From: Candidatus Omnitrophota bacterium
GTDB lineage: Bacteria > Omnitrophota > Gorgyraeia > Aquiviventales > Aquiviventaceae
Assembly (NCBI GenBank): GCA_016198905.1
Contig: JACQHR010000032.1
Coordinates: 74,390 to 138,389 of the forward strand
DNA length: 64,000 bases
Direction of reading: 5' to 3'
Position numbers and translations under genes: made by a program. Shown here one piece after another: positions 1 through 64,000 of this stretch (positions are counted from its first letter, which is position 1; the number at the start of each line of letters is the position of its first letter). Under the pieces are notes generated by a model. That model saw only the letters and a list, made by a program, of their open reading frames with translations. It did no database searches and was not told where the DNA came from.

Positions 1-323
1 ACGAGACACTGGTGAACCCGCAGGCGGACCTGCGCCGCGTGACGGAACAACTCTTGAGCCGGTTCTGGCTTGAGCCGACGCGGACCGAAGCCGAGGCGTG
101 GGGTGCTTGCCCATGGGAAGACGGGCTCGGGGCATTGAGCTATTCCATGGCATTTGCGCGACGGTATCGATGGAGAGATAGCGCCAAGGCATGGCTCGCA
201 GGGGAGCTGCCCTCCCATCACCGCGGGGCATGGCCGCACGGATCGCTGGTGCTCACGCCACAACCCCTTCGTCTAGCCGTGCGCCTGGCAACGGTTCTGT
301 CCTTGCGGAAGCCGCATGATTAG
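1..323 (+). CDS. 3' end of a gene entering from upstream (function unknown, partial)
   Basis: Frame is open from the window edge to TAG 321-323. It overlaps the next ATG (316) by 8 nt, as in a coupled operon. No motif recognised. Confidence 0.4.
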   Translation, partial: ETLVNPQADLRRVTEQLLSRFWLEPTRTEAEAWGACPWEDGLGALSYSMAFARRYRWRDSAKAWLAGELPSHHRGAWPHGSLVLTPQPLRLAVRLATVLSLRKPHD

Positions 324-1269
324 CGTCGCGGTCTGTACCTATAACCGCAGCGAAAGTCTGCGCGATACGCTGCGCTCCCTAAGCGCGCAGGTGATGACCG
401 CAGACGATTCGTTGGAAGTGATCGTGGTCGATAACAACAGCACCGATCGCACTGCGGCAGTCGTGCGCGAGGAAGCAGCGCGGATGCGCTGGCCGCTGCG
501 CTACGTGGTAGAGCCTCGGCAGGGCATTGCCTTTGCTCGGAATCTGGGGCTGCAGACCGCGCGCGGACACTACGTCGCGTTTATCGATGATGATGCCATC
601 GCCGATCCGCGGTGGATCGAGTCGCTGTCGCGCGGGATCGCCGACACCGGCGCGGACTTGATCGGCGGGCGGATCGACCCGTGCTGGCTAGCACCGCGGC
701 CGACGTGGCTGACCACGGAGTTGTGCGGTCCGATCACTGCGTTTGACTGCGGTCCGCAGCGGCACCGGTGCACGACGCGGTGCTCGCACGCCTTTCTGAC
801 GACGAATGTCGCCCTCAGGCGCGCGGCGGTTGGCGCGTACGGCCTGTTTGATGTTTCGCTGGGGCGGCGCGGGACGCGCTGGGTCGGAGGCGAGGACTTT
901 GAGCTGTTTCGTCGATGGCTGCGGCAGGGCGCGGCGATCGTGTATGAACCCTCGGCGCTGGTGCAGCACAAGGTGAGTCCGGAGCGGGTGACCCCCGCTT
1001 TCTACCGTCGCTGGTTTGAGGATATCGGTTACACCCAGGCGCATCAGCTTGAGGCAAAGTGGCACCACCGGCTGAGCGTCATGCCCGCCTGGCGCTGGAA
1101 GGCGCTGGCCCTTGCCGGCGCCCGCTACGCGCTGGCTCAAACGCTGGGCGCGCACGGCGCGGACCGGCGGCTGTGCGCCGAGTTGTGGTGGCGGTTTGAG
1201 CGGAGCTTCCTGCTCGAACGGTTGGATCACTGGAGAAGGCGAAAGAACTGCCGCTTCTCACAGGCGTAG
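316..1269 (+). CDS. Glycosyltransferase family 2 (GT-A fold)
   Basis: N-terminal ISVAVCTYNR, VVDNNSTDRT and AFIDDDA (DxD), the typical GT2 signature order. Confidence 0.9.
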   Translation: MISVAVCTYNRSESLRDTLRSLSAQVMTADDSLEVIVVDNNSTDRTAAVVREEAARMRWPLRYVVEPRQGIAFARNLGLQTARGHYVAFIDDDAIADPRWIESLSRGIADTGADLIGGRIDPCWLAPRPTWLTTELCGPITAFDCGPQRHRCTTRCSHAFLTTNVALRRAAVGAYGLFDVSLGRRGTRWVGGEDFELFRRWLRQGAAIVYEPSALVQHKVSPERVTPAFYRRWFEDIGYTQAHQLEAKWHHRLSVMPAWRWKALALAGARYALAQTLGAHGADRRLCAELWWRFERSFLLERLDHWRRRKNCRFSQA

Positions 1270-1272
1270 ATT

Positions 1273-1781
1273 CGTTTCACGTTTCAGGTTTCACGTTTCA
1301 CGTGACGGACGATGACAACCGTACAGCGATTTGAACAATTGGAAGCTTGGCAGAGAGCACGGGAACTTGCCCAAGAGGTTTATGCGATCACAGGGAAGGG
1401 TTCCTTTGCAAAGGATTTTATCCTCAGAGACCAAATTCGGCGAGCTGCGGTTTCGGTTGTCGCGAATATCGCAGAGGGATTTGAGCGCAGCGGCCGAGGT
1501 GAGTTCATCCAATTTCTTGCCGTGGCCAAGGGTTCAGTCGGAGAGTTGAGGTCGCATGTATACATTGCTCACGATCAGGGGTATCTCAGCAAGGCCGAGT
1601 TTGAGCGGTTAAGCGATCTCGCCATCCGGACCGCACAGTTGGTAGGCGGGCTGATGAATTATCTGAGAGGGTCTAGCATTAAAGGCACCAAGTTCAAGAA
1701 GGTTGTCGGACTGAGTGTTGTTTCCACGCGAGGCGACTTTGCCCAACGTGAAACCTGAAACGTGAAACGCGAAACGAAACG
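1273..1781 (+). repeat. E1: heptamer-armed palindromic cassette carrying a four-helix-bundle gene
   Basis: Left arm 1274-1304 is GTTTCAC GTTTCAG GTTTCAC GTTTCAC GTG. Right arm 1747-1781 is CGTGAAAC CTGAAAC GTGAAAC GCGAAAC GAAACG. 1273-1295 is a perfect 23-nt reverse complement of 1747-1769. The cassette starts 4 nt after the upstream TAG and ends at the ATG of the next GT2. Confidence 0.9.
1312..1758 (+). CDS. Four-helix-bundle protein (23S rRNA intervening-sequence protein / S23p family, TIGR02436-like)
   Basis: FEQLEAWQRARELAQEVY...RDQIRRAAVSVVANIAEGFERSG..EFIQFLAVAKGSVGELRSH matches the family hallmark (W-Q-A...ANIAEG...A.GS..E). The stop TGA lies inside the right arm of E1. Confidence 0.85.
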   Translation: MTTVQRFEQLEAWQRARELAQEVYAITGKGSFAKDFILRDQIRRAAVSVVANIAEGFERSGRGEFIQFLAVAKGSVGELRSHVYIAHDQGYLSKAEFERLSDLAIRTAQLVGGLMNYLRGSSIKGTKFKKVVGLSVVSTRGDFAQRET

Positions 1782-2732
1782 ATGAGCATGCCTGCACGTC
1801 CACTAGTAAGCGTGGTCATTCCAACGTTCAACCGCGCGGCGATGCTGCGCGAGGCGCTGGAGAGCGTCTTCCACCAAACGGTCAAGAGCTTCGAGGTGAT
1901 CGTGGTGGACGACGGCTCCACGGATGACACGTCCCGCGTCGTGAAAAGCTTCGCGCACGGCATCGTCTATCTGCGGCAAGAAAACCAAGGGGTCGCGGCG
2001 GCGCGCAATAGCGGCATCAAGGCGGCGAAGGGCCGGTACATCGCCTTTCTGGACTCGGATGACCTGTGGCTGCCGCATAAGCTGGAGCGGCAGATCGACT
2101 ACCTGCGAGCGCATCCGGACGTCGGCCTGCTGTACGCGCGCATGTGGTCCTACCGCACGGAGACACCCCAGGAGCGCCGCCTGGATCCGCACGTGGTGGC
2201 GCGGACATTTGCGGATCTGGTCAACGGCCCCAATGCCATCACGACCTCGACGGTTATGATGAGACGCGAATGTGTGCAGGTCGTGGGCCTGTTCAACCCG
2301 GCGCTGCGCGGGACCGAGGATCACGAGTTTTGGCTGCGGGTCGCGAGGCGGTTTTCCATCGCGTTTCTTGATGAACCGCTGGCCGAATACCGGCGCCACG
2401 GCAAGAGCATCAATGGCGATCCCATCGGCCTGTACGACGCCTACCGGAGGCTCTATGAGATCATCTGGCGAGAGTACCGCCGGGAGTTGCGCGATCCTCG
2501 CGCCGCCGAGCGGCAACTCGCCAAGTTCGAGTACCTCTGCGGCACCACGGCGCTGAAGCGCGGCGACCGTCGACGGGCGCTGAAGCTCATCCGCACGGCC
2601 TTAGCCCGTGATGCGGCGCTGGGGCAGCAGTTCGTGAAGAAAGACACGCCCTGGCACGTGAAAGTCTGGCTGCCGATCAAGCCCTACGCGGCGTTGACGG
2701 TGAGCGCCCTGCAGACGCTTGGGAGGAACTAA
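1782..2732 (+). CDS. Glycosyltransferase family 2
   Basis: VSVVIPTFNR, VVDDGSTDDT, AFLDSDD. The ATG directly abuts E1's right arm. Confidence 0.9.
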   Translation: MSMPARPLVSVVIPTFNRAAMLREALESVFHQTVKSFEVIVVDDGSTDDTSRVVKSFAHGIVYLRQENQGVAAARNSGIKAAKGRYIAFLDSDDLWLPHKLERQIDYLRAHPDVGLLYARMWSYRTETPQERRLDPHVVARTFADLVNGPNAITTSTVMMRRECVQVVGLFNPALRGTEDHEFWLRVARRFSIAFLDEPLAEYRRHGKSINGDPIGLYDAYRRLYEIIWREYRRELRDPRAAERQLAKFEYLCGTTALKRGDRRRALKLIRTALARDAALGQQFVKKDTPWHVKVWLPIKPYAALTVSALQTLGRN

Positions 2733-2740
2733 AGAAGTGA

Positions 2741-3175
2741 CTACGAGAGGACAAACGCGGACAGCAAATACACAAACGGCAACGCGGCCATCCGTCGCTG
2801 CAGGCGCTCATCAGCCGTGACGAAGGGGATGCCGAGTTCCTGAGCGAGGGCTGCGAAGCTGGCATCGTAGAAGGACGCATCGTACGCGTCGGCGAGCTCG
2901 GAGGCGAGCATAGCTTGAGGCAAGGTCAACGGATGAATCGCAACGTTCAGGCTGAAGAACTCAGTAAGAATATCCAACGCGGTACGCCGAGGCATCGGCG
3001 GCCGCAGGTAACGCAGAGCATTTCCCAGTTCGTAGAGACTCAGTGTGGGGACGTGCAGCGTCCGCTTACCGCCGGCGTGTTCGAGCAGGAGTCGTTCGGC
3101 GCGCTGAAACTCAGGCTCCCGTGGCTTGACGTAGCACTTGAGGATGACCGAGGTGTCGACTACGACGTCTTCCAT
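2741..3175 (-). CDS. vapC: PIN-domain toxin VapC
   Basis: MEDVVVDTSVILK (N-terminal acidic D), later YDASF and a C-terminal TAD motif. Overlaps the upstream antitoxin gene by 16 nt. Confidence 0.85.
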   Translation of the reverse strand: MEDVVVDTSVILKCYVKPREPEFQRAERLLLEHAGGKRTLHVPTLSLYELGNALRYLRPPMPRRTALDILTEFFSLNVAIHPLTLPQAMLASELADAYDASFYDASFAALAQELGIPFVTADERLQRRMAALPFVYLLSAFVLS

Positions 3176-3441
3176 GCAGAGCCATACCGGGTGTCTCGCA
3201 GCCGGCGGATGAGCGAAGCGCTCGTCTGGCCTTTAGGCAACCGGAGGTTCGCCCCCAGGATTCGCTTCGCAGCTTGCTGCATGGCCTTTCGAGCGCTCGG
3301 CAGGGGTGGGGTCACCCGAATCGCGACATATGTGCGAATCGCCTCACGCACCAACTCGCTGCGGCTGCGATGTTCCGCGCGGGCCAAGGCATCAACATCG
3401 TGCAAGAAGTTCCGAGGCAACGACACCATCACTTTGCTCAT
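3160..3441 (-). CDS. vapB: Ribbon-helix-helix (CopG/VapB-type) antitoxin
   Basis: MSKVMVSLPRNFLHDVDALARAEHRSRSELVREAIRTYV is an RHH fold pattern. AGGAGG lies about 7 nt upstream of this internal ATG (the track ORF begins earlier, at 3534). Confidence 0.75.
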   Translation of the reverse strand: MSKVMVSLPRNFLHDVDALARAEHRSRSELVREAIRTYVAIRVTPPLPSARKAMQQAAKRILGANLRLPKGQTSASLIRRLRDTRYGSAWKTS

Positions 3442-3523
3442 GAGCAGGTCCTCCTGTGACTGGATCAAGCGTACCATGGCAGGCAATCCAAAGGCAATAC
3501 AAAAGACATACACGACGGCTCGG

Positions 3524-3586
3524 CTGCCGATCAAACCGTATGCGGCGTTGACGGTGAGCGCGCTACAGGCGATAGGGAAGAACTGA
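3524..3586 (+). repeat. Orphan 63-nt copy of the GT2 3' end (duplicate of 2670-2732)
   Basis: Encodes LPIKPYAALTVSALQAIGKN* versus LPIKPYAALTVSALQTLGRN* at 2670-2732. Differences are 5 synonymous codon changes, 3 conservative replacements and a stop-to-stop change. Confidence 0.85.
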
Positions 3587-3608
3587 AATGAGAATAGTGG
3601 AGAGCCAG

Positions 3609-3872
3609 TTACTGAAGAAACCGATAGACGTCCTTGCGCGGGCCGACTTTCAAGAGGACGACCGCTCGGTCACGATCGAGGATGTCGTACAGGACGCGGT
3701 AGGCCCCGACGCGGATGCGCCAGCACATGACGCGGCCCTTCAGCTTCTTGCATCCGGGAGGACGAGGGTCATAACGCAGGTGTTCGATCGCTTCCCGCAA
3801 GGCAGGGACCACATGCGTAGGCAGGTTGTCGAGCTCGCGCTCAACGCGGCGAGGAGTGTGGACGACCCACAT
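3609..3872 (-). CDS. RelE/ParE-family type II toxin
   Basis: 87 aa. The pattern ...KKLKGRVMCWRIRVGAYRVLYDILDRDRAVVLLKVGPRKDVY is typical of RelE/ParE. The gene directly abuts the antitoxin gene. Confidence 0.8.
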   Translation of the reverse strand: MWVVHTPRRVERELDNLPTHVVPALREAIEHLRYDPRPPGCKKLKGRVMCWRIRVGAYRVLYDILDRDRAVVLLKVGPRKDVYRFLQ

Positions 3873-4145
3873 TCAGCGGCGGGAGGGCCTCAGCGCTTTG
3901 GAGCGACCGGCACGATAGTCGCGTCGCGCCTCGGCAACTTCTTGTGCGAGCTCCTCATCCGTTTCATCCAGGCGGTCTTCCAGGTCGCTCATGAGCTGCT
4001 CGTACAGTTCCATCGACAGCAGCGCGGCGACTGCGCGTCCGCTCTTTGTGACAAAACACGGCACATGTTCTTTATGCAGCGACTTCAGCACACTCGAAAA
4101 GTGGCTGCGCACATCACTCGCAGGCAGAATTTTGATCGTCATCAC
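3873..4145 (-). CDS. Phd/YefM-family antitoxin
   Basis: 90 aa. MMTIKILPASDVRSHFSSVLKSL..EHVPCFVTKSGRAVAALLSMELYEQL is a Phd/YefM N-domain. AGGAGGTGAG RBS lies upstream on the minus strand. Confidence 0.8.
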   Translation of the reverse strand: MMTIKILPASDVRSHFSSVLKSLHKEHVPCFVTKSGRAVAALLSMELYEQLMSDLEDRLDETDEELAQEVAEARRDYRAGRSKALRPSRR

Positions 4146-4156
4146 GTCTCACCTCC

Positions 4157-4186
4157 TGTACAGAATATAGCACATGATACTGTGCA
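4157..4186 (-). promoter_or_regulatory. Possible operator/promoter palindrome of the Phd-RelE operon
   Basis: TGTACAG-N16-CTGTGCA imperfect inverted repeat in an AT-rich stretch just upstream of the antitoxin RBS. Confidence 0.3.
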
Positions 4187-4369
4187 ATTAAATGGCCTAT
4201 TTCTGAGGGACGCACGGCTGATTCATTGGGTGGTGACGCGCGACTCACGTATCCCGGAATCGTTTCGATCCCTCGACTCGCACCACCCCGCCTCGGCGGG
4301 GTGGGCTCGCTCGGGATTCCGCCCCACGGGCGAAGAGAAAGGGACCACGGGGTCTGCCCGTGGGGCTCC

Positions 4370-4717
4370 ATGAACGCGCTGTCAGACGCGCGGCCGTGGG
4401 GCCGATGGGAGATTCTCGCGACGGGCAGAGGCTGGCAAGTGAAGCGCCTGACGGTGAAGTCGGGCAAACGGTTGAGCCTGCAGTTTCATCGCCATCGCAG
4501 CGAGTACTGGGTGGTTGTCGCGGGACAGGGTCTGTTGACGCTGGGCAAGCGCACGATCCGGATCGCGCGCGGCTCAACGGCCCATATTCCGATCGGCATG
4601 GTGCATCGCGTGCAGAACACGGGACGCGAACTGTTGCAGATCATTGAAGTGCAGATGGGCCGTCGGATTGCCGAGCGCGACATCGTGCGGTTGGCCGACG
4701 ACTTCGGCCGAGTCTAA
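4370..4717 (+). CDS. Cupin-domain protein (phosphomannose-isomerase type II C-terminal-like)
   Basis: RPWGRWEIL...KRLTVKSGKRLSLQFHRHRSEYWVVV.G......H.IP.G..HR..N is the cupin/MPI motif. Internal ATG chosen at 4370; the region upstream is hairpin-rich non-coding sequence. Confidence 0.75.
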   Translation: MNALSDARPWGRWEILATGRGWQVKRLTVKSGKRLSLQFHRHRSEYWVVVAGQGLLTLGKRTIRIARGSTAHIPIGMVHRVQNTGRELLQIIEVQMGRRIAERDIVRLADDFGRV

Positions 4718-4871
4718 GGAGGCATAATGCGTTCTGGAAACTCATCTCGCGGCAAGGTAGGTCCCGTGTCCCCGGGACTCCCTTTGCTCGTTTCGAGCAG
4801 ACACTCAGAGGTCTGCTCGATCCAGAGAGGCAACCTTGATCGAGAACGACACAAATAGAGGAGGAACGAAC

Positions 4872-5665
4872 ATGTCATTCGTGAACAAGGTACGCGCAAC
4901 ACTACGGGTCGGCGGCACGACCATGTCCTACTTGACCTACAAAGCAATGACGCGTCCACAGGAAGCCAGAGCGTTCTTTCGGGACGTGGCCGATGCGGTG
5001 ACCGAATTTCCGACGCGCTCGCGGAAGCAATTGCGCACGCCAACATTGCCGTCCGTGTCGCTCGACCGCATCTGCCCGGATATCTCGTCGGTTCAGCTGA
5101 CTATTCGACCCCACATTCCTCGCGCGCACGAACTCACTGAGGCCGAATACCTCTCCATGGCCGCGCTGATCGCTTATTACCGTCCGCGCGCGATCTTTGA
5201 GATCGGGACGAATCGCGGTCGAACGACGCGGCTCATGGCTGAGGGAGCTCCCGCGTCGGCGAAAGTCTACACGCTTGATCTTCCGCCGGAGCGCATGAAC
5301 GAAAGCGGCTGTTTTCCGGAGGCGAATGGCGCGCTCATCGGGGAAGCGTTTCGGGATGCGCCCTGCCACACAAAGATCACTCAACTCTACGGTGATAGTC
5401 GGACGTTCGACTTTCGACCGTTCGCCGGAACGATGGATTTCATCTTCATTGACGGCGACCACAGCTATGAGGGCGTCAAGAGCGACACCGCGCATGCGTT
5501 CGAAATCATCTCTCGGGGGGGGTGATCATTTGGGATGACTACCATCCTGTGTATGGCCCCGGCGTGATGCAGTATCTTGAAGAGCTGGCGGCGACACTTC
5601 CGCTGCAGCACATTGGCAATTCGCGGTTTGTCTGGTATCGCGTCCCTGAGGGTCAGACGCCTTGA
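4872..5665 (+). pseudogene. Class I SAM-dependent methyltransferase, reading frame broken at a G8 run
   Basis: GGAGG RBS before ATG 4872. IFEIGTNRGRTT, VYTLDL and FIFIDGDHSY motifs. The frame stops at 5523-5525 right after G8 (5515-5522). The frame starting at 5522 continues VIIWDDYHPVYGPGVMQYLEEL...WYRVPEGQTP* to 5665. Confidence 0.7.
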
Positions 5666-5672
5666 AGCCAAG

Positions 5673-6986
5673 ATGAGCCACCCGACCGCTACCTCACAGC
5701 CGCACCGAACCGGACGACCGATCCGAGTGGGCTATTTTCTCCGAAGCACGGGATTCGGAGGAATGGAGCGGTATCTCATTGTCGTGTTACAGCGACTCGA
5801 TCGAAAGGCGATAGAGCCCATCCTATTCCTCCACACCACCAGTGATTCTCCGCGCGAGCAGTTGCTGCAGACCTTTGCCGACTTGCGCGTCCCAGTCTTC
5901 GAGATTGACCAACGAGGAGTACCGGTGATCGAAACGAACGGCCATGATCAGAGCCATCGCCGGAAAACGCCTCAAGCCGAAGCATCAGTGCAAACCGCTT
6001 CAGGCTTCGGATCGGCCATCACAGTTGCGAAGACGCTCTGGTGGTACTGGGCGTGCATTCGCCGGACGGCTCGCTCTCTTCGACCGCATCGTCTCGATGC
6101 GGTCCACTTTGTCGCTGGATGGTTTCCGTGCTTTGAGCTTGCGGTGCTCGGCAGCCAACTGGCAGGAATTCCTGTCCGGCTCGTCGACGTCATACAGGAA
6201 CCCTACGATTTGGCGTTGCTCGAACCAGAACGGCGATGGATCGTGCGTCTTGCGGGGCGCAGCGCCACGCACGTTCGCGCCATGAACCAGCAGATGCGCC
6301 GCCAACTCGAAACACAGTACGGCATTGCCGCGCGAAAAGTCCACGTGTTGAAAGGCGTCATTGATCTTGAGCGATTTTTCGAAAGCGACAACTCACCTGC
6401 AAGCGACGTGCGAACGTCGCTGGGATTGTCTCTGGATGCGCGCCTGGTAGCGACGTTAGGACGCTTGGGGGAATACAAAGGCAACGATCTCTTCTTGCAG
6501 GCGATTCAGGCGTTGCAGGAGCGGTTTCCCCAGGTGCACTACTTGATCATCGGAGACGGGCCGTTGCGTCACGAGCTACAGGCGCAAGCCAGTCAACTGG
6601 GCCTCAGCCGTCAGGTCCATTTTCTGGGATGGCACGACGACATTCCGCTTCTCTTGCGAGCCGCGGATCTTTTCGTGATGCCTTCGATGAAAGAAGGCGG
6701 GCCATACGTGGTGGTGGAAGCCATGGCATCCGGCACGCCTGTCATTGCCACCGATGTCGGGTTTGTCCGTGAGGTGATGCAGGAGAGGACGACGGGTCGA
6801 ATCGTGCGGTCTGGCAGCGTTGAAGATTTGGTTGCTGCGATGACGGACTTACTCGAGGCGGATCCATCTGTATTGAAACGCATGGGACTTGCTGCGCGGG
6901 AACATGTGCGCACCACGATCTTGCCAGAGCCGTGGTTTGAGCGCTTGCTGAGCATTTATAGCCGGATCACCCCGGGGGTTTCTTGA
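5673..6986 (+). CDS. Glycosyltransferase family 4 (GT-B)
   Basis: C-terminal MPSMKEGGPYVVVEAMASGTPVIATDVG (EX7E region). Start placed at internal ATG 5673 (MSHPTATS), 7 nt after the methyltransferase stop. Confidence 0.85.
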   Translation: MSHPTATSQPHRTGRPIRVGYFLRSTGFGGMERYLIVVLQRLDRKAIEPILFLHTTSDSPREQLLQTFADLRVPVFEIDQRGVPVIETNGHDQSHRRKTPQAEASVQTASGFGSAITVAKTLWWYWACIRRTARSLRPHRLDAVHFVAGWFPCFELAVLGSQLAGIPVRLVDVIQEPYDLALLEPERRWIVRLAGRSATHVRAMNQQMRRQLETQYGIAARKVHVLKGVIDLERFFESDNSPASDVRTSLGLSLDARLVATLGRLGEYKGNDLFLQAIQALQERFPQVHYLIIGDGPLRHELQAQASQLGLSRQVHFLGWHDDIPLLLRAADLFVMPSMKEGGPYVVVEAMASGTPVIATDVGFVREVMQERTTGRIVRSGSVEDLVAAMTDLLEADPSVLKRMGLAAREHVRTTILPEPWFERLLSIYSRITPGVS

Positions 6987-6987
6987 C

Positions 6988-7953
6988 ATGAAGCATTCGG
7001 CGATGCCCCAGGTGAGCGTCATCATCCCCGCCTATCGCTGCGGCCGGTATCTTGGTGCGGCGCTTGCGTCCGTGTTCGCCCAAACGTATCAGACACTTGA
7101 CGTGATCGTGGTCGATGGCTCACCGCAGGAGCACGAGGAGATCTTGAAGCCGTATGCAGATCGCATCCGGCGCATCGTCCGCGAGCCGAAGGGCGTGTCG
7201 GCGGCGCGCAACGTGGGGATTCGGGAAGCGCGGGGCGAGTTCATCGCGTTCCTCGACGGTGATGATACCTGGTTACCGCAGAAGCTCGAGCGGCAGATGG
7301 CGATCTTCGAGCGCTGGCCGGATATCGCCATCGTCTTTACACGCATTGAAGACATCGATGCGCAGGGATGCGCCAAACCGGCGGCGCGCGCCGTTCCTCA
7401 AGGGCCGCATCCGTTCGGCGACTGGATCACCGAGTGCGCAACACACGATCCATGCGTCAGCGTCGGGTCAATCCACCGGACGCTTTTGAAGAACAACTAC
7501 ATCCCGACGTCTTCCGTGCTTGCGCGCCGCGACGCGCTCATCGATGCGGGCCTATTCAACGAGCAGATTCCCGTGTGCGAAGACTACGACGTGTGGCTGC
7601 GCGTGACACGGCGGCATCCGGTGGCGTATCTCAACGACGTGACCGCGCAGTACCGCGTGCGGGAAGATGGGCTCTCCGGCTCAGAGGCGGTGCGCGTCTT
7701 CCGCTGGAAGGAATGGAATGCCCGCGTGCTCGAGGCGCAGTTGGGGACCGTCCCCAATGCTCTGAAACCGATGGTGACCGAAAAGCTCGTCACGCGCTAT
7801 CGGGATGCCGGCTGGTATTGCCTGCGGCACGGACAGATTCGGCAGGCCCGGCAGCTCTTCGGCCTGTCGCTGCGGTATCGGTGGCATCAGCCGAACGCGT
7901 TAGCGGGCTTTGTCGCCTCAACATTGATCCCATCGAAGGTGAACGGTTCATGA
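6988..7953 (+). CDS. Glycosyltransferase family 2
   Basis: VSVIIPAYRC, VVDGSPQEH, AFLDGDD. ATG lies 1 nt after the preceding stop. Confidence 0.9.
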   Translation: MKHSAMPQVSVIIPAYRCGRYLGAALASVFAQTYQTLDVIVVDGSPQEHEEILKPYADRIRRIVREPKGVSAARNVGIREARGEFIAFLDGDDTWLPQKLERQMAIFERWPDIAIVFTRIEDIDAQGCAKPAARAVPQGPHPFGDWITECATHDPCVSVGSIHRTLLKNNYIPTSSVLARRDALIDAGLFNEQIPVCEDYDVWLRVTRRHPVAYLNDVTAQYRVREDGLSGSEAVRVFRWKEWNARVLEAQLGTVPNALKPMVTEKLVTRYRDAGWYCLRHGQIRQARQLFGLSLRYRWHQPNALAGFVASTLIPSKVNGS

Positions 7954-8933
7954 GCGAGCCGATCGTGAGCGTCGTCATCGCCACGCGCAACCGGGCCGCG
8001 ATGCTTAAAGAGGCCATCGCCAGCGTCGGCGCGCAGACGTATCAGGATTGGGAGCTCATCGTGGTGGATGACGGCTCGACCGATCAGACGAAGCGGGTCG
8101 CGCAGCAAGCGGCGAAGGACGATCCGCGCGTCCACTATCTTCGGCAGCCGGCCAGAGGCGGCGTGTCGAAAGCGCGCAATGCCGGCATCCACGCGGCGCG
8201 CGGGCGCTACATTGCGTTTCTCGATGACGATGACCAATTCGTTGCGGAGAAGCTCGCGACTCAAGTGGTGCACCTCGACCGTTCGCCCGAGGTGGGCTTC
8301 GTCTACGCGCAGAGCGAATGGGTGGATCGCCGCGGGACTTCGTTGGGAGTTCAGCCGACGGCGCCAGTGACTGATCTCAAGGGGCTGGTGGAGCACTGCG
8401 CGATCCCCCTGCAAACCGTCATGTGTCGTCGGGAACTGATCGAGCGGGTGGGCGGCTTCGATGAGCGGCTGTCGATCGGCGAAGACTACGACTTGTGGCT
8501 GCGGCTGGCGCGCATCACCCGGTTTGAGTTCGTCGCGCGTCCGCTGGTGCGCTACGGGGTGCATGGCGCCAATACGTGCAACGACAGCATCCGGCTCTAC
8601 GAGCAGCGGGCGATCATCCTGGCGCGCGTGCCGCTCGACCGTGCGCGGGGAATCACGTGGTGGTTCAAGCGCCGGCGCCTGGCGATCAACGCGTATCGGC
8701 TGGCGAGGCTGCACCACGAGGCGCGCGCTTTCGCGCAGGCGTCGGCGCATTTTGCCCGCGCGGTCGTCTACGACCCGATGGTCGGCCTGGCCATGGCCGA
8801 GCCGCGCCCTCGGGGGCTGGCGCGCCTGTGGGTGTCGCTGAAACCCTATCTGGCGATCGTGCTGCTCCTGATCGGGGTCAGTCCCCAAGCACGAAAAGTA
8901 GCGAGATCACCCGATTGGGGTCTGACCCCATGA
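7950..8933 (+). CDS. Glycosyltransferase family 2
   Basis: VSVVIATRNR, VVDDGSTDQT, AFLDDDD. ATGA start/stop overlap with the preceding gene. The track ORF's long N-terminal extension (from 7368) overlaps the previous GT2 out of frame. Confidence 0.9.
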   Translation: MSEPIVSVVIATRNRAAMLKEAIASVGAQTYQDWELIVVDDGSTDQTKRVAQQAAKDDPRVHYLRQPARGGVSKARNAGIHAARGRYIAFLDDDDQFVAEKLATQVVHLDRSPEVGFVYAQSEWVDRRGTSLGVQPTAPVTDLKGLVEHCAIPLQTVMCRRELIERVGGFDERLSIGEDYDLWLRLARITRFEFVARPLVRYGVHGANTCNDSIRLYEQRAIILARVPLDRARGITWWFKRRRLAINAYRLARLHHEARAFAQASAHFARAVVYDPMVGLAMAEPRPRGLARLWVSLKPYLAIVLLLIGVSPQARKVARSPDWGLTP

Positions 8934-11464
8934 GGATTGTGATTGTGGCACCAGAGGTGTTTCCGGTTCCACCGATCCGAGGCGGGGCGGTGGAGACCGT
9001 CATCGAGGAAATCTCCGCGCAGTTCCGTGACCACAAGGTAACCATTCTCGGCATTGCCGACGCGTCACTGCCGGTGCAAGAGACGAAGGAGCATCGGACA
9101 TATCGCCGTTGGAAGCGCACGGTCATTGATCGACTCTTGCTCTCGACGTGGAAGCTGCCGTTCAAACAGAGCAACTCGCCGTGGTACTACTGGCCCTACC
9201 AGCATTGGATCGCCAGGCAGGTGCAACGGCTGCGTCCCGACGTCGTGTGGGTGCACAGCCGCATCCAATTTGCGCCGGCGATTCGCCGCGCCGCCCCTCA
9301 CGCGCGGATGATCGTCAGCGTCCATCAACTGAGCACGCTGCGCGATGAGCGCGTCTGGCAGCAAGCGCGCGTCGCGTGTTGTGATGTGATCGCCGGTGTC
9401 AGCCAATTCATGATCGAGGCCATCGCTGCGCGGTATCCATGGACGCAACCCAAGACGCACGTGCTCTCAAACGGCGTTGACGTGACAGCCTATCAGCCGT
9501 GGTGGGCGCAGTCGGCCAGGCGCGAGCGGATGCGCCGCGAGCAGGGCTGGGGTGACGCGCCGGTGATCTTGTATGCCGGGCGGCTCGTCGAGCAAAAGGG
9601 CGTGCATGTGCTCGCCGATGCTTTCAAACAACTGGTAAGGGGTGAGGGGCGGGAGACAGGGGGCGCGGGATCCAACACGAAACCAATGCTGGTCATTGCC
9701 GGCGGCCACACGTACTCCGATGGGACAGAAACCGACTATATCAGGCAGTTGAAGCGCACGCTTGAGCCGCTGGGATCGCAGGTCGTCTGGCTGGGGTATC
9801 AACCGTCGAGCGCGCTGGTGAGCCTGTACGCGGCCAGCGACGTCGTCGTCGTCCCATCAATCAATCCGGAAGCGTTTTCCATGGTCACGGTTGAAGCGAT
9901 GGCCTCGGGTCTGCCGGTCGTTGCCTTCGCGCACGGCGGCCCAGCGGAGATCATTCGCCACGGCATCGATGGGTTCTTGGTGCCGGTCTCCCGCGGCGCG
10001 GAGGGTCTGGCCGAGGCGCTGCAAGCGTGCGTCAGCAACACCACCCTGCGGGAAGCCATCGGCCGCGAGGCCAGACGGACGGTAGAGGAGCGCTTTACGT
10101 GGCAGCGTGTGGCAGAGAGCTTCCTCAAATTGACTCAGGGACAAGGGACAGGGGACAGGGGGCGAGGGAATGCCCTTCCTACGCCCCGCGCCCCGCGCCC
10201 CGCGCCCCAGACACGCGCCGTCCCTATTCTTATTGCTGAGTCAGGATCAGGCTACGGAGGCAGCGCGAAATACCTCAGCGAGCTGGTGTCGCTGCTGGAT
10301 CGGCGACGCTTCCACGCGCAGGTGGTGGCGGCTGAAGAGGGGCCGTTCATTCGCAAGGTCAAAGAGCAGGGAGTGCCAGTAGCACTGAGGCCAAGTTGGA
10401 GATTCGCTTGGGGGCAGGGGGCGGGAGACGAGGGGCGGGGGAAGGGCCAGCACACAGCACTCAGCACGAACGTGAAACATGAAACGCGAAACGTGAAACG
10501 AACGTCGCATGTCCGGTTCGCGCTGGTTGCTGCTACACAGCTTTTGATCATGGTTCCAGCAATTGCCCTCTGGTTGAAGTGGCGGAGGATCCGGCTGGTG
10601 CATCTGAATAACGAGATCCTCTCGCACGTGCCGCTGGCGCTCGGAGCGAAACTCGCCGGCTGCCGCGTGGTGTGCCACCTGCACGGCTGGCGTCCGTTCA
10701 CGAGGCTGGAGCGCGCTGTGGCCGGTGTCGTTGATGAGTTCGTCTGCATTTCGGAGGCTGGCGCGCGGTACTTCGAATCGCAACTGCCGCATCGCCGGGT
10801 GGCCGCGATTCCCAACGGTATTCTGCTCAATGGTCAGTTGGACGGCCTTGACGTGAAACGAGCGCAGGTCCGTCGGCAGTTGGGGATCCAGCCCCATGAC
10901 GCGGTCATCGCCATCATCGGGCGCTTGGTGCCGTGGAAAGGCCAGGCAGTGTTCTTGAAGGCGTTGGCGGATGTCAGCCAGCGACACCCGGACGTGGTCG
11001 GCCTCATCGTGGGGCACGATGCCTCGCCAGGGCAGAGCTATCTGACACAGTTACAGTCGACTGCGCGTGAGCACGGCCTCGCTGAGCGTGGGCGCGTGCA
11101 CTTTGTCCCGTGGCTCGAGGACGTGTGGGGCATTTATGCCGCGGCGGACATCATCGTGCACGCTTCGACGCAGCCGGAGCCGTTCGGACTCGTGCTCATT
11201 GAAGCGATGGCGGCGGGCAAGCTCGTGATTGCCACGCGATCCGGTGGAGTCGTCGATATCGTCACGGATGGCCGGACAGGACTGCTGGTTGAGCCGGGCG
11301 ATCCGGATGGGCTGGCGCGCGCCATCACGCAGGTGGTGACTGATCCTTCGCGCGCCGCTGCGCTGGCTGAGGCCGGCCGGCAGCGCGCGCGAGACGTGTT
11401 CACCATGGAGCGCAACGCGCAGGCAGTCGCGCAGGTCTATCAGCGGCTGATGGTGTGCCGATGA
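8930..11464 (+). CDS. Double GT4 glycosyltransferase (two complete GT-B modules joined through element E3)
   Basis: Module 1: MRIVIVAPEVFPVPPIRGGAVE...VVPSINPEAFSMVTVEAMASGLPVVAF. Module 2: ILIAESGSGYGGSAKY...ASTQPEPFGLVLIEAMAAGKLVIATRSGG. ATGA overlap at 8930. Contains E2, E3 and E4 in frame. Confidence 0.85.
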   Translation: MRIVIVAPEVFPVPPIRGGAVETVIEEISAQFRDHKVTILGIADASLPVQETKEHRTYRRWKRTVIDRLLLSTWKLPFKQSNSPWYYWPYQHWIARQVQRLRPDVVWVHSRIQFAPAIRRAAPHARMIVSVHQLSTLRDERVWQQARVACCDVIAGVSQFMIEAIAARYPWTQPKTHVLSNGVDVTAYQPWWAQSARRERMRREQGWGDAPVILYAGRLVEQKGVHVLADAFKQLVRGEGRETGGAGSNTKPMLVIAGGHTYSDGTETDYIRQLKRTLEPLGSQVVWLGYQPSSALVSLYAASDVVVVPSINPEAFSMVTVEAMASGLPVVAFAHGGPAEIIRHGIDGFLVPVSRGAEGLAEALQACVSNTTLREAIGREARRTVEERFTWQRVAESFLKLTQGQGTGDRGRGNALPTPRAPRPAPQTRAVPILIAESGSGYGGSAKYLSELVSLLDRRRFHAQVVAAEEGPFIRKVKEQGVPVALRPSWRFAWGQGAGDEGRGKGQHTALSTNVKHETRNVKRTSHVRFALVAATQLLIMVPAIALWLKWRRIRLVHLNNEILSHVPLALGAKLAGCRVVCHLHGWRPFTRLERAVAGVVDEFVCISEAGARYFESQLPHRRVAAIPNGILLNGQLDGLDVKRAQVRRQLGIQPHDAVIAIIGRLVPWKGQAVFLKALADVSQRHPDVVGLIVGHDASPGQSYLTQLQSTAREHGLAERGRVHFVPWLEDVWGIYAAADIIVHASTQPEPFGLVLIEAMAAGKLVIATRSGGVVDIVTDGRTGLLVEPGDPDGLARAITQVVTDPSRAAALAEAGRQRARDVFTMERNAQAVAQVYQRLMVCR
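9637..9669 (+). repeat. E2: solo G-rich arm inside GT4 module 1
   Basis: AAGGGGTGAGGGGCGGGAGACAGGGGGCGCGGGA matches the left-arm consensus and is translated in frame as RGEGRETGGAG. No C-rich partner follows. Confidence 0.8.
10136..10208 (+). repeat. E3: G-arm/C-arm palindromic element fusing two GT4 cistrons
   Basis: Left CAGGGACAAGGGACAGGGGACAGGGGGCGAGGG, loop AATGCCCTTCCTA, right CGCCCCG x3 + CGCCCC. Translated as GQGTGDRGRGNALPTPRAPRPAP with no stop. Confidence 0.85.
10410..10504 (+). repeat. E4: chimeric three-block heptamer element inside GT4 module 2
   Basis: G-arm GGGGGCAGGGGGCGGGAGACGAGGGGCGGGGGAAGGG, then CAGCACA CAGCACT CAGCACG, then AACGTGA AACATGA AACGCGA AACGTGA AACGAAC (the E1-type GTGAAAC arm). 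In frame as GQGAGDEGRGKGQHTALSTNVKHETRNVKRT. Confidence 0.85.
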
Positions 11465-12957
11465 GCGTCGTCAACCAAACCGCAGCCCGCGCAGGCGCAC
11501 GCGCCATACCCCCGCTGCACACCGTGGTCGACCGCCGCATCTGGACGTTTGTCGCGCTCATCGGATTCCTCGGCTGGCTCGTCATGAAGGAAATCACGCT
11601 GCCCTCCGGTCTCATGGCGGCTTGTGCGGGGCTGGGATTGCTCGGGCTGTTCATGGTCAGCGTCCAGCGGCCGGAGCTGTCGCTGTACGTGCTCGTGGCA
11701 TACCTGCCGTTCAGCCGGCTCCTCGTCGGAGATTTCGGCACCGAAGCGTACGCCTTCAACCTCACGAACATCCTGACGCTGTGGGTCCTTAGCGCCTATG
11801 TGCTGCGTTGCATGTCGCAAGGCCGGCAGCCCTTCCAATCCGCCCCGATGAGTCGCCTCGTCCTGGCGTTCTGCGCGCTGAGCGGATTCTCGCTGCTGCA
11901 GGGAGGCTTTGCGTACGGCTCCTGGTACTTCTGGCATTACCTCACTCCGCTGAAGCAGTGGCTGACGCCGATCTTCTTTTACTTTCTGGCGCTCTGGGTG
12001 GTGCGGGATCGGAAAGTTCTCAAGACGGTCGTGGTGCTCATGATGGTCGCCGTCACGGTGGTAGCGCTCATGGCGATCCGGGACTATCTGAACAACTCGG
12101 GCAGCAGCCTCGAGAAATCCCGGGTCGGCGGGATCGCCGAGCAGCCCAACACGCTGGGGGCGTTCTTCGTGTACTACATGTTCTTGTTCGCCGGCTTCTT
12201 CCTGACCTATCGCAAGAAGTTCAAGGTGTGGGGGCTGCTCGTTCCCTTTCTGCTGTGTTTCCGCGGCATCATGGTGACATTTTCCCGCGGGGCCTATTTC
12301 GGATTCGCCGCCGGCGGCCTCGGAGCGTGTTGGCACCGCAATAAGGCGCTGTTTGTGGTCGCCGCCGCGCTGTTATGGTTTGCCGTCATGAATCCCTGGA
12401 TGCTGCCGAAGGGGATTCGGTATCGGATGGGGCAAACCGTCGTCAGCCACGGCAGCGACAACGCACCGGGCGACGCGCCGATCGAGGATACCTTGGAAGC
12501 CAGCGCCGGAAACCGCGTGCGCATTTGGCGGGCGACCATCGAGATGATCAAGGACCATCCGTGGTGGGGGGTGGGCTACGGGGCGTTTCCCGCCTACATC
12601 GGGGTGTACACCGGCGGGCACTTCGAGGCGGTCGATGCCCATAACACGTATTTGCTCCTTGCCGCCGAGTTGGGGATCCCAATACTGGTCGTGTTCTGCG
12701 TGGTGATCCTCGTGGCGTGGTATCACACCAGGCGACTCTACCTGGGGACCCACGACTTCGCTATGAAGGCCATCACCCTAGGTTTCCTCGCCGGGCTGGA
12801 AGGGCTCATTGTGGTGAACATGTTCGGCTCGCGGATGGATGACCAGGCGGTCAGCAGCTACTTTTGGATCTTGTGCGGCCTCATCATGCGCGGCGTGTTG
12901 ATCGAGCGGGAAGAGATGTTGGGGGCATGGGGCGCGAGACGTGGGGCGAGGGCATAG
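11461..12957 (+). CDS. O-antigen ligase / Wzy-like polytopic membrane protein (paralog 1)
   Basis: About 10 or more hydrophobic segments. Central GIMVTFSRGAYFGFA and periplasmic-loop ...HNTYLLLAAELGI (Wzy_C-like). ATGA overlap with the upstream gene. The C-terminal tail LGAWGARRGARA is encoded by the E5 left arm. Confidence 0.8.
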   Translation: MSVVNQTAARAGARAIPPLHTVVDRRIWTFVALIGFLGWLVMKEITLPSGLMAACAGLGLLGLFMVSVQRPELSLYVLVAYLPFSRLLVGDFGTEAYAFNLTNILTLWVLSAYVLRCMSQGRQPFQSAPMSRLVLAFCALSGFSLLQGGFAYGSWYFWHYLTPLKQWLTPIFFYFLALWVVRDRKVLKTVVVLMMVAVTVVALMAIRDYLNNSGSSLEKSRVGGIAEQPNTLGAFFVYYMFLFAGFFLTYRKKFKVWGLLVPFLLCFRGIMVTFSRGAYFGFAAGGLGACWHRNKALFVVAAALLWFAVMNPWMLPKGIRYRMGQTVVSHGSDNAPGDAPIEDTLEASAGNRVRIWRATIEMIKDHPWWGVGYGAFPAYIGVYTGGHFEAVDAHNTYLLLAAELGIPILVVFCVVILVAWYHTRRLYLGTHDFAMKAITLGFLAGLEGLIVVNMFGSRMDDQAVSSYFWILCGLIMRGVLIEREEMLGAWGARRGARA

Positions 12958-12997
12958 TCATATGCCAACCATACCCCCACCCCCCGCCCCCCGCCCC
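12919..12997 (+). repeat. E5: palindromic element with upstream stop and downstream start codon in its loop
   Basis: Left TTGGGGGCATGGGGCGCGAGACGTGGGGCGAGGG, loop CATAGTCATATGCCAACCATA (TAG 12955-57, ATG 12962), right CCCCCACCCCCCGCCCCCCGCCCC. Confidence 0.85.
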
Positions 12998-14344
12998 ATA
13001 CTTGGTTGTATCTTGAGTCAATTCCCGCGATACGATGAGGCGTTCATTCTGCGCGAGCTTGTCGCGTTGTCGCAGGACTCGCCGCGGCTCGTGATCTTCT
13101 CGCTGCGTCCGTGCCGCGATCGCGTGATCCACGAGCAGGCGAAAGCCCTGCAGCCGCAGACAGTCTACGCGCCCTTCGTGTGGTCATGGCAGGTCTGGCG
13201 CAGCCACGCGCATGTCCTTCAGCACAATCTGAGAGGATATCTTCGCGCGCTTGGATGGATCATCAGCCGGCATTGGCGGCATCCGGTGATTCTGGTGAAG
13301 ACGCTGGCATTTTTCCCAAAGACCGTGCACTTCGCGAGGCTGGCCCAACAGCGGGGCGTCACGCATGTGCATGCGTTTTGGGCGACGTACCCGGCGGCGG
13401 CGGCGATGATCATGCGTGAGCTGACCGGCATCCCATTTAGCATGTCCGGCCACGCGCATGATATTCACACGATCAATCCGACGCTGACCGAGAAGATGCA
13501 GCATGCGCGCTTTGTCGTGACCTGCACGCAGGCGAATCGTGACTATTTGTTATCGTTAGTCAATAGTCATGGGGCAAGGGGCGGGAGACAGGGGGCAGGG
13601 ACAACCAAAACTATTGTGGAAGGTTTTTCCACGCCCCCCGTCCCCCGCCCCCCGTCCCATGTTATGGTGAGCTACCACGGCGTCGATCTTTCCCGCTTCG
13701 CCGCGCGGCCGAAGGATCACGGGCCGGTGTGCCGGATCCTCGCGGTGGGCAGCCTGTTGCCGTGCAAAGGGTATGAGACGCTGATTGAGGGCTGCACGCG
13801 GCTGCGTGAGCGCGGCGCGGCGTTTCACGTGACCATCGCCGGCGGCGGGCCGCTCGAACGCGCGCTGCGCCAGCGGATCGCGAAGCATGCGCTTACGCAG
13901 CAGGTGACGATGACGGGCTTTGTCAGCCAGGAAACGGTCGCAGCGCTCTATCAGCAAGCGCACCTCGTGATCCTGCCCTTGGTGTCCAAGATCCATTGGG
14001 GCATCCCGAACGTCCTGATCGAAGCGCTGGCTACGAAGACGCCGGTCATCTGCTGCGATCTGCCGTCGATGCGCGAGCTGGTGGTGCACGGCGAAAGCGG
14101 CTGGATCATCCCTGAGAACGACCCCAACGCGTTAGCGACTTCAATCGTGACGCTCTGGAAAGACGCCGCGTTGCGGCAGCGGATCGCCGACGCAGGGTAT
14201 CAGCGCGTGGTCGAGCGGTTTTCGCTGGAGGAAACTGGACGAAAGCTACGAGAGATCTTTAGTCAGGGGCAGGGGGCGGGAGACAGGGGGCAGGTGCAGA
14301 CCGATTTTCCCGCGCCCCGCGCCCCGCGCCCCAAAGTTCCTTAA
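12962..14344 (+). CDS. Glycosyltransferase family 4
   Basis: GT-B C-domain: ...ILPLVSKIHWGIPNVLIEALATKTPVICCDLPSMRELV. Start ATG lies in the E5 loop (alternative GTG 12941). Contains E6 in frame, and E7 forms its C-terminal tail. Confidence 0.8.
   Translation: MPTIPPPPAPRPILGCILSQFPRYDEAFILRELVALSQDSPRLVIFSLRPCRDRVIHEQAKALQPQTVYAPFVWSWQVWRSHAHVLQHNLRGYLRALGWIISRHWRHPVILVKTLAFFPKTVHFARLAQQRGVTHVHAFWATYPAAAAMIMRELTGIPFSMSGHAHDIHTINPTLTEKMQHARFVVTCTQANRDYLLSLVNSHGARGGRQGAGTTKTIVEGFSTPPVPRPPSHVMVSYHGVDLSRFAARPKDHGPVCRILAVGSLLPCKGYETLIEGCTRLRERGAAFHVTIAGGGPLERALRQRIAKHALTQQVTMTGFVSQETVAALYQQAHLVILPLVSKIHWGIPNVLIEALATKTPVICCDLPSMRELVVHGESGWIIPENDPNALATSIVTLWKDAALRQRIADAGYQRVVERFSLEETGRKLREIFSQGQGAGDRGQVQTDFPAPRAPRPKVP
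13568..13661 (+). repeat. E6: palindromic element in frame inside GT4
   Basis: Left CATGGGGCAAGGGGCGGGAGACAGGGGGCAGGG, 30-nt loop, right ACGCCCCCCGTCCCCCGCCCCCCGTCCCATG. Translated as HGARGGRQGAGTTKTIVEGFSTPPVPRPPSH. Confidence 0.85.
14264..14332 (+). repeat. E7: palindromic element forming the C-terminal tail of GT4
   Basis: Left CAGGGGCAGGGGGCGGGAGACAGGGGGCAGG, loop TGCAGACCGATTTTCC, right CGCGCCCCGCGCCCCGCGCCCC. Translated as GQGAGDRGQVQTDFPAPRAPRP, followed by the TAATG junction at 14342-14346. Confidence 0.85.
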
Positions 14345-15204
14345 TGGCCATTCTGCGCACAGTCCTCAGCGATATCACCTATCATGCGAGGCGATTGACA
14401 CCTGGCGATGGAGAAGGATTGCGCATCCTGATGTACCATCGCGTCACCGATGCGCATCCCGGGAATCGGCTGTGCGTGCCGGTGGCGCGGTTTGCGGATC
14501 AGATGCGGTGGCTGGCGGAGCAGGGGTACCGCACAATCTCATTCGCTGAGGCGGTGGAGTTAGTGAGGGGGCAGGGGGCAGGGGGCGGGAGACGGGGGAA
14601 TAGCCGACAAGCAGAATCTGCGGCATTCCCTCGCCCCGCGCCCCGCGCCCCGCGCCCCAAACTGATTGTCCTGACATTTGATGACGGCTTCGAGGATAAT
14701 TTTCTCTACGCCTATCGCGCGCTGGCGCAGTACGGCTTCACCGGCTGCTTCTTCGTGCCAAGTGCCTTTATCGCGTCCGGACAAACCGGGCATGAGGCGG
14801 TCGATCAACCGATGAGCTGGGCGCAATTGAGTGAGCTCGCACGGGAAGGCCACGAAGTAGGAGCGCATTCGATCAGCCACGCGAAGCTCACACACATTGA
14901 TCCGGTGCAGATGCGCGAGGAAGTGCGAGGATCGAAAGAAGCGATCGAGCAAGGACTGCAGCAGCCCGTGAGATTCTTCTGTTACCCGTCGGGTGACTAT
15001 AATGCGGCCGTGAAACAGGCGGTGCGCGACAGCGGCTACGACGGGGCGTGCACCGTGGAGCCGGGCGCGAACCGTTCCGGGGCTGATCCCTTTGCGTTGA
15101 CACGCACGGAGATCAGCGCGTTTGATTCGCTGTGGGATTTTGAGAAGAAGATCGCGGGCGCGTTTGATTGGATGCATCGCGTCGTCCAATGGACGAAACG
15201 ATGA
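14344..15204 (+). CDS. Polysaccharide deacetylase (CE4/NodB-type), paralog 1, with in-frame E8 insertion
   Basis: LTFDDGFEDN, GAHSISH and YPSGDYN motifs. TAATG 1-nt overlap with the upstream gene. Confidence 0.85.
   Translation: MAILRTVLSDITYHARRLTPGDGEGLRILMYHRVTDAHPGNRLCVPVARFADQMRWLAEQGYRTISFAEAVELVRGQGAGGGRRGNSRQAESAAFPRPAPRAPRPKLIVLTFDDGFEDNFLYAYRALAQYGFTGCFFVPSAFIASGQTGHEAVDQPMSWAQLSELAREGHEVGAHSISHAKLTHIDPVQMREEVRGSKEAIEQGLQQPVRFFCYPSGDYNAAVKQAVRDSGYDGACTVEPGANRSGADPFALTRTEISAFDSLWDFEKKIAGAFDWMHRVVQWTKR
14565..14658 (+). repeat. E8: palindromic element in frame inside the deacetylase
   Basis: Left GAGGGGGCAGGGGGCAGGGGGCGGGAGACGGGGG, loop AATAGCCGACAAGCAGAATCTGCGGCATT, right CCCTCGCCCCGCGCCCCGCGCCCCGCGCCCC. 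Translated as GQGAGGGRRGNSRQAESAAFPRPAPRAPRP. Confidence 0.9.
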
Positions 15205-16466
15205 TCAGACATCAGACCTCAGACATCAGACCACAGTCGGACTCAAGACCCAAGACCCAAGACCCAACAGGTGCATTTTCAGCCCCGAGTCTTGAGTCCC
15301 GAGTCTTGAGTCCCGAGTCTCGGGTCCCAGTGAAGGTCATATTCATCATTTGGTCGCTTGGATTAGGCGGCGCAGAACAGGTTGTGATCCGGTTAGCAGC
15401 CGGGCTTGATCGTCGCCGATTCGCGCCGATCATTTGCTGCATGAACGAGCCCGGGCCGTTTGCCACGCAAGCGATCAGCCGCGGCATCGAGGTGATTGCG
15501 CTGCATAAGCGCGGCGCGATCGATCTGGGCATGCTGATCAGGCTCACGCGCGTGATGCGGCAGCGTCGGCCCGGCATCGTGCACACGCATCTGTGGGGCG
15601 CCAGCTTCTGGGGGCGTCTCGCGGCGCGTCTGGCGCGCGTCCCGGTAGTCATCGTCCATGAGCACGGCATGCAGCCCTATCGCGGGGCCTTCCATTTTTT
15701 CTGCGATCGATGGTTAGCGCGGGTCACGTCGCGCATCCTGTTTGCCTCGCAGCACGTCCTGCAGATCTACCGGGCAAAGACGGCCGTCGCGGAATCCAAG
15801 TGCATGGTGATTCCGAATGGTGTCGCGGTGTTACGGCTGCCGGATCGAATCGCGGCTAGGCGCGCGCGCGGATGGTCGCCGGACGATCAAGTGATCCTCA
15901 GCGTCGGGCGGCTCTCGCCGGAAAAAGGCTATGAGGATTTGCTGAAGGCCTTCGCGCTCATCGCTTCCCGCGCGCCGCACGCGCGGCTGGTGCTCGTGGG
16001 AGATGGCGCGCAACGCGCGGCGCTTCAGACGCTGCAGGCGCAGTCAGGGCTCAATGGCCGCGTGACGTTTGCGGGCCGGCAAGAGGATGTCACGGGATGG
16101 CTGGCCGCGGCGGATCTCTACGTGCAGCCCTCGCATCGAGAAGGGCTGCCGCTGGCGGTGCTGGAGGCGATGGCCGCCGGCGTGCCGGTGGTGGCCACCG
16201 ACGTCGGCGATCTGCGCTACGTCATCACCGAGGGACGCACCGGCTACCTCGTGCCGGCCCGGCAGCCGGACACGCTGGCTGCGCGATTGGTCGACGTCCT
16301 GGAACATCCCGAGCAACAGCCGCGCATCGCCGAGGCCGCGCGAGCGCTCGTGCGCACGCGCTTCTCCGACGAACAGATGATCCGCGCCATTGAGCGCGTG
16401 TATGAGGACGAGCTGTCGTGTTGGGGCAAGGGGCAGGAGACGGGGGGCGGGGGAGGGAACCGCTGA
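15201..16466 (+). CDS. Glycosyltransferase family 4
   Basis: VKVIFIIWSLGLGGAEQVVIRLAAGL... and QPSHREGLPLAVLEAMAAGVPVVATDVGD. ATGA overlap at 15201. The first ~43 codons are E9 heptamer repeats, so the true start could be later (e.g. GTG 15331). Confidence 0.8.
   Translation: MIRHQTSDIRPQSDSRPKTQDPTGAFSAPSLESRVLSPESRVPVKVIFIIWSLGLGGAEQVVIRLAAGLDRRRFAPIICCMNEPGPFATQAISRGIEVIALHKRGAIDLGMLIRLTRVMRQRRPGIVHTHLWGASFWGRLAARLARVPVVIVHEHGMQPYRGAFHFFCDRWLARVTSRILFASQHVLQIYRAKTAVAESKCMVIPNGVAVLRLPDRIAARRARGWSPDDQVILSVGRLSPEKGYEDLLKAFALIASRAPHARLVLVGDGAQRAALQTLQAQSGLNGRVTFAGRQEDVTGWLAAADLYVQPSHREGLPLAVLEAMAAGVPVVATDVGDLRYVITEGRTGYLVPARQPDTLAARLVDVLEHPEQQPRIAEAARALVRTRFSDEQMIRAIERVYEDELSCWGKGQETGGGGGNR
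15205..15328 (+). repeat. E9: variant heptamer element (different unit sequences)
   Basis: TCAGACA TCAGACC TCAGACA TCAGACC; then ACTCAAG ACCCAAG ACCCAAG ACCC; loop GGTGCATTTTCAG; then GAGTCTT GAGTCCC GAGTCTT GAGTCCC GAGTCTC GGGTCCC. GGACTCAAGAC is complementary to GTCTTGAGTCC. Confidence 0.8.
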
Positions 16467-16495
16467 ATGCGGAACGCGGAGTGCGGAATCGAGGA
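16422..16495 (+). repeat. E10: G-rich arm followed by a TGCGGAA heptamer block (no C-arm)
   Basis: TGGGGCAAGGGGCAGGAGACGGGGGGCGGGGGAGGG ... TGCGGAA CGCGGAG TGCGGAA TCGAGGA. The GT4 stop TGA 16464-66 lies between the two blocks. Confidence 0.8.
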
Positions 16496-16540
16496 AGCAA
16501 TTGAGACCTAACGCGAAGCGAACGTCACGTTGGGGCGGCG

Positions 16541-18025
16541 ATGAGGAGTGACGCGGTCTTGCCGGCAGCGATGGTGAGGCGCCTGCTGCCCGAGGTGGAT
16601 GAGCGGGCGTGGATGTTCGTGCTCGCGATCGGCGCCTTCGCCGTGTTGGGGCTCAAAGAGATGCCGTTATCGGCACCCCTGGTCTTGGGTCTCTTCGCTG
16701 CCGGTGTGGTCGGGTTGATTGCGGCCGGCTGGCTGGGACCCGAAGCACCGCTGTACGCGCTCATCGCGTACTTGCCCTTCAGCGGGCTGCTGGCCGGTGG
16801 CGCGTCCATCCCGTTTCTCAACCTGACGAATTTGCTTATCCTACTCATCGTGGTCAGCCACATTTGGCGGCAGCGTCGGAATGAGCTGCAGGTCTTGACG
16901 TCTGCGCCGATGAATGCGGTCATCGCGCTTTTCGCCGCGCTGGCGGTTCTGTCGTGGATGCGCGCCGGATGGATGTATGGCGGCTGGTACGCGTCGACGC
17001 ATGCCGTGGCTCTCTTGCGTTGGCTGCGCCCGATGGCGTTCTACTTCGTGGCGCTGTGGGCCGTGCGGGATGCGCGCGCACTAAAGACCGTGCTTGCGCT
17101 CATCGCGGTGGCGGTGACGGTCGTCGCGCTGATGGCGCTGTGGGAGTATCTCGATCGCGCCGGCAGCACCATCGAGCGCTCGCGCGTGCAGGGAATCGCC
17201 GGCGAAGCCAACCGCATGGGGGCGTTCTTCGTGACGTACATGTTCCTGTTCCTTGGCTATTTCTTCGTGACACCGCTGCGTCGCTACGGGTGGCTGATGC
17301 TCGTGCCGTTTCTCTTGTGCGTGCGCGGCATCATGGTGACCTTCTCGCGCGGGGCGCATGTGGCGTTCGCTGCGGGGGTGCTCGTCGCTTGTTGGATGCG
17401 CAGCAAGTGGCTCTTCGTGGTTGCGGCCGCCGCCGCGGCATTCATCATCACGCATCCGGCCCTGCTGCCGGGAGGATTTCGCACCCGCATCGAGCAGACC
17501 ATTCGTCCTGGTCAGCGACTCGACCTGGACGCCGGCACCTCGCAGGAGCTCTCGCGGCAATTGGAGCCCAGCGTCGGGCGACGGGTTGAAGCATGGAACG
17601 GCGGCTTGGCGATGGTGCGCGCGCATCCCTGGGTTGGCGTCGGGTTCGGAGGATTCCGGCGGTTCATTCCCCACTACACGCAGGGCCGAGTGAGCTCCAT
17701 GGCGGCGCACAACACGTACCTGTGGCTGGCGTCGGAGATGGGCATCCCCACGCTGCTGGTGTTTCTGCTGTTTCTCGACCTGCTGGCGTACCACACGGTG
17801 TGGCTGTATCGGCACAGCCAGGATGTCTGGCTGCGGGCTCTTGGCCTTGGCGTGTTGGCCGGCGCCGCGGCGCTGTCTGTGGCCAACGGTTTCAGCGAGT
17901 GCCTCGATTCCTCCGAGGAGGTCGTGGGTTATTTCTGGATCCTCTGCGCGCTCGTCATGAGAGGCGTCCTGCTTGAAAAACAACAGGCTGGGGCAAGGGG
18001 CGTGAGACAGGGGGCGGGGGAATAG
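16541..18025 (+). CDS. O-antigen ligase / Wzy-like polytopic membrane protein (paralog 2)
   Basis: Collinear with 11461..12957 (e.g. GIMVTFSRGAHVAFAAG, AHNTYLWLASEMGIP). The tail GARGVRQGAGE is encoded by the E11 left arm. Confidence 0.8.
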   Translation: MRSDAVLPAAMVRRLLPEVDERAWMFVLAIGAFAVLGLKEMPLSAPLVLGLFAAGVVGLIAAGWLGPEAPLYALIAYLPFSGLLAGGASIPFLNLTNLLILLIVVSHIWRQRRNELQVLTSAPMNAVIALFAALAVLSWMRAGWMYGGWYASTHAVALLRWLRPMAFYFVALWAVRDARALKTVLALIAVAVTVVALMALWEYLDRAGSTIERSRVQGIAGEANRMGAFFVTYMFLFLGYFFVTPLRRYGWLMLVPFLLCVRGIMVTFSRGAHVAFAAGVLVACWMRSKWLFVVAAAAAAFIITHPALLPGGFRTRIEQTIRPGQRLDLDAGTSQELSRQLEPSVGRRVEAWNGGLAMVRAHPWVGVGFGGFRRFIPHYTQGRVSSMAAHNTYLWLASEMGIPTLLVFLLFLDLLAYHTVWLYRHSQDVWLRALGLGVLAGAAALSVANGFSECLDSSEEVVGYFWILCALVMRGVLLEKQQAGARGVRQGAGE

Positions 18026-18437
18026 CAATGCCTATGACGTCTGCAGCGATCACAACCTTCAAAGACCTTCGCGTCTGGCAGGAAGGCATCCAGTTGGTCA
18101 AGGAGATCTATGCCCTCTGCGTCAAATTGCCGAAGGAAGAACTCTACGGCTTAGCGAGTCAGATGAAGCGCGCGGCGGTGTCGGTTCCATCCAACGTAGC
18201 AGAAGGCCATGCTCGAAAACACCGCGCCGAGTACAGACAGTACGTGTATATTGCGATCGGCTCGCTTGCGGAACTCGAGACGCACGTGCTCATTGCTAAG
18301 GAGTTGAACTTGTCTAATGGTGATGAGCTGACCCCGGTCCTTACACGCATTGACCGTTTGCGAGGGATGTTGCTGACGCTCGGGAGACGACTCGGATGAC
18401 GCCGTCCCCTCGCCCCTCGCCCCTCGCCCCTCGCCCC
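17989..18437 (+). repeat. E11: G-arm/C-arm palindromic cassette carrying a second four-helix-bundle gene
   Basis: Left TGGGGCAAGGGGCGTGAGACAGGGGGCGGGGG (17989-18020). Right (CCCCTCG)x4 + CCCCA (18406-18437). About 25 of 32 positions are complementary by hand alignment. Confidence 0.9.
18028..18399 (+). CDS. Four-helix-bundle protein (23S rRNA intervening-sequence protein family), second, divergent copy
   Basis: FKDLRVWQEGIQLVKEIY...QMKRAAVSVPSNVAEGHARKH..EYRQYVYIAIGSLAELETH. Starts 2 nt after the ligase TAG and has an ATGA overlap with the next GT4. Confidence 0.85.
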   Translation: MPMTSAAITTFKDLRVWQEGIQLVKEIYALCVKLPKEELYGLASQMKRAAVSVPSNVAEGHARKHRAEYRQYVYIAIGSLAELETHVLIAKELNLSNGDELTPVLTRIDRLRGMLLTLGRRLG

Positions 18438-20717
18438 ATTCGCGTGATGTTCGTGATCTGGTCGCTCGGCCTCGGCGGAGCGGAGCAGGCGGTGATCCGG
18501 CTGGCCGCGGGCCTTCGGCGCGAAGGGTTCGAGCCGTTGATCTGCTGTCTCAACGAGCCGGGTCCCTTCGCTGTGCAAGCGCAGGCCGCCGGCGTGCCCG
18601 TCGTGGCGCTGCACAAACGGTGGCGCTATGACGCGCGCGTGCTCTGGCGCTTGATGCGGTTGATGCGGCAGTGGCATCCGGACGTCGTGCACACGCATCT
18701 GTGGGGCGGCAACGCGTGGGGGCGGACGGCGGCCTGGCTGGTGGGTGTTCCGGTCATCGTCACGAGCGAGCGGAATCTGGATCCTTGGAAACGCTGGTAC
18801 TATTTTGTGATCGACCGCGTGCTCGCAGCGCGGACCACGACGTTGCTGGCCGTCTCCGAGTCCGTGCGGGCGTTCTACGAGCAGCACGGGGTCGGCCGCG
18901 GCCGCTGGCAAGTCTGCTACAACGGCGTCGATATCGCCGACGTAACACCCCGGCAGCGAGGAGCCGTGTTCGCGCAACTGGGCGCGCAGCATGGCGAGCC
19001 GGTCGTCGGCTTCATCGGACGCTTGGCTTCGGCAAAGGCTCCGGATGTGTTCGTCGAGGCGGTCGCACAGGCGCGCCGAACACTCCCTTCGCTGAAAGCG
19101 CTCATCGTCGGCGACGGGCCGCTGCGCAGCGAGGTTGAAGCCTTGGCGCGTCGATTGGGATTGGATGGGCATCTCGTGGTGACCGGCGTGCGCGAGGATA
19201 TCCCGGAGCTGCTGGCGGGGATGGACGCGCTGATGGTGTCGTCCGAGCGCGAGGGGCTCTCCATGGCGATGTTGGAGGCCATGGCGGCAGGAGTCCCGGT
19301 TATCGCGACTCGAGTAGGAGGCACTCCTGAACTCATCGAGCCGGGGATGACCGGACTGCTTGCGCCTCCAGGCGCGCCCGACGCATTGGCGCGCCAGTTG
19401 GTGGCACTCCTGACCAATCCCGCGCACGCGCAGGCCATTCGCGATGCGGCCCGCGCGCGAGTGGCGAAGGATTTTTCCATGCAGCGCGTGGTGGCGACGC
19501 ATGCAGCAGTGTACCGCCGCGGCCTCAAGCAGGCCAACCGTGCAGGACTCAGTGATCGCGTCAAAGAGGCGGCGGCATCGCTTCCCATCGCTCACCGCGC
19601 TCGCCTCCGCGTCATGCATGTCATCGACGATCTCGGACTCGGAGGCGCGCAGCGGCAGCTCGTGGAGCTCGTCAAGGCGTTCCCGCGGGATCGCTATGAG
19701 CTGCACGTTGTGAGTCTCTCGACGACGAAGACGGACTACGCGGAGGCGCTCCACGCAGCGGAGATTCGCCTGACGCAAATCCCGCAGGCCGGCAAATGGG
19801 ATGGCCGTTGTTTTTCGACGCTCTCCACGCTGATCAAAACCGAGAAGCCTTCCATCGTCCACACGTGGCTCTTTACCGCCGACCTCTATGGCCGCATGGC
19901 GGCGTGGGTGGCGCATGTGCCGGTCATCATCAGCGCGGTGCGCAGTGTGGAGCCGGATAAGCCCGCGCACTACGTCGTGGTGGATCGCGTCCTGCGCAAC
20001 ATCACCAGTGCCTTCACCGTCAATGCGCGCGCGATTGGCGAGGTGCTGACGGCGCGCGAGCATGTGCCGACGGAGAAGATTCATACGATCTATAACGGGC
20101 TCGATCTGCGCGCCCTGGATCCATCCCGCGTGAATGGAGCGATTCGGCGCGCCATCGCCGTCGGCGCCGACGTCCCCCTGATCGGGATCGTCGGGCGTCT
20201 AGCGCCGGTGAAGGATCACGCCACGTTTCTGCGCGCGGCAGTGCGCGTGCATCGTGAAGCGCCACAGGCGCGGTTTCTCATCGTCGGCAACGGTTTGCTT
20301 CACGGCGAGCTCGAGCAGTTGAGCCAATCATTGGGCCTGAGCGATGTCGTTCGCTTTCTCGAGAGCCAATCCAACGTAGCCGAGGTGTTCGCCGCGCTCG
20401 ATGTCGTCGTCGTGTCCTCCCTCTATGAAGGCTGCTGCAACGTGATCCTCGAAGCGATGGCGATGGGCAAGCCCGTGATCGCCACAGCCGTCGGGGGCAA
20501 TCCTGAGCTCATCAGCGACGGGCAAACCGGGCTGCTCGTGCCCGTGGGCGATGATGCGAAGCTGGCCGAGGCGATGGTGAGCCTGCTGCGTGATCCGCAG
20601 CGCGCGCAGGCGATGGGCCGCTCGGGGCGAGCGCGCGTGGAGTGCGACTTCGCCATCGAGCGGATGGTCGTCGCAACCGATCGCGTCTATCAGAAACTGT
20701 TGAGTCGCGCCCCATGA
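18396..20717 (+). CDS. Double GT4 glycosyltransferase (natural tandem fusion, no element at the joint)
   Basis: Module 1: IRVMFVIWSLGLGGAEQAVIRLAAGL...SSEREGLSMAMLEAMAAGVPVIATRVGG. Module 2: LRVMHVIDDLGLGGAQRQL...SSLYEGCCNVILEAMAMGKPVIATAVGG. The N-terminal MTPSPRPSPLAPRP is the E11 right arm (alternative ATG 18447). Confidence 0.85.
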   Translation: MTPSPRPSPLAPRPIRVMFVIWSLGLGGAEQAVIRLAAGLRREGFEPLICCLNEPGPFAVQAQAAGVPVVALHKRWRYDARVLWRLMRLMRQWHPDVVHTHLWGGNAWGRTAAWLVGVPVIVTSERNLDPWKRWYYFVIDRVLAARTTTLLAVSESVRAFYEQHGVGRGRWQVCYNGVDIADVTPRQRGAVFAQLGAQHGEPVVGFIGRLASAKAPDVFVEAVAQARRTLPSLKALIVGDGPLRSEVEALARRLGLDGHLVVTGVREDIPELLAGMDALMVSSEREGLSMAMLEAMAAGVPVIATRVGGTPELIEPGMTGLLAPPGAPDALARQLVALLTNPAHAQAIRDAARARVAKDFSMQRVVATHAAVYRRGLKQANRAGLSDRVKEAAASLPIAHRARLRVMHVIDDLGLGGAQRQLVELVKAFPRDRYELHVVSLSTTKTDYAEALHAAEIRLTQIPQAGKWDGRCFSTLSTLIKTEKPSIVHTWLFTADLYGRMAAWVAHVPVIISAVRSVEPDKPAHYVVVDRVLRNITSAFTVNARAIGEVLTAREHVPTEKIHTIYNGLDLRALDPSRVNGAIRRAIAVGADVPLIGIVGRLAPVKDHATFLRAAVRVHREAPQARFLIVGNGLLHGELEQLSQSLGLSDVVRFLESQSNVAEVFAALDVVVVSSLYEGCCNVILEAMAMGKPVIATAVGGNPELISDGQTGLLVPVGDDAKLAEAMVSLLRDPQRAQAMGRSGRARVECDFAIERMVVATDRVYQKLLSRAP

Positions 20718-23700
20718 ACGTGATCAAACTTCTGAAACTGGCGTTTGTGGCCGCGCATGCCGGCGTCATCGGGCTGGTGATCCTCCGGGCGTGGAGCCTA
20801 AGCCTTGCCGAATCGCGCGCGGTCGCGGGGCGGTTTCTGCGCGTCGCCCTGACGCGGTTGCTCCTGGTCGTGATGGTGGAGCTCAGCCCGTATGTCTACG
20901 CCAGGTTCGTGGAGCCCAACATGGTGGTCGTCACGCGCCTGAGGGTGGCGCAGGATCAACTGGCGCACGCGTTGGGCGGTCGGCGCGTGGTGCAGATCAC
21001 CGATCTGCATATCACGACGATCGGCGCTCGCGAGCGGCGGCTCATCCAGCGCGTCAATCGGCAGCGCCCGGACTGGATTGTCATCACCGGCGATTTGATC
21101 AATGACGCCGCAGGCTGGCGCGCAGCCCTCGAGGTCATCGGCCGCCTGAAGGCGACGCAAGGGATTTGGGTCGTTCCCGGCAATACCGATAACGCGATCC
21201 TCAGCCCGGACTCGTTTGCCCAGGGCCTGGCCGGTGTCAACGCCAAGGTGCTGCGCAACAGCCGCATCCGAATGGCCGAGACCGACGCGTGGCTGGTAGG
21301 CGTCGACGATCCGGTGGAGCGCCGCGACAGCCTCGACGAAGCGCTCAAGGGAATGGATCGCAGCGCGCCACCTCCCATGATCCTGCTCGCCCACTCGCCG
21401 GACATCCTGGATGCTGCGGTTGCCGCGCGCATCCCGCTGGTGCTGGTGGGCCACACGCATGGAGGCCAGCTGGGTATTCCCTGGCTGCGCCGGTTGTCCT
21501 CCTACGCCGACCGCGGTCCCTACGTCGGCGGCGGACGCTATCACGTGGAGCAGACCACGATGTATGTCAACCGCGGCATCGGCTGGAAAGAAATCCCGCA
21601 CCGATTCCTTGCGCCGCCCGAAGTGCTGGTCATCGAGTTTAGACCGCAGGGAAAGCGAGCCGCACCGACGGCGGAGAGCCCGCCGGTTCGCGCGGAAGTC
21701 TGGCTGAGCGACTTCGAGCGCGATGGCGAAGAAGCGGTGCTGTGGAACGTGTTCAACGCATTCGCCACCCACAGCCGCGAGCACGCGAGCCACGGGCAGG
21801 CCTGCGCGAAGGTCACGCTGAAAGCCGGGTTCTCATCTTCCTACGCGTTGGAGGACGACTTTCTCACGCGCGATCCCGCGCGCCGCGACTGGACGCGCGA
21901 CGAAGCGCTCGCCTTCGATGTGTACAACGCGCAATCCGTTCCGGAGCCGCTGATCGTGCGGATCCGCGACGACGGAAAAGGCCTGTACGAGGAGACGATA
22001 ACCCTGCCAAGCCGAGTCCCGCACACGGTCACGCTGTCGCTCGCAGATCTGAGCCGCTCGCTTGATCTCTCGCGCGTCAGTGGGCTCGCGCTCTTGCGCA
22101 AAGACTCGACGCACGACGTCGTCCTGTACCTCGATGCGGTGCGGCTGCTGCCGCGGCGCGCGGGTGCGCCGGCTTCCGGCGTGTCGACGGGGGCGGCCAC
22201 CGAAGAGCCAAGTGCGCTTGAGGACGCCGCCGTCACCCCGCACATGTTGGGCCGCTGGCACTTCGAGCATGATCTCGTCTCGCGCTGGCGCGCGGCCGAT
22301 CCTGCCACAGGACGTTCGGTTGTGCGCGTGCCGCTTACCGTCGTCGGGCCGCAGATGCCGCTCTCCGTCGGGCAGCCGATCGCAGGCGGGATTCCATTTG
22401 CGATGGGGCAGTTGGCGGCGAACGCCGCAATCCGCGTGCATGACATGAACGGGGCCGTCTGGCCGGCGCAGACGCGGCCCTTGGCGGTGTGGGAAGACGG
22501 CAGCGTGAAATGGCTGCTCGTCACCGCCCAGGTGCCGATGACGGCGCGCAGCCGGCAGCTCTGGCTCGAATACGGCGAACCGGTTGCGGCCGACCCGGCC
22601 CCTCAGCCGCGCGTGCGTGTGGACGACACGCCGCAAGCCGTGACCGTCACGACCGGCCCGCTTCGCTTCACGGTCAGCCGGCGGCACTTTACGCTCTTTG
22701 ACTCAACCTTCGTCGACAGGAACCGCGATGGCGTGTTTGCGGAGGCGGAGCGGCTGGCCAGCGCCGGAGATTTGGTGCTGAAGCGCGGCGACACTGAATT
22801 TCGCAGCTCGCGCGACACGGTCTCTTACATGCTGCAGGTCGAAGAAGCCGGCCCTGTGCGCGCGACGCTGAAGGCCAGCGGGTGGTTCCGCGATGCGGCG
22901 GGCCGCGGATTCTGCCAGTTCACCGTGCGGCTGCAGGCCTTCGCCGGGCTGCCGCAGGTGCGGGTGTACCACACCTTCATCTATACCGGCTATCCGGCGA
23001 ACCTCTACAACCCCAACTACGAGGGCATCAAGCTGCCGGCCAACGAGACGATCCAGGACATCAGCCTCGAGCTGCCGGTCACACTCGGCGCCACGACGCA
23101 GCTGATCACCGCGGATGAGCAAGGCCTGGTGACCGCGCCGCTTACCAACCCGACGAGCATCTCGCAGCTGGCGCACGACGCGTATCAGATTCGGCAGCAA
23201 GGTGCGGCATCACCGCTGCGCGCCGGCGCGCACCATGAGGGCTGGCTGCTCATGCAGGATAGCAACGCCGGAGTCATGGTAGGTGTGCGCGACGCCTGGC
23301 AGCAGTATCCCAAGGCGTTCGAGGTTGACGCAGCGTCGCGTCGGCTGATCGTGCGCCTGTGGCCGTCATCGGCGGGAGACTTGAACTTGGAGACCGGAGC
23401 CGACGCGTACGGGCCGGATGCGGTCGCGCGCGGCAGCGCCTTCGGATTGGCGAAAACGCATGAGCTGTGGGTCGGGTTTCTCGGAGCGGTGATCGACGGC
23501 TCGACGGCCCGCGCGCTGGCCGGGTTGTGGCAAGAACCCTGGTTGCTGTCGGCGCATCCGGCGTGGGTCCAGGATACCGACGCGCTCGGCACCGTCGGTC
23601 CAGCAGAGATGGATCGGTTTCCCGAGCAGGAAGCGATGCTCGAGGACGTCTTCGGCTGGGCAAAGCGGCAGCCGCAGCGCTTCGACTGGTACGGGATGCT

Positions 23701-26383
23701 CGACTATGGCGATACGCGGACGTGGTATCGCAAGGACGCTTACGACAAATCCTACGACGACTGGGGCTGGCACCCGGAGGGCCGCTGGGGCTGGCACAAC
23801 TGCGAGGCGGTGGGCAGCCACGGGGGCGCGCTGATGAGCTTCCTGCGGACGCAGGAGCTCAAGTACTTCCGCTTCGGCGAGGCGAAGGCGCGCCACGTGA
23901 TGGACGTCGACACCGTCCACTACGATACGATTGCCAACGACTCGCGGCTTTCGCGCAAGCTCTCGGATGAGTTCTCGAAGGTCGGCTCCATGCACCGCCA
24001 CAACGCCTATCACTGGGGCGGGCGCAACGAGGAGGCCACGCACACGAACGTCGCCGGGCTGCTCCTCTACTACTATCTCACCGGCTATGAGCGCGCGCTG
24101 GATGTCGCGAAGGAAGCCGGCGGCTTCATGCTGTTTGATCCGGTGACCTACACCAAGCATCCGGACATCGCCCCCTCGCGCGCGATCGGCAACGTGCTCT
24201 GGAACGATACACTCCTCTTTGAAGCCACCGGCGAGCGGCGCTACCGCACCGCGGCCGAGCGGTGGGTGCGCGTGCTGCTCAAAGGCCAGCAGAAAGACGG
24301 CACGTGGCTGGAGACGTACAATCCGCGCAACGGCACCTGGTACGGCGATGTCAAGACGAACTACCTCTGCTACCACGTGCTGCCGGCGCTCATCGCCTAC
24401 CACCGCCTGACCGGCAACCCGGCCGTCGCCCAGGCGATTGTGATGGGCACCAATGCGATGATCGCCAAGGAGCCGTACCTGCAGTTCTTCGACGCGCTGG
24501 CCTACAGCTTTCTCATCACGGGCAAGGGCGAGTACGTTGATGAAGGGCTGCGGCGAGCGATGGCGCTGTATCGGTCGCAGCGGCGCGATGAAGATCCGGC
24601 GTTCAACGGCACCGTTTTTGAGAAGGCAACCTATGACCGTGTGGGGCCGATCCTGTATTCCGTGCCGTTTGCCATCGGCGCGATGGACGCGACGGATTTT
24701 CCAACGCTGGAGCAGTCCTTCCAACCCCCATCACGACCAACGAGCACGCCTCCTCGCTCGACACAGACCAGTCAGCAGGCTTCCCCCACAGCCACCGCGC
24801 AGACCGGCGCATCCTATGAAGTGCTTGTCGTCCCGTCGATGGAAAAAGTGTTTCCTCAGGATCAGCGGCCGGCGAGCGCGCACAGCAATCCGGCGGTGCT
24901 GGCACTCGCCCGCAACGAATATGAGTCCGTCCAGCTCGTGCTACGAGCCAGCGCCCCGCTGGAACAGGTGACGGTTGAGACGCACGATCTGACGCGCACC
25001 GACGGCACGGGTGTCATTCCTCGTGACGCGCTGACGTGGTTTCCGGTCGGGTTTGTGAAGACGAGGCAGCCGGACTATGACGTCTCGCGCGTGGGCTGGT
25101 GGCCTGATCCGTTGCTCGATCCAACACCGTTTGCCGTCCAGGCAGGATGGTGGCAGCCGATGTGGCTGACGGTGTACGCAGCCCCCGGCACGCCTGCAGG
25201 AGAGTACACGGGCACCGTGACGATCCGGCCAGGCAATGCGCCGCCCAAAGACGTCGAGGTGAAGGTGCGGGTGTGGGATTTCGACTTGCCGGCGACCCCG
25301 ACGCTCAAAAGCGCGTTTGACGTCTATCCGGCGAGAATCGACAGCGCCTACCGCCAATTCTTTCCGCAGTGGTGGCCGCGCGTGCAGGGACGGACCGCGC
25401 AGCTGACGCAGTGGATCGATGACGACCTCCTTCGCCATCGTCTGGCACCGATGCTCAACGCGGATCTCCAGCGGCCCGAGACGATGAGCGAGCTGCGGCG
25501 CCTGCGCGCGAAGGGGCTGAGCGCATTCGCCATCGGTCGCTACAGCGGCAGCTTCGACAACAACTGGCCCACGGACGGCACGCAGCTCGAGCAGCTCCAA
25601 CCCGTGTACCGGGCGTATGGCTACCAGCTGCGCGACGCCAAGCTGATCGATCGGCACTACATCTATACGTACGATGAACCGGCGCCGGGGCTGCCGCATG
25701 TCGCCGCAGTCGCGCACATGGTGCACGACGCGGATCCGCAACTGAAGAACCTGGTAACACTCGGCGCGCCGATGGATGTGACAGCGCTCGCCGGGTGGTT
25801 GAAGGACATCGATATCGTCTGCCTGCGCAACGTGATCGCGCAGTCGGAATCGATCCGCGCCCTGCAGCAGATGGGCAAAGAAGTCTGGCTCTACGTCTCC
25901 GGGCCGAAGCCGCCGTATCCGACGCTGGTGATCGATTATCCGTCGCTGGCCTATCGCATCCTGCCGTGGATGTGCTGGAAGTACGGCATCCGCGGACTGC
26001 TCTATTGGAGCGTCAATTACTGGACGACGAACCCGTACGAGCAGCCGATGAATACGCCGTGGCAACAAAACGGCAACGGCTCGTTGTACTATCCAGGACC
26101 CGAGGGCCCGCGCCCGTCGCTGCGGCTGGAAGTGCTGCGCGATGGGATGGAGGACTACGAGTATCTGTCCCGGTTGCGCGAGTTGATCCAATCAGCGAAG
26201 GCCGGCGGGCGCATCGATGCCGCGACGTTGGCCCGGGCGGAACAGTTGGTGAACGTGAATGACGGGTTCGTGGAGTCGCTGCGCGTCTACTCGAATGATC
26301 CCGCGGTGCTGTTGGCGCAGCGTCAGGCGATTGCAGAGATGATCGAGAAGCTCCAAAACATACTGAAGGGGCAAGGGGCATGA
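20714..26383 (+). CDS. Giant membrane-anchored multidomain protein: metallophosphoesterase + polysaccharide lyase/hydrolase-like region + DUF4091-like domain
   Basis: Two N-terminal hydrophobic helices. Phosphoesterase motifs: QITDLHIT, ITGDLIND, VPGNTDN, LLAHSPD, GHTHGGQ. A long beta/alpha-toroid-like middle region (tentatively PcRGLX/YetA-like). P/S/T/Q linker (PPSRPTSTPPRSTQTSQQASPTATAQ). C-terminal WWPDPL...LLYWSVNYW (DUF4091/GH123-like). ATGA overlap at the start. Stop lies inside the E12 left arm. Confidence 0.7.
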   Translation: MNVIKLLKLAFVAAHAGVIGLVILRAWSLSLAESRAVAGRFLRVALTRLLLVVMVELSPYVYARFVEPNMVVVTRLRVAQDQLAHALGGRRVVQITDLHITTIGARERRLIQRVNRQRPDWIVITGDLINDAAGWRAALEVIGRLKATQGIWVVPGNTDNAILSPDSFAQGLAGVNAKVLRNSRIRMAETDAWLVGVDDPVERRDSLDEALKGMDRSAPPPMILLAHSPDILDAAVAARIPLVLVGHTHGGQLGIPWLRRLSSYADRGPYVGGGRYHVEQTTMYVNRGIGWKEIPHRFLAPPEVLVIEFRPQGKRAAPTAESPPVRAEVWLSDFERDGEEAVLWNVFNAFATHSREHASHGQACAKVTLKAGFSSSYALEDDFLTRDPARRDWTRDEALAFDVYNAQSVPEPLIVRIRDDGKGLYEETITLPSRVPHTVTLSLADLSRSLDLSRVSGLALLRKDSTHDVVLYLDAVRLLPRRAGAPASGVSTGAATEEPSALEDAAVTPHMLGRWHFEHDLVSRWRAADPATGRSVVRVPLTVVGPQMPLSVGQPIAGGIPFAMGQLAANAAIRVHDMNGAVWPAQTRPLAVWEDGSVKWLLVTAQVPMTARSRQLWLEYGEPVAADPAPQPRVRVDDTPQAVTVTTGPLRFTVSRRHFTLFDSTFVDRNRDGVFAEAERLASAGDLVLKRGDTEFRSSRDTVSYMLQVEEAGPVRATLKASGWFRDAAGRGFCQFTVRLQAFAGLPQVRVYHTFIYTGYPANLYNPNYEGIKLPANETIQDISLELPVTLGATTQLITADEQGLVTAPLTNPTSISQLAHDAYQIRQQGAASPLRAGAHHEGWLLMQDSNAGVMVGVRDAWQQYPKAFEVDAASRRLIVRLWPSSAGDLNLETGADAYGPDAVARGSAFGLAKTHELWVGFLGAVIDGSTARALAGLWQEPWLLSAHPAWVQDTDALGTVGPAEMDRFPEQEAMLEDVFGWAKRQPQRFDWYGMLDYGDTRTWYRKDAYDKSYDDWGWHPEGRWGWHNCEAVGSHGGALMSFLRTQELKYFRFGEAKARHVMDVDTVHYDTIANDSRLSRKLSDEFSKVGSMHRHNAYHWGGRNEEATHTNVAGLLLYYYLTGYERALDVAKEAGGFMLFDPVTYTKHPDIAPSRAIGNVLWNDTLLFEATGERRYRTAAERWVRVLLKGQQKDGTWLETYNPRNGTWYGDVKTNYLCYHVLPALIAYHRLTGNPAVAQAIVMGTNAMIAKEPYLQFFDALAYSFLITGKGEYVDEGLRRAMALYRSQRRDEDPAFNGTVFEKATYDRVGPILYSVPFAIGAMDATDFPTLEQSFQPPSRPTSTPPRSTQTSQQASPTATAQTGASYEVLVVPSMEKVFPQDQRPASAHSNPAVLALARNEYESVQLVLRASAPLEQVTVETHDLTRTDGTGVIPRDALTWFPVGFVKTRQPDYDVSRVGWWPDPLLDPTPFAVQAGWWQPMWLTVYAAPGTPAGEYTGTVTIRPGNAPPKDVEVKVRVWDFDLPATPTLKSAFDVYPARIDSAYRQFFPQWWPRVQGRTAQLTQWIDDDLLRHRLAPMLNADLQRPETMSELRRLRAKGLSAFAIGRYSGSFDNNWPTDGTQLEQLQPVYRAYGYQLRDAKLIDRHYIYTYDEPAPGLPHVAAVAHMVHDADPQLKNLVTLGAPMDVTALAGWLKDIDIVCLRNVIAQSESIRALQQMGKEVWLYVSGPKPPYPTLVIDYPSLAYRILPWMCWKYGIRGLLYWSVNYWTTNPYEQPMNTPWQQNGNGSLYYPGPEGPRPSLRLEVLRDGMEDYEYLSRLRELIQSAKAGGRIDAATLARAEQLVNVNDGFVESLRVYSNDPAVLLAQRQAIAEMIEKLQNILKGQGA

Positions 26384-26456
26384 GACGCGGGGCAGGAAAA
26401 ACCAAATTTGGTATTGAGGATTTTCCCACGCCCCGTGCCCCCGTCTCCCGCCCCTT
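26366..26456 (+). repeat. E12: palindromic element at the giant-protein / deacetylase junction
   Basis: Left AAGGGGCAAGGGGCATGAGACGCGGGGCAGG. The loop has a GGAAAA...TTTTCC clamp and an internal CCAAATTTGG palindrome. Right CACGCCCCGTGCCCCCGTCTCCCGCCCCTT. Confidence 0.85.
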
Positions 26457-26476
26457 AGTCTAGAGGAGTCTAATCG

Positions 26477-27265
26477 ATGCGCATTGTAGCGCTAACCTTT
26501 CACGATATTGTTCCTAACGGCAACGACGCCGCGATCAAGAGCGATGAGTTCTACCGCATCACCACGAGTGAATTCGAGAAGCTCCTCTCACAGTTGCGCA
26601 AGCTCGGCTATCAAACGGTCAGCTCCCGCACGTTTCGCGCCTGGCAGCAAGGCTCAGGCACGCTGCCCGAGCGCACCGTCGTCCTCACGTTCGATGACGG
26701 CCACGCGAATCATTTCGAGCTCGTCGCGCCGTTGCTGGTGCGATATCGATTCACCGGCACGTTCTTCGTCACGAGCGGATTCATCGGCACACCCGGCTAT
26801 ATGAATTGGGAGCAGCTGCGCAAGCTCGTGTTCCTCGGCATGGAGATCGGCTCGCATGGCGCCACCCATCGGCCGCTGACGCAACTAGCTCGCGCGGCAG
26901 TGGTCGACGAGCTTGCGTCATCGAAGACGCTCTTGGAGCAGCGGCTGGGCATTCCGGTTCAGGCGATGGCAGCACCCGGCGGGTTCTGGAATCACACCAT
27001 AGCCGATGCGTCCAAAGAGGCGGGCTACGAGGCGGTGTGGGTCTCGACGATCGGCACGAACGGCAAGGAGACGAGCCCGCTGGCGTTGCGCCGCGTCGTC
27101 GTGCGGCAGCCGTTTTCCGTCGAGCGGATCGTGGCGATGGTCGAGGGCTGGCAACCGGCCTTCTGGTGGGCGGCGAATCAACAATTGCTCATTCGGCTGC
27201 TCAAGCGCGTCCTCGGCGTCTATTGGTACGAACAACTCAAGCGCCGCCTCGTTCCCAATGCCTAG
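26477..27265 (+). CDS. Polysaccharide deacetylase (CE4/NodB-type), paralog 2, without element insertion
   Basis: LTFDDGHANH, GSHGATH and APGGFWN motifs. Confidence 0.85.
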   Translation: MRIVALTFHDIVPNGNDAAIKSDEFYRITTSEFEKLLSQLRKLGYQTVSSRTFRAWQQGSGTLPERTVVLTFDDGHANHFELVAPLLVRYRFTGTFFVTSGFIGTPGYMNWEQLRKLVFLGMEIGSHGATHRPLTQLARAAVVDELASSKTLLEQRLGIPVQAMAAPGGFWNHTIADASKEAGYEAVWVSTIGTNGKETSPLALRRVVVRQPFSVERIVAMVEGWQPAFWWAANQQLLIRLLKRVLGVYWYEQLKRRLVPNA

Positions 27266-27341
27266 AGGGAGCGTGGGGCGTGGGGCGTGGGGCGTGGGAA
27301 AACCGCTTTTCCCTCGCCCCCCATCTCCTGTCCCTTGCCCC
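27266..27341 (+). repeat. E13: palindromic element at the deacetylase / GT2 junction
   Basis: Left AGGGA + (GCGTGGG)x4. Inner clamp GGGAAAA-CCGC-TTTTCCC (27296-27313). Right CTCGCCCCCCATCTCCTGTCCCTTGCCCC, which is close to the reverse complement of the E10-type G-arm. Confidence 0.85.
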
Positions 27342-27349
27342 AATCTGTG

Positions 27350-28483
27350 ATGATCTTCATGTGTTGGTTGTCGCTTGCCACCCTAAGTTACATCTACGCG
27401 GGCTATCCGCTCCTCGTCTGGCTGCTCGCGCATCTCTTTGGACGCGAGCCGCAGCGTCGGGAAATCACGCCGACGGTGTCGCTGCTCATTCCCGCCTATA
27501 ACGAGGACGCGCACCTCGAGCGCAAGCTGCGCAACAGCCTCGCGCTCGACTACCCCAAACATCTTCTTGAGATCACCGTCGCCAGCGACGGCTCGACCGA
27601 CCGGACCGATGCGATCGCGCAGTCCTTTCACGCGCAGGGCGTGGCACTCATGCGCATGCCCTCCAACGTCGGCAAATCCGCGATGCTCAACGCGGTCGTG
27701 CCGCATCTGCGCGGCGAGATCGTGGTCTTTTCCGACGCGTCAGGCGATCTGGAACCGGATGCGCTGCGGCGGCTCTTACGAAATTTTGCCGATCCGCGCG
27801 TGGGCTGCGTCTCCGGGCTGTATCGTCTGCGCGCGACGGGTAGCGATCTGCGCGGAGAAGGCGAAGGGCTGTATTGGACGTATGAGACGTTCATCAAAGA
27901 GCAGGAAAGCCGGCTGCATTCGATTCTCGGCGCGCACGGGGCGTTCTACGCGATCCGCGCCGCGCTGTTTCAGCCGCTGCGCGATGGTGCGATCAACGAC
28001 GACTATTTAATTCCCATGCAGGTCGTCGCCCAGGGTTATCGAGCGGTGTACGAGCCCGAAGCCAAAGCGTGGGAACACGAGACCGCGTCGGTTGAGAGCG
28101 AGTTTGCCCGTCGACGGCGCATCGCGGCCGGAAACTGCCAGCAAATCGTCGAACTGCGGCGTCTCTTTCATCCTCGCTATGGATGGGTGGCGTTGACGTT
28201 TTTCTCACACAAAGTGCTGCGCACGCTCGCACCACTCTTCATGATCACGCTGCTCCTCTCCAGTGCGTGGCTGCCGCGGCCATGGGCGACGCTGATGCTC
28301 GGACTACAGGCCGTGTTCTACGGCAGCGCGTGGATCGGCTACATCTGTCAGCGACGCGGCCATGCCGTGAAGTGGCTTTCACCGTCGCTCTACTTCTGCC
28401 TGGGCAACCTCGCCATGCTCGCCGGAGTGCTCGCCTACTGCCTCGCTCCCCAGCACGTCGTCTGGGGACGTCCTCGCTCGTAA
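27350..28483 (+). CDS. Membrane-bound glycosyltransferase family 2 (processive synthase-like)
   Basis: N-terminal TM, VSLLIPAYNED, VASDGSTDRT, VFSDAS and RRRIAAG (QxxRW-position variant), then C-terminal TM helices. Start at internal ATG 27350, just after E13. Confidence 0.8.
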   Translation: MIFMCWLSLATLSYIYAGYPLLVWLLAHLFGREPQRREITPTVSLLIPAYNEDAHLERKLRNSLALDYPKHLLEITVASDGSTDRTDAIAQSFHAQGVALMRMPSNVGKSAMLNAVVPHLRGEIVVFSDASGDLEPDALRRLLRNFADPRVGCVSGLYRLRATGSDLRGEGEGLYWTYETFIKEQESRLHSILGAHGAFYAIRAALFQPLRDGAINDDYLIPMQVVAQGYRAVYEPEAKAWEHETASVESEFARRRRIAAGNCQQIVELRRLFHPRYGWVALTFFSHKVLRTLAPLFMITLLLSSAWLPRPWATLMLGLQAVFYGSAWIGYICQRRGHAVKWLSPSLYFCLGNLAMLAGVLAYCLAPQHVVWGRPRS

Positions 28484-28679
28484 CGCACCGTCGAACCTTT
28501 CGATTGTTCCAAGCTCCGCTGCGCGCCCGACCGCCATCTAGCCAATCGATCTGCTGAACTTGTTTGTGTGACTGGATATTAGGTACACTCTTCTTAGTTG
28601 TGGTAACTCTCTGTATAAACTACCACTCACAAAAATCCACAGAATCGAAGCAGAAGATGGCTTTCCTTGGAGGGCAGGG

Positions 28680-31313
28680 ATGAGCGTACGCCGCCGATCG
28701 CTCGGCTGGACGATCGCATTAGTTGCAGTGCTCGTGGCGCCTCGCTGTGTAGTCGGTGTCGCGGCGGACGACACTCGACTTTCCGCCAAACAGGAGATCG
28801 CTTTCGAGGCTTCTGGATTAGCAGGACCCGATGAATCAGCAGATGAAAGCGACCGTCGGGGCATGCATCAGTGGTTTCTCGAGCAGCGGCTCGGCACCGA
28901 GGAAATTTTCCCAGAGAACTACCGCCTCAATGTATATCAGCAGGCAGCAGCATCCTTTGGCCCCCAACTCCAAGATCACTTCGCAGCTCTCACGAGGAGC
29001 GCCGCGGTTGCCACAGCACCCCGAGCTGTACCCGTTTACGCCAACAGCCGGCTTGCATGGCGGGCGATCGGACCAAGCCCAGAATATCGTTATTATGACG
29101 GGTTGCCGGTCGCCAACACCGGGCGCGTCGATGCCATCGCGGTGCATCCCAGAGATACGCAGACCATCTACCTTGGCGCCCACACTGGCGGCGTCTGGAA
29201 GACGACGAATGGCGGTTCAACGTGGACACCGCTCACGGATGAGATGCCGGATTTGAACGTCAACGCACTCGCCGTGGACCCGCAGAGCCCTGAGACGATC
29301 TACTGGGGCCTTGGGGATGATTTCGTACGGGTGGCGGGCCTGAAACTGCTCAAGTCCATCAATGGAGGATTGACCTGGTCGTACCTGCCGCTGGCGTTCA
29401 GCCCCTATGCGAATGTTACTAAGATCCAAGTGCATCCCCGGAAGAGCGACGTCGTGTATGTAGCGGCTGATGGCATCTACAAGACGGAGGATAGCGGTAT
29501 GAGTTGGACGCGAATCCTCGCAGCCTCAAGCGTACACGATATCTGCACTTTCGCGCTCCATCCGCGTTTTCCCAGAATCCTCTATGCGGGTTGTCCCCAC
29601 CAAGGGTTCTTCCGCTCCTCGAATGGTGGCGCCTCCTGGACGCCTCTGACCCAGTTGCCCAGTACTAATCTCGGAATCATCTACGGGATCGATTTCTCCC
29701 CGTCAACACCTAGCGTCATCTATATCTTCGCAAGTGCGTTCTATCCCGGCATCGAACATGGCTGGTACCGCTCTACGGACGATGGGGTCACATGGAGTGT
29801 ACGCAAGTTCCCAACAGCCACGGCGTGCGGAGTACTGAACGGTGAGGGATACGCGGCCATTGCCGTGCATCCTGCATCCCCGGATCGAGTGTATGTTGCC
29901 GGCGCGCCGCTCTGCCTGACGACAGACGGAGGTGAAACCTGGACATCCCTGAACAAGTTGCAGCAACCACCTCCAATGATCCACGCGGATGTCAGAGCAC
30001 TCACTGTGGATTCACGCACTGGACGCGTCTACATTGGTACCGATGGAGGCCCTTGGCGATCCGACGAAGCAGGAGCGGCGTTCAGCCACCTCAATAACTC
30101 TCCTCTGCAAATTGCGCAGTTTTACACGTTGGGGCTGAGCGAAGCAAGACCCTCTCAGATATTCGGAGGAACGCAGGACAATGGTAACATCTATGTCGAT
30201 CGTCGAGCTGGGCTGCGGGGGGAGGGCTTCAATGGCGCCGATGGAGGCTTCGTTGTTGTTGACCCTGACGAGTCTGATATCGTCTATGCTGAGAGTCAGA
30301 ATGGCGCCGGCCTCAGCCAGTGCAACTTACAGATACCGCGCGGAGCCTCTCGATGCCAGTTGTTTAGGACAGGTATCGGGGAGTACGGCGCCTGGATGCA
30401 GCCACTCATCATGAGCCCGTTCGATCGTGAGACGTTGTATACAGCCACATCGTATGTGTACCAGCGAAGGCCTGGCGCAACTTCTTGGTACCCCATCAGC
30501 TCAAAGTTCGGGTCATCGCCGGTCACCTGGCTGGCTGCAGATCCGACAGATCCAGCGATTCTCTACGCTATCCAGGGAAGATCTGTATTCCGGAAAACAT
30601 CGGGTTCGGACTGGACGAACATTCGTCCAGAAACAGTTGGAGGCTATCGCGCCGCCACGAGCCTTGTGGTCAATCCGAGAGACCCCAGGACACTGTATCT
30701 GACCATCTCCGGGTTCATCAGTAGGGGTTCCACGACGACTCCCGGGCACGTGTTCAAGAGTCGCGATCGAGGAGCAACGTGGGAAGACATTACCGGCAAT
30801 CTGCCCGACATGCCGGTGAATACGTTGCTACTGCACCCAGATGACCCAGCACAGCTCCTCGTGGGGACAGACTTTGGGGTCTTCGTGACGACGAACGGGG
30901 GACAAGCCTGGCAAAAGTCGCGGGGGATCCCCAACGTGATCGTCACCGCGCTGGGCCTGACGAAGGACCGATATGTCACAGCGGCGACGTTCGGCCGAGG
31001 ACTGTTCAGTGCGCCGCTAGTCGATCTTCATAGCCCACCCCTGGTGAGCCTCGTCATCAATCCGTTGCAGGGTGGCGACCAAGTCCAGGGAGTCGTTACG
31101 ATACGGGCGGACATCGACAGTACGCTGCGGATCCGGCGGACCCAATTTTGGCTCGACGGGAAACGGATGGCGACCGTCAGGAAGGCTCCGTACACGTGGA
31201 CATGGGACACGTCAACGGCCGCCCGCGGGCCACACACGATAGAGGCCAGAGCCTATGAGGTCGATGGCGACCAAGGAAAAGCTTCAAGAAAGGTGATAGT
31301 CATTGGACCCTAA
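28680..31313 (+). CDS. Secreted BNR/Asp-box repeat beta-propeller protein with C-terminal Ig-like domain
   Basis: Signal peptide MSVRRRSLGWTIALVAVLVAP. At least 8 Asp-box motifs (NGGSTWTP, NGGLTWSY, DSGMSWTR, NGGASWTP, DDGVTWSV, DGGETWTS, DRGATWED, NGGQAWQK). The C-terminal Ig-like segment resembles the one in the next protein. Confidence 0.8.
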   Translation: MSVRRRSLGWTIALVAVLVAPRCVVGVAADDTRLSAKQEIAFEASGLAGPDESADESDRRGMHQWFLEQRLGTEEIFPENYRLNVYQQAAASFGPQLQDHFAALTRSAAVATAPRAVPVYANSRLAWRAIGPSPEYRYYDGLPVANTGRVDAIAVHPRDTQTIYLGAHTGGVWKTTNGGSTWTPLTDEMPDLNVNALAVDPQSPETIYWGLGDDFVRVAGLKLLKSINGGLTWSYLPLAFSPYANVTKIQVHPRKSDVVYVAADGIYKTEDSGMSWTRILAASSVHDICTFALHPRFPRILYAGCPHQGFFRSSNGGASWTPLTQLPSTNLGIIYGIDFSPSTPSVIYIFASAFYPGIEHGWYRSTDDGVTWSVRKFPTATACGVLNGEGYAAIAVHPASPDRVYVAGAPLCLTTDGGETWTSLNKLQQPPPMIHADVRALTVDSRTGRVYIGTDGGPWRSDEAGAAFSHLNNSPLQIAQFYTLGLSEARPSQIFGGTQDNGNIYVDRRAGLRGEGFNGADGGFVVVDPDESDIVYAESQNGAGLSQCNLQIPRGASRCQLFRTGIGEYGAWMQPLIMSPFDRETLYTATSYVYQRRPGATSWYPISSKFGSSPVTWLAADPTDPAILYAIQGRSVFRKTSGSDWTNIRPETVGGYRAATSLVVNPRDPRTLYLTISGFISRGSTTTPGHVFKSRDRGATWEDITGNLPDMPVNTLLLHPDDPAQLLVGTDFGVFVTTNGGQAWQKSRGIPNVIVTALGLTKDRYVTAATFGRGLFSAPLVDLHSPPLVSLVINPLQGGDQVQGVVTIRADIDSTLRIRRTQFWLDGKRMATVRKAPYTWTWDTSTAARGPHTIEARAYEVDGDQGKASRKVIVIGP

Positions 31314-31663
31314 GACTATTTGATCTATCGCAAGAACGGACGTATCAGGATTTGACGACGCAGACTGGCCTCACGTTACGTTTCCTCCAGAAGGAAATCC
31401 CTTCCTCGCAGCGATCCAGCCCGCACGCAGCCAGCTCAACTATCCGGTAGCAGCGCTAGCAACACCGTACGACTTTAGTTAAGGACAGCACAACCGTCCA
31501 TCGGTCTTCTCAGCGCGTCAACGGCTCAGGTATACTTCAGGTGATTTCCAATTCAAAAGGCCAGTACGGCCCCCACGGATATAACGGTGGGGCAGGCCGC
31601 GGACGCTGACTGAACTGAATCGCGCCGCAGTATCGCGCGAGACGCAGACTTCAGATACAGAGA

Positions 31664-31698
31664 GCCGGGCTACCGATTACGGTAGCTCGGCATTTTTT
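31664..31698 (+). terminator. Rho-independent terminator
   Basis: 12-bp stem GCCGGGCTACCG / CGGTAGCTCGGC (one G-U pair), ATTA tetraloop, then ATTTTTTG. Confidence 0.7.
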
Positions 31699-31769
31699 GT
31701 TGCGCGGCATCACATGCAAATGTAGCGGCACCTTCCGGGCATGCCGGCGGGTCAGAGAAGGGGGCGCAG

Positions 31770-33872
31770 ATGAGGATGAGCGGCGCAAGGGTGGCGGTGG
31801 GGATCGTGATGGCGCTGACCATGATGTGCGGGATCTGCCTGGTGTCCGACGTGCGGGCAGGAGAGAGTCGCGCGCGAGGACGGTGGCAGATGCCGGATGT
31901 GGTTCTGGATGATGGAGACCTCGCGGCACCTCAACCGATTTTGGAGATCCATCTGAAGTATCGCGCGGAAGACACACCGGTGTTGCACATCAAGCGGATG
32001 GCGATCAAGCGCGGGTACGCCCCACAGGTCGAGCCGCTCGAGAGCGGCTACGCGCTCTCGCTGCACGCTGCCGACGGGAGCGTGCTCTCGAGCCTGACGT
32101 TCCAGATTCCCAATCGGGTGTTCGATCCGCCGCCGGAATCCGGGACGTTTGCGGATGGCGCGCCGGTCATCCTGCGCGCGATGGAGTTTTCGCTGACGGT
32201 GCCTTGGATCGCCGAGGCCATCGAGCTGCGTATCGCCGATCCGGAGGGGCAGGTCATCATCACCGAGTCGCTGCAGGGCATTCCCGTGAAAGCCGCTCGC
32301 CCGAACTTTCATTCCATCCGGCACGCGCCTGCGCCGCGGACGCCAAACGCCGTTCCCTCGCTGCCGAAGAAGCACGATCGTGGAGCTTCGCTGTTTGATT
32401 GGTTGATGGAGACGGCGGAGGCGGCGACGACGGATGGCACGGCGCTGGACATCACGTTCGTCGGCGATAAGTACACGGCGACCGATCTGCCGATTTTTCA
32501 ACAGGATGTCGATCGTGCGATCGCGCACCTCATCACGTACGAGCCGTACGCCTCGCGGGCGGATCAGGTCTTCTTCCACCGCGTGGATAACGCGACGGTC
32601 GATTTAGGCTGTCTTCACAGCGCGACGACGAATCGGCTCATCACCTGCAATACCTCGACGGTGACGACGGTGGTCAACGACGCCGGATCTCCGTATGATA
32701 AGATCATCGTGCTGGTGAACGATGGCGCGTACGGCGGATCGGGCGGATCGATTGCGGTCTCCTACAACGGCGGCAGCATGCCGGAAGTGGTGACCCACGA
32801 GTTCGGCCATACCCTTGGTGGATTACTGGACGAGTACAATCTGTACTCCACGAATGGCACCACAAGCAGCCAGACGTACGCGAACTGCTTTGCCGGCACG
32901 CCGCCCGCGGCGGACTGGAACGGTCTTGTAGACCCGAGTGCGTATGCGACGGGGTGCAAGTATCCGAATTGGTTTCGCTCCTCCCCATGCAGTATCATGT
33001 TGAGCCTCGGCTGCCCGTACTTTAATGCGGTGTCGCAGCGGCAGCTCAACGCGAAGCTCGACCTGTTCGCAGGCCGCACAGTCCCCACGGTGACGTTGAC
33101 GGCATCCCCATCGATGATCGGCCTGAGCGGTGCGGCCACGCTGACGTGGTCGGCGAGCCACGTGACCGAATGTCATGCCACGGATGGATGGAGCGGGACG
33201 CAGCCTTTGAGCGGATCCCAGACGGTCACGCTGAGTGCTACGACGAAATTCGGACTCACTTGCAGCAACGCGCTCGGCTCAGCCTCGCAGCAAGTGACCG
33301 TGACCGTGGATGCGCAAGCGCCGAGTGTCGCCATCAGCGCTCCGGCCAATGGGGCGACGATACAAGGCACAGTTACCGTTGCCGCAACCGCCACGGATAA
33401 TCGCGGGGTGGACCGTGTGGACTTTTATCGTGACGGCGGGCTGATCGGCTCGGATAACAACGCGCCGTTTAGCCTGCTCTGGGATACGACGCAGGACGCG
33501 GTGGGCAGCCACGCCTTAGTCGCGCAGGCCACCGACGTGGCGGGCAATGTGGCCGCATCGGCACCGACGACGGTGACGGTCCAGCGCAACAGCGATACAG
33601 AAGCCCCGCAAGTGACCATCCTGACGCCGATCGACGGCAGCGTCGTGTCCAGTGTGATCAAGGTGTCCTCGAGGGCGACGGATAACGTCAAGGTCGTGCG
33701 GTTGGAGCTCTACATTGACGGGGTGCTAAGAACTTCTCGCACGAAAGGCGTCCTTAACATAACATGGAATGTCAGAAGCCATTTAGTAGCTCCCGGTCCG
33801 CACACGATTACGGCGTTGGCTACCGATGCGGCGGGCAACGTTGGACAGACGATGGTCACCATCATCAAATAA
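31770..33872 (+). CDS. Secreted peptidase-M64-like metalloprotein with tandem C-terminal Ig-like domains
   Basis: Signal peptide MRMSGARVAVGIVMALTMMCGICLVSDVRA. VTHEFGHTLGGLLDEY (HExxH...DEY, M64-type). Repeated Ig-like modules (..ISAPANGATIQGTVTVAATATDNRGVDRVDFY.. and ..ILTPIDGSVVSSVIKVSSRATDNVKVVRLELY..). Confidence 0.7.
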   Translation: MRMSGARVAVGIVMALTMMCGICLVSDVRAGESRARGRWQMPDVVLDDGDLAAPQPILEIHLKYRAEDTPVLHIKRMAIKRGYAPQVEPLESGYALSLHAADGSVLSSLTFQIPNRVFDPPPESGTFADGAPVILRAMEFSLTVPWIAEAIELRIADPEGQVIITESLQGIPVKAARPNFHSIRHAPAPRTPNAVPSLPKKHDRGASLFDWLMETAEAATTDGTALDITFVGDKYTATDLPIFQQDVDRAIAHLITYEPYASRADQVFFHRVDNATVDLGCLHSATTNRLITCNTSTVTTVVNDAGSPYDKIIVLVNDGAYGGSGGSIAVSYNGGSMPEVVTHEFGHTLGGLLDEYNLYSTNGTTSSQTYANCFAGTPPAADWNGLVDPSAYATGCKYPNWFRSSPCSIMLSLGCPYFNAVSQRQLNAKLDLFAGRTVPTVTLTASPSMIGLSGAATLTWSASHVTECHATDGWSGTQPLSGSQTVTLSATTKFGLTCSNALGSASQQVTVTVDAQAPSVAISAPANGATIQGTVTVAATATDNRGVDRVDFYRDGGLIGSDNNAPFSLLWDTTQDAVGSHALVAQATDVAGNVAASAPTTVTVQRNSDTEAPQVTILTPIDGSVVSSVIKVSSRATDNVKVVRLELYIDGVLRTSRTKGVLNITWNVRSHLVAPGPHTITALATDAAGNVGQTMVTIIK

Positions 33873-33885
33873 TGATTCTGGGGAC

Positions 33886-34353
33886 ATGATCCACCGTATC
33901 AGTCGAGTGATTGCAACAGCCTGCGGCGTGGGGTATGCGCCGCAGGCTCCTGGAACGGTGGCCAGCCTCCTGGCGCTGCTGCTGTGGTACTGGCTGCAGC
34001 CCTCCGTGTGGATCCAGGGCATCGCAGCCGTTTTCGTGATGCTCATCGGGGGCTGGGCTGCGGGAGACTGCGCCAAACAGCAGCATGACCCGGATCCTTC
34101 CTGCGTCGTGGTTGATGAGGTGGCCGGCATGTGGCTTGCCCTCATCGGCCTTCCCAGGCATCTCGTGATTGTCCTAATCGCGTTCATCTTGTTCCGTGCC
34201 CTGGATATCATCAAAATCCCACCGATCAGACAGCTCGAACGCCTCCCAGGCGGGCTTGGGATTATGTTGGACGATGTCGCCGCTGGATTGTGCGCTCGAA
34301 GCTTGGTTGCCGTTCTCATGCCCGTCATTCTCAGCTCACCCGCAATACGTTAA
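33886..34353 (+). CDS. pgpA: Phosphatidylglycerophosphatase A
   Basis: GVGYAPQAPGTVASL, VVVDEVAGMW, FRALDIIKIPPIRQLERLPGGLGIMLDDVAAG. Confidence 0.85.
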   Translation: MIHRISRVIATACGVGYAPQAPGTVASLLALLLWYWLQPSVWIQGIAAVFVMLIGGWAAGDCAKQQHDPDPSCVVVDEVAGMWLALIGLPRHLVIVLIAFILFRALDIIKIPPIRQLERLPGGLGIMLDDVAAGLCARSLVAVLMPVILSSPAIR

Positions 34354-34576
34354 GTCCTACCAGCAAAGTCTAAACCGAGTCGCTCCAATTCACCGTTCCA
34401 ACAAAAGAGCGCGCACCACAACAACCTGTTGCGACAAGCCTACGCTTTCCACATCGTAAACGGGTTGCGAGGCATTCTTAAAAATACGCAGGCGCACCAA
34501 GAGCATAAAAACTCCGTAACCTATTGAAAATACAGTAGATAGTTGAAAGTGAGAAATCGGTGGTCAGTTGTCAGTC

Positions 34577-34592
34577 TGGCACAGGACATGCT
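34577..34592 (+). promoter_or_regulatory. Sigma-54 (-24/-12) promoter candidate
   Basis: TGGCACaggacATGCT has GG and GC with canonical spacing (consensus TGGCAC-N5-TTGCW). It lies in an AT-rich 300-nt intergenic region, 69 nt upstream of ATG 34661. Confidence 0.65.
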
Positions 34593-34660
34593 TATTAAGT
34601 TACATGTTCGGTGGGAACTTTCATTAAAGACTGATTAAAAGAGTAGAGATAAGTGAGGAT

Positions 34661-35362
34661 ATGAGTGTCTTGGTGGCAAGGTTGATGAGCGTGAGAGAAG
34701 AGCTTGCACTTGAGCTACAACGCTTCACGCTGCTGTGGCGCTATCAGCACCACGTGCCCCCATTTACGCTGTGGTGGCGCTTGGTGCTCAAGCGCATCTT
34801 TGATGCCGCCTCAGCGCTTGTTGGTGTGCTCCTTGTCAGCCCGGTCATGGCTCTGATCGCGCTGGCGGTCAAATTGGAATCTAAGGGTGCTGTGATTTAT
34901 GCGCAAGAACGCGTCGGGCGGTTTGGCCAGACGTTCAAGATGTACAAATTTCGCTCCATGCGCATCGATGCCGAATTGAGCGGCCCTGTGTGGGCATCGG
35001 CCGAGCATGATCCTCGCCTCACGCGCCTCGGCGGCTTCCTTCGCCACACGCATCTCGATGAACTTCCCCAACTCTTCAACGTCATCAAAGGCGACATGAG
35101 CTTGGTAGGGCCGCGTCCTGAGCGGCCCTATTTTGTTGAGTCGCTCAACCGAGAGATTGCTCGCTACGACGAGCGGCTCCTGATCAAGCCGGGCATGACA
35201 GGCCTCGCCCAGGTCCACTATCGCTACGACCAAACGATCGCAGACGTCGAGAAGAAGCTTCGCTACGACTTGCTCTACGTCAAGCGCATGTGCCTCATGC
35301 TGGACGCGCGAATTCTCGCGTGGACATTGCTCGTGGTGGTGAGTGGACGAGGCATTCGGTAA
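34661..35362 (+). CDS. Polyprenyl-phosphate sugar-1-phosphate transferase (bacterial sugar transferase, EpsL/WbaP C-domain type)
   Basis: KRIFDAASALVGVLLVSPV, YKFRSM, DELPQLFNVIKGDMSLVGPRPERP. Confidence 0.9.
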   Translation: MSVLVARLMSVREELALELQRFTLLWRYQHHVPPFTLWWRLVLKRIFDAASALVGVLLVSPVMALIALAVKLESKGAVIYAQERVGRFGQTFKMYKFRSMRIDAELSGPVWASAEHDPRLTRLGGFLRHTHLDELPQLFNVIKGDMSLVGPRPERPYFVESLNREIARYDERLLIKPGMTGLAQVHYRYDQTIADVEKKLRYDLLYVKRMCLMLDARILAWTLLVVVSGRGIR

Positions 35363-35413
35363 ATGTGGAAACAAGGGTTGGTGAGTTTCATGTCACAACA
35401 CAAGGAGGGGTTG

Positions 35414-36343
35414 ATGAAGCGGTACGCAGTAGCAGTGATTGGAATCCTGCTGAGCCTCGGAGTCGTGGCGACTCCAGCGTCAGCAGCGGTTTTTGTCGCC
35501 GGTGCGGACAACCAGGTTTTCTTCGTGAACTTCGAGAACCTCTATGACTCCACAGGAAAGTGGCTCAACCCGTTTACGGCACCTGTCCCGGGACAGATCT
35601 TGTCCGGGATCATTGGGTTGAACGGTCTTCGTGTCAACAATGTCGACTCCGACTTCGATGACACGACGTTTCAGTTGAGCGGTGTCTTCGCGCAGGAAAT
35701 CGTGTCGATTGACGCCATGACTGGCACGTTAACACTTGGCGTTCCGACAGTGACCACCTACTACAAGGACTTGGACTTGAGTGGTGGGATCACCGCAGGG
35801 GATGACGTGTATAGCACGGGTCTTGCTCCGGGGTCTGAAATGTTCGCCTTCTACCTGCAGCAGAGCCCGGATCCTGTTACCACACTCGAATCCGACGGTA
35901 CGATGCTGGACGACGTGACCAAGGCGACGGACGGTAGCCTATTCCTGACCCTCGGATTCACCGACCCAGGTGCTGGTGTGGACCCTGGATACGCGTTCAC
36001 GGCCTTATTTCCGCCTCCCCTGTTTCCGGCCGGGCTGTCTTTTGCCGGTTTGAACTTGATCCAGAACAACTCAGGGTTCACCTTTGCGGGACTGGACAAC
36101 CCATTTGAGAACGTCTTCAATGGGACCCTTCAGCAGGTTGTGTACCAGACGTCATTTAACCTGAACCCGCCTGGTTTGAACAACCCGAATCCTGATCCAG
36201 GAACTTCGCCCTGGGAGTTCATCAGCAATGACCCGGCACTGATCCACCCTGACACTGTCATTCCTGAGCCGTCCTCGATGTGGTTGCTCGGGATGGGTCT
36301 GGGTAGCTTCGGCGTGTTCCGCCGCAAGAAGTTCTTGGTGTAA
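35414..36343 (+). CDS. PEP-CTERM sorting-domain secreted protein
   Basis: AAGGAGGGG RBS. Signal peptide MKRYAVAVIGILLSLGVVATPASA. C-terminus VIPEPSSMWLLGMGLGSFGVFRRKKFLV (PEP motif + TM + basic tail). Confidence 0.9.
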   Translation: MKRYAVAVIGILLSLGVVATPASAAVFVAGADNQVFFVNFENLYDSTGKWLNPFTAPVPGQILSGIIGLNGLRVNNVDSDFDDTTFQLSGVFAQEIVSIDAMTGTLTLGVPTVTTYYKDLDLSGGITAGDDVYSTGLAPGSEMFAFYLQQSPDPVTTLESDGTMLDDVTKATDGSLFLTLGFTDPGAGVDPGYAFTALFPPPLFPAGLSFAGLNLIQNNSGFTFAGLDNPFENVFNGTLQQVVYQTSFNLNPPGLNNPNPDPGTSPWEFISNDPALIHPDTVIPEPSSMWLLGMGLGSFGVFRRKKFLV

Positions 36344-36377
36344 GACCGTTCGACAAGTGCTTCACCAACCCCTCAAC

Positions 36378-36417
36378 AACACCGCCTCTCTGGGCAGAGA
36401 GGCGGTGTTGTTTGTGT
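36378..36417 (+). terminator. Rho-independent terminator
   Basis: 14-bp perfect stem AACACCGCCTCTCT / AGAGAGGCGGTGTT, GGGC loop, then GTTTGTGTG. Confidence 0.7.
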
Positions 36418-36631
36418 GCCCAGCATGTGGACATGACGAGGAGGTGCAAGTCCTCTGAGGGAGCAGGTCGCAGCGACCTCAAGCGAACCGCAAGGCGACG
36501 ACCGTGAGGTCGGCGCTGAAAGAAGCGGGGAGCGAAGCCGCGCGTCGACGAACAGGAACCGGATACGAGGCGAAGCCGGCCAGCGAATTCTGGGGACAAT
36601 ACGGAATTCTGTTTTGGGGCGGTCGCTTGAG

Positions 36632-37192
36632 CTAGGGACGTGAACGGAAACAGGCGTTGAGGAAGTCCAACAGCTCCGGCTGAGCGAAGGCCTTCGACAA
36701 CTCGCGGACAGTGCGCGTGAGATATCGGCGGTCAAGCCGCGGTCCCTGGTGGCGGACAACCGCTCGCACGTCTTCGCGGTCTTTGGGGCGATTGGAAATG
36801 ATCTTATGGATGATGAGATCCTCGGGGCGGCAGACGCGTACCTGGTGACCGGCGACCTGCTCGAGGGTCGCGCGGGCAATGGCTTTGTGTTCGTAGGGCA
36901 GTGTCGCCCATACCAAGTCGATGCGCACGCCCCCGCGGGTTTCCACTGGCAAGACGTGAGTATCACGAAGGAAGTCGAGCGGCTTCCGAGGAACGATGCG
37001 GAACGCCCGGCGGAGGTCCTGGATCAACGCCGGCCACGCCGTCTCCTCCACTAGCAGGGCAGCATCGACGTCCAGCGTCGCTCGCGGCTCACCCCACACC
37101 AGATTGGCAACGCCCCCGATCACCATGTAGGGCACGCGGTGCTCTTCGAGGAATCTCGCGAGCGCACCCACCGCCTGCTCCAGGGCATTCAT
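36632..37192 (-). CDS. Nucleotidyltransferase-fold protein (putative toxin partner of the RHH protein)
   Basis: YMVIGGVANLVWGEPRATLDVDAALLV fits the minimal NTase pattern G[GS]-x9-13-DxD. ATGA overlap with the upstream RHH gene. Confidence 0.55.
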   Translation of the reverse strand: MNALEQAVGALARFLEEHRVPYMVIGGVANLVWGEPRATLDVDAALLVEETAWPALIQDLRRAFRIVPRKPLDFLRDTHVLPVETRGGVRIDLVWATLPYEHKAIARATLEQVAGHQVRVCRPEDLIIHKIISNRPKDREDVRAVVRHQGPRLDRRYLTRTVRELSKAFAQPELLDFLNACFRSRP

Positions 37193-37491
37193 AGATCGAG
37201 GCCTTGAAGGCGCTCGTGGGTCTTCCGTACACCCCTGAACATCCGGCGGAGCTCGGCTTCGGTGGGCTGGCGGGTCGCCGCACGCTGTCGGTATACATCG
37301 GCCAGCTCCCCTACGCGCGCGAGGCGCTCAGACGCGCCTGCGGCAATCGGCCGGTCACGTTGGATGAGATACAGGCGCAGCGCCTCCCGCACCAGCTCGC
37401 TTTTGGTCCGGTGTTCCTCATCGGCCAACTGCGCCGCCAGCCGGCTCAATTCCGGTGGCATCGAGATCGTCCAGGTCCGCGTCGCCCGCAT
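37189..37491 (-). CDS. Ribbon-helix-helix (CopG-family) DNA-binding protein, putative antitoxin
   Basis: WTISMPPELSRLAAQLADEEHRTKSELVREALRLYL is an RHH pattern. Confidence 0.7.
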   Translation of the reverse strand: MRATRTWTISMPPELSRLAAQLADEEHRTKSELVREALRLYLIQRDRPIAAGASERLARVGELADVYRQRAATRQPTEAELRRMFRGVRKTHERLQGLDL

Positions 37492-37518
37492 GTACCCTCC
37501 ACCTATTGATGTATTACT

Positions 37519-37539
37519 TTATCTTACTAAGTAAGATAA
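37519..37539 (-). promoter_or_regulatory. Perfect palindrome, candidate RHH operator
   Basis: TTATCTTAC-TAA-GTAAGATAA lies 28 nt upstream of the RHH start on the minus strand, in AT-rich sequence. Confidence 0.4.
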
Positions 37540-37604
37540 CATATTTCCTCCTCCCCGTCAACGAAATCGACAGAAGGCTCAGAGGGGTGAAGGAAAAATA
37601 CAAC

Positions 37605-38948
37605 TTAGAAGAAGTAGGCGAGTTCGGTGTAGAGGCGGCTGTTGTCGTTGAAGCGGCCGAACAGCCCTGAGGAATTGCCCTGAAAGACATCCGCACCAAC
37701 CCGCACTTGCAGGCTGTTGGTGGCTTTCCAGGTGAGTTGTGGCCGGTAGAGCAGATCCTCTTTGCCAATGCCGGCGATAAGCAGGATCTCCGGCTCAAGC
37801 TTGCCATCCAGCAGGTCGGTCTTGAGCCGCATGGAGAGATGCGTGCGCAGGGCTTCCTCATTCGCCAGAAACCCCTCAAAGTTGCCGATGACGCGCTGCA
37901 TGAGCTGTACGTTGGCCTCGATGTGGCCAAACGACCGGTCCACCCCGAGCAGATAATCGACGACCGGTCGATGGACCACGCCATCAGGATCTTGCGTATC
38001 AAACGTGGAGAAAAAAGCGTGCGGGTTGACCACGAGCTCGCCCTTGAGCACAATGTCCTCCAAGTCCTTCGAGAAGCTCACTCCTAAGAAGTTCGCCCGC
38101 CGATACTCCGGGGCAAACGTGTAGACCCCGCCGTTAATCGTCCGAAAGAGCACCGGGAACTTGTCCCACGTATAAAAGTAAAATGCGCTCACATCCCACC
38201 CATCCAACAAGTAGCCGACCCGCCCCCCAACTTCGCTATTGCTGAAGCTCGCAGGCGGTTTCGAGGGATCGGTGAATGAGGCCGAGCGGCCTTCCGGGAC
38301 GGGCAGCGGGAAGACGAACTCCGAACCACTGACGCCGAGCTTGTGAAACGCGCGCACCGGCAGCCACACGAATTCACCGTGCGCGTTGCCCTCGGAGGCC
38401 TCGACATCAAGGGCCCACTGCGGGATGCGAATCAAATCAAAATCCGGCAGGACGTACTCTCGCAGATTTTTCGCGTTGACGACGTCGGCGAAAAACAAGC
38501 CCACCGCATCGCCCCACACGATCTGCTGCTTGCCAAGCCGCACATCGAAGGGGCCGTTCGAGTAGTCCAGATACGTTTCGCGGATCTCTCCGACGAGCTG
38601 TTGGCTATGCTTGGCGGGGCTCGAGAAGTTATCCGTCGCCGCGTACACCGGATCGTAGTACGCGCGCTGGGTGGCTCGGTAGCTTAACGCGTCGGTGAGA
38701 TGGCCGCGTTCGGTGAGGAGCACGCCATTTCTGGTTTTGGTGAATTCGCGTGGATGTCCGACACGGTAGGCGGTTTCTTGGAAGAGTTTGCCGCTCAGTC
38801 CCAACCGCTGTTTGATGGAGATGAGCGTCGAAGCGATTACGGCCTCGCGCGGCGATGGTGCTCTCGTCGTCTCATCCGCAGGCTCGGCAAAGGCGGCCAC
38901 TGAACCGAAGACTAACGAGCACACAAGCCACCACGGAGTCGCACACAT
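37605..38948 (-). CDS. Outer-membrane beta-barrel protein (unknown family)
   Basis: Signal peptide MCATPWWLVCSLVFGSVAAFA. Alternating-hydrophobicity strands. C-terminal ...LYTELAYFF (terminal Phe, an OMP signature). Confidence 0.6.
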   Translation of the reverse strand: MCATPWWLVCSLVFGSVAAFAEPADETTRAPSPREAVIASTLISIKQRLGLSGKLFQETAYRVGHPREFTKTRNGVLLTERGHLTDALSYRATQRAYYDPVYAATDNFSSPAKHSQQLVGEIRETYLDYSNGPFDVRLGKQQIVWGDAVGLFFADVVNAKNLREYVLPDFDLIRIPQWALDVEASEGNAHGEFVWLPVRAFHKLGVSGSEFVFPLPVPEGRSASFTDPSKPPASFSNSEVGGRVGYLLDGWDVSAFYFYTWDKFPVLFRTINGGVYTFAPEYRRANFLGVSFSKDLEDIVLKGELVVNPHAFFSTFDTQDPDGVVHRPVVDYLLGVDRSFGHIEANVQLMQRVIGNFEGFLANEEALRTHLSMRLKTDLLDGKLEPEILLIAGIGKEDLLYRPQLTWKATNSLQVRVGADVFQGNSSGLFGRFNDNSRLYTELAYFF

Positions 38949-38957
38949 GCGCCTATC

Positions 38958-39725
38958 TTACTCCATAAACTTCTTCATGTAATCCTTTGTGAAGTATTTC
39001 TCGGGCAGCGGGGTCACCGTCATCTGATCATACGTGATCGTGGAGCGCTGATCCTTCACCGTCGCGTCATGCATGACGAGTTGTGAGGGCCGCAGCATCC
39101 CGCCCAGCAGCCGGTAGTCTTCATAGGAACAGGTTTTGAGGAGGCGTCCAGACACGGCGTAAAACTCCGCGCGAGCAGGCGCAAACGTGTCGTGGTCCAC
39201 CCACAGCACGACTCGGGCATACGTGACATCCGGTGCCTTCGCTTTCAAGTCGAGCACGTCGTAGGTGCGATCCTCGAGGCGCTCTTGCTTCGTGAGCGCG
39301 GGAGTGTAGTCCCCGGAGAAATTAGCCCGCGCGATGTCGCCGTTTGCCACGTCGCCCATCAGCCGTTCACGCAACGAAATGCGCAGGGGTTTCGAAATCG
39401 TCGGGAGAAAGACCCACAGATCCTTGCCGCGCATGAGCATGACGCGCCCCGTATCGATCGGAGGGCTCAGGGTTTGCACGACGGCGCGGTCGCGCCCCTT
39501 CACGAGCACGCGGTACGTGGCCGTCGTCGACGAGCCGTGCGGCTTCACGCTCGTGATGGTCGCCATCACGATGTAGTCCATCTGGGGATTTCTCACCTCG
39601 TCGGCTTTCTCGAGAATCGCCTCAGCGGTGAGGGACGGCTCCTCGGCGGCGACGGGAGAGACGGCACGAGCGCACAGGAGCGTGATCGCGACGCTCGCGA
39701 AGAGCTCACGCATGACGCAGCGCAT
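38958..39725 (-). CDS. LolA-like outer-membrane lipoprotein-sorting / lipid-carrier protein
   Basis: Signal peptide, then ILEKADEVRNPQMDY..., LMRGKDLWVFLP and ISLRERLMG, as in the LolA-like (DUF4367/LolA_like) family. Confidence 0.6.
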   Translation of the reverse strand: MRCVMRELFASVAITLLCARAVSPVAAEEPSLTAEAILEKADEVRNPQMDYIVMATITSVKPHGSSTTATYRVLVKGRDRAVVQTLSPPIDTGRVMLMRGKDLWVFLPTISKPLRISLRERLMGDVANGDIARANFSGDYTPALTKQERLEDRTYDVLDLKAKAPDVTYARVVLWVDHDTFAPARAEFYAVSGRLLKTCSYEDYRLLGGMLRPSQLVMHDATVKDQRSTITYDQMTVTPLPEKYFTKDYMKKFME

Positions 39726-40968
39726 CGGCCACGCTCAGGCGCGAGGCCTGATAGGCCGGGAAGAACGAGGAGATGAGCGACGTGATGAGCGAGAGGACGA
39801 AGGAAAAGACGAGCACCGACGGCACGATGACCGGCTCCGAGATCCACGACATCGACGCCCCCGGCGGAGGCGGCATCGGGATGCCGACGTGCCGGATGAG
39901 CAGCGTGATCGCCGTCCCAATGGCGATCCCCAGGCACCCGCCGATCAAGCCTAACGTCGCGCCCTCCAACAGGAAGAGCTGCCACACTCCTTGGCGTGTG
40001 GTGCCCAGCGCCATGATCGTGCCGATCTCGCTCGTGCGCTCCACGACCGCCATGTTCATCGTGTTGTAGATGCTGAGGATGACAATGGTCGCGACGACCG
40101 CCTTGAGGATCAAGAACATCCGCCAGAGAAACGCCTTCGACTTGCCGTACTCGTCATTCAATTCCTGCCACGCTTTGACTTCGAGCGATAGGTGGCGTTG
40201 GACGAAGAGCTCTCTGAGGGTCAGCTTGACGCGATCGGTATCCGACGTGCGTCGGAGCATCACCACGAGCGACTGCACCGACTCGGTTTGCAGCAGCTGC
40301 TGCGTGGTGCCAAGGGGCAGACGCACGGCGTAATCGTCAAACGCTTTGGACGTGGTATAAAAGATACCCGCCACCGTCGCATCGATGGCGTTGATGGAGC
40401 CTGCAATGGTGTGCGAGACGAGGATGAGTCCATCGCCGGGTTTCGCGTCGATACCTTTGGCGAGCCCTCGGCCGAGGATGATGTGATACGGCTCATTCGC
40501 GTTGAGCGGCTCGCCGGATTCGATGATCGCGCCACCCAGTAGGGCCACGTTGCGCCCGGCCGCGGAGCGGTCGGTCAGACGGACCGAGGGCTCGTAGTCC
40601 GGCTCGACCCCCTGCCCAAAACACGAGACCGTATTCTCGCCCGTGCTCAACAGTCCGGAAAACTGCAGCCGGCGCGCAACCGAAACCACCCCAGGGACCT
40701 TCTTGACCAGCGCGATGATATCATCCGGATGATCGATGAGATAAGAGAACGGACGGGCGCTGCCTTTGTCGAAGAATCCCCGCGTGTAAATTTGTAGGTG
40801 CCCGGTGTGCGCCTTGATGTAGCTTTCCTGCATGCGGTACAGGATGTCCTCAAAGAATCCGCCGACGAAGATGATCGCCGTGCAGCCAAAGGCGATTGCC
40901 GCGAGCGTGATCACCGAGCGCGTGCGGTGCCTGAAGACGTTGCGGATCGCCAGACGCAGGGTGATCAT
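39706..40968 (-). CDS. ABC transporter permease, FtsX/MacB/LolCE type
   Basis: N-terminal TM, a ~230-aa periplasmic domain, and a C-terminal FtsX 3-TM bundle (VERTSEIGTIMALGTTRQGVWQLFLLEG). Confidence 0.85.
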   Translation of the reverse strand: MITLRLAIRNVFRHRTRSVITLAAIAFGCTAIIFVGGFFEDILYRMQESYIKAHTGHLQIYTRGFFDKGSARPFSYLIDHPDDIIALVKKVPGVVSVARRLQFSGLLSTGENTVSCFGQGVEPDYEPSVRLTDRSAAGRNVALLGGAIIESGEPLNANEPYHIILGRGLAKGIDAKPGDGLILVSHTIAGSINAIDATVAGIFYTTSKAFDDYAVRLPLGTTQQLLQTESVQSLVVMLRRTSDTDRVKLTLRELFVQRHLSLEVKAWQELNDEYGKSKAFLWRMFLILKAVVATIVILSIYNTMNMAVVERTSEIGTIMALGTTRQGVWQLFLLEGATLGLIGGCLGIAIGTAITLLIRHVGIPMPPPPGASMSWISEPVIVPSVLVFSFVLSLITSLISSFFPAYQASRLSVADALRHA

Positions 40969-41645
40969 GCGGCACGCGCGAGTTGGCCGTCGGAGAGCAT
41001 GACGATGCGGTTGGCCATCTGCATGACTTTTTGGTCATGCGTCGAGAAGATAAACGTGGTGCCTCGTTGCTGGTTGATGGATTTCATCAGCGCCAGGATG
41101 TCCTGGCCGGTCTTGTGGTCGAGGTTGGCGGTGGGTTCGTCAGCGAGAATGATCAGCGGTTGGGTCACGATGGCGCGGGCAATGGCCACGCGCTGGCGCT
41201 GGCCGCCGCTCAACTCTAAGGGTTTGTGGCGCTCGAACGTGGCAAGTCCGACGCTGGCGAGCGCTTCTTGGGCGTGTCGGCGTCGTTCGCGCGACGAGAT
41301 ATCGCGCGTCGCTAAGGGATACTCGACGTTTTCGAGTGCCGTGAGGACCGGCAACAGGTTGAAATTTTGGAAGATGAACCCAAGCTTGACGGCGCGGATG
41401 ACGGCGAGCTCATCCGAGGAGCGCGTGGCGATGTCGACCTGGTCGATTCGCACCGTGCCGGACGTTGGCATCTCGATGCAGCCGATGAGATTCAACAGCG
41501 TCGTTTTGCCACTACCTGAGGGGCCAGCAATGGCGAGAAATTCGCCGCGTTTGACGACGAGGTCCACGCCTTTCAGGGCAGGCACCCGGACCTTCCCGAG
41601 CCAGTATTCCTTGGCGGCTTGCGCGACTTCAACGAGCGGCGTCAA
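40965..41645 (-). CDS. ABC transporter ATP-binding protein, LolD/MacB type
   Basis: GPSGSGKTTLLN (Walker A), LSGGQRQRVAIARA (signature), ILADEPTANLD (Walker B). ATGA overlap with the permease gene. Confidence 0.9.
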   Translation of the reverse strand: MTPLVEVAQAAKEYWLGKVRVPALKGVDLVVKRGEFLAIAGPSGSGKTTLLNLIGCIEMPTSGTVRIDQVDIATRSSDELAVIRAVKLGFIFQNFNLLPVLTALENVEYPLATRDISSRERRRHAQEALASVGLATFERHKPLELSGGQRQRVAIARAIVTQPLIILADEPTANLDHKTGQDILALMKSINQQRGTTFIFSTHDQKVMQMANRIVMLSDGQLARAA

Positions 41646-41662
41646 CAGATTCCACCCATGTG

Positions 41663-42736
41663 TTAGCTCTCCAGACTCAAAACGTCTTCAACCGGCCGAC
41701 GGGGCGTGCGCGCCGTCGGGGGTGCCGCGAATCCAATCCTAAACAGCATGATCGGTGTGCGGTGCGCGAGCGCAGGAAACACCCTCGCCAATTGCGCTCC
41801 TGTGTCTTCGACGAGCGCGCGATGACGGGGCGAGAGCCCTTGACCCTCCGCAAGCCGGCAGCGCAAGAGCAAGCAGATCATGCCGGTGATGGGTTGAAAC
41901 GCGAGTCCTTGCAACGTCGACGTCAGCCACAACCGCTCGAGCACTTCACCGGCGTGGACAAAATCCTCCGGCCGCTGCCCCTCCACCGTCAACAGCCCAA
42001 GCGCGGCAGAGCGTTGATACGTCCGTTGCGTGCGAAGCGGCAGCAAGCGCGTGACACCGCACGCCGCAAGCGTGTGCGCGACAGGCCACGAGCCGAGCAG
42101 GTGAAAGCCCGGCCGCTCAACGGGATGGAGTTCGAGTGATCCGATGGGCATGCCGTCGCCGCTTCCTTGCGGCGTCCATCGCAGCCATCGGTAGAGACCA
42201 TCATGCAGCGCGCGATTCTCGAAGAGAATTTGGTCGTTGCGGGCAGCCAGCGCGGCGGCAGTTCGTTTAGCTTGATTAGTCTCAACGAGCTCGAGCGACG
42301 TGCCAGGGCCGTTGCGGGCGATCGCCAGCAGTGCATCGCGAAGGGCTGCGGTGAGCGGCGTGCGCTGATACGGCCGCCGATTCGCGCAACGCGCTTCCAG
42401 GGCTGACATCAGAGGATCATGGTGCGGCGTCATAGGCTGAAACGAGATGCGTGCGGCATGAGACTCTCCATGTCCACGAGGGAACAGCTCCGCAGAAACG
42501 TCATACCCGCGAGACCGGGCCACGAGGCGCATGTTGGTGATGGTCGCCCCCAACGCGATCCATGAGGCGGTATGCTGCACGTCGTAGAGAGACTCGGCTC
42601 GCTCATAGACCAACATGAGATCAAGCTCCCGCTCGTTCCAGACGAAACGCCACGGCTGACAATTATCGCCCGAGGGAGCGAGCAGGCCCGCGCGGACGAT
42701 CTGCGCGACGATGCTGCGTTCAAGGTGAGGCGCCAT
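41663..42736 (-). CDS. Nitroreductase-family protein (double-length)
   Basis: IVRAGLLAPSGDNCQPWRFVW is the nitroreductase N-terminal signature. At 357 aa it suggests a duplicated or extended fold. Confidence 0.65.
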   Translation of the reverse strand: MAPHLERSIVAQIVRAGLLAPSGDNCQPWRFVWNERELDLMLVYERAESLYDVQHTASWIALGATITNMRLVARSRGYDVSAELFPRGHGESHAARISFQPMTPHHDPLMSALEARCANRRPYQRTPLTAALRDALLAIARNGPGTSLELVETNQAKRTAAALAARNDQILFENRALHDGLYRWLRWTPQGSGDGMPIGSLELHPVERPGFHLLGSWPVAHTLAACGVTRLLPLRTQRTYQRSAALGLLTVEGQRPEDFVHAGEVLERLWLTSTLQGLAFQPITGMICLLLRCRLAEGQGLSPRHRALVEDTGAQLARVFPALAHRTPIMLFRIGFAAPPTARTPRRPVEDVLSLES

Positions 42737-43613
42737 GCCCGAACGTGCGCCGGATATACCACAGTTTCAATTGCTGCCACGGATGACGATTGCCGCCCCA
42801 CAGGGTGCCGATACGATAGCGCAACCGATAAGGATCAAATTGGGCGTAGCGAGGCACGCCCAGCGGCGCGCGGCGTTTGAGGATCAGGTTCATGACCTCT
42901 GCGGCGACGACGCCGGCGCACAAGTTGATCGCGATGCTCGAGGAGGGGCCGCGATGTTCTTTCAAGTTGACGCTGGCGGGATCGAGGTAGGGCAGGTGCA
43001 ATGCGGCGGGTGCAAGGCCGACCGCAAAGCGCGCCAGTTGCTCAAACGCGCTCATCGAATCATCGATGGCCATGAACCGATCAAAGCTTGGGCCATCAGG
43101 CATGAAGACCAACAAGGCTGCGCTGAATCCCATCGGCCCGCATGTCACGATGGGAAGACGCTTGGCGTGCGCGCGCTGAAAGAGCAGCCGCCGCGCCTCT
43201 ATGCAGAAGAAATCCAGTCCATCGACGACGACGTCGCATCCTGTGAGAAACTCGTCGATGTTGTTGGCATGAATGCCCTCAGGGAAGCTTCGGATCGATG
43301 CGGCGGGGTTGATGGTCTTAGCCATGTCTGCCATCACCGTGGTCTTCGGTTGCCCGATGGTCTGGAGCGTTGCGCCGGGCTGTCGGTTGAAGTTTCTGAG
43401 CTCGAACGTGTCGTGATCCGCAATCGTGAAACGCTCGAACCCTAGGCGAGTTAACGCGAGGAGATGGGCCCCGCCAACGCCACCCATGCCAGGAATGGCG
43501 ACGGTGGCTTGCCGGAGCCGTTGTTGTTCGTCAGAGGTGAGGAGGCCACGATTCGCCGCAAAGGCTTCTTCATAACTGAACGGTGCAGTCATCGGCATTG
43601 GAACAGGTGCCAT
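42720..43613 (-). CDS. ThiF/MoeB/HesA-family E1-like adenylyltransferase
   Basis: VAIPGMGGVGGAHLLALTRLGFERFTIADHDTFELRNFNRQ (GxGxxG Rossmann + NxNRQ). Confidence 0.85.
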   Translation of the reverse strand: MAPVPMPMTAPFSYEEAFAANRGLLTSDEQQRLRQATVAIPGMGGVGGAHLLALTRLGFERFTIADHDTFELRNFNRQPGATLQTIGQPKTTVMADMAKTINPAASIRSFPEGIHANNIDEFLTGCDVVVDGLDFFCIEARRLLFQRAHAKRLPIVTCGPMGFSAALLVFMPDGPSFDRFMAIDDSMSAFEQLARFAVGLAPAALHLPYLDPASVNLKEHRGPSSSIAINLCAGVVAAEVMNLILKRRAPLGVPRYAQFDPYRLRYRIGTLWGGNRHPWQQLKLWYIRRTFGHGASP

Positions 43614-43671
43614 TATAGCACAGCACCGTGGCGCACATGGCGACGAGAGCGACCGGAAAGGCGCGAAGGAC

Positions 43672-44559
43672 TTACGACTGCGGAAGCATCAATCCAAACT
43701 GGGGCGGGCTGGTGTGCGCAGCATTGAGGATATCCGCGAACGGATATGTGGGATAGCAGCTTTTGATGTGCGCCAGTTCAGTCGGGCTGGCCGAGGCGAA
43801 GACAGGCAGCGTATGAACGAACAGCGTTTCCAAGTCGCTTGGTGAAAACTTCAGCTTCTCTGCGAACGGGGCCGGTGAAGGTTTCTTGCCATAAAAGAGT
43901 TGGTAGGCCGCATGCGAGGCGGCGTGCTGCTCAGTGTCCCGGATGTTCAGGTGTCTGGCCACGGAAGGATTGCTGTTGGCGGCCGTATATGTTTTAAGCC
44001 CCCCCAATGGTTGGAGCTGGAGAAATTCGTAAAGAATCTGATGCTTCGGGTTGAAGCATGCAACCAGTTCATCAGTCGGGGTCGAGCTACGGAGATAGTC
44101 GAACATGATTTTGAACAATCTCAGCGTGAAGAGCAGCTTCTTCGCGTGGAATAGGGTGAATACCTTTTGGCCGAAGAGCCGGCCATCTAAGGCCAGCATG
44201 GACACTTCAGCCACCCGAAGGCCTTGACGACGTAGTACGTCTACCTCGGTCTTGTACGCCTCATCCATGGGTAAGCCTAGAGGGGAATCTTCGACGACGG
44301 AGACCGTTCCAATAATACCCAAGCGACGGTGCACGGCAATGAAGGTCGCCGTTGTGGGAAGCGCATGGTACAAAGACAGCTTCAGCCGCGCAGGATTCGG
44401 TTTGACGTAGTTGCGTTTCAGGTACTCGGTATAGACAAGCTGACTGGCAATCTTGAACTCCTCAACGGTTTTCACGATGCGGAACTCGACCGGACGAAGA
44501 AATTGAGGGACCGTGTCATAGAGTCGGCCAAGCAGTGAAATCGAAGGACCGGTGGTCAT
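43672..44559 (-). CDS. N-acyl amino acid synthase-like acyltransferase (FeeM/NasY-like; PEP-CTERM/exosortase-associated type)
   Basis: FRIVKTVEEFKIASQLVYTEYLKRNYV...GTVSVVEDSPLGLPMDE...VAEVSMLAL resembles the LuxI-like GNAT N-acyl amino acid synthases. Assignment is from pattern memory only. Confidence 0.55.
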   Translation of the reverse strand: MTTGPSISLLGRLYDTVPQFLRPVEFRIVKTVEEFKIASQLVYTEYLKRNYVKPNPARLKLSLYHALPTTATFIAVHRRLGIIGTVSVVEDSPLGLPMDEAYKTEVDVLRRQGLRVAEVSMLALDGRLFGQKVFTLFHAKKLLFTLRLFKIMFDYLRSSTPTDELVACFNPKHQILYEFLQLQPLGGLKTYTAANSNPSVARHLNIRDTEQHAASHAAYQLFYGKKPSPAPFAEKLKFSPSDLETLFVHTLPVFASASPTELAHIKSCYPTYPFADILNAAHTSPPQFGLMLPQS

Positions 44560-44561
44560 AA

Positions 44562-44990
44562 TTACTGCAAATACCTCTTCAGCAGCTCTGCCGCAACGAA
44601 ATGGCAGTACTGAGCAAAGGTTGTTTCATTGCGGGCAGGAGAAAATGTCACCCCGACGGCGTAGTCTTTACCTCCACGCTTCTGACGACACCAACCGATC
44701 TGCCCAAAGAGCATGAGCGGTTCAGGTCGATCCAGCATGGCGAGGACAATCTGACACGGACTGGCCACAGCGATCATTTGTGAGATGGAGAACTCGATGC
44801 CAGCGCCACTGATCGTCATTGTCTTGCTGGAGCCGGTAATCTGTTCATCGCCGGATCGAATAGTGTAGGACAATGTGAGGGTGAGCGGCAGGCGTTCCGC
44901 TGCTCGCTGATCGACGGACAAGACATGCATTTCCGTCGCGTCCTGCCGAATGGCGACGTCATGCTGCACTGTGGTTTCTCGTTTCCGCAT
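44562..44990 (-). CDS. PilZ-domain (c-di-GMP-binding) protein
   Basis: QRAAER (RxxxR) followed by TISGAGIEF (D/N-x-S-x-x-G-like). 142 aa. First gene of the minus-strand operon. Confidence 0.65.
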   Translation of the reverse strand: MRKRETTVQHDVAIRQDATEMHVLSVDQRAAERLPLTLTLSYTIRSGDEQITGSSKTMTISGAGIEFSISQMIAVASPCQIVLAMLDRPEPLMLFGQIGWCRQKRGGKDYAVGVTFSPARNETTFAQYCHFVAAELLKRYLQ

Positions 44991-45344
44991 TCAGCACTCG
45001 CTCGGTTCGTTAATCTGTTTAAACAACCAGACGAACTATACCATATAGAGCACGATATTATCAAGATTTCAACTACTTAAATAATCATTACACTTTTGAT
45101 GTATCTTTTTGAAATTCAGAGTGTTGTTTTATGTACGTTTCGATGGCTCATTTCACCACTCTACACGTTGTAACTGCCCTGATTTTTGGACACTATGTCT
45201 AAAAAAGCAGACATCGGTATGATGTTCTGGATTTGTGGTACAGCGCATAGTGTTTATATAGGTATTTTTATAGTTATTTATCGTAACATATTTAACAGTA
45301 GCATGTTATGAGCAGTACGGATAATGTAGCCACTTACTAGGAGT

Positions 45345-45360
45345 TGGTACAGAACCTGCT
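45345..45360 (+). promoter_or_regulatory. Sigma-54 (-24/-12) promoter candidate
   Basis: TGGTACagaacCTGCT has GG-N10-GC spacing. It lies in a 430-nt AT-rich divergent intergenic region, 65 nt upstream of ATG 45425. Confidence 0.6.
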
Positions 45361-45424
45361 CTTAATCTCTCTCAAATAATTGGAATTTCCTTGGCCTAAA
45401 TAGCCTAAGGAGGAAAGACAAGGC

Positions 45425-45892
45425 ATGCGAAACACATCTCGGTGTCTGCTCATTGGATTGGCGATCTCCGTACAACTTCTAACATCAGGTTGTGGGAGCG
45501 GTATCGGGGGGTTCTCCAGCCTTTTTGGCGCGAAGGCGTTCGCGGATCTGCTGGATTCCTTAAACGGCGGCTCAGGGGGGTCCGGTTCCGAAGGAGATCT
45601 GAACATCGCATCCATCACGCAGAACTTTTTTGGGAGCGACAGCGGGGTGTTCAATGAGCTCTACGATGAGTTGGGAGATTGGGATGATGAGGATCTCTCT
45701 TCATTGTTTGGAGACTCTGGCCATCCGGGAAGCGGTAATGGTAATAATGAGGGTTCGACGTCAACAACGGTCGTCGAGCAACAAGTTGCCAGACTGCACA
45801 ACCCTGAACCAGCCAGCCTCGCCTTGTTCGGCAGCGGCTTAACGGGTGTCGCCTGCCTTCGACGGCGCAAGACGCGCAAGACATCGTCCTGA
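45425..45892 (+). CDS. Small acidic PEP-CTERM protein with lipoprotein-type signal peptide
   Basis: N-terminus MRNTSRCLLIGLAISVQLLTSGCGSG (Cys after the hydrophobic core). C-terminus NPEPASLALFGSGLTGVACLRRRKTRKTSS. Confidence 0.85.
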   Translation: MRNTSRCLLIGLAISVQLLTSGCGSGIGGFSSLFGAKAFADLLDSLNGGSGGSGSEGDLNIASITQNFFGSDSGVFNELYDELGDWDDEDLSSLFGDSGHPGSGNGNNEGSTSTTVVEQQVARLHNPEPASLALFGSGLTGVACLRRRKTRKTSS

Positions 45893-46004
45893 CGATCGTT
45901 CACACGGTGCAGGGCGCGCGCGTGACTGCGCGTTTTGCAAGAGGTCCTGAAGCGCCCCATACTGATTCATCGCGGTCCACGTAACTCCAGACACGAGGAG
46001 CACC

Positions 46005-46904
46005 ATGCGAGCACTCTTACTGGCAGTTCGCGAGACAGCACAATTGTTTGGCAGGCAGCGCATATTATGGCTGCCATTTGTGTGTGTGACATTCGTTGAA
46101 GCGCTCTTCGTAGGACTTGTGTGGCTTGCCCCGCACGCCCCGTTTTCCGACGTCCTAGCTCCCCCGATCCGATTCTTTTTTGGAGATCGCGTCCTGCATT
46201 ATCCGGCCCATCTGTGGTTTCTCTACCATGTGACCCGACATGCCTACATCGCCGCCACGGTGCTCGTCGGAGCATTTATGACCGGGGTCGCCTGCGCCAT
46301 GGTCGGTCAGATCCACACCGGAGCGATGTTGTCGTTTCGTGACGTGCTCGTTAATCGGCAAGTGCATTACGGCCGCATGCTGCTGGTATGGATCATCAGC
46401 TGGGGAATCGCGACGAGCATCGCGGAAGGATCAGCCCGCGTTGCGCCGAAAAGCCTTCTGGGACTGCTCGTTGTCGTCGGCATTACCGTGGTACTTCAGG
46501 CGTTGTTTGTCTACGCGATTCCTGCGGCGGTGTTTCAGCGCGCAAAGTGGTGGAAAGCCCTGCTCTCCAGCGTGCGAGAAACAGCCCGATATCCTCTCAG
46601 CACCTTAGCTGTTGTGACGCCTCCCACGCTTCTTGTGATTGGGCTCGCAGTCCTCGTGCCGCCCGTGAAAGTGGCGGAATGGATGGGACGCACGCAGCCC
46701 GAATGGGCGGTGGCTTGCGTGGCAGTTCGGCTCATCGTGTGGATGGTGGCCGATGCGCTATTGACCGTCGCGACGGCACACCTGTGGTGGACGCATCGAG
46801 CGGTTTCGCGTGCCGCGAATCCCGCGGTTCAGGTCGCTACAGCGCGTCATCCGCACAAAGCGGCGCAGCAGCCACCAACGCAGAAACACCCTCTTGTCGC
46901 CTAA
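46005..46904 (+). CDS. Polytopic membrane protein, unknown function
   Basis: About 6 hydrophobic segments and no recognised motif. It precedes the TPR lipoprotein and the exosortase. Confidence 0.5.
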   Translation: MRALLLAVRETAQLFGRQRILWLPFVCVTFVEALFVGLVWLAPHAPFSDVLAPPIRFFFGDRVLHYPAHLWFLYHVTRHAYIAATVLVGAFMTGVACAMVGQIHTGAMLSFRDVLVNRQVHYGRMLLVWIISWGIATSIAEGSARVAPKSLLGLLVVVGITVVLQALFVYAIPAAVFQRAKWWKALLSSVRETARYPLSTLAVVTPPTLLVIGLAVLVPPVKVAEWMGRTQPEWAVACVAVRLIVWMVADALLTVATAHLWWTHRAVSRAANPAVQVATARHPHKAAQQPPTQKHPLVA

Positions 46905-46944
46905 CGCGTCACATCGATCACACAAACCTGCAGCGGAGTTGGTG

Positions 46945-47907
46945 ATGTTGAGAATGAGTAGAACACGCACGAGCGACACGAACGTGCGATTCTGCGTTGT
47001 TTCATGCGCCTCGATCCTGTCTGCAGTGGTCATCCTGACTGGTTGTAGCGCCAACTACAACGGCGAGCGCCTCTTTTGGAAGGCGCAACAATTGCAAGCG
47101 GCTATTATCAAGGATCCTGCCAAAGCGTCGCCTGCGCAGTTTGCTACCGCGGTGAATGCGTTTGACCAGGTTATCCAGAAGGTGCCAGGGACGATGTGGG
47201 CGGCGCGAGCCCAGGTATCCATCGGGTCACTGTACGCGATGGAGCGACAGTATGAGAAAGCGAGAGCGGCCTATGCGCTCGTCCTCCAAAATTACAATCA
47301 ATATAAGCAGTTCTGCTTGGCGGCCCGTTTGGCGACAGCGAGAACGTATGAACTGGAGCAAAATGGACCGGAAGCGATCGCGGTCTACAAGGATATCTCC
47401 GAGTACTACCCCTGGAGCGTGCCCGGGCTAGAATCCCCGCTGCATATCGCCCGGATGTATGAGCAGCGCAAGGATACCGAAGCAGCGACACAGGCCTACC
47501 AGCGCGCGGTCCGTATGTATACCAGGCTCCTTCCAGATGCGCCGACTCCTGAATTGACGATGCAGATCAAAGGGTATCTGACCTTGGCCTACCAGCGGCT
47601 CGGCCAGTGGGAGGACGCAGTGAATTTGCTCCAGGAACTTGCTGCGGTCAAGAGCGGCGTCAACAAACCGCTTGTGCTGCTCACGTTGGCGTCAATCTAT
47701 CAAACGAAGCTCAAAGAGACGCAGAAAGCTCAAACTGTGTACACACAGCTCGTTCAGGAGTTTCCAACGAATCCATTTGCGAAAGCCGCGAAAGCGCAGC
47801 TCGAACAGTTGGGCGCTCCGGTGCCGGAGACCGCTGCGGAGACGTCTGCGGTCCAGACACCAGCGATTCCGGCCACACCTGTGAAGGGGCCGGCTGGAGG
47901 CCGATAA
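46945..47907 (+). CDS. TPR-repeat lipoprotein
   Basis: Lipobox AVVILTGC. Repeated A-x-Y..A/L helical-pair patterns (e.g. AQVSIGSLYAMERQYEKARAAYALVLQNY). Start placed at internal ATG 46945. Confidence 0.7.
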   Translation: MLRMSRTRTSDTNVRFCVVSCASILSAVVILTGCSANYNGERLFWKAQQLQAAIIKDPAKASPAQFATAVNAFDQVIQKVPGTMWAARAQVSIGSLYAMERQYEKARAAYALVLQNYNQYKQFCLAARLATARTYELEQNGPEAIAVYKDISEYYPWSVPGLESPLHIARMYEQRKDTEAATQAYQRAVRMYTRLLPDAPTPELTMQIKGYLTLAYQRLGQWEDAVNLLQELAAVKSGVNKPLVLLTLASIYQTKLKETQKAQTVYTQLVQEFPTNPFAKAAKAQLEQLGAPVPETAAETSAVQTPAIPATPVKGPAGGR

Positions 47908-47910
47908 CGC

Positions 47911-48789
47911 ATGGGAGTTTTGCCTCGTTCAATCCAACCCACCTCTCGCCAGCTGATATTTAGTCTCTTTTACGCGGCCTGCTTCATGGCGCTCTTCTGG
48001 CCGACATTTACCTGGCTGGCCGAGCGGTTTGATGCCCACGACTCCTTCTATTCGCACGGCTGGCTCATTCCATTTGCCAGCGCGTGGCTGATTTGGCAGC
48101 GTCGCGTTCAATGGGAGGCGTGTCCCCGAGCCGCCAGCTATCGCGGGTTAGCGCTGCTCGCACCGTCACTCCTCATCCATCTCGTGGCGACGCGGCTTGA
48201 CCTGCATTTCGCATCGGGATTTGCGATGTTGGGCGCGATCTGGGGACTGGTGTGGACGTGTTGGGGTTGGCGGATGTTATGGACCTTGCGGTTTCCGATG
48301 CTGTTTCTCCTCTTCATGGTGCCGCTGCCAGGCGTCTTGCTCATTTCCATCAGCTTCAAGATGAAAATGATGGCGGCGACTCTCGCGACTCACGCGCTGC
48401 ACCTTATGCAGATTCCCGCGGAACGAGCCGGCTCAACCATCAACGTCCCCGGAGTCTCGGTCGTGGTCGATGATACCTGCAGCGGCCTCCGCTCGCTCAT
48501 CAGCCTGATCGCGCTGTCGGTGTTTTGGACGTCGTGTATGCCGGCCGCCTCGCGTCAGTGGCAGAAGCTGGCCATCGTGGCCGCGTCGATACCTATTGCG
48601 TTGGCGGCGAACATGGTGCGGATTCTTGCTCTGGTCTTGCTTGCGGCCATCTACGGATCGCACGCCGCTGAAGGCTACTTGCACTACGGCTCTGGGATTG
48701 TGGTGTTTGTCGTCGCACTGGCCATCCTCGCGTGGATGACCCGATGGATTCAACAATGGTCACGTCCCTCACTCGGCCTCAACCAATAG
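47911..48789 (+). CDS. Exosortase (EpsH/Xrt family)
   Basis: W..D..FYSHGWLIPF, VVDDTCSGLRSLISL (catalytic Cys context), ANMVRI and HYGSG. 8 or more TM segments. Confidence 0.9.
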   Translation: MGVLPRSIQPTSRQLIFSLFYAACFMALFWPTFTWLAERFDAHDSFYSHGWLIPFASAWLIWQRRVQWEACPRAASYRGLALLAPSLLIHLVATRLDLHFASGFAMLGAIWGLVWTCWGWRMLWTLRFPMLFLLFMVPLPGVLLISISFKMKMMAATLATHALHLMQIPAERAGSTINVPGVSVVVDDTCSGLRSLISLIALSVFWTSCMPAASRQWQKLAIVAASIPIALAANMVRILALVLLAAIYGSHAAEGYLHYGSGIVVFVVALAILAWMTRWIQQWSRPSLGLNQ

Positions 48790-49379
48790 CCCTTCTCTTC
48801 TTGGCGGCTTCCGCAGGCTTGCTGTGGACGGGGCAGCACCATGCCTCGCGCCCTGTGATGGCGCGCGAACCCATGCCCACGACGCTGGGAACATGGACCT
48901 CGACACCCATCCCGGTGGATCGGCGCGCGATCGACATTCTGGAAACAGAAGACGTCGAGCTGCTGGAGTATAAGCAAGCTCAGGAGCCTCCAGTGTGGCT
49001 GGCGCATGTGGGCGGCTTCGGGAACCGAGCCGCGTTTCACCCGCCGGAACTCTGCTATGTTGGAAGCCATTTCGAGGTGTTGGAACGCGGACCGATCACG
49101 GTCACCGCCAATGGCCAGTCGCGCCGACTGATGCGGCTGGTGATCGGGCAGGAAAAGGCGCGGTTCGAGGCGTGGTACTGGTTTACCGCCAATGGCCGCG
49201 TGACGCCCAACTACTATCAGCAGCAACTCTGGCTGCTCTTGGATGCGCTCTACAGCAAGCCCATGGGCGGGACGCTCATGCGCATTTCGACGGCTTTTGA
49301 TGACCCTGCGCGGTCACACCAGCGCTTGCTGGCATTTCTGACGGCTTGGGAGACCAGGCATCAACCGACGACACCATAA
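48732..49379 (+). CDS. EpsI-family exosortase-associated protein
   Basis: N-terminal TM and FHPPELCYVGSHFE (the conserved H-x-P-x-x-C of EpsI). Overlaps the exosortase 3' end. Start is ambiguous (48732, 48744 or 48756). Confidence 0.75.
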   Translation: MDDPMDSTMVTSLTRPQPIALLFLAASAGLLWTGQHHASRPVMAREPMPTTLGTWTSTPIPVDRRAIDILETEDVELLEYKQAQEPPVWLAHVGGFGNRAAFHPPELCYVGSHFEVLERGPITVTANGQSRRLMRLVIGQEKARFEAWYWFTANGRVTPNYYQQQLWLLLDALYSKPMGGTLMRISTAFDDPARSHQRLLAFLTAWETRHQPTTP

Positions 49380-49385
49380 CCGCCC

Positions 49386-50585
49386 ATGGCACAACGCTTA
49401 TTGACCCAACCGATCCCCGCTCCGCTTGACGCTCTGAGGAGAGCATGGTATCCTACCAAGTTCCAGACCTCCCCTCGTCGTCAAAAACCAACTGGTGTTC
49501 GGATGGTTCCATCGAATCGACATAGTGATGAGTGGGCACAGCTCTTCGATGTGGCGCCATGCGGATTGGTGTTGATTGATAACCACGCCGTGATTCAGTT
49601 ATTCAACCCAACCGCATTTCGGCTACTTGGTCTCGAGGATCAAGACGTCATTGGGCAATCATTGCTTGACGTGCTGCCGACCTGGAAAGACACTCCGTTC
49701 TACGCCAGCCTTCCGTCGTTCTTCGGTGCTCAATCCACGTTTGAGTGCATGGAGTTCGACATTCCGAGCCCCAACAACAAACGTCTGCGCGTCTCCGCGG
49801 CATTTGTCCCGAACGGCTCCGAGCATGCTCGCGGGGTCTTGCTGACCATTACCGAGAGCGCCGATGTGGCCAGCCTTGAGCAACGGCTGCACCGGGCTGA
49901 GTACCAGGCATCAATCGGCAAGCTCGCACGCGGCATTGCGCATGAGCTGAACAGCCCGCTCGACGGCGTACTGCGCTACACGCACTTGGCCCTGGAACAC
50001 CTGACCGAAGATTCGCCGGTGCGCGAGTATCTGGTCCATGTCAAGGAAGGATTGGATCGTATGGTGCGCGCGGTTCGCGCCTTCCTTGAGTTCTCCCGCC
50101 AAGTCACCACCCCGGTCAATCGCCTCGCGAATCTCAACCAATTGGTTGATGATGCGCTCCTCTTAGTCCAACATCGCGCCAAGTTCCAGCAGATTCGGGT
50201 CGTCAAGCGGCTGGATGACGGGCTGCCGGCTGTCCTCGATGGAGGGCTGCAGCACGCCATTGTGAATCTCATCAAGAACGCCTTTGATGCCATGCCGCGA
50301 GGGGGCACGCTTACGATTACGACGCGGGCGACGAATGAGCATGTGCATGTCGATGTCGAGGACACCGGGTCCGGCATTCCCGAAGAAATCCGCCCCAGAA
50401 TTTTCGAGCCGTTTTTCTCCACCAAACCGATTCATCAGGGCAGCGGGTTGGGATTGATCATCGCCAAGGAAGTGTTGGAGCGTTCGGGCGGCAGCATCGA
50501 ATTTACCAGCCAATCCGGCGTGGGCACGACCTTCCGCGTGCACGTGCCCATCGCCCCCATTGAGGCCAAGCCGCATGGATCGTAG
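49386..50585 (+). CDS. Soluble PAS sensor histidine kinase
   Basis: PAS-like LFDVAPCGLVLIDNHAVIQLFNPTAFRLLG. H-box ARGIAHELNSPL. N/G boxes NLIKNAFDAM, DTGSGIPEEI, GSGLGL. Alternative start at 49503. Confidence 0.85.
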   Translation: MAQRLLTQPIPAPLDALRRAWYPTKFQTSPRRQKPTGVRMVPSNRHSDEWAQLFDVAPCGLVLIDNHAVIQLFNPTAFRLLGLEDQDVIGQSLLDVLPTWKDTPFYASLPSFFGAQSTFECMEFDIPSPNNKRLRVSAAFVPNGSEHARGVLLTITESADVASLEQRLHRAEYQASIGKLARGIAHELNSPLDGVLRYTHLALEHLTEDSPVREYLVHVKEGLDRMVRAVRAFLEFSRQVTTPVNRLANLNQLVDDALLLVQHRAKFQQIRVVKRLDDGLPAVLDGGLQHAIVNLIKNAFDAMPRGGTLTITTRATNEHVHVDVEDTGSGIPEEIRPRIFEPFFSTKPIHQGSGLGLIIAKEVLERSGGSIEFTSQSGVGTTFRVHVPIAPIEAKPHGS

Positions 50586-51975
50586 CCGCATCCTCGTCGT
50601 CGACGATGATCCGCTGATTCGCGGCTCGCTCTATGAGATGCTGCGCGGGCGGCGCTTCGACGTCGAGATGGCTTCAGATGGCGCGGAGGCGATGGAACAT
50701 CTACAGCGACGGACGTTCCACCTCGTCATTACGGACTGGAAGATGCCGCAAGTCGACGGCGTGAGCCTGCTCAACCACATCAAATCGAAATATCCCGAGG
50801 TCAACGTCGTGCTCATCACCGGTTTTGGCAACATCAACTCCGCGGTCGAAGCGATTCGCCAGGGTGCCTTTGATTATCTGACCAAACCGATTCAGCCCGA
50901 GGAGCTCGAGGCGACGATCCAGCGGGCCCTGAGCGAATACATCGCCCCCCCCGAGACGATCGATGATCCCTTCGCGGGTGTCATCGGGCAACATCCGACG
51001 ATGCAGAAGCTGTTCGCGATGATCCAGTCGGTGGCCGCCAGTCCGGCGACCGTGCTGCTTGAAGGCGAAAGCGGCACAGGCAAGCGCGTGATCGCGCAGG
51101 CCATCCACCGGGCGGATGCGAAGCGGCGCAGCCACCCCTTCGTCGAAATCAGCTGTGGGGCGCTGCCCGAGACGTTGCTCGAAAGCGAACTCTTCGGTCA
51201 CATCCGCGGCTCCTTCACCGGGGCGATTCGCGATAAGCAGGGCCGCTTTGAGCTGGCCGACGGCGGCACGATCCTCCTCGATGAAATCGACGCGTTCAGC
51301 TCGGCGTTGCAGGTGAAGCTCCTGCGCGTCATCCAGGAACGCTTGTATGAGCGCGTGGGTGATACGCGCACGATGCGCGTCGATGTGCGGATCATCGCGG
51401 CGACCAACCGCCGGCTCCTTGACCTCGTCAAGCAAGGTAAATTCCGCGAAGATCTCTATTATCGGCTCAATGTGATCCCCATGCGCTTGCCGTCGCTGAG
51501 GGAGCGTCGCAGCGACCTGCCGTTATTGGTCGATCACTTCATTGCGCGCAGCTCGCGGGCGATGGGCAAAACGATCAGCGGCGTGACGGACGAAGCGATG
51601 AACGTCTTTATGGAGTACCAGTGGCCGGGCAATATCCGCCAGCTCGAGAACGTGCTTGAGCGCGCGGTGATTCTGGCAAAACGTGCGCGGCTCGACGTTG
51701 ACGATCTTCCGGAAGAATTGCGTTTTCGTTCCGATGCGACCTCCATGGCGATTGACGACCAGGAAGAAGGCGCCAAAGAGGCGGAGGGTGCCTTCTCGAA
51801 AGACGACAGTGTGCAGTTGAAAGACGCCCTGAAGATGCCAGAGCGGGAACTCATCCTCAAAGTGCTGGCCGAAGTCCGATGGAACCGCTCCGAAGCCGCC
51901 AAGCGGTTGGGGATCCATCGGTCAACGCTCTACCACAAAATCCGACAACTCGGGATCCAAACTTCTTCGTCGTAA
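50575..51975 (+). CDS. Sigma-54-dependent response regulator (NtrC family; PrsR-like)
   Basis: Receiver ILVVDDDP...VITDWKMP. AAA+ domain GESGTGKRVIAQAIH, ESELFGHIRGSFTGA, LLDEID. C-terminal HTH AAKRLGIHRSTLYHKIRQLGI. Overlaps the kinase stop. Confidence 0.9.
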   Translation: MDRSRILVVDDDPLIRGSLYEMLRGRRFDVEMASDGAEAMEHLQRRTFHLVITDWKMPQVDGVSLLNHIKSKYPEVNVVLITGFGNINSAVEAIRQGAFDYLTKPIQPEELEATIQRALSEYIAPPETIDDPFAGVIGQHPTMQKLFAMIQSVAASPATVLLEGESGTGKRVIAQAIHRADAKRRSHPFVEISCGALPETLLESELFGHIRGSFTGAIRDKQGRFELADGGTILLDEIDAFSSALQVKLLRVIQERLYERVGDTRTMRVDVRIIAATNRRLLDLVKQGKFREDLYYRLNVIPMRLPSLRERRSDLPLLVDHFIARSSRAMGKTISGVTDEAMNVFMEYQWPGNIRQLENVLERAVILAKRARLDVDDLPEELRFRSDATSMAIDDQEEGAKEAEGAFSKDDSVQLKDALKMPERELILKVLAEVRWNRSEAAKRLGIHRSTLYHKIRQLGIQTSSS

Positions 51976-52040
51976 CTGCACGGGACGCCAAGTCCGTGAC
52001 GTTGTAATCTACAGCTCATGTCTGAGTCTTGGGACGGGTG

Positions 52041-53093
52041 ATGCAGATCCCTAAGGCACCCGTGCTTTCCCTGCCAGAACTGGTCGAGCCGCTCAAGTGG
52101 CAACGCCTCCAAGATCATTTTGCCAACGTGCTTGGCATGATGTTGCGGACGGTGAGTCCCACACATGCGCTGCTGGCCAGCCCAAGTTGGCCTTCCAGCT
52201 TCGATGCGGAGCGGGCCATCCGCTTGCTGCGCATCGGTGATGAGCTGGAGCAGCTCTTGCCGATCGGCGCGGCACCGCTGAGCATCTCAAGCCTGACGAC
52301 CCCCTTGGGCATTACGTATGCGGCGGTGCCCATTCGTCCGACTCCCGACTCCATCACCTCCTACATCGTGGTCGGCCCGGTCATCGTCGGTCCGAGGGAA
52401 GATGAGATCAAGTTCTTCGAGCGGGTGACCGCGATGGGGATGGACGCGGCGTCTATATGGTCAGCGCTTCTCTCCCTGAAGCTGTACACGTTCGCCAGCA
52501 TCCGTTCAGCCTTGAACCTTCTTGAAGAAGTCGGCTCTTCGATCGTTGAGCTGGCCTATCAGGCGAAGCAAATCTCGAGCCTGTTCCCACCCACCAGCCG
52601 CATTAACCAAGCGGTGGTGGCGCATCATACGGATCATATCGTGCGCTCCCTGTTGGAGGCGGCGACCCTCGCGACCAAGGCCGATGGTGGGTCGGTGATG
52701 ATGTATGATGCGCGCAGCAGCGCCTTTCAACTCAAAGCGGCCCAAGGGCTCAGCCGTGAGATCGTGGAGGGGTTGCGCGTCAAGCGCGGCGAGGGGATTG
52801 CGGGGTTAGTGGCCACGCAGCGGAACATCATGCTGATCGACGATCAGATCAGCGATGAACGCATCAAGCGCCGCATGACGCGTCCTGACGTGGTGTCCTC
52901 GATCGTCGCACCCATCAGCTTAGATGCGAAGCACGATCCGATCGGCGTGTTGAGCCTGCGCACGACGAGTGCCCAGCGACGGTTTACACAGGAGCACGTC
53001 GAAGTGCTGCGACCGCTTCTGGATTTGGCCTGCTTAGCCCTCAACAGTCTCGGGACGTTCTTTGCCGAGGCGCAAACCCCGCTGCCTTCCTAG
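52041..53093 (+). CDS. GAF-domain protein with PocR-like N-terminal region
   Basis: N-terminus WQRLQDHFANVLGMMLRTVSP (PocR-like). C-terminal GAF: ADGGSVMMYD...GEGIAGLVATQRNIMLIDD...VSSIVAPI...IGVLSLR. Confidence 0.65.
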   Translation: MQIPKAPVLSLPELVEPLKWQRLQDHFANVLGMMLRTVSPTHALLASPSWPSSFDAERAIRLLRIGDELEQLLPIGAAPLSISSLTTPLGITYAAVPIRPTPDSITSYIVVGPVIVGPREDEIKFFERVTAMGMDAASIWSALLSLKLYTFASIRSALNLLEEVGSSIVELAYQAKQISSLFPPTSRINQAVVAHHTDHIVRSLLEAATLATKADGGSVMMYDARSSAFQLKAAQGLSREIVEGLRVKRGEGIAGLVATQRNIMLIDDQISDERIKRRMTRPDVVSSIVAPISLDAKHDPIGVLSLRTTSAQRRFTQEHVEVLRPLLDLACLALNSLGTFFAEAQTPLPS

Positions 53094-53129
53094 AGCCCAT
53101 CCCACCTAAGATTGCCGTGTCTGGAGAAA

Positions 53130-54536
53130 TTACAGGCGGTGCTTGCGCAGGTGCGCAGGAAGGATTTTCAGGGCGGTGCGGTACTTGGCGACGGTGCGCC
53201 GCGCAACGATGATGCTGCGCTGGGCCATCTCTTTGACCAGCGCTTCGTCGCTTAAGGGGGCGTGGGGATCTTCCTCACCGATGAGCCGCTGCATTTCCGC
53301 CTTGATCTTCTCGTCGGAGATGGCTCCGTTATCAGCGTGCTGGGGCACATTGCTGGCGAAGAGTTGTTCCAAGCGGTAGATCCCATACGGAGTATCGATG
53401 GTCTTGCCGGCGATGGCGCGGCTCACGGTTGATGGATGCCGGCCGATGAGGTGCGCGACTTGCGCCTGTGTGAGCGGCGTGATCGCTTTCGACCCCTGCT
53501 CCAAGAAGTCACGCTGGAGGCTGATGAGGCAGCGGCCGATCGAGAGCAGGGTGGCGTTGCGCTCATCGATCGCCTTAATCAACCAGCTGGCCTTGCGGAA
53601 CTTCTGGGCGAGGAACTCCTTGGCGTCGTCCGGGGTGGCGGGGTCTTTGAGCATCCGGTAATAGGTGCGGCTGACGGTGACGCGCGGCATGTGATGGTCG
53701 TTGAGCTCGACGTCGTAATGCTTTTCTCGGTGGTGGACCACCAGGTCTGGGACGACGGATGGCGACACATCCCCTGAAAAAATACGTCCCGGTCTCGGGT
53801 TCAAAGCTTTCAGCGCCTCAAGCGCGTGGGTGACCTGCTCAAGGGAGGATCGGGTCACTTTGGCCAGCGCGCTCAGCCGTCGCTCGGCAAAGAGCGGGAA
53901 ATGGTCCTTGAGGATGCGGTAGGCGAGGCTCTCTGTGGCACCCTCTTGTTCGAGCTGAATCATGAGGCATTCCCGCAGGTCCCGCGCTCCAACACCCGGA
54001 GGGTCGAATTGTTGGATGATCGTCAACACGGCCTCCAGCTGTGCCGGAGTGGCTCCGGCGGCTGTGGAGAGCTCTTCCAGGGGGCTGTCGAGGTAGCCGT
54101 TTTCGTCCAAACGGGTGATCAGCAGCTCTCCTAGGCGGCGTTCCTCATCCGCCATGGATTGGCATCCAAGTTGGAGTTGGAGTGATTCGTGGAGTGACTG
54201 GGGGGTCACCAGCCGTTGGTCCATCATCCGATCGCGCCGCTCATCTTCATCCGTCGGATCCTCGGATTCGCCTGCCAGCTGCCAATGTGACATCCAATCC
54301 TCATCCAACCCATTGGTGGGAGCCTCCTCGGTGCCGTTGGTTTGAGGCTCCTCAGCTGAGGCAGCCGCCTCATCGTTTTGGGATTCTTCGATCTCGAGGA
54401 GGGGATTTTCTTCACACTGCTGTTCGAGGAATGCCTGGAGCTCGAGGAGGGGCATATGGAGCACTTCCAGCGCCAACGTCACGTTCGGCGCCAGCATGAG
54501 CCGTTGTTGCGTTGTTTGCTTGGCTTGTAGGGCCAT
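53130..54536 (-). CDS. rpoN: RNA polymerase sigma-54 factor
   Basis: N-terminus LQAKQTTQQRLMLAP..L....L, acidic region, HTH, and RpoN box ARRTVAKYR near the C-terminus. Confidence 0.95.
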   Translation of the reverse strand: MALQAKQTTQQRLMLAPNVTLALEVLHMPLLELQAFLEQQCEENPLLEIEESQNDEAAASAEEPQTNGTEEAPTNGLDEDWMSHWQLAGESEDPTDEDERRDRMMDQRLVTPQSLHESLQLQLGCQSMADEERRLGELLITRLDENGYLDSPLEELSTAAGATPAQLEAVLTIIQQFDPPGVGARDLRECLMIQLEQEGATESLAYRILKDHFPLFAERRLSALAKVTRSSLEQVTHALEALKALNPRPGRIFSGDVSPSVVPDLVVHHREKHYDVELNDHHMPRVTVSRTYYRMLKDPATPDDAKEFLAQKFRKASWLIKAIDERNATLLSIGRCLISLQRDFLEQGSKAITPLTQAQVAHLIGRHPSTVSRAIAGKTIDTPYGIYRLEQLFASNVPQHADNGAISDEKIKAEMQRLIGEEDPHAPLSDEALVKEMAQRSIIVARRTVAKYRTALKILPAHLRKHRL

Positions 54537-54820
54537 TATGTGTCGGGAAGGTACGATATTTCAGAATTGTAACCATCATAGCACATTTCATGCCAATCGG
54601 CAAATGGCTCGTTGTGGCGGCTCTGGAGTCGTTCAGAGCCAGCCCCGAGCGTTAACTCCTCTTCCGATAACGAGATCGCGCTTGATTTCGAAGAAGAGAT
54701 AGGCTAACGTAGACCCACTTTCCGTGGCACCCATCCGGACAACGGGTGGTGAAACGATGCGTTGCGACCTTCAGGCCAAGCAACGGCGTCCGTCACGCAA
54801 GCCAACGATAAGGAGGGTGG

Positions 54821-55372
54821 ATGCGTTACGCGTACCATCGACAGGTCGCAGGGGTTGTCTGCGGCGCGCTGCTCGGCGTGGGACTGGGCGTGTCAGGAAC
54901 GGGAGCGCAGGCGTGGGCTGAGGAGACACCAAAGGCGGCAGTCCAAAACAACATGGATGTCGGGCTGGAATACACCTTAACCGTGGATGGCGCGGTGGTC
55001 GACACCACCGAGGGCAAGCCGGCGTTTCACTACATCCAGGGAAAAGGCCAGATCATCCCGGGGCTTGAGCGGCAATTGGTCGGCCTCCATATTGGGGATG
55101 CCAAAGAGATTACCGTGACGCCGGAGGAAGGCTACGGGAAGTTTGATCCGGCTGCCATCGTCGAGGTGCCCAAAGAGCAGCTCCCCAAGGACATGACGCC
55201 CGCGGTCGGAATGGCGCTGCGAGGGGTCAATCCAGACGGCAAGAACTTTCGAGCGATGGTGCATGAGGTGAAGGAGAAGACCGTGGTCCTTGACCTTAAT
55301 CACCCCTTGGCCGGCAAGACCCTCAACTTCAAGGTAAAAGTGGTCGGCATCGCGCCAGCGTCGGCCTCATAA
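54821..55372 (+). CDS. FKBP-type peptidyl-prolyl cis-trans isomerase (SlyD-like) with signal peptide
   Basis: YIQGKGQIIPGLERQLVGLHIGDAKEITVTPEEGYG ... DLNHPLAGKTLNFKVKVVGI. Confidence 0.85.
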   Translation: MRYAYHRQVAGVVCGALLGVGLGVSGTGAQAWAEETPKAAVQNNMDVGLEYTLTVDGAVVDTTEGKPAFHYIQGKGQIIPGLERQLVGLHIGDAKEITVTPEEGYGKFDPAAIVEVPKEQLPKDMTPAVGMALRGVNPDGKNFRAMVHEVKEKTVVLDLNHPLAGKTLNFKVKVVGIAPASAS

Positions 55373-55399
55373 TTCCTTCCGACTTCCGGGGCCTCCAGG

Positions 55400-56017
55400 A
55401 TGCTGACGGCGCACTGTAAGCAGGGATGGGAGCGTTTCTTCAGGCCCCTTGCGAATATCCTCGTACGCCTCGGTGTGTCTCCGACCGTTCTGACACTCGC
55501 CTGTCCTCTCCTGACGGCGTTGGTATGCGCGTGGTTGATCCGTACGCGCGCCGTCCTGCCGTTTAGCCTGATCATGGTCCTGGTGAGCGCGTTGGATATG
55601 CTCGATGGCGCCGTGGCCCGCGCAAGCGGCCGGGTGACACGGTTCGGAGCCTATCTGGATGCGGTGGCCGACCGGTACGTCGACGCGATCGTCGCCTTCT
55701 CGGTGGCGTGGGTGACCGGCTACTGGCTGCTGACGATGTTGGTGCTGGTTGGCTCGCTACTCGTCAGCTACACCAAGGCGCGCGCGGCCATGGAAGTGCC
55801 CATCACCAACCTCGAGTGGCCGGACCTCATGGAGCGTACCGAACGCATCCTGCTCTTCCTAGCGGGTCTTGCGGCAAGCCGACTGGTGCCGTGGAAGCCG
55901 CTGGGCCACGATCTGTTCTGGTGGACGCTCGTCCTTCTGATTATCCTGATCCACCTGACCGTCATTCAACGCATCCTCCGCGCACGCCGCTTTATCCTTC
56001 AACGCAGCTCCTCGTAA
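55400..56017 (+). CDS. CDP-alcohol phosphatidyltransferase family protein
   Basis: DMLDGAVARASGRVTRFGAYLDAVADRYVD = D-G-x2-A-R-x8-G-x3-D-x3-D. Multiple TM helices. Confidence 0.9.
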   Translation: MLTAHCKQGWERFFRPLANILVRLGVSPTVLTLACPLLTALVCAWLIRTRAVLPFSLIMVLVSALDMLDGAVARASGRVTRFGAYLDAVADRYVDAIVAFSVAWVTGYWLLTMLVLVGSLLVSYTKARAAMEVPITNLEWPDLMERTERILLFLAGLAASRLVPWKPLGHDLFWWTLVLLIILIHLTVIQRILRARRFILQRSSS

Positions 56018-56070
56018 GCGCCATACCACCGCAGATAGCAAGGCCCGTTCCAAGTCACTGATGAAGCATG

Positions 56071-57495
56071 TTACTTACTTGGAGTTGTTGTCGGGGAGGA
56101 TGCTGGAGCGGGAGTTGGGGAAGGCGAGACGGACTGCAATTGATCGAGCGTGGTGGCGAGCAGCTCTGTCACGGTCTGAGGGAGCCTCACGATCGCGGCG
56201 CGTCCCTCAATACGTCCATAGCGATCGCTCGATTGACCCAATGTTCTTCCGACCGTGAGGCGTTGCGGCGTTTCCTGAGCGACGGTCCACACCGCGATCG
56301 TGTTTGTTGCAGGTGCCAGTTCGTAGTGCGCCAGGTCACCCGGCGTTTCATCAACGAATCCGACAAGGCGTAATCCGAGAATACGCGCCAACCACTCCTC
56401 CACTTTTTTAGTCTCCAGCAGGGTGGCTGACCCAGGGACTTTCCATTGACCGTCGCTTCGCTCGATCGTCCAACTCACACCATCGCGCATGACGTCCACT
56501 TTGGTGACGTTGCCTGCGGCGGCGTGAAAACAGGTTGTCGCGCGCAGCTCGTTCGGGTCCTTCACGATCGCTTCCAGATTAGCAGCAGCTATTGCGTAGA
56601 GAAACGGCTCATCGCTGCGTTTGGCGTACAGGAGTGTGGCGTGATCCGGCAGCGGCTGGCCAAAGAAGACCGTGATCGGCTCTGCTGTGTTGTCGCCCTG
56701 GCGCACGGCCACCTCGGCCTTCGGATGATCAAAGCCCCACATCGCGAGCTGCTCCACCTGCGGGGCATCGCTGACAAACTGCTCGATCTCCACTTCAGCG
56801 AATGCGTTGAGGAGATTATTCGTCGCCGCTCGATCGGCGAGATCCGAAATGAGCGGGGCTCCGGGAATCGACACGTGCCAGTCCTCTCCATGGTGGCTCA
56901 GCGTGTACGTCGCCGTAGCACTCGTGACACTGACGTCCTGCGCGGCGAATGGGGTAAAGGGCAGCAGGAGATGGTCGCGATACGCCTCGAGGGGCTGGTT
57001 CGCGTGGTCAAAGAGCGTCGAAGACACCACGAAGATCTCCGGCCGATTGTGCACCTGCGCGTACCGCCCGCCCGCAACGGGGGTTGCATTACCGAAGAGT
57101 ACGGTGGTGTCGCCCTCCGCCGTCGTGATGCGCAGCGATCCTGCGGCGGGTGCCAGCCCGAAGAGCTCGGGGTTGAGCGGTTGGTGCGGCGTCCCCACCA
57201 GCACGCGTGAGGCGGTCAGCGGCGAGAGCCGATCCAAGAGGTCGCTCACCACGTTGGCGTCAGCCCGGACATGGTTGGGCGCCAGGCGCCAGCCGGTGTG
57301 GTCGCGGGTGAGCGTGGTCTTCACTTGCGGCAGATCGAGGACGAGTTGCGTGACGCGCTCCGGGGGAATATCGAACACCTGCCGTGCGCGCCGTTCACGG
57401 TCTTCGGGAAGCGGCTGCTTGATTTCGTAGAGCGAAATATACGCGCCGACGCCAACGGTCGCCACGAGCAAGACGAGCGTCGTTTTCCAGCGCAT
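56071..57495 (-). CDS. DUF4340-like periplasmic protein (GldG-ABC system accessory)
   Basis: N-terminal anchor MRWKTTLVLLVATVGVGAYI. Position immediately downstream of a GldG-type gene. Family call rests on context and overall pattern. Confidence 0.55.
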   Translation of the reverse strand: MRWKTTLVLLVATVGVGAYISLYEIKQPLPEDRERRARQVFDIPPERVTQLVLDLPQVKTTLTRDHTGWRLAPNHVRADANVVSDLLDRLSPLTASRVLVGTPHQPLNPELFGLAPAAGSLRITTAEGDTTVLFGNATPVAGGRYAQVHNRPEIFVVSSTLFDHANQPLEAYRDHLLLPFTPFAAQDVSVTSATATYTLSHHGEDWHVSIPGAPLISDLADRAATNNLLNAFAEVEIEQFVSDAPQVEQLAMWGFDHPKAEVAVRQGDNTAEPITVFFGQPLPDHATLLYAKRSDEPFLYAIAAANLEAIVKDPNELRATTCFHAAAGNVTKVDVMRDGVSWTIERSDGQWKVPGSATLLETKKVEEWLARILGLRLVGFVDETPGDLAHYELAPATNTIAVWTVAQETPQRLTVGRTLGQSSDRYGRIEGRAAIVRLPQTVTELLATTLDQLQSVSPSPTPAPASSPTTTPSK

Positions 57496-57507
57496 GCAGC
57501 TTGAGCG

Positions 57508-58953
57508 TTATCGGCGACGGAGCCACCACAGGGCAGCCCCGGCCACGCCGCAGAGAAGCGGCATCACCAAGAGGCTGGCCCAGAAAAATCGGCCAAGCTG
57601 CGCGCCGGTCAGGTTGAGGCGGATGGTCTCGAGGGGTTTGGCCCCGATCCCGATCAATTGTTCCTGTTCGATCAGCCAGTAGGTAGCACCCAGCACGAAA
57701 TCTCGATTGCCGGCGCTCGGCAGCTGCTCGTTGCCCACAAAATCCGAGTCACCAATGACGACGAGGCGGGTGCGGATCGGCGCGGCTCGCTCCACCGCCA
57801 CCGCGATCGAAACCGGCCCCTTCACGTCTTTCCCCTCGTCATATTGGAACCTCTTCACCGACGTGGTGGTTTCTCCCCATCCCTCTGGCGAGGTCAAGGC
57901 AAGCGGCGTGATCGTCAGCCACGCCGGGGCAGGCTGAATGGGACGGACAGAGCGGGTCAGCGGGAACAGCGTCATGAGGGTTTGCATCTTCTGCACCATG
58001 GGGTGCTTGGTGTACGTCGTGACGAACAGGTTGGCCGCAGACACAAAGGGCAGCTGCCGTGCGGGATCGACGACGATGTCCATGCCTAAGTCGACGCCCC
58101 ATTTTGCGAGGAATCCATCAAGCCCGGTTTGCACGAGGGGGTCGATCATGACGAGTAACCGCCCGCCCTGTTCCACATAAGACTCCAACACGAGCAGTTC
58201 CTGTTCCGTGAAGCGGCGCGTGGGGCCTGCGATGACGACGAGTTTGACGTTCGGATCGATCGTGGGATGTTCAAGCAGTGTCGTCGGCTGCACCGACAGG
58301 TGTTGCTGTTCCAGGTATTTCTTCACATGGCTCAAGCCGACCGGGTCGTCCGCTTCAAGCGATTTCTCGCCGTGGCCTTGGGTCATCCAGACCAGCGGGG
58401 CTTCGGCTTGCGTGACGCTGAGGATCGCGGAAGAAAACGCGTCTTCGCCTTTGAAGGCTTTGACGTGCGGCTGGCCCATCGTGCCCATCGTGCTGTAGTC
58501 GTACTCAGCCAGGTCGGTGTCTGAGAGGTACTTGTGGGCTGTTCCGGATTGGAAAATGATCCGGTTCAGGGCATTCGGGTCGTTGGGGTCGCCCGCGTTG
58601 ATTTGGAACTCCTGCACGAGCTGTTGCGCGCGGGCCACGTCACGCTGGGGATCCACGTACTCGACCTTCACCTTCGGACTCACGCGCTCATATTCGTCCA
58701 GCTGATCATGGATGAGGTCATAGAGGCGCTGGTTCGGCTGGTAGAACACGATGACGGACACCGGATCCTTGAGCGATCGAAGCAGCTGGAGGGTGCGGTC
58801 CGACACGGCCGTGATTTTGTGTTTGGTGAAATCCCAGCGCGCGTAGCGGCGGCTGGCAATAAAATTGACCATGATGAACAAGACGCCCATCAGGATGATC
58901 GTCGTGACGAGGTTGGCGGAGCGCACCAGCCGGCGCCACATCACGAGCGCCAC
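57508..58953 (-). CDS. GldG-like ABC-2 transporter auxiliary protein
   Basis: N- and C-terminal TM anchors flank a large periplasmic domain, with ...VVIGDSDFVGNEQL... near the C-terminus. Overlaps the upstream permease gene. Confidence 0.7.
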   Translation of the reverse strand: MALVMWRRLVRSANLVTTIILMGVLFIMVNFIASRRYARWDFTKHKITAVSDRTLQLLRSLKDPVSVIVFYQPNQRLYDLIHDQLDEYERVSPKVKVEYVDPQRDVARAQQLVQEFQINAGDPNDPNALNRIIFQSGTAHKYLSDTDLAEYDYSTMGTMGQPHVKAFKGEDAFSSAILSVTQAEAPLVWMTQGHGEKSLEADDPVGLSHVKKYLEQQHLSVQPTTLLEHPTIDPNVKLVVIAGPTRRFTEQELLVLESYVEQGGRLLVMIDPLVQTGLDGFLAKWGVDLGMDIVVDPARQLPFVSAANLFVTTYTKHPMVQKMQTLMTLFPLTRSVRPIQPAPAWLTITPLALTSPEGWGETTTSVKRFQYDEGKDVKGPVSIAVAVERAAPIRTRLVVIGDSDFVGNEQLPSAGNRDFVLGATYWLIEQEQLIGIGAKPLETIRLNLTGAQLGRFFWASLLVMPLLCGVAGAALWWLRRR

Positions 58954-59687
58954 CGCGGGCTGTTGATGACGCGGCCGGTCAGAAACAGACAGATCGCCGT
59001 GAGGGTGGTGTAGAGCACCATCGGCCGCGTGTCGAGGATGCCCTTGGAGAAGTCGTTGAGATGCTCAAGCAGCGAGAGGTAGCGGATCGTCTTGCTCGTT
59101 TCCGGATCGCGGATGAACCACTCAAAGATGCCAAGCGAGAAGAGCAATAAGAGGGTGACGAAAGACAGGATCGCAGCGACCACTTGATTGCGCGTCAGGC
59201 TCGAAGCGAGCACGCCGATGGCAATCAACACGGCCCCCAACATCCAGGCGCCGAGATAGCCGGTGAGCACCGGGCCCCAGTCGAACGCGGTCAACTGTCG
59301 CAGGCCGATGAAATAGACGACGGTCAGCCCCCAGAGAATGACGTAGGCCAGCCACGCGCCAAGAAACTTCGAGAGGACCACTTGCATGTCCGTGACGGGC
59401 GCGGTGAGCAAGAGCTCGATGGAGCCGGTGCGTTTCTCTTCGCTGAACGTGCGCATCGTCAGAAACGGCGCGGTAATCAGAATGGAAATCGAGTAAAAGA
59501 ACGTCGGCCCGAAGAACGCTTGCGCGATGGAAATCGACACGTCCGCCGCAGGATCATTGAGCGCCGTGATGAGCAACCCGAACACGTAGCCTTGGAGCAG
59601 GAGAAAGAGCGCGCCGACCACGTAGGCGACCGGCGAGTACCAGAACGACTTCAACTCTCGCGAGGTGAGGGCAAGGAGATTCTGCAT
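58941..59687 (-). CDS. ABC-2 type transporter permease
   Basis: 6 hydrophobic segments. EEKRTGSIELLLTAPV motif, typical of GldF/ABC-2 permeases. Confidence 0.8.
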   Translation of the reverse strand: MQNLLALTSRELKSFWYSPVAYVVGALFLLLQGYVFGLLITALNDPAADVSISIAQAFFGPTFFYSISILITAPFLTMRTFSEEKRTGSIELLLTAPVTDMQVVLSKFLGAWLAYVILWGLTVVYFIGLRQLTAFDWGPVLTGYLGAWMLGAVLIAIGVLASSLTRNQVVAAILSFVTLLLLFSLGIFEWFIRDPETSKTIRYLSLLEHLNDFSKGILDTRPMVLYTTLTAICLFLTGRVINSPRWRS

Positions 59688-59693
59688 GGCGCG

Positions 59694-60644
59694 TTACGCG
59701 TCTTGCTCTTTGGTCGTCAGATGGATGAACACGTCTTCCAGCGAGGCCTGCGTTTGTGCCAGCTCGCGCAGGACCCATTGCCGCTCCACGGCCAGCCGAA
59801 AGATCGCTTCGCGCACGTCCGCGCCGGCCGCGGTTGCTAACTCAAAGGCCGCGACGCCGTCCACCTGACCGTGTGAGGTGACGCGCGCCACACCCGGCAC
59901 GCGCCGCAACGCCTCTTCAATGGCACGCGCCTCGCCGCGCAGCTGGACGCGGACAAGCGGAATACCGTGCATGCGCTGGCGCAGATTTGCGGGCGTATCG
60001 ACGGCCACGATCCGTCCCTTATCGATGATCGCTACGCGCCGGCACGTCATTTCCACTTCCGGCAGGATGTGCGTCGAAAGCAGAATCGTCGTGGTGCGCC
60101 CGAGGGCGGTGATGAGCTCGCGCGTTTGCCGGATCTGATGAGGATCGAGTCCGACCGTCGGTTCATCGAGGATCAGAATGCGGGGTTGGCTAATGAGACA
60201 GTCCGCGAGCGCGACACGTTGGCGATAGCCTTTGGAGAGGCGGCCGATCAGCTGGCGCCTGACATCCATCAAGCCGCACTGGGCCAAAGCCGTGTCGATT
60301 CGCGTCCGGCGATGGCTGCGAACTACCCCTTTGATGGCCGCGCGGTAACTGAGATATTCCTGGATGCGCAGCTCGGGGTAGAGCGCGATGGTCTCCGGCA
60401 TGTACCCGATGCGCCGCCGCACCTCGACCGGGCGTTCGGTCGCGTCCAGGTCTTCGATGCGCACCGTGCCGCTCGTCGGCGCGATCATGCCGGTCAGGAT
60501 GCGCAGGGCCGTGGTCTTGCCCGCGCCGTTGGGTCCCAGGAAGCCCATGATTTCGCCGGACTCGACGGCGAGGGAGATGTCCGACAGCGCCGTGACCGTG
60601 TCGTATCGTTTCGTCAGATTGGAGATCGCAATAGCTGTCGTCAT
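59694..60644 (-). CDS. ABC transporter ATP-binding protein (ABC-2/GldA type)
   Basis: GFLGPNGAGKTT, LSKGYRQRVALA, ILILDEPTVGLD. Confidence 0.9.
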   Translation of the reverse strand: MTTAIAISNLTKRYDTVTALSDISLAVESGEIMGFLGPNGAGKTTALRILTGMIAPTSGTVRIEDLDATERPVEVRRRIGYMPETIALYPELRIQEYLSYRAAIKGVVRSHRRTRIDTALAQCGLMDVRRQLIGRLSKGYRQRVALADCLISQPRILILDEPTVGLDPHQIRQTRELITALGRTTTILLSTHILPEVEMTCRRVAIIDKGRIVAVDTPANLRQRMHGIPLVRVQLRGEARAIEEALRRVPGVARVTSHGQVDGVAAFELATAAGADVREAIFRLAVERQWVLRELAQTQASLEDVFIHLTTKEQDA

Positions 60645-60719
60645 GAATGATTCTTGTAGTTCTAGCGAGATGAGGGGTGCTTGTCAAGGGGATGCTTTTG
60701 GAGTAGCATACCCACTGAT

Positions 60720-61088
60720 ATGTCTCACCGAGCATTTCTCGTCGCTAGCGTCATGGTCCTCAGCGGTTGCGCCGCGATGCCTCCGGCGCAAGTCGGCCAG
60801 ACCGCAGGAACGGTTGTGGGAGCCGTGCTGGCACCCGGAATCGGAGCCCCCATCGGGTCTATGATCGGCTTGGTCACGGGCCTGTTGGTCCAAGGCCAGA
60901 TTGATAAGGTGACCGAGAAGAAGGAGCGCCAGCAGCTCGGGGATCAGTTGGCGTCAGGGCCGAACCCTCCAGCAGCTCCTGAGATGAGTGCCTCATCCCA
61001 AGGCACGCCGACCCGCGTGTGGGTGGATGAGTCGGTACGCGACGGGCGGATGGTGGCCGGCCACTTCGACGTCCGGTATCTTCCATAA
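60720..61088 (+). CDS. Small lipoprotein with glycine-zipper segment
   Basis: Lipobox VMVLSGC. GAVLAPGIGAPIGSMIGLVTGLLV glycine zipper. Confidence 0.6.
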   Translation: MSHRAFLVASVMVLSGCAAMPPAQVGQTAGTVVGAVLAPGIGAPIGSMIGLVTGLLVQGQIDKVTEKKERQQLGDQLASGPNPPAAPEMSASSQGTPTRVWVDESVRDGRMVAGHFDVRYLP

Positions 61089-61177
61089 GACAGTCTCGAC
61101 GCGACGGTGTAGATCTCGTCCACCTCTGGTCAGGTTAACGGCCGAGGTGGACTCTTACTCTCTGCAAGGACGCTCAC

Positions 61178-62803
61178 ATGGCGGATGCCACGCAACCCAG
61201 CGACACGTTGAGTACCGTTCTTGGCCAATGTTGCGCCCGGTACCGCAACGCGCTGCTGCTCAAGAGCGGGATCGTGATGGCGCTGGCGGGCGGCTGTCTT
61301 GCCCTGCTGGCGTGGCACCTCTCCTACTGGCGCGTGCCAGCGGCGTGGCGGATGGGCACGGCTGCCACCCTAATGGCGCTGGTGAGTGCGGGAGTGGGGT
61401 GGTGGATGCATCGCCGCTGGGTGTCTTCGCACGCGACGGCGGCATACGTCGATCACGCATTAGGGCTGCAACAGCGGCTGACGACGGCCGCCGAGTTCGC
61501 GCAGGCCCCGCAGCCGCCGCTCCTCTATGGGTTGTTGGTGGAGGACATGCAGCAGCGGTGGACGGCGAACGATCTGCGAGTCCCTCGACTTGTTGATCGC
61601 GCGACGATCGCCATAGCGGCACTGCTCGTGCTGCTCTTGTTGTGGCCGCATGGCGGAAAGACCGCGCTCCAGTTCGCGCAGCTGCCTCGTCCCGCGACAC
61701 CTCCGCCGCGGCCCGATCTCCTAGTCCCTCCGCAACAGAACCCGCAGGACCAGCAACGCACAGGCGCTGCGCAACAGTCCTCGCCATCCGCCTCCAGTCA
61801 ATCGCAGCAGTCCTCCGGCGATGGCTCCGCATCGCCACAGCCTCAACAGGGCGGCATCGGACAACCGCAACCCTCCTCAATAGAACAGTCCTTGGGCGCG
61901 CAGCAGAATCAAGCGCAGAATGGATCCCCCTCACACGCCAGCGGCCAACAGATCCCGCAACCAAATCAAGGCAACCAGCCACAGGGGACGACACGACCGT
62001 CACCGGAGGGCACCTCGCCCGAGCAGTCCGGTCAGTCGCAGCGAGGGGCGCAGCAGATGAATTCAGCCCAGCAGCCATCGAAGCAGGGACAATCTACGCA
62101 AGGCCAGCAACAAGCGGGACAACAAGGACAGCAGGGCCCCTCCGGCACGACGCAAGCGAATGCGCAATCAGCAGGACAGAGCGGCCAGCAGGGGACGAAC
62201 CAGAGCCGGCAATCCGCGGGACAGCAAGGGCAAGGCCAATCACCGCAGTCGAGTGCGACGCGTCAGAGCGCGTCCACGCAAGGCAAAGGCGCGCAACAGA
62301 GCAATGTGGAAGGCGGTCAACAGAGCGCGCAAGCCGCCTCTATGGCGCAGCAGCAATCCGGATCAGGCGCCGGACAGTCGTCCGTCGGACAAGATGCGCT
62401 GAAGGCGGATATTCAGCAGCTGCTCAAGGAAGTCTCCGGAGAATTGAAACAACTCCAAACGCAGATGGATGCCGCGCAGCACCAGCCGCAGATCGGGACC
62501 GGCACCGATCCCAATCTCTACGACGCCCCGACGCCGGTGGATGTAACGACGGGTTCGTCTATGCCCGTCCAATTGCAGACCGATCAAGCCACGACGAAAA
62601 CGCCGCGACCAGGCAGCGGTGTTGGCCGGCCCTCGGGCGAGGTGTCGGCGGCCACTCCTCAAGCGAAGGCGGAAGCGGCGCAACTGTCCGACCAGCCGCT
62701 CGAAGAAACACCCGTGCCTCGCGAGGCGGTGCCGCCCGAGTATCGGCCCATTTTTGATCGCTTGCATCAGCAGACCACGCAACCCAGCGAGCAGACACAA
62801 TGA
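61178..62803 (+). CDS. Membrane protein with a very long Gln/Ser/Gly-rich low-complexity region (DUF4175-like, MoxR-operon associated)
   Basis: 3 N-terminal TM segments, a Q/S/G/P-rich stretch of about 230 aa or more, a coiled segment (DALKADIQQLLKEVSGELKQLQTQMD), and C-terminal VPPEYRPIFDRL. Confidence 0.6.
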   Translation: MADATQPSDTLSTVLGQCCARYRNALLLKSGIVMALAGGCLALLAWHLSYWRVPAAWRMGTAATLMALVSAGVGWWMHRRWVSSHATAAYVDHALGLQQRLTTAAEFAQAPQPPLLYGLLVEDMQQRWTANDLRVPRLVDRATIAIAALLVLLLLWPHGGKTALQFAQLPRPATPPPRPDLLVPPQQNPQDQQRTGAAQQSSPSASSQSQQSSGDGSASPQPQQGGIGQPQPSSIEQSLGAQQNQAQNGSPSHASGQQIPQPNQGNQPQGTTRPSPEGTSPEQSGQSQRGAQQMNSAQQPSKQGQSTQGQQQAGQQGQQGPSGTTQANAQSAGQSGQQGTNQSRQSAGQQGQGQSPQSSATRQSASTQGKGAQQSNVEGGQQSAQAASMAQQQSGSGAGQSSVGQDALKADIQQLLKEVSGELKQLQTQMDAAQHQPQIGTGTDPNLYDAPTPVDVTTGSSMPVQLQTDQATTKTPRPGSGVGRPSGEVSAATPQAKAEAAQLSDQPLEETPVPREAVPPEYRPIFDRLHQQTTQPSEQTQ

Positions 62804-63813
62804 CCCCATTGGCGCTACACCCGGATGAATTTCGCAACACCTTCAACGCGCTGCGCGAGGAGCTCGGCCGTATGATCGTCGGACAACAGGACGTGACCGA
62901 ACGGCTGTTGATCGCGTTCTTCGCCGGCGGGCACGTGCTGCTGGAGGGCGTGCCGGGATTGGGCAAAACGCTGCTGGCGAAATCCTTCGCCCAGGCGCTG
63001 GGCCTCTCGTTCAAGCGGATTCAATGCACGCCCGACCTCATGCCCGCCGACATCCTCGGCACGCAGCTGGTGGTGGATAAGGCGGGGCATAAGATCTTCG
63101 AGTTCGCGAAAGGGCCGATCTTTACGCACATCCTGCTCACGGATGAAATCAACCGGGCGACCCCCAAGACGCAATCAGCACTCCTAGAGGCCATGGAAGA
63201 GCATCAAGTCAGCGTGGCCGGCACGACGTTTACCTTGGACGAACCTTTCTTCGTGATGGCGACGCAAAACCCGATTGAAATGGAAGGCACGTTTCCGCTG
63301 CCCGAGGCCCAATTGGACCGCTTCCTCTTTAAGATTTTTGTCGGCTATCCGTCGCCGGCGGAGCTGTCGCAAATCATCCGGCAGACGACGATCGCCGAGC
63401 GCGTGGAAATCCGCACGGTGCTGCCGCACGATCACGCGCAAGAGTGGATCGTCAACGCGCGACGATTGGTGCGCGAAGTCTTGGTGGCCACGCCGGTGGA
63501 AGAATATGTGGTGCAACTCGTGACCGCCACGCGACCGACGGATCACGGCGCGTCGGACCCGGCCAGCCGCTACTTGCGCTACGGGGCCTCGCCGCGCGGC
63601 GCGCAGGCGATCTTGATGGGGGCAAAAGTCATGGCACTCATCAACGGGAGAGTCAACGTGAGCTTCGAGGACGTGGACCGGATGCTCGTGCCCGCGCTCA
63701 ATCACCGCGTGGTGCTCTCCTTTGAAGCGGAGGCGGATAAACGCACCTCGACGGAGATTTTGGAAGAAATCACCGGACCGCTTCGCAAAAGCGCGTCGGA
63801 CGCGCGCGCGTAA
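62800..63813 (+). CDS. MoxR-family AAA+ ATPase
   Basis: LLEGVPGLGKT (Walker A), ILLTDEINRATPKTQSALLEAMEE (Walker B), ATQNPIEMEGTFPLPEAQLDRF. ATGA overlap with the upstream gene. Confidence 0.95.
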   Translation: MTPLALHPDEFRNTFNALREELGRMIVGQQDVTERLLIAFFAGGHVLLEGVPGLGKTLLAKSFAQALGLSFKRIQCTPDLMPADILGTQLVVDKAGHKIFEFAKGPIFTHILLTDEINRATPKTQSALLEAMEEHQVSVAGTTFTLDEPFFVMATQNPIEMEGTFPLPEAQLDRFLFKIFVGYPSPAELSQIIRQTTIAERVEIRTVLPHDHAQEWIVNARRLVREVLVATPVEEYVVQLVTATRPTDHGASDPASRYLRYGASPRGAQAILMGAKVMALINGRVNVSFEDVDRMLVPALNHRVVLSFEAEADKRTSTEILEEITGPLRKSASDARA

Positions 63814-63832
63814 CCCCTCCGCGTCCACGCCC

Positions 63833-64000
63833 ATGCCGGCCATCGAGTGGTTGACCCCGCAATTCATCAGCCGACTCGAAGCGTTGCAGCTGTCCGTCAA
63901 GTGGGTCCGAGCCGGCAACAAGCTCGGCGGTCGCTTCCCGATCAATCGGCGCGGCTCGTCCATCGAGTTCGCGGATTATGCCGAGTACGCCGCCGGCGAC
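63833..64000 (+). CDS. DUF58-family protein (partial, runs off the window)
   Basis: My translation gives MPAIEWLTPQFISRLEALQLSVKWVRAGNKLGGRFPINRRGSSIEFADYAEYAAGD, which has the G.....G...EF...R.Y..GD pattern of DUF58 that follows MoxR genes. Confidence 0.7.
   Translation, partial: MPAIEWLTPQFISRLEALQLSVKWVRAGNKLGGRFPINRRGSSIEFADYAEYAAGD

Follow-up and report, generated by a model that had tools for sequence, protein, structure and literature searches.

The hairpin at the junction of the Wzy-like and GT4 genes, here called E5, is probably a solo copy, without an ORF, of a dispersed element built from inverted heptamer repeats. Its layout, with a stop and a start codon in the loop, would then be a by-product of a tolerated insert, not the design of a purpose-built riboregulator. 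E5 lies in the window, i.e. the whole 64,000-nt stretch of DNA analysed here, which belongs to a MAG of Candidatus Omnitrophica (P0001). Coordinates refer to the + strand unless stated otherwise.

E5 consists of a G-rich left arm (12921–12952; GGGGGCATGGGGCGCGAGACGTGGGGCGAGGG), a loop of 21 nt (12953–12973; CATAGTCATATGCCAACCATA) and a C-rich right arm (12974–12997). The G-arm holds ∼4.5 heptamer units (GGGGGCA, TGGGGCG, CGAGACG, TGGGGCG and AGGG), and a pattern search found the family pattern in it exactly, with 0 mismatches, at 12922–12947. The C-arm is an inverted period-7 array (3.4 × CCCCCGC, 94% matches by TRF). As the preliminary description had stated, the loop contains both TAG (12955–12957), the stop codon of the Wzy-like gene, and ATG (12962–12964), the probable start codon of GT4, 4 nt apart. 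It was also right about the arms: the 12 C-terminal residues of the Wzy-like protein (LGAWGARRGARA) are read from the G-arm, and the first residues of GT4 (TIPPPPAPRP) from the C-arm. An SD-like element, as judged from sequence, is seen at 12948–12952 (GAGGG), 9 nt 5' of AUG 12962. A scan of 11000–15500 for terminators and promoters revealed neither an intrinsic terminator nor a promoter at E5, and the 3' tail (ATACTTGGTTG) has no U-tract. At the gathering threshold no Rfam family matches E5, the sole match in the window (at 36.5 kb) being to part of a group II intron, and a permissive Rfam scan of 12700–13200 returned only generic miRNA-hairpin look-alikes (≤31.6 bits versus thresholds of 50–168). 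No rRNA was identified anywhere in the window; E5 is flanked by Wzy_C and GT4 ORFs, not by 23S helix 25/45.

Both neighbouring proteins probably carry residues encoded by the arms. The Wzy-like ORF (O-antigen ligase/polymerase family; 11455–12957; Wzy_C PF04932, 6.7e-19) ends ...IEREEM-LGAWGARRGARA* at TAG 12955–12957, and its native C-terminal tail has been swapped for G-arm residues (QRIREERTQRA* in ortholog L075). The GT4 glycosyltransferase ('SQFPRYDE' family; 12962–14344) probably starts in the E5 loop; it would then open MPTIPPPPAPRPILGCILSQFPRYDE and owe its Pro-rich N-terminal extension (PPPPAPRP) to the C-arm. The start given in the NCBI annotation of this protein (P0001, 443 aa) is different, TTG 13013. 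However, 'LGxILSQFPRYDE' is kept 5' of that codon in 20/20 aligned orthologs, and the alignment requires the start to precede 13001. The only canonical in-frame starts 5' of the conserved N-terminus are ATG 12962 and, as an alternative, GTG 12941. Given this, the C-arm is very probably translated, and MPTIPPPPAPRP is the expected N-terminal stretch of GT4. The P0001 cluster has one member in the databases, where no close relative of the window was found.

E5 is one of ∼12 copies of the repeat in a glycosyltransferase cluster at 9.6–27.4 kb. With ≤3 mismatches allowed, the G-arm pattern GGGGCANGGGGCNNGAGACNNGGGGC was located 15 times in the window, 7 times exactly, against an expectation of 0, which rules out a chance origin. 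Several copies lie in frame within enzyme genes. A G-arm-only copy (9633–9671) is found in the first GT4 domain of a double GT4, and another copy (10137–10212; QGQGTGDRGRGNALPTPRAPRPAPQ) in the inter-domain linker of that native protein; the double GT4 is not a fused ORF made by insertion, as it is a single protein of 778–804 aa in element-free orthologs too. A chimeric copy (10405–10500), also in frame, combines a G-arm with heptamer arrays of (CAGCACA) and (AACGTGA) downstream of it, its arms being non-complementary. The GT4 ORF downstream of E5 reads through a sibling at 13563–13662 (…NSHGARGGRQGAGTTKTIVEGFSTPPVPRPPSHV…; –62.3 kcal/mol, z = –6.8), a site that is an insertion hot spot and is empty in many orthologs. 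The same ORF acquires its C-terminal tail from a copy at the GT4/deacetylase junction (14261–14336), traversing the whole element to stop at a TAATG overlap (14342–14346). A further in-frame copy (14566–14662; –67.9 kcal/mol) is found in the polysaccharide deacetylase, in its N-terminal region. The deacetylase/GT4 junction has an inverted heptamer-array element of another flavour (15204–15330; ATCAGAC, GACCCAA / CTTGAGT-CCCGAGT), and the GT4/Wzy2 junction (16418–16496) has a G-arm that forms the GT4 C-terminal tail, followed by a non-complementary (GAATGCG) array. One more copy lies between a large hydrolase ORF and deacetylase-2 (26360–26456); another, between deacetylase-2 and GT2 (27262–27345), is reversed, with its GAGA(C/T) arm on the minus strand. 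All period-7 arrays of the window fall in the glycosyltransferase/Wzy cluster, with none at 28–64 kb.

Orthologous operons show the Wzy/GT4 junction without the insert. In L075 the empty site reads ...GCGCATGAGCC..., with a 4-nt ATGA stop/start overlap and no array, and 4-nt overlaps are also found at adjacent junctions, both in L075 and in the operon of the window. The junction of L077 also lacks the element, and that of L079 has it. The window and L079 have elements at two shared sites, whereas the closer ortholog L075 has none at either, a distribution that requires site preference or repeated loss. Translation of sibling copies is evident from comparison with orthologs: the intragenic copies at 9633, 10137, 10405, 13563 and 14566 keep the frame and introduce no stop in 5/5 cases. 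Among 44 short copies, 10 lie deep within long ORFs and 2 have the stop-and-start-in-loop layout. The udg-priA junction of L031, which is unrelated, repeats the arrangement seen in E5, with TAA-ACC-ATG (stop, 3 nt, ATG) in the loop. G/C-flavour elements are also present between other housekeeping genes (yggS-proC in L067 and L082).

Full-length relatives of E5 contain a gene. In the copy at 17989–18444, the G-arm (17989–18021) is followed by TAG 18023–18025, the stop codon of Wzy2, and then by a 4HB/IVS-protein gene (18028–18399) whose 123-aa product matches TIGR02436 (5e-32) and PF05635 (1.5e-34) in profile searches. The 3' part of this copy has an ATGA overlap with ATG 18396, and its C-arm, (CCCCTCG)4.6 at 18406–18437, reads into the next GT4. 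A second 4HB element occupies 1273–1776, with the gene (1309–1659) between inverted (CGTTTCA)4.4 and (AACGTGA)4.6 arrays, 25/25 complementary. PF05635 four-helix-bundle (4HB) proteins ('23S rRNA IVS protein', Avd-like) have been reported to be pentameric, and the family is a large one that includes DGR Avd and whose function is not known.

The association between such genes and heptamer arrays extends well beyond the window. In 72 metagenomic PF05635 loci, a period-7 array was found upstream of the 4HB gene in 59, downstream in 64 and on both sides in 54, with array densities of 3.35/kb close to the gene versus 0.11/kb farther off. The upstream unit, reverse-complemented, equals the downstream unit at ≤1 mismatch in 51/56 4HB loci. 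Arrays linked to 4HB genes have a median of 4.1 units (IQR 3.9–4.4), although some are expanded to 7–11. Unit sequence varies widely, with at least 22 different units across phyla among the arrays that flank 4HB genes, and A/T-rich flavours (AGTTTTC, GTCGTTG, GTATATC) are common. In the G/C flavour, the left arm comprises ∼4 GGGGCNN units, one of which is always GAGAC, and the right arm 3–4 NNGCCCC units; this pattern was found at 74 loci, chiefly in MAGs of Omnitrophota and Planctomycetales. The close 4HB relatives L067, L081, L082 and L084 have the same arms as the full-length copy of the window. In each of the five full-length copies of the G/C flavour, the 4HB gene ends in a stop codon overlapped by ATG or GTG (ATGA/GTGA), and the frame opened there continues through the C-arm; this restart frame is in frame with the host gene in the full-length copy of the window, L067 and L082. 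Stop-free arms are not a general design of 4HB elements, as stops occur in many flavours (GAAAACT, TAGGGTA). A full-text search of the literature found no paper that makes a general connection between inverted heptamer arrays and PF05635 genes.

No PF05635/TIGR02436 ORF lies between the arms of E5, and we therefore class it as a solo, ORF-less derivative and not as a full element. The shared arms and a similar ATAG..ATGCC junction suggest that E5 may have arisen from a full-length element by deletion. A search of 88 regions 3' of G-arms for 4HB remnants in short loops found none; its only matches were the three true full-length copies. The copy flanks inspected showed no evident target-site duplication, and no transposase is linked, 4HB being the sole linked gene. 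Loop sequence is not conserved among copies. Conservation of the GAGAC unit is confined to one arm (its mirror occurs in 5/44 C-arms), and orientation is skewed to the coding strand (30 versus 8, P = 0.0005). The one-arm GAGAC unit and the orientation bias hint at a strand-specific constraint that lies outside the explanation favoured here; the element is not simply neutral filler.

To assess structure, we folded E5 in silico. Taken alone (12919–12999, 81 nt), E5 has a predicted energy of –42.5 kcal/mol (z = –2.81), with 1 of 200 shuffled sequences as good; with flanks included (12905–13010), z is only –0.67. The predicted folds of E5 and its siblings range from –42 to –68 kcal/mol (z –2.1 to –6.8). 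In E5, the stem is a chain of short G–C helices, ∼25 pairs in all, each ≤6 bp and separated by internal loops. It is capped by an apical 6-bp mini-stem, GGCATA (12951–12956) with TATGCC (12961–12966), in which AUG pairs with bases overlapping UAG. Duplex energies are alike for the arms of E5 paired with each other and with arms from other copies (–49.3 versus –49.9 kcal/mol, P = 0.72), and the own pairing of E5 ranks 38 among 43. In some copies the arms are non-complementary. Covariation is lacking in a 29-copy RNAalifold alignment, where the covariation term is –0.25 kcal/mol and both sides change in only 1/16 pairs. These data argue against any selection for copy-specific arm pairing.

How, then, do a stop and a start codon come to lie in the loop? 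The arms have no stop codon because they are nearly pure G+C, and the C-arm has no start codon either. It follows that the upstream ORF traverses the G-arm and ends at the first stop that the A/T-containing loop provides. Likewise, with the conserved GT4 N-terminus directly after the start-free C-arm, initiation can occur only in or before the loop. The layout thus probably reflects the composition of the arms, together with the persistence of only those arrangements that express both genes; purifying selection would act here on an operon that needs both. Ribosomes translating the Wzy-like gene would melt the pairing of G-arm and C-arm and terminate at UAG 12955–12957. Re-initiation would follow at AUG 12962, with the SD-like GAGGG upstream of it, and the C-arm would be translated as the Pro-rich extension of GT4. 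In this way the ancestral translational coupling may have been roughly preserved. The insert is probably close to neutral, and the stop/restart layout itself was possibly inherited from a full-length cassette. Coupling of Wzy and GT4 by termination–reinitiation is plausible from the arrangement of the codons, and it fits the ATGA overlap in L075, the stop/start overlaps of 4HB genes and the L031 junction.

Other readings give the hairpin or its units a function. The preliminary description proposed that the E5 hairpin could couple or gate translation of the downstream cistron, or mark a processing site. In its strongest form this becomes a dedicated, junction-specific translational riboregulator selected for the Wzy/GT4 pair, which would accord with the base-paired AUG of the apical stem and the 4-nt stop–start spacing. 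That reading does not hold up, and we regard it as hardly credible: E5 is a copy of a dispersed repeat with many near-identical members in unrelated contexts, the element is missing from the orthologous operons of L075 and L077, loop sequence varies between copies, and the arms neither covary nor pair better with each other than with those of other copies. Processing is less implausible, though still unlikely. RNase III cuts and excises the IVS stems of 23S rRNA, and IVS carry a PF05635-family protein (PMC4990558). Cleavage of the G-arm/C-arm stem of E5 in an IVS-like manner would split the polycistronic mRNA at Wzy/GT4 and so fix how stable the two halves are, or their ratio. The architecture is shared (an inverted-repeat stem, a 4HB/S23p ORF in the loop, heptameric repeats), the strong predicted folds count toward processing, and the coding-strand bias suggests a constraint at the RNA level. 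Yet a cut in the arms of E5 would delete the Wzy stop and the GT4 start codon, and the five in-frame siblings in enzyme genes, conserved as open frames, would serve no purpose in a cleaved RNA, which argues against obligatory cleavage. Moreover, the E5 helices of ≤6 bp compare poorly with the near-perfect ∼28-bp Coxiella stem, G-arm translation should block stem folding, and the copies with non-complementary arms also count against this possibility.

Slippage in the C-arm, of its 7-nt units or of C6 runs, could shift the GT4 frame off and on and so generate combinatorial variation of surface polysaccharides. Seven is not divisible by 3, the array directly follows the GT4 start codon, and the confinement of period-7 arrays to the glycosyltransferase/Wzy cluster points the same way. 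Heptamer number differs between Coxiella strains (PMC4990558), and this, like the 4HB-linked arrays of 7–11 units, also favours such phase variation. We nonetheless consider it very unlikely, as unit number is held tightly at ∼4, four imperfect units are poor substrates for slippage, and elements also sit between housekeeping genes (yggS-proC, udg-priA). In addition, L079 and L080, the sole strain pair compared (99.955% identical), show 0 indels across 4 arrays. A G-quadruplex or i-motif, in which the G-arm, and the C-arm complement on the other strand, would fold to modulate transcription or translation, strikes us as more improbable still. There is precedent in the G-rich heptamer repeats of Xanthomonas and Nostoc, which adopt G4 structures in vitro and are frequently arranged as convergent pairs (PMC4692102), and most sibling G-arms fit G3+N1–7 four times when read from their sequences. 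E5 itself reads G5-CAT-G4-CGCGAGACGT-G4-CGA-G3, where one spacer is 10 nt and the others fall within 1–7 nt; hence only a relaxed G4 motif fits. The A/T-rich flavours linked to 4HB genes cannot form G4 at all, and with so many of them G4 is not the common property of the class. The study cited for the precedent found no function for such repeats (PMC4692102).

A wider interpretation, which we offer tentatively as one possibility, is that E5 and its siblings are non-autonomous copies of an undescribed cassette class, in which a PF05635 4HB gene sits between inverted heptamer arrays of ∼4 units and which is harmless wherever the DNA is transcribed. Within rRNA, its arms would pair into a stem that RNase III removes. 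In operons and ORFs, arms of the G/C flavour would be open in all frames, and the cassette would bring its own stop codon together with a restart codon that overlaps it. The constant ∼4 units might be the binding site of the 4HB protein, which would act in trans on E5 and other solo copies. The window ties together three puzzles that have been treated separately, namely the 23S rRNA IVS, the PF05635 family and the long-noted overabundance of heptameric repeats in bacteria. Should the link prove to be genome-wide, it would provide a concrete hypothesis for what the PF05635 protein binds and show how a selfish element can spread into operons and coding regions without polar effects. There are practical consequences as well. 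The E5 hairpin at Wzy/GT4 should not be taken for a bespoke regulator, several proteins bear repeat-encoded tails and inserts, and gene callers misplace starts and ends near elements, the database start of GT4 dropping a conserved strand.

Comparison with known systems brings out both likenesses and differences. In the 23S rRNA IVS of Coxiella, Leptospira and others, as in the element described here, terminal inverted repeats form a stem and full-length copies have a PF05635-family ORF in the loop. Tandem heptamers beside the ORF are also shared (GACAGAT in Coxiella), and both are viewed as selfish DNA inserted where the host sequence is transcribed, as has been described for IVS (PMC4990558). 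Unlike IVS, which reside in helix 25/45 of 23S rRNA, E5 and its siblings are found in mRNA, between or inside protein genes, with arms that are translated; E5 lacks the ORF, its stem is far less perfect, and excision by RNase III would be harmful here. Heptamers are also known from Xanthomonas (GGGAATC) and Nostoc (GGGGAYT), where they lie near ORF ends and have no known function (Rehm et al. 2015, PMC4692102). They resemble the E5 repeats in being G-rich 7-nt units, often in convergent pairs near ORF ends. A link to 4HB genes is not mentioned in that study (PMC4692102). The repeats described here differ in unit sequence, in the fixed order of ∼4 units with GAGAC, in the frequency of in-frame intragenic copies and in their demonstrated link to 4HB genes.

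Rickettsia palindromic elements and other prokaryotic MITEs are short dispersed palindromes that are tolerated and translated within ORFs and also occur at gene junctions. The E5 repeats behave similarly, with in-frame, stop-free copies in ORFs and copies at junctions, E5 itself being one of the latter; however, the sequences are unrelated, the arms repeat with a heptamer period, and the associated gene encodes a 123-aa 4HB protein instead of a transposase. REP/BIME sequences are dispersed imperfect palindromes as well, co-transcribed in operons, orientation-biased and able to affect mRNA processing. REPs are 20–40 nt long, extragenic, tagged by GTAG/CGTC and associated with RAYT, whereas E5 has translated, repeat-built arms of ∼30 nt and RAYT genes were not seen. 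Finally, the 4-nt spacing in E5 recalls ordinary translational coupling at overlapping or adjacent stop and start codons (ATGA, TAATG), and the ancestor-like state of the junction is an ATGA overlap. What sets E5 apart from such junctions is that the two codons sit in the loop of a repeat hairpin and that the downstream protein gains a repeat-encoded N-terminal extension.

The preliminary description placed the stop codon of a Wzy-like gene and the start codon of the following GT4 gene together in the loop of a hairpin, E5, and this anatomy was confirmed from the sequence. A G-rich arm (12921-12952, GGGGGCATGGGGCGCGAGACGTGGGGCGAGGG) and a C-rich arm (12974-12997) enclose a 21-nt loop, CATAGTCATATGCCAACCATA. 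The upstream ORF (11455-12957) encodes a Wzy_C protein (PF04932, 6.7e-19) with C-terminal residues LGAWGARRGARA and is closed by TAG at 12955-57; 4 nt past this stop, ATG 12962 opens MPTIPPPPAPRPILGCILSQFPRYDE.... Folded alone, the 81-nt element reaches -42.5 kcal/mol (z = -2.8), and with flanks included z is just -0.67. The predicted stem strings together short G-C helices, none exceeding 6 bp, with an apical 6-bp stem (GGCATA/TATGCC) in which the AUG pairs with bases overlapping the UAG.

Taken alone, E5 is an unremarkable copy in a family of repeats. Its G-arm pattern, GGGGCANGGGGCNNGAGACNNGGGGC, has 15 matches in the window at ≤3 mismatches (7 exact; 0 expected), all within 9.6-27.4 kb, the glycosyltransferase/Wzy/deacetylase cluster. 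Both arms are built of tandem 7-nt units—GGGGCNN plus one conserved GAGAC unit on the left, NNGCCCC on the right—and other heptamer flavours (unit sequence types) occur at further junctions, e.g. 15204-15330. All period-7 arrays of at least three units lie in the same cluster, on the 1-27400 side. No such array was found at 28-64 kb, where the genes encode hydrolases, a PEP-CTERM protein, ABC transporters and regulators, including a sigma-54 two-component system. The arms are non-complementary in two copies, both chimeric, in which the G-arm is followed by arrays of another flavour unable to pair with it: (AACGTGA)n at 10405-10500, in frame within a GT4 domain, and (GAATGCG)n at 16418-16496. 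The stretch 20642-26383 forms one 1913-aa open frame with Metallophos, PcRGLX-like and GH123 domains, which ends in the G-arm of the 26360 copy and may reflect in-frame joining of several genes. The sole Rfam hit in the window at gathering threshold is a group II intron domain D1-D4 match at 36498-36612 (RF02001, 44 bits, E 1.3e-05).

A Candidatus Omnitrophica MAG is the source of the window (100% identity to P0001, the database entry of its GT4 protein). Scanning one genome per species for the exact G-arm pattern yielded 74 loci, mostly in Omnitrophota and uncultured Planctomycetales MAGs, and the commonest form among them is a 60-90-nt unit of G-arm, short loop and C-arm. The exact 26-nt pattern is also present in low-G+C genomes of Nitrospirae (L006, L036; 38-42% G+C), Nostocales (L022, L049) and Saprospirales (L071), mostly within longer (GGGGCAN)n tandem arrays where a C-arm is not obvious.

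More interesting than E5 is this repeat family and its tie to four-helix-bundle (4HB) genes of the 23S rRNA intervening sequence (IVS) type. A full-length copy (17989-18444) shares E5's arms and bears a 372-nt 4HB gene in its loop (PF05635, 1.5e-34; TIGR02436, 5e-32). A second 4HB gene (1309-1659, element 1273-1776) lies between inverted heptamer arrays of other sequence, (CGTTTCA)n and (AACGTGA)n. We fetched 80 metagenomic loci encoding 4HB relatives (L081-L160), 72 with usable flanks. Period-7 arrays lie directly upstream of the gene in 59/72, directly downstream in 64/72 and on both sides in 54/72; array density is 3.35/kb beside the gene versus 0.11/kb farther off (∼30-fold enrichment). 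Reverse complementarity between upstream and downstream units (≤1 mismatch) holds for 51 of 56 loci, compared to 30% for shuffled partners. There are at least 22 distinct unit sequences, with a median of 4.1 units per array (IQR 3.9-4.4). PF05635/TIGR02436 4HB genes nearly always have inverted arrays of about four heptamers on either side, a general link that we did not find in the literature searched. A 4HB-bearing G/C-flavour element occupies the same yggS-like/proC junction in L067 and L082, and the 4HB proteins there are just 49% and 70% identical to that of the window. Because only 3 of 88 G-arm instances adjoin a 4HB gene, and no 4HB remnant was recognisable in short loops, we consider E5 a solo (ORF-less) copy. 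It may have arisen by internal deletion of a full-length element.

Orthologous operons share one gene order (GT2, double GT4, Wzy, GT4, deacetylase, GT4, Wzy), and two of them, L075 and L077, contain no heptamer arrays over 8-9 kb. In L075, the Wzy stop and GT4 start overlap (GCGCATGAGCC), with Wzy ending ...IERQRIREERTQRA* and GT4 beginning MSRPVLGCILSQ...; in L077, TAA is followed directly by GTG. L079 carries an element at this same junction and another at the window's internal GT4 site. At the GT4 insertion hot spot, seemingly empty in the element-free operons, L077:4526-4615 reads GGGACAGGGGACAAGGTTTTC, resembling a two-unit scar of G-arm and loop, and L075:4535-4618 reads GGGACGTCC; these sequences suggest decayed old insertions rather than never-occupied sites. 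In the window, the native C-terminal tail of Wzy and the N-terminal residues of GT4 have given way to peptide encoded by the arms. The conserved GT4 core starts at LGxILSQFPRYDE, directly 3′ of the C-arm, and upstream of it ATG 12962 and GTG 12941 are the only canonical in-frame starts. By beginning at TTG 13013 (443 aa, MSQFPRYDE...), the database annotation cuts off LGxIL, conserved in 20/20 aligned orthologs; that start is probably a mis-call caused by the repeat.

The near-exclusive G+C make-up of the arms rules out TAA, TAG and TGA in both, and ATG, GTG and TTG in the C-arm. Given this, an ORF entering the G-arm has to continue to the loop, and a gene whose core directly follows the C-arm has to initiate in or before the loop. 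The stop/start layout of E5 may be inherited from a full-length cassette. The stop codon of the 4HB gene overlaps a start (ATGA or GTGA) in 5/5 full-length G/C-flavour copies, and the frame opened there continues through the C-arm. This frame matches that of the host gene in L067, L082 and the window, and runs via a relay ORF in L084. A solo copy between udg and priA (L031:6260-6358) has an E5-like loop, TAA-ACC-ATG, where 3 nt separate the ATG from the stop; such layouts are a minority, seen in 2/44 short copies. In the likeliest scenario, ribosomes translating Wzy would open the E5 stem, terminate at UAG and start again 4 nt further on, at an AUG that has an SD-like GAGGG 9 nt before it. The coupling given ancestrally by the ATGA overlap would thereby be retained, and in untranslated mRNA the stem would conceal the AUG.

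Five sibling copies lie within genuine genes (three in the double GT4, one in a GT4, one in the deacetylase), and alignment to element-free orthologs shows all to be in frame and stop-free. Among 44 short copies from other genomes, 10 are deep within long ORFs, and in 7 more the upstream ORF traverses the entire element, stopping ≤30 nt past the C-arm. Frame retention in 5/5 intragenic siblings argues for translation of the repeat and against obligatory RNA excision, making RNase III processing of the E5 stem less likely. Phase variation by heptamer slippage is also less likely, as two strains 99.955% identical show no indels and unit number is kept near 4. The same grade applies to G-quadruplex regulation, since many 4HB-linked array flavours are incapable of forming G4.

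The preliminary description proposed that the hairpin could couple or gate translation of the following gene, or mark a processing site. Own-arm duplexes are no stabler than cross-copy ones (-49.3 versus -49.9 kcal/mol, p = 0.72), and at -41.2 the pairing of E5's two arms is 38th among 43. RNAalifold on 29 copies gave 16 pairs, almost all invariant G-C, with a covariation term of -0.25. Neither duplex energies nor RNAalifold gave any positive sign that a specific structure is maintained, and the pairing capacity is thus generic, G-units against C-units. In the G-arm of E5 (window 12922-12947) and of 43 related copies (L002-L079), GAGAC is a conserved unit, but only 5/44 C-arms carry its mirror, GTCTC. 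Of 38 decidable copies, 30 place the GAGAC arm 5′ on the strand inferred to be coding (p = 0.0005), even though either orientation is stop-free. The preliminary interpretation is partly supported: stop/restart coupling suits the ATGA overlap in element-free L075, whereas a repeat-family copy with no own-arm pairing advantage speaks against a dedicated regulatory hairpin.

G-rich heptamers, frequently in convergent pairs and without assigned function, have been reported in Xanthomonas and Nostoc (PMC4692102). The 23S IVS of Coxiella is closed by a 28-bp terminal stem that RNase III cleaves and contains tandem GACAGAT heptamers whose number differs by strain, and its loop holds the same protein family as the 17989-18444 copy (PMC4990558).

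What the first reader, a model, noticed from the sequence alone, without database searches (positions are those of the whole stretch)
13568..13661. Element E6 inserted in frame within a GT4, shortly upstream of the HGVD motif
- The protein reads RDYLLSLVNS-[HGARGGRQGAGTTKTIVEGFSTPPVPRPPSH]-VMVSYHGVDLSRF.
- The insert is a complete G-arm / 30-nt loop / C-arm element bounded by CATGGGG...CCCATG.
- The insertion point is the loop just before the conserved xGVD motif that opens the C-terminal Rossmann domain, a position likely to tolerate extra residues.
Basis: seen in the sequence. Interest (0 to 1): 0.65.

Follow-up and report, generated by a model that had tools for sequence, protein, structure and literature searches.

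The report
Hairpin repeat translated inside a glycosyltransferase
A 94-base DNA hairpin from a widespread repeat family sits in frame in a surface loop of an otherwise intact sugar-transferase gene of an uncultured Omnitrophota bacterium, as Rickettsia palindromic elements do, and its longer relatives have the same layout as the intervening sequences of 23S rRNA.

Summary
Window 13568-13661 is a 37-nt G-rich arm, a 20-nt loop and a 37-nt C-rich arm (RNA fold -64 kcal/mol, z -6.3). It adds 31 in-frame codons to a GT4 glycosyltransferase.

- **Host gene.** About a third of 30 orthologues lack any insert. AlphaFold places the insert in a disordered loop between the last helix and last strand of the N-terminal Rossmann domain, five residues before YHGVD. 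The gene is not dead.
- **Family.** E6 is one of about 13 related elements in window 1.2-27.4 kb and none lie in 28-64 kb. Five or six are in frame inside genes and the rest sit at gene junctions. The arms are arrays of 7-nt units (GGGGCNN/GAGACNN).
- **Long forms.** Two copies carry a PF05635 (S23p/Avd-like) gene between such arms, which is the layout of ORF-bearing 23S rRNA intervening sequences.
- **Spread.** The G-arm pattern hits at least 120 metagenome contigs. There the hairpins lie in frame inside RluD-like, ValS and TsaD domains.
- **Turnover.** The same sites carry unrelated arm types in relatives that are 88-90% identical.
- **Not a classical MITE.** No target-site duplication, transposase or Rfam family was found.

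Best reading: a tolerated, translated, selfish hairpin element. This is a new variant of a known kind (RPE-like and IVS-like).

The parts
13568..13661 (+). Element E6. G-rich arm 13568-13604, loop 13605-13624, C-rich arm 13625-13661. It is translated in frame as residues 210-240 of the GT4.
12941..14344 (+). Host gene, a GT4 (GT-B fold) glycosyltransferase. It is 100% identical to NCBI protein P0001 from a Candidatus Omnitrophica MAG. The real start is probably ATG 12962, inside the loop of the upstream element. The database start, TTG 13013, would cut off the first beta-strand.
12918..13000 (+). Family member at the Wzy/GT4 junction. The G-arm encodes the Wzy C-terminal tail. The loop holds the Wzy stop (TAG 12955-12957) and the likely GT4 start (ATG 12962). 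The C-arm encodes the GT4 N-terminal tail PPPPAPRP.
14262..14336 (+). Family member that forms the C-terminal tail of the GT4 (..GQGAGDRGQVQTDFPAPRAPRPKVP). The tail is disordered in the model (residues 446-467).
14562..14660 (+). Family member in frame inside the polysaccharide deacetylase gene 14344-15204, just before LTFDDG. It is absent from the orthologues in L004 and P0019. MFE -67.9 kcal/mol, z -6.8.
10138..10212 (+). Family member in frame in the linker between the two GT4 modules of the double-GT4 gene (about 8930-11464). It is absent from the L001 and L004 orthologues.
9638..9672 (+). Solo G-arm with no partner arm and no hairpin. It is in frame in the first module of the double-GT4. 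L004 carries a different insert at the same site.
10410..10502 (+). Hybrid of a canonical G-arm and a (GTGAAAC)n arm of the second arm type. It does not fold into a hairpin. It is in frame in the second module of the double-GT4.
15239..15313 (+). Hairpin of a third arm type, (AGACCCA)n / (TGAGTCY)n, in the N-terminal region of the GT gene 15168-16466. z -4.5.
16420..16500 (+). Canonical G-arm at the 3' end of GT 15168-16466, followed by a non-complementary (GGAATGC-like)n array. It does not fold into a hairpin.
17989..18441 (+). Long form of the element. G-arm 17989-18025, a 123-aa ORF at 18028-18399 (PF05635 / TIGR02436 four-helix-bundle, S23p/Avd-like), and a (CGCCCCT)n C-arm at 18402-18441. 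It lies between a Wzy-like gene and a double-GT4.
1271..1778 (+). Second long form. (GTTTCAC)n arm 1271-1303, a PF05635 ORF at 1312-1758, and a (GTGAAAC)n arm at 1745-1778. The arms are 33 nt and 91% complementary.
26366..26456 (+). Closest relative of E6, 73% identical over 90 nt including the loop. It supplies the stop codon (TGA 26381-26383) of the 1913-aa ORF 20642-26383.
   Evidence: (family D14)
27265..27344 (-). Family member in the opposite orientation, with the GAGAY-bearing arm on the minus strand. It lies at the junction of ORFs 26477-27265 and 27287-28483.

Best explanation
E6 is a cargo-less copy of a hairpin repeat element whose two arms are inverted arrays of about four 7-nt units (GGGGCNN/GAGACNN on one side, NNGCCCC on the other).

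SHOWN:
- The same genome segment holds about 13 such elements. Two long forms carry a small PF05635 (S23p/Avd-like four-helix-bundle) gene between the arms.
- E6 lies in a surface loop of an intact GT4. It keeps the reading frame and carries no stop codon.
- Orthologues exist with no insert, and others carry unrelated hairpins at the same point.

INFERRED:
- The element entered or replaced this loop as selfish DNA. It survives because a Gly/Arg-rich plus Pro/Arg-rich stretch of 31 residues is an innocuous disordered loop, and it is translated as part of the enzyme.
- Selection removes copies that shift the frame or hit structured parts. What remains sits in permissive loops, protein termini and gene junctions.
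- In the mRNA the roughly 35-bp stem would form whenever ribosomes are absent. It is the kind of duplex that RNase III cuts in 23S rRNA intervening sequences and in Correia elements. Any effect on message stability or translation rate would be a side effect rather than the reason the copy exists.
- The mode of spread is not a cut-and-paste transposase leaving target-site duplications. Copying or exchange between hairpins by recombination or template switching, possibly helped by the cargo proteins, is the most likely route. This is not demonstrated.
For: Family and non-randomness:
- 14 pattern matches in the window against 0.01 expected.
- Copies are listed. All lie between 1.2 and 27.4 kb.

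Intact host:
- Glycos_transf_1 Pfam hit, E 1.4e-31.
- More than 100 family-invariant residues are retained.
- Confident GT-B model with the insert at pLDDT below 50, between helix 197-209 and strand 240-243. Foldseek matches to BshA, MshA and PimA.

In-frame copies in neighbouring genes: three in the double-GT4 and one in the deacetylase.

Orthologues:
- 0 to about 75 extra residues at the same site, patchily distributed on the tree.
- The inserts in L004, L037, L038 and L039 are all hairpins built of 7-8-nt units with different unit sequences.

Long forms:
- PF05635 / TIGR02436 ORFs are flanked by inverted unit arrays here and in L004, L028, L050, L071, L073, L113, L144 and L154. A GxxExxY (PD-(D/E)XK) ORF is flanked the same way in L039.
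- The Coxiella 23S rRNA intervening sequence has the same anatomy. It has a 28-bp terminal stem, tandem heptamers of variable number, an S23p ORF, and is excised by RNase III (PMC4990558).

Breadth:
- At least 120 metagenome stretches carry the exact G-arm pattern.
- Hairpins lie inside single Pfam domain matches of PseudoU_synth_2, tRNA-synt_1, Anticodon_1 and TsaD. ValS and TsaD are generally essential in bacteria (own knowledge), so the inserts must be read through.

Precedents: RPEs fused in frame to Rickettsia genes, and RNase III cleavage of Correia elements (PMC10969869).
Against: - No mobility machinery was identified. There is no transposase, no target-site duplication and no recent identical copies. 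The closest pair in the window is 73% identical.
- There is no direct evidence that the insert-bearing protein is made or active.
- The site is used very often: roughly 20 of 30 GT4 orthologues, and different arm families occur in TsaD proteins 88-90% identical. That is more than a simple 'random insertion plus permissive-loop filter' predicts. It hints at targeting or at a function.
- In two ValS orthologues the element replaces native sequence of similar length rather than being a clean addition.
- In this window the copies cluster in one polysaccharide operon and are absent from 36 kb of ordinary genes. This is unexplained.
Confidence: 0.65

Rival explanations
1. The hairpin is kept for an RNA-level function in the operon. 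It could be an RNase III processing or stability site, or a translational pause placed at domain and gene boundaries. Such a site would set the relative output of the genes or help the N-terminal domain fold before the C-terminal domain emerges.
For: - Elements sit at gene junctions and domain boundaries.
- The same sites are occupied by hairpins of unrelated sequence in many orthologues, even very close ones. That is the pattern expected if the structure matters and the sequence does not.
- Ten of eleven G/C-type copies have the GAGAC-bearing arm 5' on the coding strand.
- RNase III cuts comparable stems in intervening sequences and Correia elements.
Against: - About a third of GT4 orthologues and several TsaD orthologues have no insert at all.
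- Decayed half-elements and non-folding hybrids persist in frame at 9638, 10410 and 16420.
- Cleavage inside a coding sequence would destroy the message.
- There is no terminator-like tail and no expression data.
Confidence: 0.15
2. The palindromes are not mobile. They grow in place at fragile, Gly-codon-rich loop sequences by slippage of 7-nt units and hairpin-templated repair. Similar arms in different places would then be convergent products of one mutational process.
For: - The arms are tandem unit arrays of variable number.
- There is no target-site duplication.
- 'Empty' sites carry small remnants, GGGACAGGGGACAAGG in L003 and GGACGTCC in L001.
- In ValS the element replaces rather than adds sequence.
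- Heptamer number varies between Coxiella strains.
Against: - The ordered unit series GGGGC-GGGGC-GAGAC-GGGGC, plus the sub-terminal GGGAA(A)ACC / GGTTTTCCC, recurs in at least 120 contigs with GC content from 0.40 to 0.76.
- Closely related PF05635 genes travel with the same arms in different contexts.
- TsaD proteins 88% identical carry entirely different arm families at one site. That fits replacement better than drift.
Confidence: 0.12
3. The element is removed before the protein is finished, either by excision and religation of the mRNA or by intein-like protein splicing. The mature GT4 would then lack it.
For: Only the analogy with the excision of intervening sequences from 23S rRNA.
Against: - All intragenic copies examined keep the frame and lack in-frame stops. 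This covers five in the window, four GT4 orthologue loci, and the RluD-like, ValS and TsaD cases. Removal at the RNA level would not require that.
- Fragments left by rRNA intervening-sequence excision are not religated.
- 31 residues of low-complexity sequence cannot form an intein (own knowledge).
- No intron family is matched in Rfam.
Confidence: 0.03
4. The GT4 is a pseudogene inactivated by the insertion, or the insert is an assembly artefact.
For: The sequence comes from a metagenome-assembled genome. A -62 kcal/mol hairpin could in principle be an assembly problem.
Against: - The frame, more than 100 invariant residues and both Rossmann domains are intact.
- The same protein is in NCBI from a 145-kb contig.
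- Analogous inserts occur in dozens of independent assemblies and in genes that are generally essential.
Confidence: 0.03

Closest known systems
Rickettsia palindromic elements (RPEs; Ogata et al. 2000, as reviewed in PMC10969869)
   Same: Both are short palindromic repeats, present in many copies and frequently inserted in frame into unrelated protein-coding genes. They are translated as extra surface peptides compatible with the protein fold. No transposase has been linked to either.
   Different: - Phylum and base composition are unrelated. E6 is G+C-rich, and RPEs are AT-rich by my own knowledge.
- The arms here are arrays of 7-nt units, giving low-complexity Gly/Arg and Pro/Arg peptides rather than a conserved RPE peptide.
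- Long forms carrying PF05635 or GxxExxY genes exist here.
- The same sites are reused by different arm families.
- Sequence homology to RPE families was not tested.
23S rRNA intervening sequences: the S23p-ORF type of Coxiella and Leptospira, and the short ORF-less type of Salmonella
   Same: Terminal inverted repeats form a stem of about 28-37 bp. In Coxiella the arm contains tandem heptamers of variable number. The long forms enclose a PF05635/S23p ORF. The same few host sites are occupied by unrelated sequences in different bacteria. ORF-less forms of about 100 nt exist (own knowledge for Salmonella; for Coxiella).
   Different: The elements here lie in protein-coding operons and inside coding sequences, not in rRNA helices. 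The intragenic copies must be translated rather than excised. RNase III processing has not been tested here.
G-rich heptameric repeats of Xanthomonas (GGGAATC) and Nostoc (GGGGA(C/T)T, STRR-like), Rehm et al. 2015 (PMC4692102)
   Same: Both are tandem 7-nt units with a G-tract, preferentially about four units (which permits a G-quadruplex). In Xanthomonas they are often convergent pairs forming inverted repeats. They lie mostly between co-oriented ORFs and are transcribed.
   Different: Those repeats are reported as under-represented in coding regions, and no in-frame use was described. No link to PF05635 cargo was described. The unit sequences differ.
Bacterial MITEs such as Correia, ERIC and BOX
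   Same: They are small, have terminal inverted repeats, occur in many copies, fold as RNA, and are sometimes intragenic. Correia stems are cut by RNase III.
   Different: No target-site duplication was found. No parent insertion sequence with a transposase was found. The arms are unit arrays rather than unique terminal inverted repeats.
Coding palindromes in Nematomorpha mitochondrial genes (PMC6649704)
   Same: Long inverted repeats are embedded in protein-coding sequence and both arms are translated.
   Different: Those occur in an organelle and are perfect repeats up to 284 bp. They are not a dispersed family built of heptamer arrays. Only the abstract was seen.

Membership tests
Rickettsia palindromic elements (RPE) | A palindromic repeat of about 100-150 bp present in many copies in one genome | tested here: met
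   94-nt hairpin. About 13 related elements lie in 27 kb.
Rickettsia palindromic elements (RPE) | Inserted in frame in protein-coding genes and compatible with the protein fold | tested here: met
   The GT4 loop has pLDDT below 50. There are further in-frame copies in the double-GT4 and the deacetylase, and in RluD-like, ValS and TsaD proteins elsewhere.
Rickettsia palindromic elements (RPE) | Sequence homology to one of the RPE families and a conserved encoded peptide | not tested
   No RPE consensus sequence was available in the tools. The host phylum (Omnitrophota), the G+C-rich unit-array arms and the variable peptides all argue against homology.
Classical MITE | Terminal inverted repeats and small size | tested here: met
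   37-nt arms, 78% complementary.
Classical MITE | Target-site duplication flanking the element | tested here: not met
   For 51 hairpins with both flanks, the mean direct-repeat length was 1.39 against a null of 1.49 +/- 0.18. None reached 5 nt.
Classical MITE | A parent insertion sequence with the same ends that encodes a transposase | tested here: not met
   The only long forms found with the same arms carry PF05635 or GxxExxY ORFs, not a transposase. The whole genome was not available.
23S rRNA intervening sequence (IVS) | Terminal inverted repeats forming a long stem that closes the element | tested here: met
   Compare the 28-bp stem in Coxiella.
23S rRNA intervening sequence (IVS) | An S23p/PF05635 ORF in the loop (long type) | tested here: met
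   Met for the family: 17989-18441 (E 1.5e-34) and 1271-1778 (E 1.9e-33). E6 itself is the ORF-less form.
23S rRNA intervening sequence (IVS) | Located in helix 9, 25 or 45 of the 23S rRNA gene | tested here: not met
   E6 lies in a GT4 coding sequence. The other copies lie in or between protein genes. No rRNA hit was found in 1-30 kb.
23S rRNA intervening sequence (IVS) | Excised from the transcript by RNase III | not testable with these tools
   This needs transcript end-mapping or an in vitro RNase III assay.
G-quadruplex-forming heptameric repeats (Rehm et al. 2015) | Tandem 7-nt units each holding a G-tract, typically about four units, often as convergent pairs | tested here: met
   The G-arm reads GGGGCAA GGGGCGG GAGACAG GGGGCAG GG, and the C-arm has a 7-nt period.
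G-quadruplex-forming heptameric repeats (Rehm et al. 2015) | Intergenic location, under-represented in coding sequence | tested here: not met
   E6 and at least four other copies in the window are intragenic and in frame.
G-quadruplex-forming heptameric repeats (Rehm et al. 2015) | Forms a G-quadruplex in vitro | not testable with these tools
   This needs CD spectroscopy. In the complete element the hairpin with the C-arm is the predicted fold.
Self-splicing intron or intein | A catalytic RNA core or a Hint-domain protein | tested here: not met
   Rfam returned only sub-threshold matches to microRNA precursors, meaning a generic hairpin. A 31-residue low-complexity peptide cannot be an intein.
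GT4 glycosyltransferase (host gene) | GT-B fold with two Rossmann domains and a Glycos_transf_1 C-terminal domain | tested here: met
   PF00534, E 1.4e-31. The model matches BshA, MshA and PimA, E down to 9e-21.

The most novel reading that the evidence does not exclude
The heptamer-array hairpins and their long forms carrying PF05635 (S23p/Avd-like) or GxxExxY (PD-(D/E)XK nuclease) genes are one unrecognised class of mobile element. This class is the source of 23S rRNA intervening sequences. It spreads without target duplications by copying into, or replacing, existing hairpins at fixed sites, and it has colonised the coding sequences of essential genes across Omnitrophota and other uncultured lineages. 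E6 would be a non-autonomous member. The large orphan PF05635 family would then have a role in the maintenance or spread of these elements.
Probability: 0.25. Interest if true: 0.85.

Novelty: new variant of a known kind. Interest (0 to 1): 0.6.

Why it matters
In-frame 'selfish DNA inside proteins' has rested mainly on the example of Rickettsia. Here an unrelated element family does the same thing, at high density and apparently in many uncultured bacteria, including inside ValS and TsaD, which are generally essential.

- **Annotation.** Gene callers mis-place starts and fuse or split genes around these hairpins. One example is the database start of this GT4.
- **Protein evolution.** Loops, termini and linkers are being rewritten quickly.
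- **Two old puzzles.** The shared anatomy gives a testable link to what 23S rRNA intervening sequences are and where they come from. It also bears on what the stand-alone S23p/Avd-like PF05635 proteins do.
- **Caveat.** For the GT4 itself the element is most likely harmless ballast.

Tried and rejected
- **Rfam, window 1-30 kb, E up to 1.** Only sub-threshold matches to microRNA precursors at E6 and at 12918-13000, meaning a generic long hairpin. No known RNA family.
- **Terminator and promoter scan, 9-28 kb.** Counts were at chance level. No T-run follows the G/C hairpins on the coding strand, so they are not intrinsic terminators.
- **Target-site duplications.** None found.
- **Complementary flanks.** I tested whether the flanks extend the palindrome, as if the elements inserted into hairpin tips. 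The signal was weak: 5 elements with 4 or more pairs against 1.0 expected, and a mean of 1.14 against 0.95. I do not rely on it.
- **Sliding RNAfold scan of the window.** In this G+C-rich DNA only E6, the 14562 copy and two unrelated sites passed z of -3.5 or lower, so the scan is too blunt for a census. The script then failed on file names. A first fuzzy-regex script timed out.
- **'Open frame through the element' classification of metagenome hairpins.** Long open frames occur on both strands by chance in G+C-rich DNA. I used it only to pick cases, which Pfam then confirmed.
- **Literature searches.** Searches for Omnitrophota repeats and for PF05635/TIGR02436 found no description of these elements. 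PF05635 appears only in the context of diversity-generating retroelements (DGRs) and rRNA intervening sequences.
- **DGR reading of the PF05635 genes.** Considered and set aside. Both copies are flanked directly by glycosyltransferase or Wzy genes with no adjacent reverse transcriptase. The whole window was not scanned for reverse transcriptases.
- **Integron attC and REP/RAYT.** Considered from memory and not pursued. The elements are intragenic, much longer than REPs, and lack the attC core or GTAG motifs.
Full report
**1. The observation**

Window 13568-13661 reads CATGGGGCAAGGGGCGGGAGACAGGGGGCAGGGACAA, then a 20-nt loop, then TTTTCCACGCCCCCCGTCCCCCGCCCCCCGTCCCATG. The repeat finder reports arms 13568-13604 and 13625-13661, each 37 nt, 78% complementary and 20 nt apart.

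As RNA, 13560-13670 folds into one long hairpin at -64 kcal/mol, against -41 +/- 3.6 for shuffles (z -6.3, no shuffle as good). As DNA it gives -30.4 kcal/mol, z -4.7.

H210 starts at 13568. The insert is 31 codons and has no stop in any forward frame.

**2. The host gene is a live GT4 and the insert is in a loop**

- Pfam finds Glycos_transf_1 at residues 266-422 (E 1.4e-31).
- The protein is 100% identical to an NCBI protein from a Candidatus Omnitrophica MAG. It has dozens of orthologues at 57-69% identity.
- In an alignment of 32 sequences the window protein keeps more than 100 invariant positions. The insert falls between ..LLxLxNG and xIxVSYHGVD.
- Ten orthologues have only 4-7 residues at this point.
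- AlphaFold with this alignment gives mean pLDDT 83.7 and pTM 0.80. The only low-confidence stretches are residues 211-235 (the insert) and 446-467 (a tail made by another element). The insert lies between helix 197-209 and strand 240-243, and YHGVD follows at 245-249.
- Foldseek matches the whole model to solved GT4 enzymes such as BshA, MshA, PimA and PglA (E down to 9e-21).

The insert is not in a core element, and orthologous inserts are not a conserved non-palindromic peptide.

**3. E6 is one of a family, and the family is densely intragenic here**

The G-arm pattern GGGGCNNGGGGCNNGAGACNNGGGGC, allowing up to 2 mismatches, occurs 14 times against 0.01 expected. All matches lie between 9.6 and 27.4 kb. 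Reading the copies gives these groups.

| Group | Positions |
|---|---|
| Complete G/C hairpins | 10138-10212, 12918-13000, 13568-13661, 14262-14336, 14562-14660, 26366-26456, 27265-27344 (opposite orientation) |
| Solo G-arm | 9638 |
| G-arm joined to a non-complementary array of another type | 10410-10502, 16420-16500 |
| Hairpin of a third unit type | 15239-15313 |
| Long forms | 17989-18441, 1271-1778 |

The arms have a 7-nt period: GGGGCAA GGGGCGG GAGACAG GGGGCAG, (CGCCCCG)n, (CGCCCCT)n, (GTTTCAC)n and (AGACCCA)n.

Compared with orthologues in L001 and L004, the double-GT4 gene carries three extra in-frame segments at 9638, 10138 and 10410. The polysaccharide deacetylase carries one at 14562-14660, just before LTFDDG.

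Other copies sit at gene junctions.
- The element at 12918-13000 has the Wzy stop (TAG 12955) and the probable GT4 start (ATG 12962) both in its loop. Its two arms encode the tail of one protein and the head of the next.
- The database start, TTG 13013, would remove the first beta-strand of the model.

No element lies in 28-64 kb. That region encodes ordinary genes such as sigma-54, a two-component system and ABC transporter parts.

**4. Long forms link the family to rRNA intervening sequences**

Between the arms of 17989-18441 and 1271-1778 lie intact ORFs of 123 and 148 aa. They match PF05635 (23S_rRNA_IVP; E 1.5e-34 and 1.9e-33) and TIGR02436, the four-helix-bundle protein.

In fetched loci every PF05635 ORF examined is likewise flanked by inverted arrays of 6-8-nt units. 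The unit sequence differs from cassette to cassette (L004, L028 three times, L050, L071, L073, L113, L144, L154). In L039 a GxxExxY/PDDEXK_3 ORF is flanked the same way.

ORFs closest to the window's 18028 ORF (E about 1e-50) carry the same G/C arms. The arms and the ORF therefore travel together.

The Coxiella 23S rRNA intervening sequence is described as a 28-bp terminal stem, tandem heptamers of variable number and an S23p ORF, excised by RNase III (PMC4990558). PF05635 is also the Avd-like family of diversity-generating retroelements (PMC10053308). No reverse transcriptase is adjacent here. E6 is best seen as the ORF-less form of such an element.

**5. The class is widespread and often lies inside genes that are generally essential**

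The contigs have GC content from 0.40 to 0.76. Most hits are hairpins whose two variable unit positions co-vary between the arms, for example GGGGCTA with TAGCCCC.

Pfam shows such hairpins lying inside single domain matches:
- PseudoU_synth_2 in L042, L043 and L119
- ValS tRNA-synt_1 and Anticodon_1 in L135 and L063
- TsaD in L093 and L122

ValS and TsaD are generally essential in bacteria (own knowledge), so the inserts must be translated. The named TsaD relatives are truncated '[Can...' labels, which are probably Candidatus Omnitrophica. I did not verify the taxonomy of the other contigs.

**6. Dynamics**

At the GT4 site, presence of an insert is patchy on a neighbour-joining tree. The inserts in L004, L037, L038 and L039 are hairpins with different units: GTTGGCGA/GCAAACCC, the same G/C type as ours, GGAGACA/CGTCTCA, and GTTGGCGC.

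'Empty' alleles keep small remnants, GGGACAGGGGACAAGG in L003 and the palindrome GGACGTCC in L001.

At the TsaD site:
- Proteins 88-90% identical carry a G/C-type hairpin (P0121), an AGGCTSA-type hairpin (P0122), or a centrally deleted version of the latter (P0123).
- Others carry further unit types or nothing.

Two ValS orthologues differ at two sites. At each, the element replaces native sequence of similar length rather than simply adding to it.

There is no target-site duplication and only weak extra complementarity of the flanks.

Turnover is therefore fast and the same sites are reused. A permissive-loop filter explains part of this. Targeting of existing hairpins, or exchange between hairpins, may explain the rest. 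I cannot decide between these.

**7. Mechanism**

Shown:
- the hairpin potential
- family membership
- an in-frame position in a disordered loop of an intact enzyme
- absence of the insert in some orthologues
- long forms with PF05635 cargo
- no target-site duplication

Inferred:
- The element is selfish or near-neutral DNA, translated as a flexible Gly/Arg...Pro/Arg loop.
- Selection leaves only copies in loops, termini and junctions.
- The stem in the mRNA is a plausible RNase III substrate, by analogy with intervening sequences and Correia elements. Obligatory cleavage is unlikely, because the frame is always preserved.
- Spread is by recombination or template switching rather than by classical transposition.

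**8. Comparison and verdict**

E6 behaves like a Rickettsia palindromic element. Its family is built like a 23S rRNA intervening sequence. Its arms resemble the G-rich heptamer repeats of Xanthomonas and Nostoc, which form convergent pairs but were reported as depleted in coding regions (PMC4692102).

It fails the MITE test on target duplications and on a transposase parent. It fails the intervening-sequence test on location. Homology to RPEs was not tested.

I found no description of these elements in Omnitrophota, or of heptamer-array cassettes around PF05635 outside rRNA. That search covered open-access literature only.

I rate it a new variant of a known kind. For this GT4 it is probably harmless. 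The wider phenomenon is of real interest.

Noticed in passing
window 12918-13000: One hairpin holds the stop codon of the Wzy-like gene (TAG 12955-12957) and the probable start of the GT4 (ATG 12962) in its loop. Its arms encode the Wzy C-terminal tail and the GT4 N-terminal tail. The NCBI start (TTG 13013) would delete the first beta-strand (residues 20-27) of the modelled fold.
   Followed up: partly
window 10410-10502 and 16420-16500: These are 'hybrid' elements. A canonical G-arm is followed by an array of a different, non-complementary unit type (GTGAAAC-type and GGAATGC-type). They do not fold (z +1.7 and +1.1), yet the first is in frame in the double-GT4. They may come from recombination or deletion between adjacent elements.
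   Followed up: partly
L039:12156-12627 and L004:12239-12674: At the same junction, after the deacetylase gene, one genome has a GxxExxY/PDDEXK_3 cassette and another has a PF05635 cassette. Each has its own unit-array arms. The window has the short AGACCCA-type hairpin (15239-15313) near the equivalent place.
   Followed up: partly
proteins P0121, P0122, P0123 (TsaD; alignment A4): TsaD proteins 88-90% identical carry different arm families at one loop. One of them has a 12-residue central deletion of the hairpin. This is the best material seen here for working out how the elements turn over.
   Followed up: partly
L071 and L073: The same PF05635 cassette with G/C arms lies after a gene ending ..VAIEEGAD.VRIGTA.F (YggS-like by eye) and before one containing IGLIGAG (ProC-like by eye). 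The two contigs are different, so the insertion is either shared by descent or site-specific. The gene identities were not checked with a tool.
   Followed up: no
window 1-27400 versus 27400-64000: All elements lie in the co-directional polysaccharide and glycosyltransferase cluster. None lie in the following 36 kb of mixed-strand ordinary genes. The reason is not known. Possibilities include tolerance, operon structure, or the history of the island.
   Followed up: partly
window 20642-26383: A 1913-aa ORF ends at a TGA inside the G-arm of the element at 26366-26456, so its C-terminus is element-derived. The protein itself was not analysed.
   Followed up: no
window 4261-4370: Two adjacent strong G+C-rich hairpins (-63.7 kcal/mol for the 110-nt window) lie at the end of ORF 3588-4373. 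They are not of the heptamer-array type and may be terminators.
   Followed up: no
window 2668-2733 and 3522-3587: A 66-nt direct repeat, 85% identical, lies at the 3' ends of two neighbouring ORFs (..WLPIKPYAALTVSALQ..). This suggests a partial gene duplication.
   Followed up: no
L053:3027-3136 (contig GC 0.40): A long one-sided tandem array of AAGGGGC/AAGAGAC/AAGGGAC/AAGGAAC units in a low-GC contig. The same unit vocabulary therefore exists outside G+C-rich genomes and outside hairpins.
   Followed up: no

Follow-up and report, generated by a model that had tools for sequence, protein, structure and literature searches.

The gene for a polysaccharide deacetylase in the window (the whole 64,000-nucleotide stretch of DNA that we analyzed) is interrupted, in frame, by a 94-base GC-rich hairpin, E8 (14565-14658; all features are on the + strand unless indicated), that is probably a translated and tolerated copy of a hairpin repeat family, acquired by copy-and-paste and constituting an ORF-less miniature of the class of elements that brackets 23S_rRNA_IVP genes. 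We infer that a member of the family was copied and pasted into the coding sequence of the deacetylase; we favor this to local slippage because E8 has the family-specific order of heptad variants, and we read E8 as an ORF-less miniature because it has the same build as the arrays that bracket the IVP genes. The copy would be translated within the deacetylase, lengthening a 6-residue loop by 24 residues, and would be tolerated given that, as read from the sequence, its arms are stop-free and the net insertion has a length divisible by three; such elements may later shrink by internal deletion.

The hairpin and its host gene

E8 is composed of a G-arm (14565-14600), a 25-nt loop (14601-14625; TAGCCGACAAGCAGAATCTGCGGCA), and a C-arm (14626-14658). 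The G-arm contains five heptads (GAGGGGG CAGGGGG CAGGGGG CGGGAGA CGGGGGA) followed by a single A; the C-arm, with which it pairs in the fold, begins with TTCCC and continues with four heptads (TCGCCCC GCGCCCC GCGCCCC GCGCCCC). TRF reports a period of 7 in both arms, that is, 3.0 copies with 100% matches at 14566-14586 in the G-arm and 4.4 copies with 95% matches at 14628-14658 in the C-arm; the arrays of the other family copies have the same period. The arms pair by 5-bp GGGGC/GCCCC blocks with mismatched dinucleotides in between; the GAGAC heptad stands opposite a plain GCCCC heptad. The predicted RNA fold (-74.1 kcal/mol) is far more stable than those of dinucleotide-preserving shuffles (-50.0 +/- 4.1 kcal/mol; z = -5.9; none of the 200 shuffles was equally stable); folded as DNA, E8 has a z-score of -3.6.

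The host gene (14344-15204; 286 aa) encodes a CE4 polysaccharide de-N-acetylase of the PplD/PgaB/IcaB type: the protein has a PF01522 domain (Pfam, 7.9e-27), the TFDDG and H-x3-H motifs, all of the invariant catalytic columns (D113, D114, H175, and H179), and the CE4 fold, as judged from an AlphaFold2 model (mean pLDDT 93) for which the top PDB matches in Foldseek are 6dq3 (PplD), 3vus (PgaB), and 4wcj (IcaB). The product is 100% identical to an NCBI protein of a Candidatus Omnitrophica MAG; the source of the window is itself a metagenome-assembled genome (~61% GC). In comparison with the nearest orthologue (protein P0002, locus L001), dN/dS is 0.089 at a dS of 0.45, that is, the gene is under purifying selection.

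The reading frame runs through E8 uninterrupted, so the placement of E8 in frame within a deacetylase by an earlier, sequence-only reading is confirmed; the same is true of the statement that the paralogue in the window (26477-27265; 262 aa) lacks the insert, with QQGSGTLPERTVVLTFDDG at the equivalent site and GSGTLPE as its loop. Residues 76-105 (nucleotides 14569-14658) are GQGAGGGRRGNSRQAESAAFPRPAPRAPRP, followed by KLIVLTFDDG; a candidate peptide from the E8-containing protein is GNSRQAESAAFPR. In the AlphaFold2 model, the insert is a low-confidence coil between helix 67-74 and the TFDDG-bearing strand 106-113, immediately before that strand, the placement that the same reading had proposed to check; the pLDDT of the coil is below 50-70, and it is below 50 at residues 81-87. 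Judging from the topology of the CE4 fold, the N-terminal end of the TFDDG strand, on which the insert lies, should be its non-catalytic end.

Lacking any T, the G-arm cannot hold a stop codon in any forward frame; its reverse complement contains no A, and the C-arm is likewise unable to form a stop codon. Because neither arm can form one, a stop codon on either strand is possible only in the loop. The loop does contain a TAG (14601-14603) that is out of frame, as had been pointed out; however, its avoidance is weak evidence, since E8 can be read through in two of its three forward frames. We suggest that stop-free arms in every frame explain the survival of such repeats inside genes.

The insertion site in orthologous deacetylases

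A pairwise DNA alignment shows that the L001 orthologue is 72 nt shorter exactly at the site of E8; the missing segment (14572-14643, with edges that are ambiguous by ~1 nt because of the repeats) corresponds to 24 codons, the deletion of which leaves VRGRAPRPK, identical to L001. The element had been equated with exactly 30 residues; while its G-arm/loop/C-arm layout is correct, the net insertion is 24 codons, and RAPRP, the final residues of the 30, belong to a loop that is also present in L001. The added residues are rich in Gly, Arg, Ala, and Pro, and the usual length of the loop across the deacetylase family is 6 residues. No direct repeats were found flanking the 72-nt difference.

Inserts of at least 11 aa are found in the same loop in 13 of 66 orthologues, spread over at least nine clades. 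At the DNA level, the loop inserts of L003 and L004 are heptad palindromes and that of L002 is composite; a more distant orthologue, L080, has a different hairpin repeat in the loop. The palindromic inserts of these orthologues are not homologous to E8, that is, we found the reverse of the homologous insert devoid of palindromy that an ordinary lineage-specific loop would have provided. The arms differ in sequence (GGGGC/GCCCC in the window and GAGAC/GTCTC in L003), and both pairs are complementary. The deacetylase loop is a recurrent hot spot.

In L001, GAGGGGG is directly followed by CGCGCCCCTCGCCCC; this short form may be not a collapsed element but a mini-palindrome that preceded any insertion. 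A G-run (TGGGTGGGGGGTGC) is already present at the insertion point in orthologues without an insert, and this leaves room for locally seeded growth (vide infra). A metagenome scan for alleles with the left junction of E8 (GTGGAGTTAGTGAGGGGGC) returned three matches, all of them unrelated and attributable to chance. Inserts of this kind inflate or distort protein families in metagenomic databases and can be mistaken for lineage-specific loops.

A family of heptad-armed hairpins

E8 is one of many copies. With at most one mismatch, GGGGCAGGGGGC occurs 12 times in the window (0.65 expected); with at most two mismatches, a 20-mer of the C-arm occurs eight times (0.00 expected). About 11 copies of this G/C type are present, all between 9.6 and 27.4 kb. 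An element of the family is ~70-95 nt in length and consists of a G-arm of 4-5 heptads (GGGGCAR GGGGCRR GAGACRN GGGGCRN GGGAA), a short variable loop, and a C-arm of ~4 heptads of the form NNGCCCC. The conserved core of the arms (GGGGCA.GGGGC..GAGAC..GGGGC; 26 nt) was found exactly in 74 further genome stretches, mostly from Omnitrophota and Planctomycetales MAGs; the anatomy that these copies share is the core, an RNGGGAA extension, a gap with a median of 14 nt, and the C-arm. Several copies of the family sit at contig ends, so such repeats appear to break assemblies.

In the window, the elements are concentrated in a polysaccharide cluster, within its genes for glycosyltransferases, Wzy, and deacetylase; almost all of the gene junctions in this cluster hold one. 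A double glycosyltransferase contains three in frame: a G-arm-only copy in the first module (9634-9665, where L003 also has an insert of the heptad type), a family copy in the linker between the modules (10139-10210), and, in the second module, a family G-arm followed by CAGCACA and GTGAAAC heptads (10409-10500). A copy at 12921-13001 spans the junction of the ORF at 11455-12957 with the glycosyltransferase at 12941-14344; the latter carries one copy in frame in its interdomain linker (13570-13660), with both flanks conserved in L002 and L003, and another (14265-14333) as its translated C-terminal tail, which is shorter in L001. This last copy ends at the TAATG stop/start overlap with the deacetylase gene. 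The junction of the deacetylase with the next glycosyltransferase is occupied by a hairpin of other heptads (TCAGACA, GACCCAA, and CCCGAGTCTTGAGT; 15205-15330), a position that is held in L001 by a reverse-oriented element of the G/C type, and a family G-arm with GAATGCG-type heptads (16422-16500) lies at the end of that glycosyltransferase (15168-16466). Further downstream, a copy with the core in both arms (26368-26453) separates a 1913-aa ORF from the deacetylase paralogue, and a copy in reverse orientation (27265-27345, - strand) directly follows the paralogue; at the same junction, L002 has an IVP cassette.

All five intragenic copies in the window preserve the frame, with conserved protein on both flanks; the chance of this result, were their length free, is about 0.004. 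Elsewhere, long open frames extend across 22 of 88 core copies, ~18 of which lie in recognizable conserved proteins (e.g., PyrD, RluD, Lnt, and CarA). Identical cores are also found outside coding sequence, in each of the three reading frames, and on the other strand. They encode no conserved peptide; the G-arm is translated as GQGAGD, GARGxRQGAG, or GRGxETGG and, from the opposite strand, as PLSPAPCP.

A position table of the sequences upstream of 87 copies contains no conserved flank (<0.25 bit at each of 16 positions; GTAG in four copies only). TTAGT, which precedes some copies, was considered as a conserved end tag and was rejected on the basis of this table; for the same reason, TTAGTGA in L001 is not taken to prove an element remnant. 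We found no target-site duplication, no inverted repeat distinct from the arms, and no transposase, so mobility is deduced from copy number and distribution. A search of 8-28 kb of the window against Rfam (E <= 1) matched no family, yielding only sub-threshold microRNA-precursor hairpin models. We found no earlier description of heptad-armed hairpins around IVP genes or in Omnitrophota in a literature search in which subscription journals were thinly covered; the family is apparently so far undescribed.

A link to 23S_rRNA_IVP genes

Located 3.4 kb downstream of E8 is a full-length form of the element (17989-18439), in which E8-type arms (a G-arm at 17989-18025 and a C-arm of CCCCTCG x4.6 at 18402-18439) enclose a gene for a 23S_rRNA_IVP four-helix-bundle protein (18028-18399; Pfam PF05635, 1.5e-34). 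A second IVP element (1273-1776) has arms of a different sequence, CGTTTCA x4.4 (1273-1303) and the inverse GTGAAAC x4.6 (1745-1776), at the ends of the gene at 1312-1758. Inverted heptad arrays bracket 23S_rRNA_IVP (Avd-like) genes in ~10 of 11 cases; in addition to the two genes in the window, these flanks are found in L002, L004, L017a, L019, L037, L071, L074, and L084. The window IVP shares 78% identity with the IVP from L071, which has G/C arms of the same kind; in a comparison of few IVP proteins, the IVP from L037, likewise G/C-armed, is not more similar than those whose arms are of other types. At one gene junction, the window and L001 have an ORF-less hairpin, L004 and L084 have an IVP cassette, and L002, L079, and L085 are empty. 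An IVP gene detectable by tblastn lies within 700 nt of only 3 of the 88 core copies; thus, most core copies are ORF-less, and the link to IVP is one of shared architecture, not of adjacency.

As a tentative proposal, which we regard as possible although not probable, the heptad-armed hairpins and the IVP cassettes may form a single undescribed mobile-element system, in which the PF05635 protein would recognize arrays of ~4-5 heptads, E8-like miniatures would be non-autonomous derivatives, and elements would be placed or exchanged at pre-existing hairpin or G-run sites. Such placement or exchange would account for the recurrence of unrelated elements at one codon in different lineages and for their swapping between relatives. 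If this proposal is correct, the intervening sequences of 23S rRNA are only the rRNA-resident subset of the system.

Alternative explanations

The explanation that best survives next to translated copy-and-paste, and is compatible with it, is that the hairpin is kept for a structural role in the operon mRNA or DNA and that its in-frame translation is a side effect; we give this a modest chance of being correct. The role might be that of a G-quadruplex in the G-arm or an i-motif in the C-arm, a site for slowing or pausing ribosomes, an RNase processing or stabilizing site, or a modulator of transcription across the polysaccharide gene cluster. The very stable fold (-74 kcal/mol) and the occupation of nearly all gene junctions in the polysaccharide cluster are consistent with it, as is the persistence of complementary arms of different sequence at the same positions in diverged relatives. 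As read from the sequence, the G-arm also has five G-tracts with 1-4-nt spacers, that is, a canonical quadruplex motif, and G-rich heptamer repeats between co-directional ORFs, which favor four units, form quadruplexes in Xanthomonas and Nostoc (PMC4692102). Between co-directional genes, the G-arm is first on the sense strand in 40 copies and second in 10 (by crude gene calling); however, gene direction is confounded with replication direction in this count, so the bias may instead stem from the replication strand or from coding constraints. A structural role is further opposed by the many close orthologues that have no element at the site of E8, by the nearest orthologue, which lost or never had most of it, by the lack of covariation of the dinucleotides between the 5-bp blocks, and by the Rfam result. 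Still, the orientation bias, together with the persistence of different elements at the same sites in diverged relatives, hints that these repeats are not purely neutral passengers.

Growth in place, that is, expansion of a native G-run/C-run palindrome by heptad slippage, with template switching to make the complementary arm and without any insertion, is unlikely. The site does offer a seed: L001 has a 12-nt perfect palindrome (GGGGCGCGCCCC) and insert-free orthologues have GGGGGG; tandem-heptad arms are slippage-prone, and an over-representation of heptamers among bacterial simple repeats is reported (PMC4692102). However, the succession GGGGCAG-GGGGCGG-GAGAC-GG-GGGAA recurs in >80 copies across unrelated loci and other phyla, so slippage would not have recreated it independently each time; also, the difference of 72 nt is not divisible by 7, and the sequence of the E8 loop is unrelated to the flanks.

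More unlikely still is phase variation, in which the heptad arrays would be contingency repeats that shift the frame by the gain or loss of a 7-nt unit and thereby switch surface-polysaccharide genes. A unit that is not a multiple of 3 and the clustering in glycosyltransferase, Wzy, and deacetylase genes, the classical setting, fit this explanation; however, the arrays are short (3-4.6 units), all of the intragenic copies examined are in frame, the sole allelic difference that we saw is the frame-preserving 72 nt, and the same family occurs in housekeeping genes (PyrD, CarA, and RluD), where switching would be lethal or pointless.

Removal of the hairpin from the transcript (e.g., by RNase III), as for the intervening sequences of 23S rRNA, so that the protein is made without the insert, is highly improbable even though the architecture, in which the loop of a long stem may contain a PF05635 ORF, fits those sequences: cleavage without ligation would destroy the mRNA, and the frame preservation of all five intragenic copies in the window, the length of 72 nt (a multiple of 3), and the lack of in-frame stops would be needless if the hairpin were excised. 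Finally, an ordinary lineage-specific low-complexity loop, with palindromy arising incidentally from Gly, Arg, and Pro codons in a genome of ~61% GC where Gly, Ala, and Pro codons are G-rich or C-rich by nature, has a negligible probability; it was refuted already by the family counts (12 vs 0.65 and 8 vs 0 expected), and both the fold z-score and the occurrence of the same cores in non-coding DNA, in three frames, and on the opposite strand contradict it.

Comparison with known systems

The translated hairpin family to which we assign E8 shares features with several classes of repeats. Heptameric simple repeats include the cyanobacterial STRR, the GGGAATC-type quadruplex repeats of Xanthomonas and Nostoc (PMC4692102), and the TAACTGA repeats of Beggiatoaceae (PMC4679880). 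Like E8, they have a 7-nt unit, typically in ~4 copies, occur preferentially between co-directional ORFs and near the ends of genes, and vary in sequence and length among relatives at conserved positions, with G-rich versions that are quadruplex-prone; however, these repeats are described as direct arrays that have no complementary partner array, and they are not linked to IVP genes.

REPs (the GTAG/CGTC superfamilies), which are mobilized by RAYT transposases and can be intragenic in ‘REP-decorated proteins’ (PMC3733652; REPINs, PMC3116915), are also short GC-rich imperfect palindromes located mostly between co-directional genes near the 3' ends of ORFs. Some intragenic REPs encode 20-30 extra residues, and REP arrays flank exopolysaccharide genes in Thauera (PMC3733652); in both systems, inverted copies of the repeat flank the gene that is presumed to be autonomous. 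In contrast, the E8 family has no conserved GTAG or CGTC tag or flank, its arms are tandem heptads, and the gene between arms of its type encodes a 120-aa four-helix-bundle PF05635 protein and not a Y1 transposase; no RAYT gene was seen in the 64-kb window or in the fragments of other genomes. Nor does E8 resemble a MITE, in that the arms are the sole inverted repeat and we found neither a target-site duplication at the difference from L001 nor a related IS.

The intervening sequences (IVSs) of 23S rRNA lie on the tips of rRNA helices, from which RNase III excises them with no subsequent ligation. Their likeness to the E8 family is extensive: inverted flanks form a long stem that encloses either a short loop or a PF05635 ORF, ORF-containing and ORF-less forms exist in both, the elements are sporadic among close relatives, and one site can hold unrelated sequences in different lineages. 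However, all of the copies described here are in or between protein-coding genes, none in 23S or 16S rRNA helices, and those inside coding sequences must, on the evidence of their sequence, be translated; the conserved frame makes their excision unlikely. The IVS literature consulted for this comparison does not describe stems that are built of heptads. The bracketing of IVP genes and the sharing of sites by ORF-less and ORF-bearing forms provide a testable handle on the role of stand-alone IVP/Avd-like proteins and on the spread of IVSs.

A close parallel to the translated copies is provided by the Rickettsia palindromic elements (RPEs; Ogata et al. 2000, 2002), which, as summarized in PMC10969869, are ~100-150 bp elements of AT-rich Rickettsia with a conserved peptide in one frame per family. 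Set alongside that description, the E8 family is likewise multi-copy and palindromic, is read in frame in unrelated functional genes, and is also found outside genes; in both systems, extra translated segments are located at fold-compatible positions. The differences are that E8-type elements are 70-95 nt in length, extremely GC-rich, built from 7-nt units, and read in all three frames and on both strands, and that their architecture is also that of the arms around IVP genes. The RPE-like behavior that the sequence-only reading had proposed, without any claim of homology, is thus borne out, and our results support three additions to it: the hot-spot nature of the site, the heptad build, and the architecture in common with the IVP-bracketing arms. 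Palindromic repeats that are translated in functional enzymes would then be not an oddity of Rickettsia but, as genome sequences suggest, a common feature of a large lineage of uncultured bacteria, Omnitrophota and related PVC bacteria.

The E8 element and its deacetylase host

E8 (window positions 14565–14658) is a hairpin element composed of a G-rich arm (14565–14600; the five heptads GAGGGGG, CAGGGGG, CAGGGGG, CGGGAGA, and CGGGGGA), a 25-nt loop (14601–14625), and a C-rich arm (14626–14658; TTCCC followed by TCGCCCC and three copies of GCGCCCC); both arms are identified as period-7 arrays by Tandem Repeats Finder. Folded as RNA, E8 forms one hairpin at −74.1 kcal/mol (z = −5.9; dinucleotide shuffles, −50.0 ± 4.1, with 0 of 200 as stable); the z-score of the DNA fold is −3.6. 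The stem consists of 5-bp GGGGC/GCCCC blocks with mismatched dinucleotides between them, and the GAGAC heptad of the G-arm is opposite a plain GCCCC heptad. When the sequence is read directly, T is absent from the G-arm, as is A from its reverse complement, and TAA, TAG, and TGA are all impossible in the C-arm; with arms that admit no stops, only the loop can carry one, whichever of the six frames is read, and this explains how the element can reside inside a gene. The sequence-only reading had noted that the frame in use avoids a TAG in the loop. This TAG is real (14601–14603), but it carries little weight as evidence because the element can be read through in two of the three forward frames.

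The ORF at 14344–15204 encodes a CE4 polysaccharide deacetylase (PF01522, 7.9e-27) that is identical to a protein from a Candidatus Omnitrophica MAG. As had been claimed, it reads through E8 in frame, that is, residues 76–105 are GQGAGGGRRGNSRQAESAAFPRPAPRAPRP and are followed by KLIVLTFDDG; the paralogue in the window (26477–27265) indeed lacks the element and has the short loop GSGTLPE at the equivalent place. Comparison with the nearest orthologue (P0002, encoded by the fetched genome stretch L001) agrees: its loop is VRGRAPRPKLIV, the DNA (GTGAGGGGG abutting CGCGCCCCTCGCCCCAAA) lacks exactly 72 nt that are present in the window, and removal of 24 codons from the window protein yields precisely the L001 loop. 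The two genes have 51 synonymous and 16 non-synonymous codon differences (dS 0.45, dN/dS 0.089), and this codon comparison shows the host gene to be under purifying selection; the invariant catalytic columns, including D113, D114, H175, and H179, are all retained in the window protein.

The AlphaFold2 model of the window deacetylase (mean pLDDT 93, pTM 0.89) resembles PplD, PgaB, and IcaB. The insert is located between the helix at 67–74 and the TFDDG-bearing strand at 106–113; residues 75–105 are modeled as coil, with pLDDT <50 at 81–87, so the insert is predicted to be a disordered loop just before that strand, as had been proposed. In this barrel-type fold, the strands bear the catalytic residues at their C-terminal ends; the insert adjoins its strand N-terminally, and this topology implies that it should be directed away from the active site.

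A dispersed repeat family

E8 belongs to a family of repeats and is not a chance palindrome. In the window, GGGGCAGGGGGC is found 12 times when up to one mismatch is allowed (0.65 expected), and the C-arm 20-mer occurs eight times (0 expected). The window contains about 11 G/C-type copies that share the core GGGGCA.GGGGC..GAGAC..GGGGC; these are located between 9.6 and 27.4 kb, all in a single polysaccharide-synthesis cluster (glycosyltransferases, Wzy-like proteins, and deacetylases). The exact core is found in 74 more stretches from the species-representative genome collection, mostly from Omnitrophota and ‘Planctomycetales’ MAGs; single matches come from Nitrospirae, Acidobacteria, Nostoc, and others, some of them resembling plain heptad runs. 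In the 88 core copies, RNGGGAA follows the core, and 46 have a C-arm with at least three C-tracts at a median distance of 14 nt further on; GTCTC is present in only three of these 46 C-arms, so the asymmetry of the arms is a family trait. No conserved flank was found around the 88 copies, and an Rfam search of window 8–28 kb returned no matching family.

In L024, L034, L039, L048, L049, L068, and L069, the core lies about 100–250 nt or less from the end of the locus or contig; some of these are true contig ends (e.g., L024, L048, and L068), where short-read assembly may be broken by the family. Another small palindromic repeat, CCCCGGCCCGCC and GCCGGGGCGGGC separated by 10–16 nt, is nested in heptad arms or other repeats; it has seven copies in the 0.67 Mb of fetched DNA (L002 10321–10360, within the deacetylase-loop insert; L030 ~4998; L074 ~6261 and 6629, minus strand; L034; L009; and L032).

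In-frame copies in conserved proteins

An open frame (at least 240 nt upstream and at least 300 nt downstream of the core) spans 22 of the 88 copies; about 18 of these are in recognisable conserved proteins and a few are spurious. The G-arm is read in all three frames as well as on the opposite strand. The hosts include RluD-type pseudouridine synthases (L070 and L074), dihydroorotate dehydrogenase (PyrD; L046 and L033, with the element right after LSCPN and in opposite orientations in the two genomes), Lnt (L043, immediately before ICFED), CarA (L063), TsaD (L045), PurL (L030), a UbiD-like protein (L031), and a UvrD/AddA-like helicase (L027). As judged from these open frames, in-frame embedding of the G/C elements is general and extends to housekeeping enzymes of other MAGs.

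Recurrent sites in the polysaccharide cluster

Thirteen of 66 aligned deacetylase homologues have at least 11 extra residues in the E8 loop. One other internal site, after residues 147–150 of the window protein (alignment A1), is rarer, with inserts in only three homologues (P0017, 22 extra residues; P0065, 21; P0027, 10). In a neighbour-joining tree, the insert-bearing deacetylases are found in at least nine separate clades, each beside relatives with the canonical 6-residue loop. The loop insert in L003 has GAGACAA/GAGACAG heptads opposite GTCTCCC, that in L004 has GTGACAA/GCGACAA heptads opposite CTGTCAC, and that in L002 is a composite with a nested second mini-palindrome. The insert in L080 (P0091, a distant orthologue with 35% identity) is a different, REP-like hairpin, GTCATTCCCGC...GCGGGAATC, read as VIPARFKRESI...; a GIY-YIG gene is found at the junction downstream of this deacetylase (for both, L080 3220–3400 and 3998–4348).

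The linker of the glycosyltransferase at 12941–14344 and three double-glycosyltransferase sites contain elements in the window and L003 and none in L002. The 962-codon open frame at 8576–11464, with three in-frame elements, consists of two fused glycosyltransferase modules, a fusion that is kept in L002 and L003; its first ~115 codons (8576–8920), which overlap the ORF at 7368–8933, are probably outside the real double-glycosyltransferase gene.

The deacetylase's junction with the next glycosyltransferase is occupied in the window (15205–15330) by a hairpin of TCAGACA, GACCCAA, and CCCGAGTCTTGAGT heptads, at the same point in L001 (about 880–980) by a reverse-oriented G/C-type element, in L004 and L084 by cassettes encoding an IVP (23S_rRNA_IVP) protein, and in L002, L079, and L085 by nothing; the junction is evidently exchanged between element types. 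In orthologues without an insert, the loop site has a G-run of its own (TGGGTGGGGGGTGC). The loops GRAPRP (L001) and EGRTTRAPQS (L079) do not follow the consensus, GGAAELPS, and resemble collapsed remnants; together with the varied occupancy of the sites, they suggest that gains and internal deletions both occur. The recurrence at the loop may reflect targeting, whether of hairpins, of G-runs, or of elements already present, or just a filter of structural tolerance.

IVP genes bracketed by heptad arms

The gene at 18028–18399 encodes a 23S_rRNA_IVP four-helix-bundle protein (PF05635, 1.5e-34) and is located between a family G-arm (17989–18025) and a C-arm (CCCCTCG × 4.6; 18402–18439); a second IVP gene (1312–1758) is located between CGTTTCA × 4.4 and the inverse heptads GTGAAAC × 4.6 (cassette 1273–1776). 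About 10 of the 11 IVP genes examined are bracketed by inverted arrays of ~4 heptads, and the heptad differs from cassette to cassette (TTTTGGA in L002, 17020–17500; GTCCATA in L004, 1250–1700; GTAACAC in L017a; CGTGACC in L019; G/C type in L037 and L071; GTGACAA type in L084; weaker arms in L074); for the L017b gene, only a downstream array was seen. The L071 IVP and the G/C-armed IVP in the window have the same arms and are 78% identical. The L071 protein (‘Planctomycetales’ MAG, minus strand 2333–2833) also has an extra ~45-residue Arg/Pro/Gly-rich mid segment that may be a repeat nested within the IVP gene.

The literature describes IVP as a functionally uncharacterised homologue of Avd of diversity-generating retroelements and places its gene in rRNA intervening sequences, hairpin-shaped elements that occur sporadically and are believed to undergo horizontal transfer (10.1101/2024.02.27.582315; PMC10053308). 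The shared architecture and shared sites suggest that E8 is built as an ORF-less miniature of a hairpin element resembling these intervening sequences.

Origin and maintenance of E8

We infer that E8 arrived by copy-and-paste of a family member, since local slippage would not produce the order of heptad variants that is specific to the family; elements would then decay by internal deletion, and E8 would be tolerated as a passenger in its host gene. No target-site duplication was found at the 72-nt difference from L001, no conserved end tag in the flanks of the core copies, and no transposase for the family in the 64-kb window and the fetched genome fragments.

It is also plausible, and compatible with a passenger, that the hairpin is kept for a structural role in RNA or DNA. 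The G-arm matches a quadruplex motif known from other heptamer repeats (PMC4692102); also, among the 88 core copies (window and L001–L078), where the flanking ORFs are co-directional the G-arm precedes the C-arm on the sense strand 40 times, vs 10 for the opposite orientation, a count that takes gene direction crudely from the longest ORF and is confounded with replication direction. Phase variation through the heptad arrays is unlikely, given that the arrays are short, every copy seen is in frame, and the same family occurs in housekeeping genes. Excision at the RNA level is likewise unlikely given the conserved frame: none of the five window copies inside coding sequence breaks the frame, and each is flanked by conserved protein on either side (chance ~0.004 if RNA removal left length unconstrained). 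The insert is therefore most likely translated.

Comparison with known systems

E8 is a further case of an already known phenomenon, the translated palindromic repeat; the feature is real, and the sequence-only reading of it is supported overall. Its proposed parallel with Rickettsia palindromic elements (PMC10969869) stands for behaviour, as does a likeness to the intragenic REPs of ‘REP-decorated proteins’ (PMC3733652); however, the peptide encoded by the E8 family is not conserved, so the family is not a Rickettsia palindromic element in the conserved-peptide sense. The family differs from GTAG/CGTC REPs (no tag and no RAYT found in the window and fetched fragments) and from MITEs (no target-site duplication found in the L001 comparison). 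With rRNA intervening sequences it shares the architecture of a stem with an optional IVP, but it is not located in rRNA; with the STRR, GGGAATC, and TAACTGA arrays (PMC4692102, PMC4679880) it shares the heptameric build, but it has a complementary partner array. In a search that covered few subscription journals, we found no published account of the family, nor of IVP genes bracketed by heptad arrays. The family appears to be a new variant, and it goes beyond an ordinary repeat in that it is frequent in housekeeping proteins, repeatedly occupies the same sites, and is tied to IVP genes.
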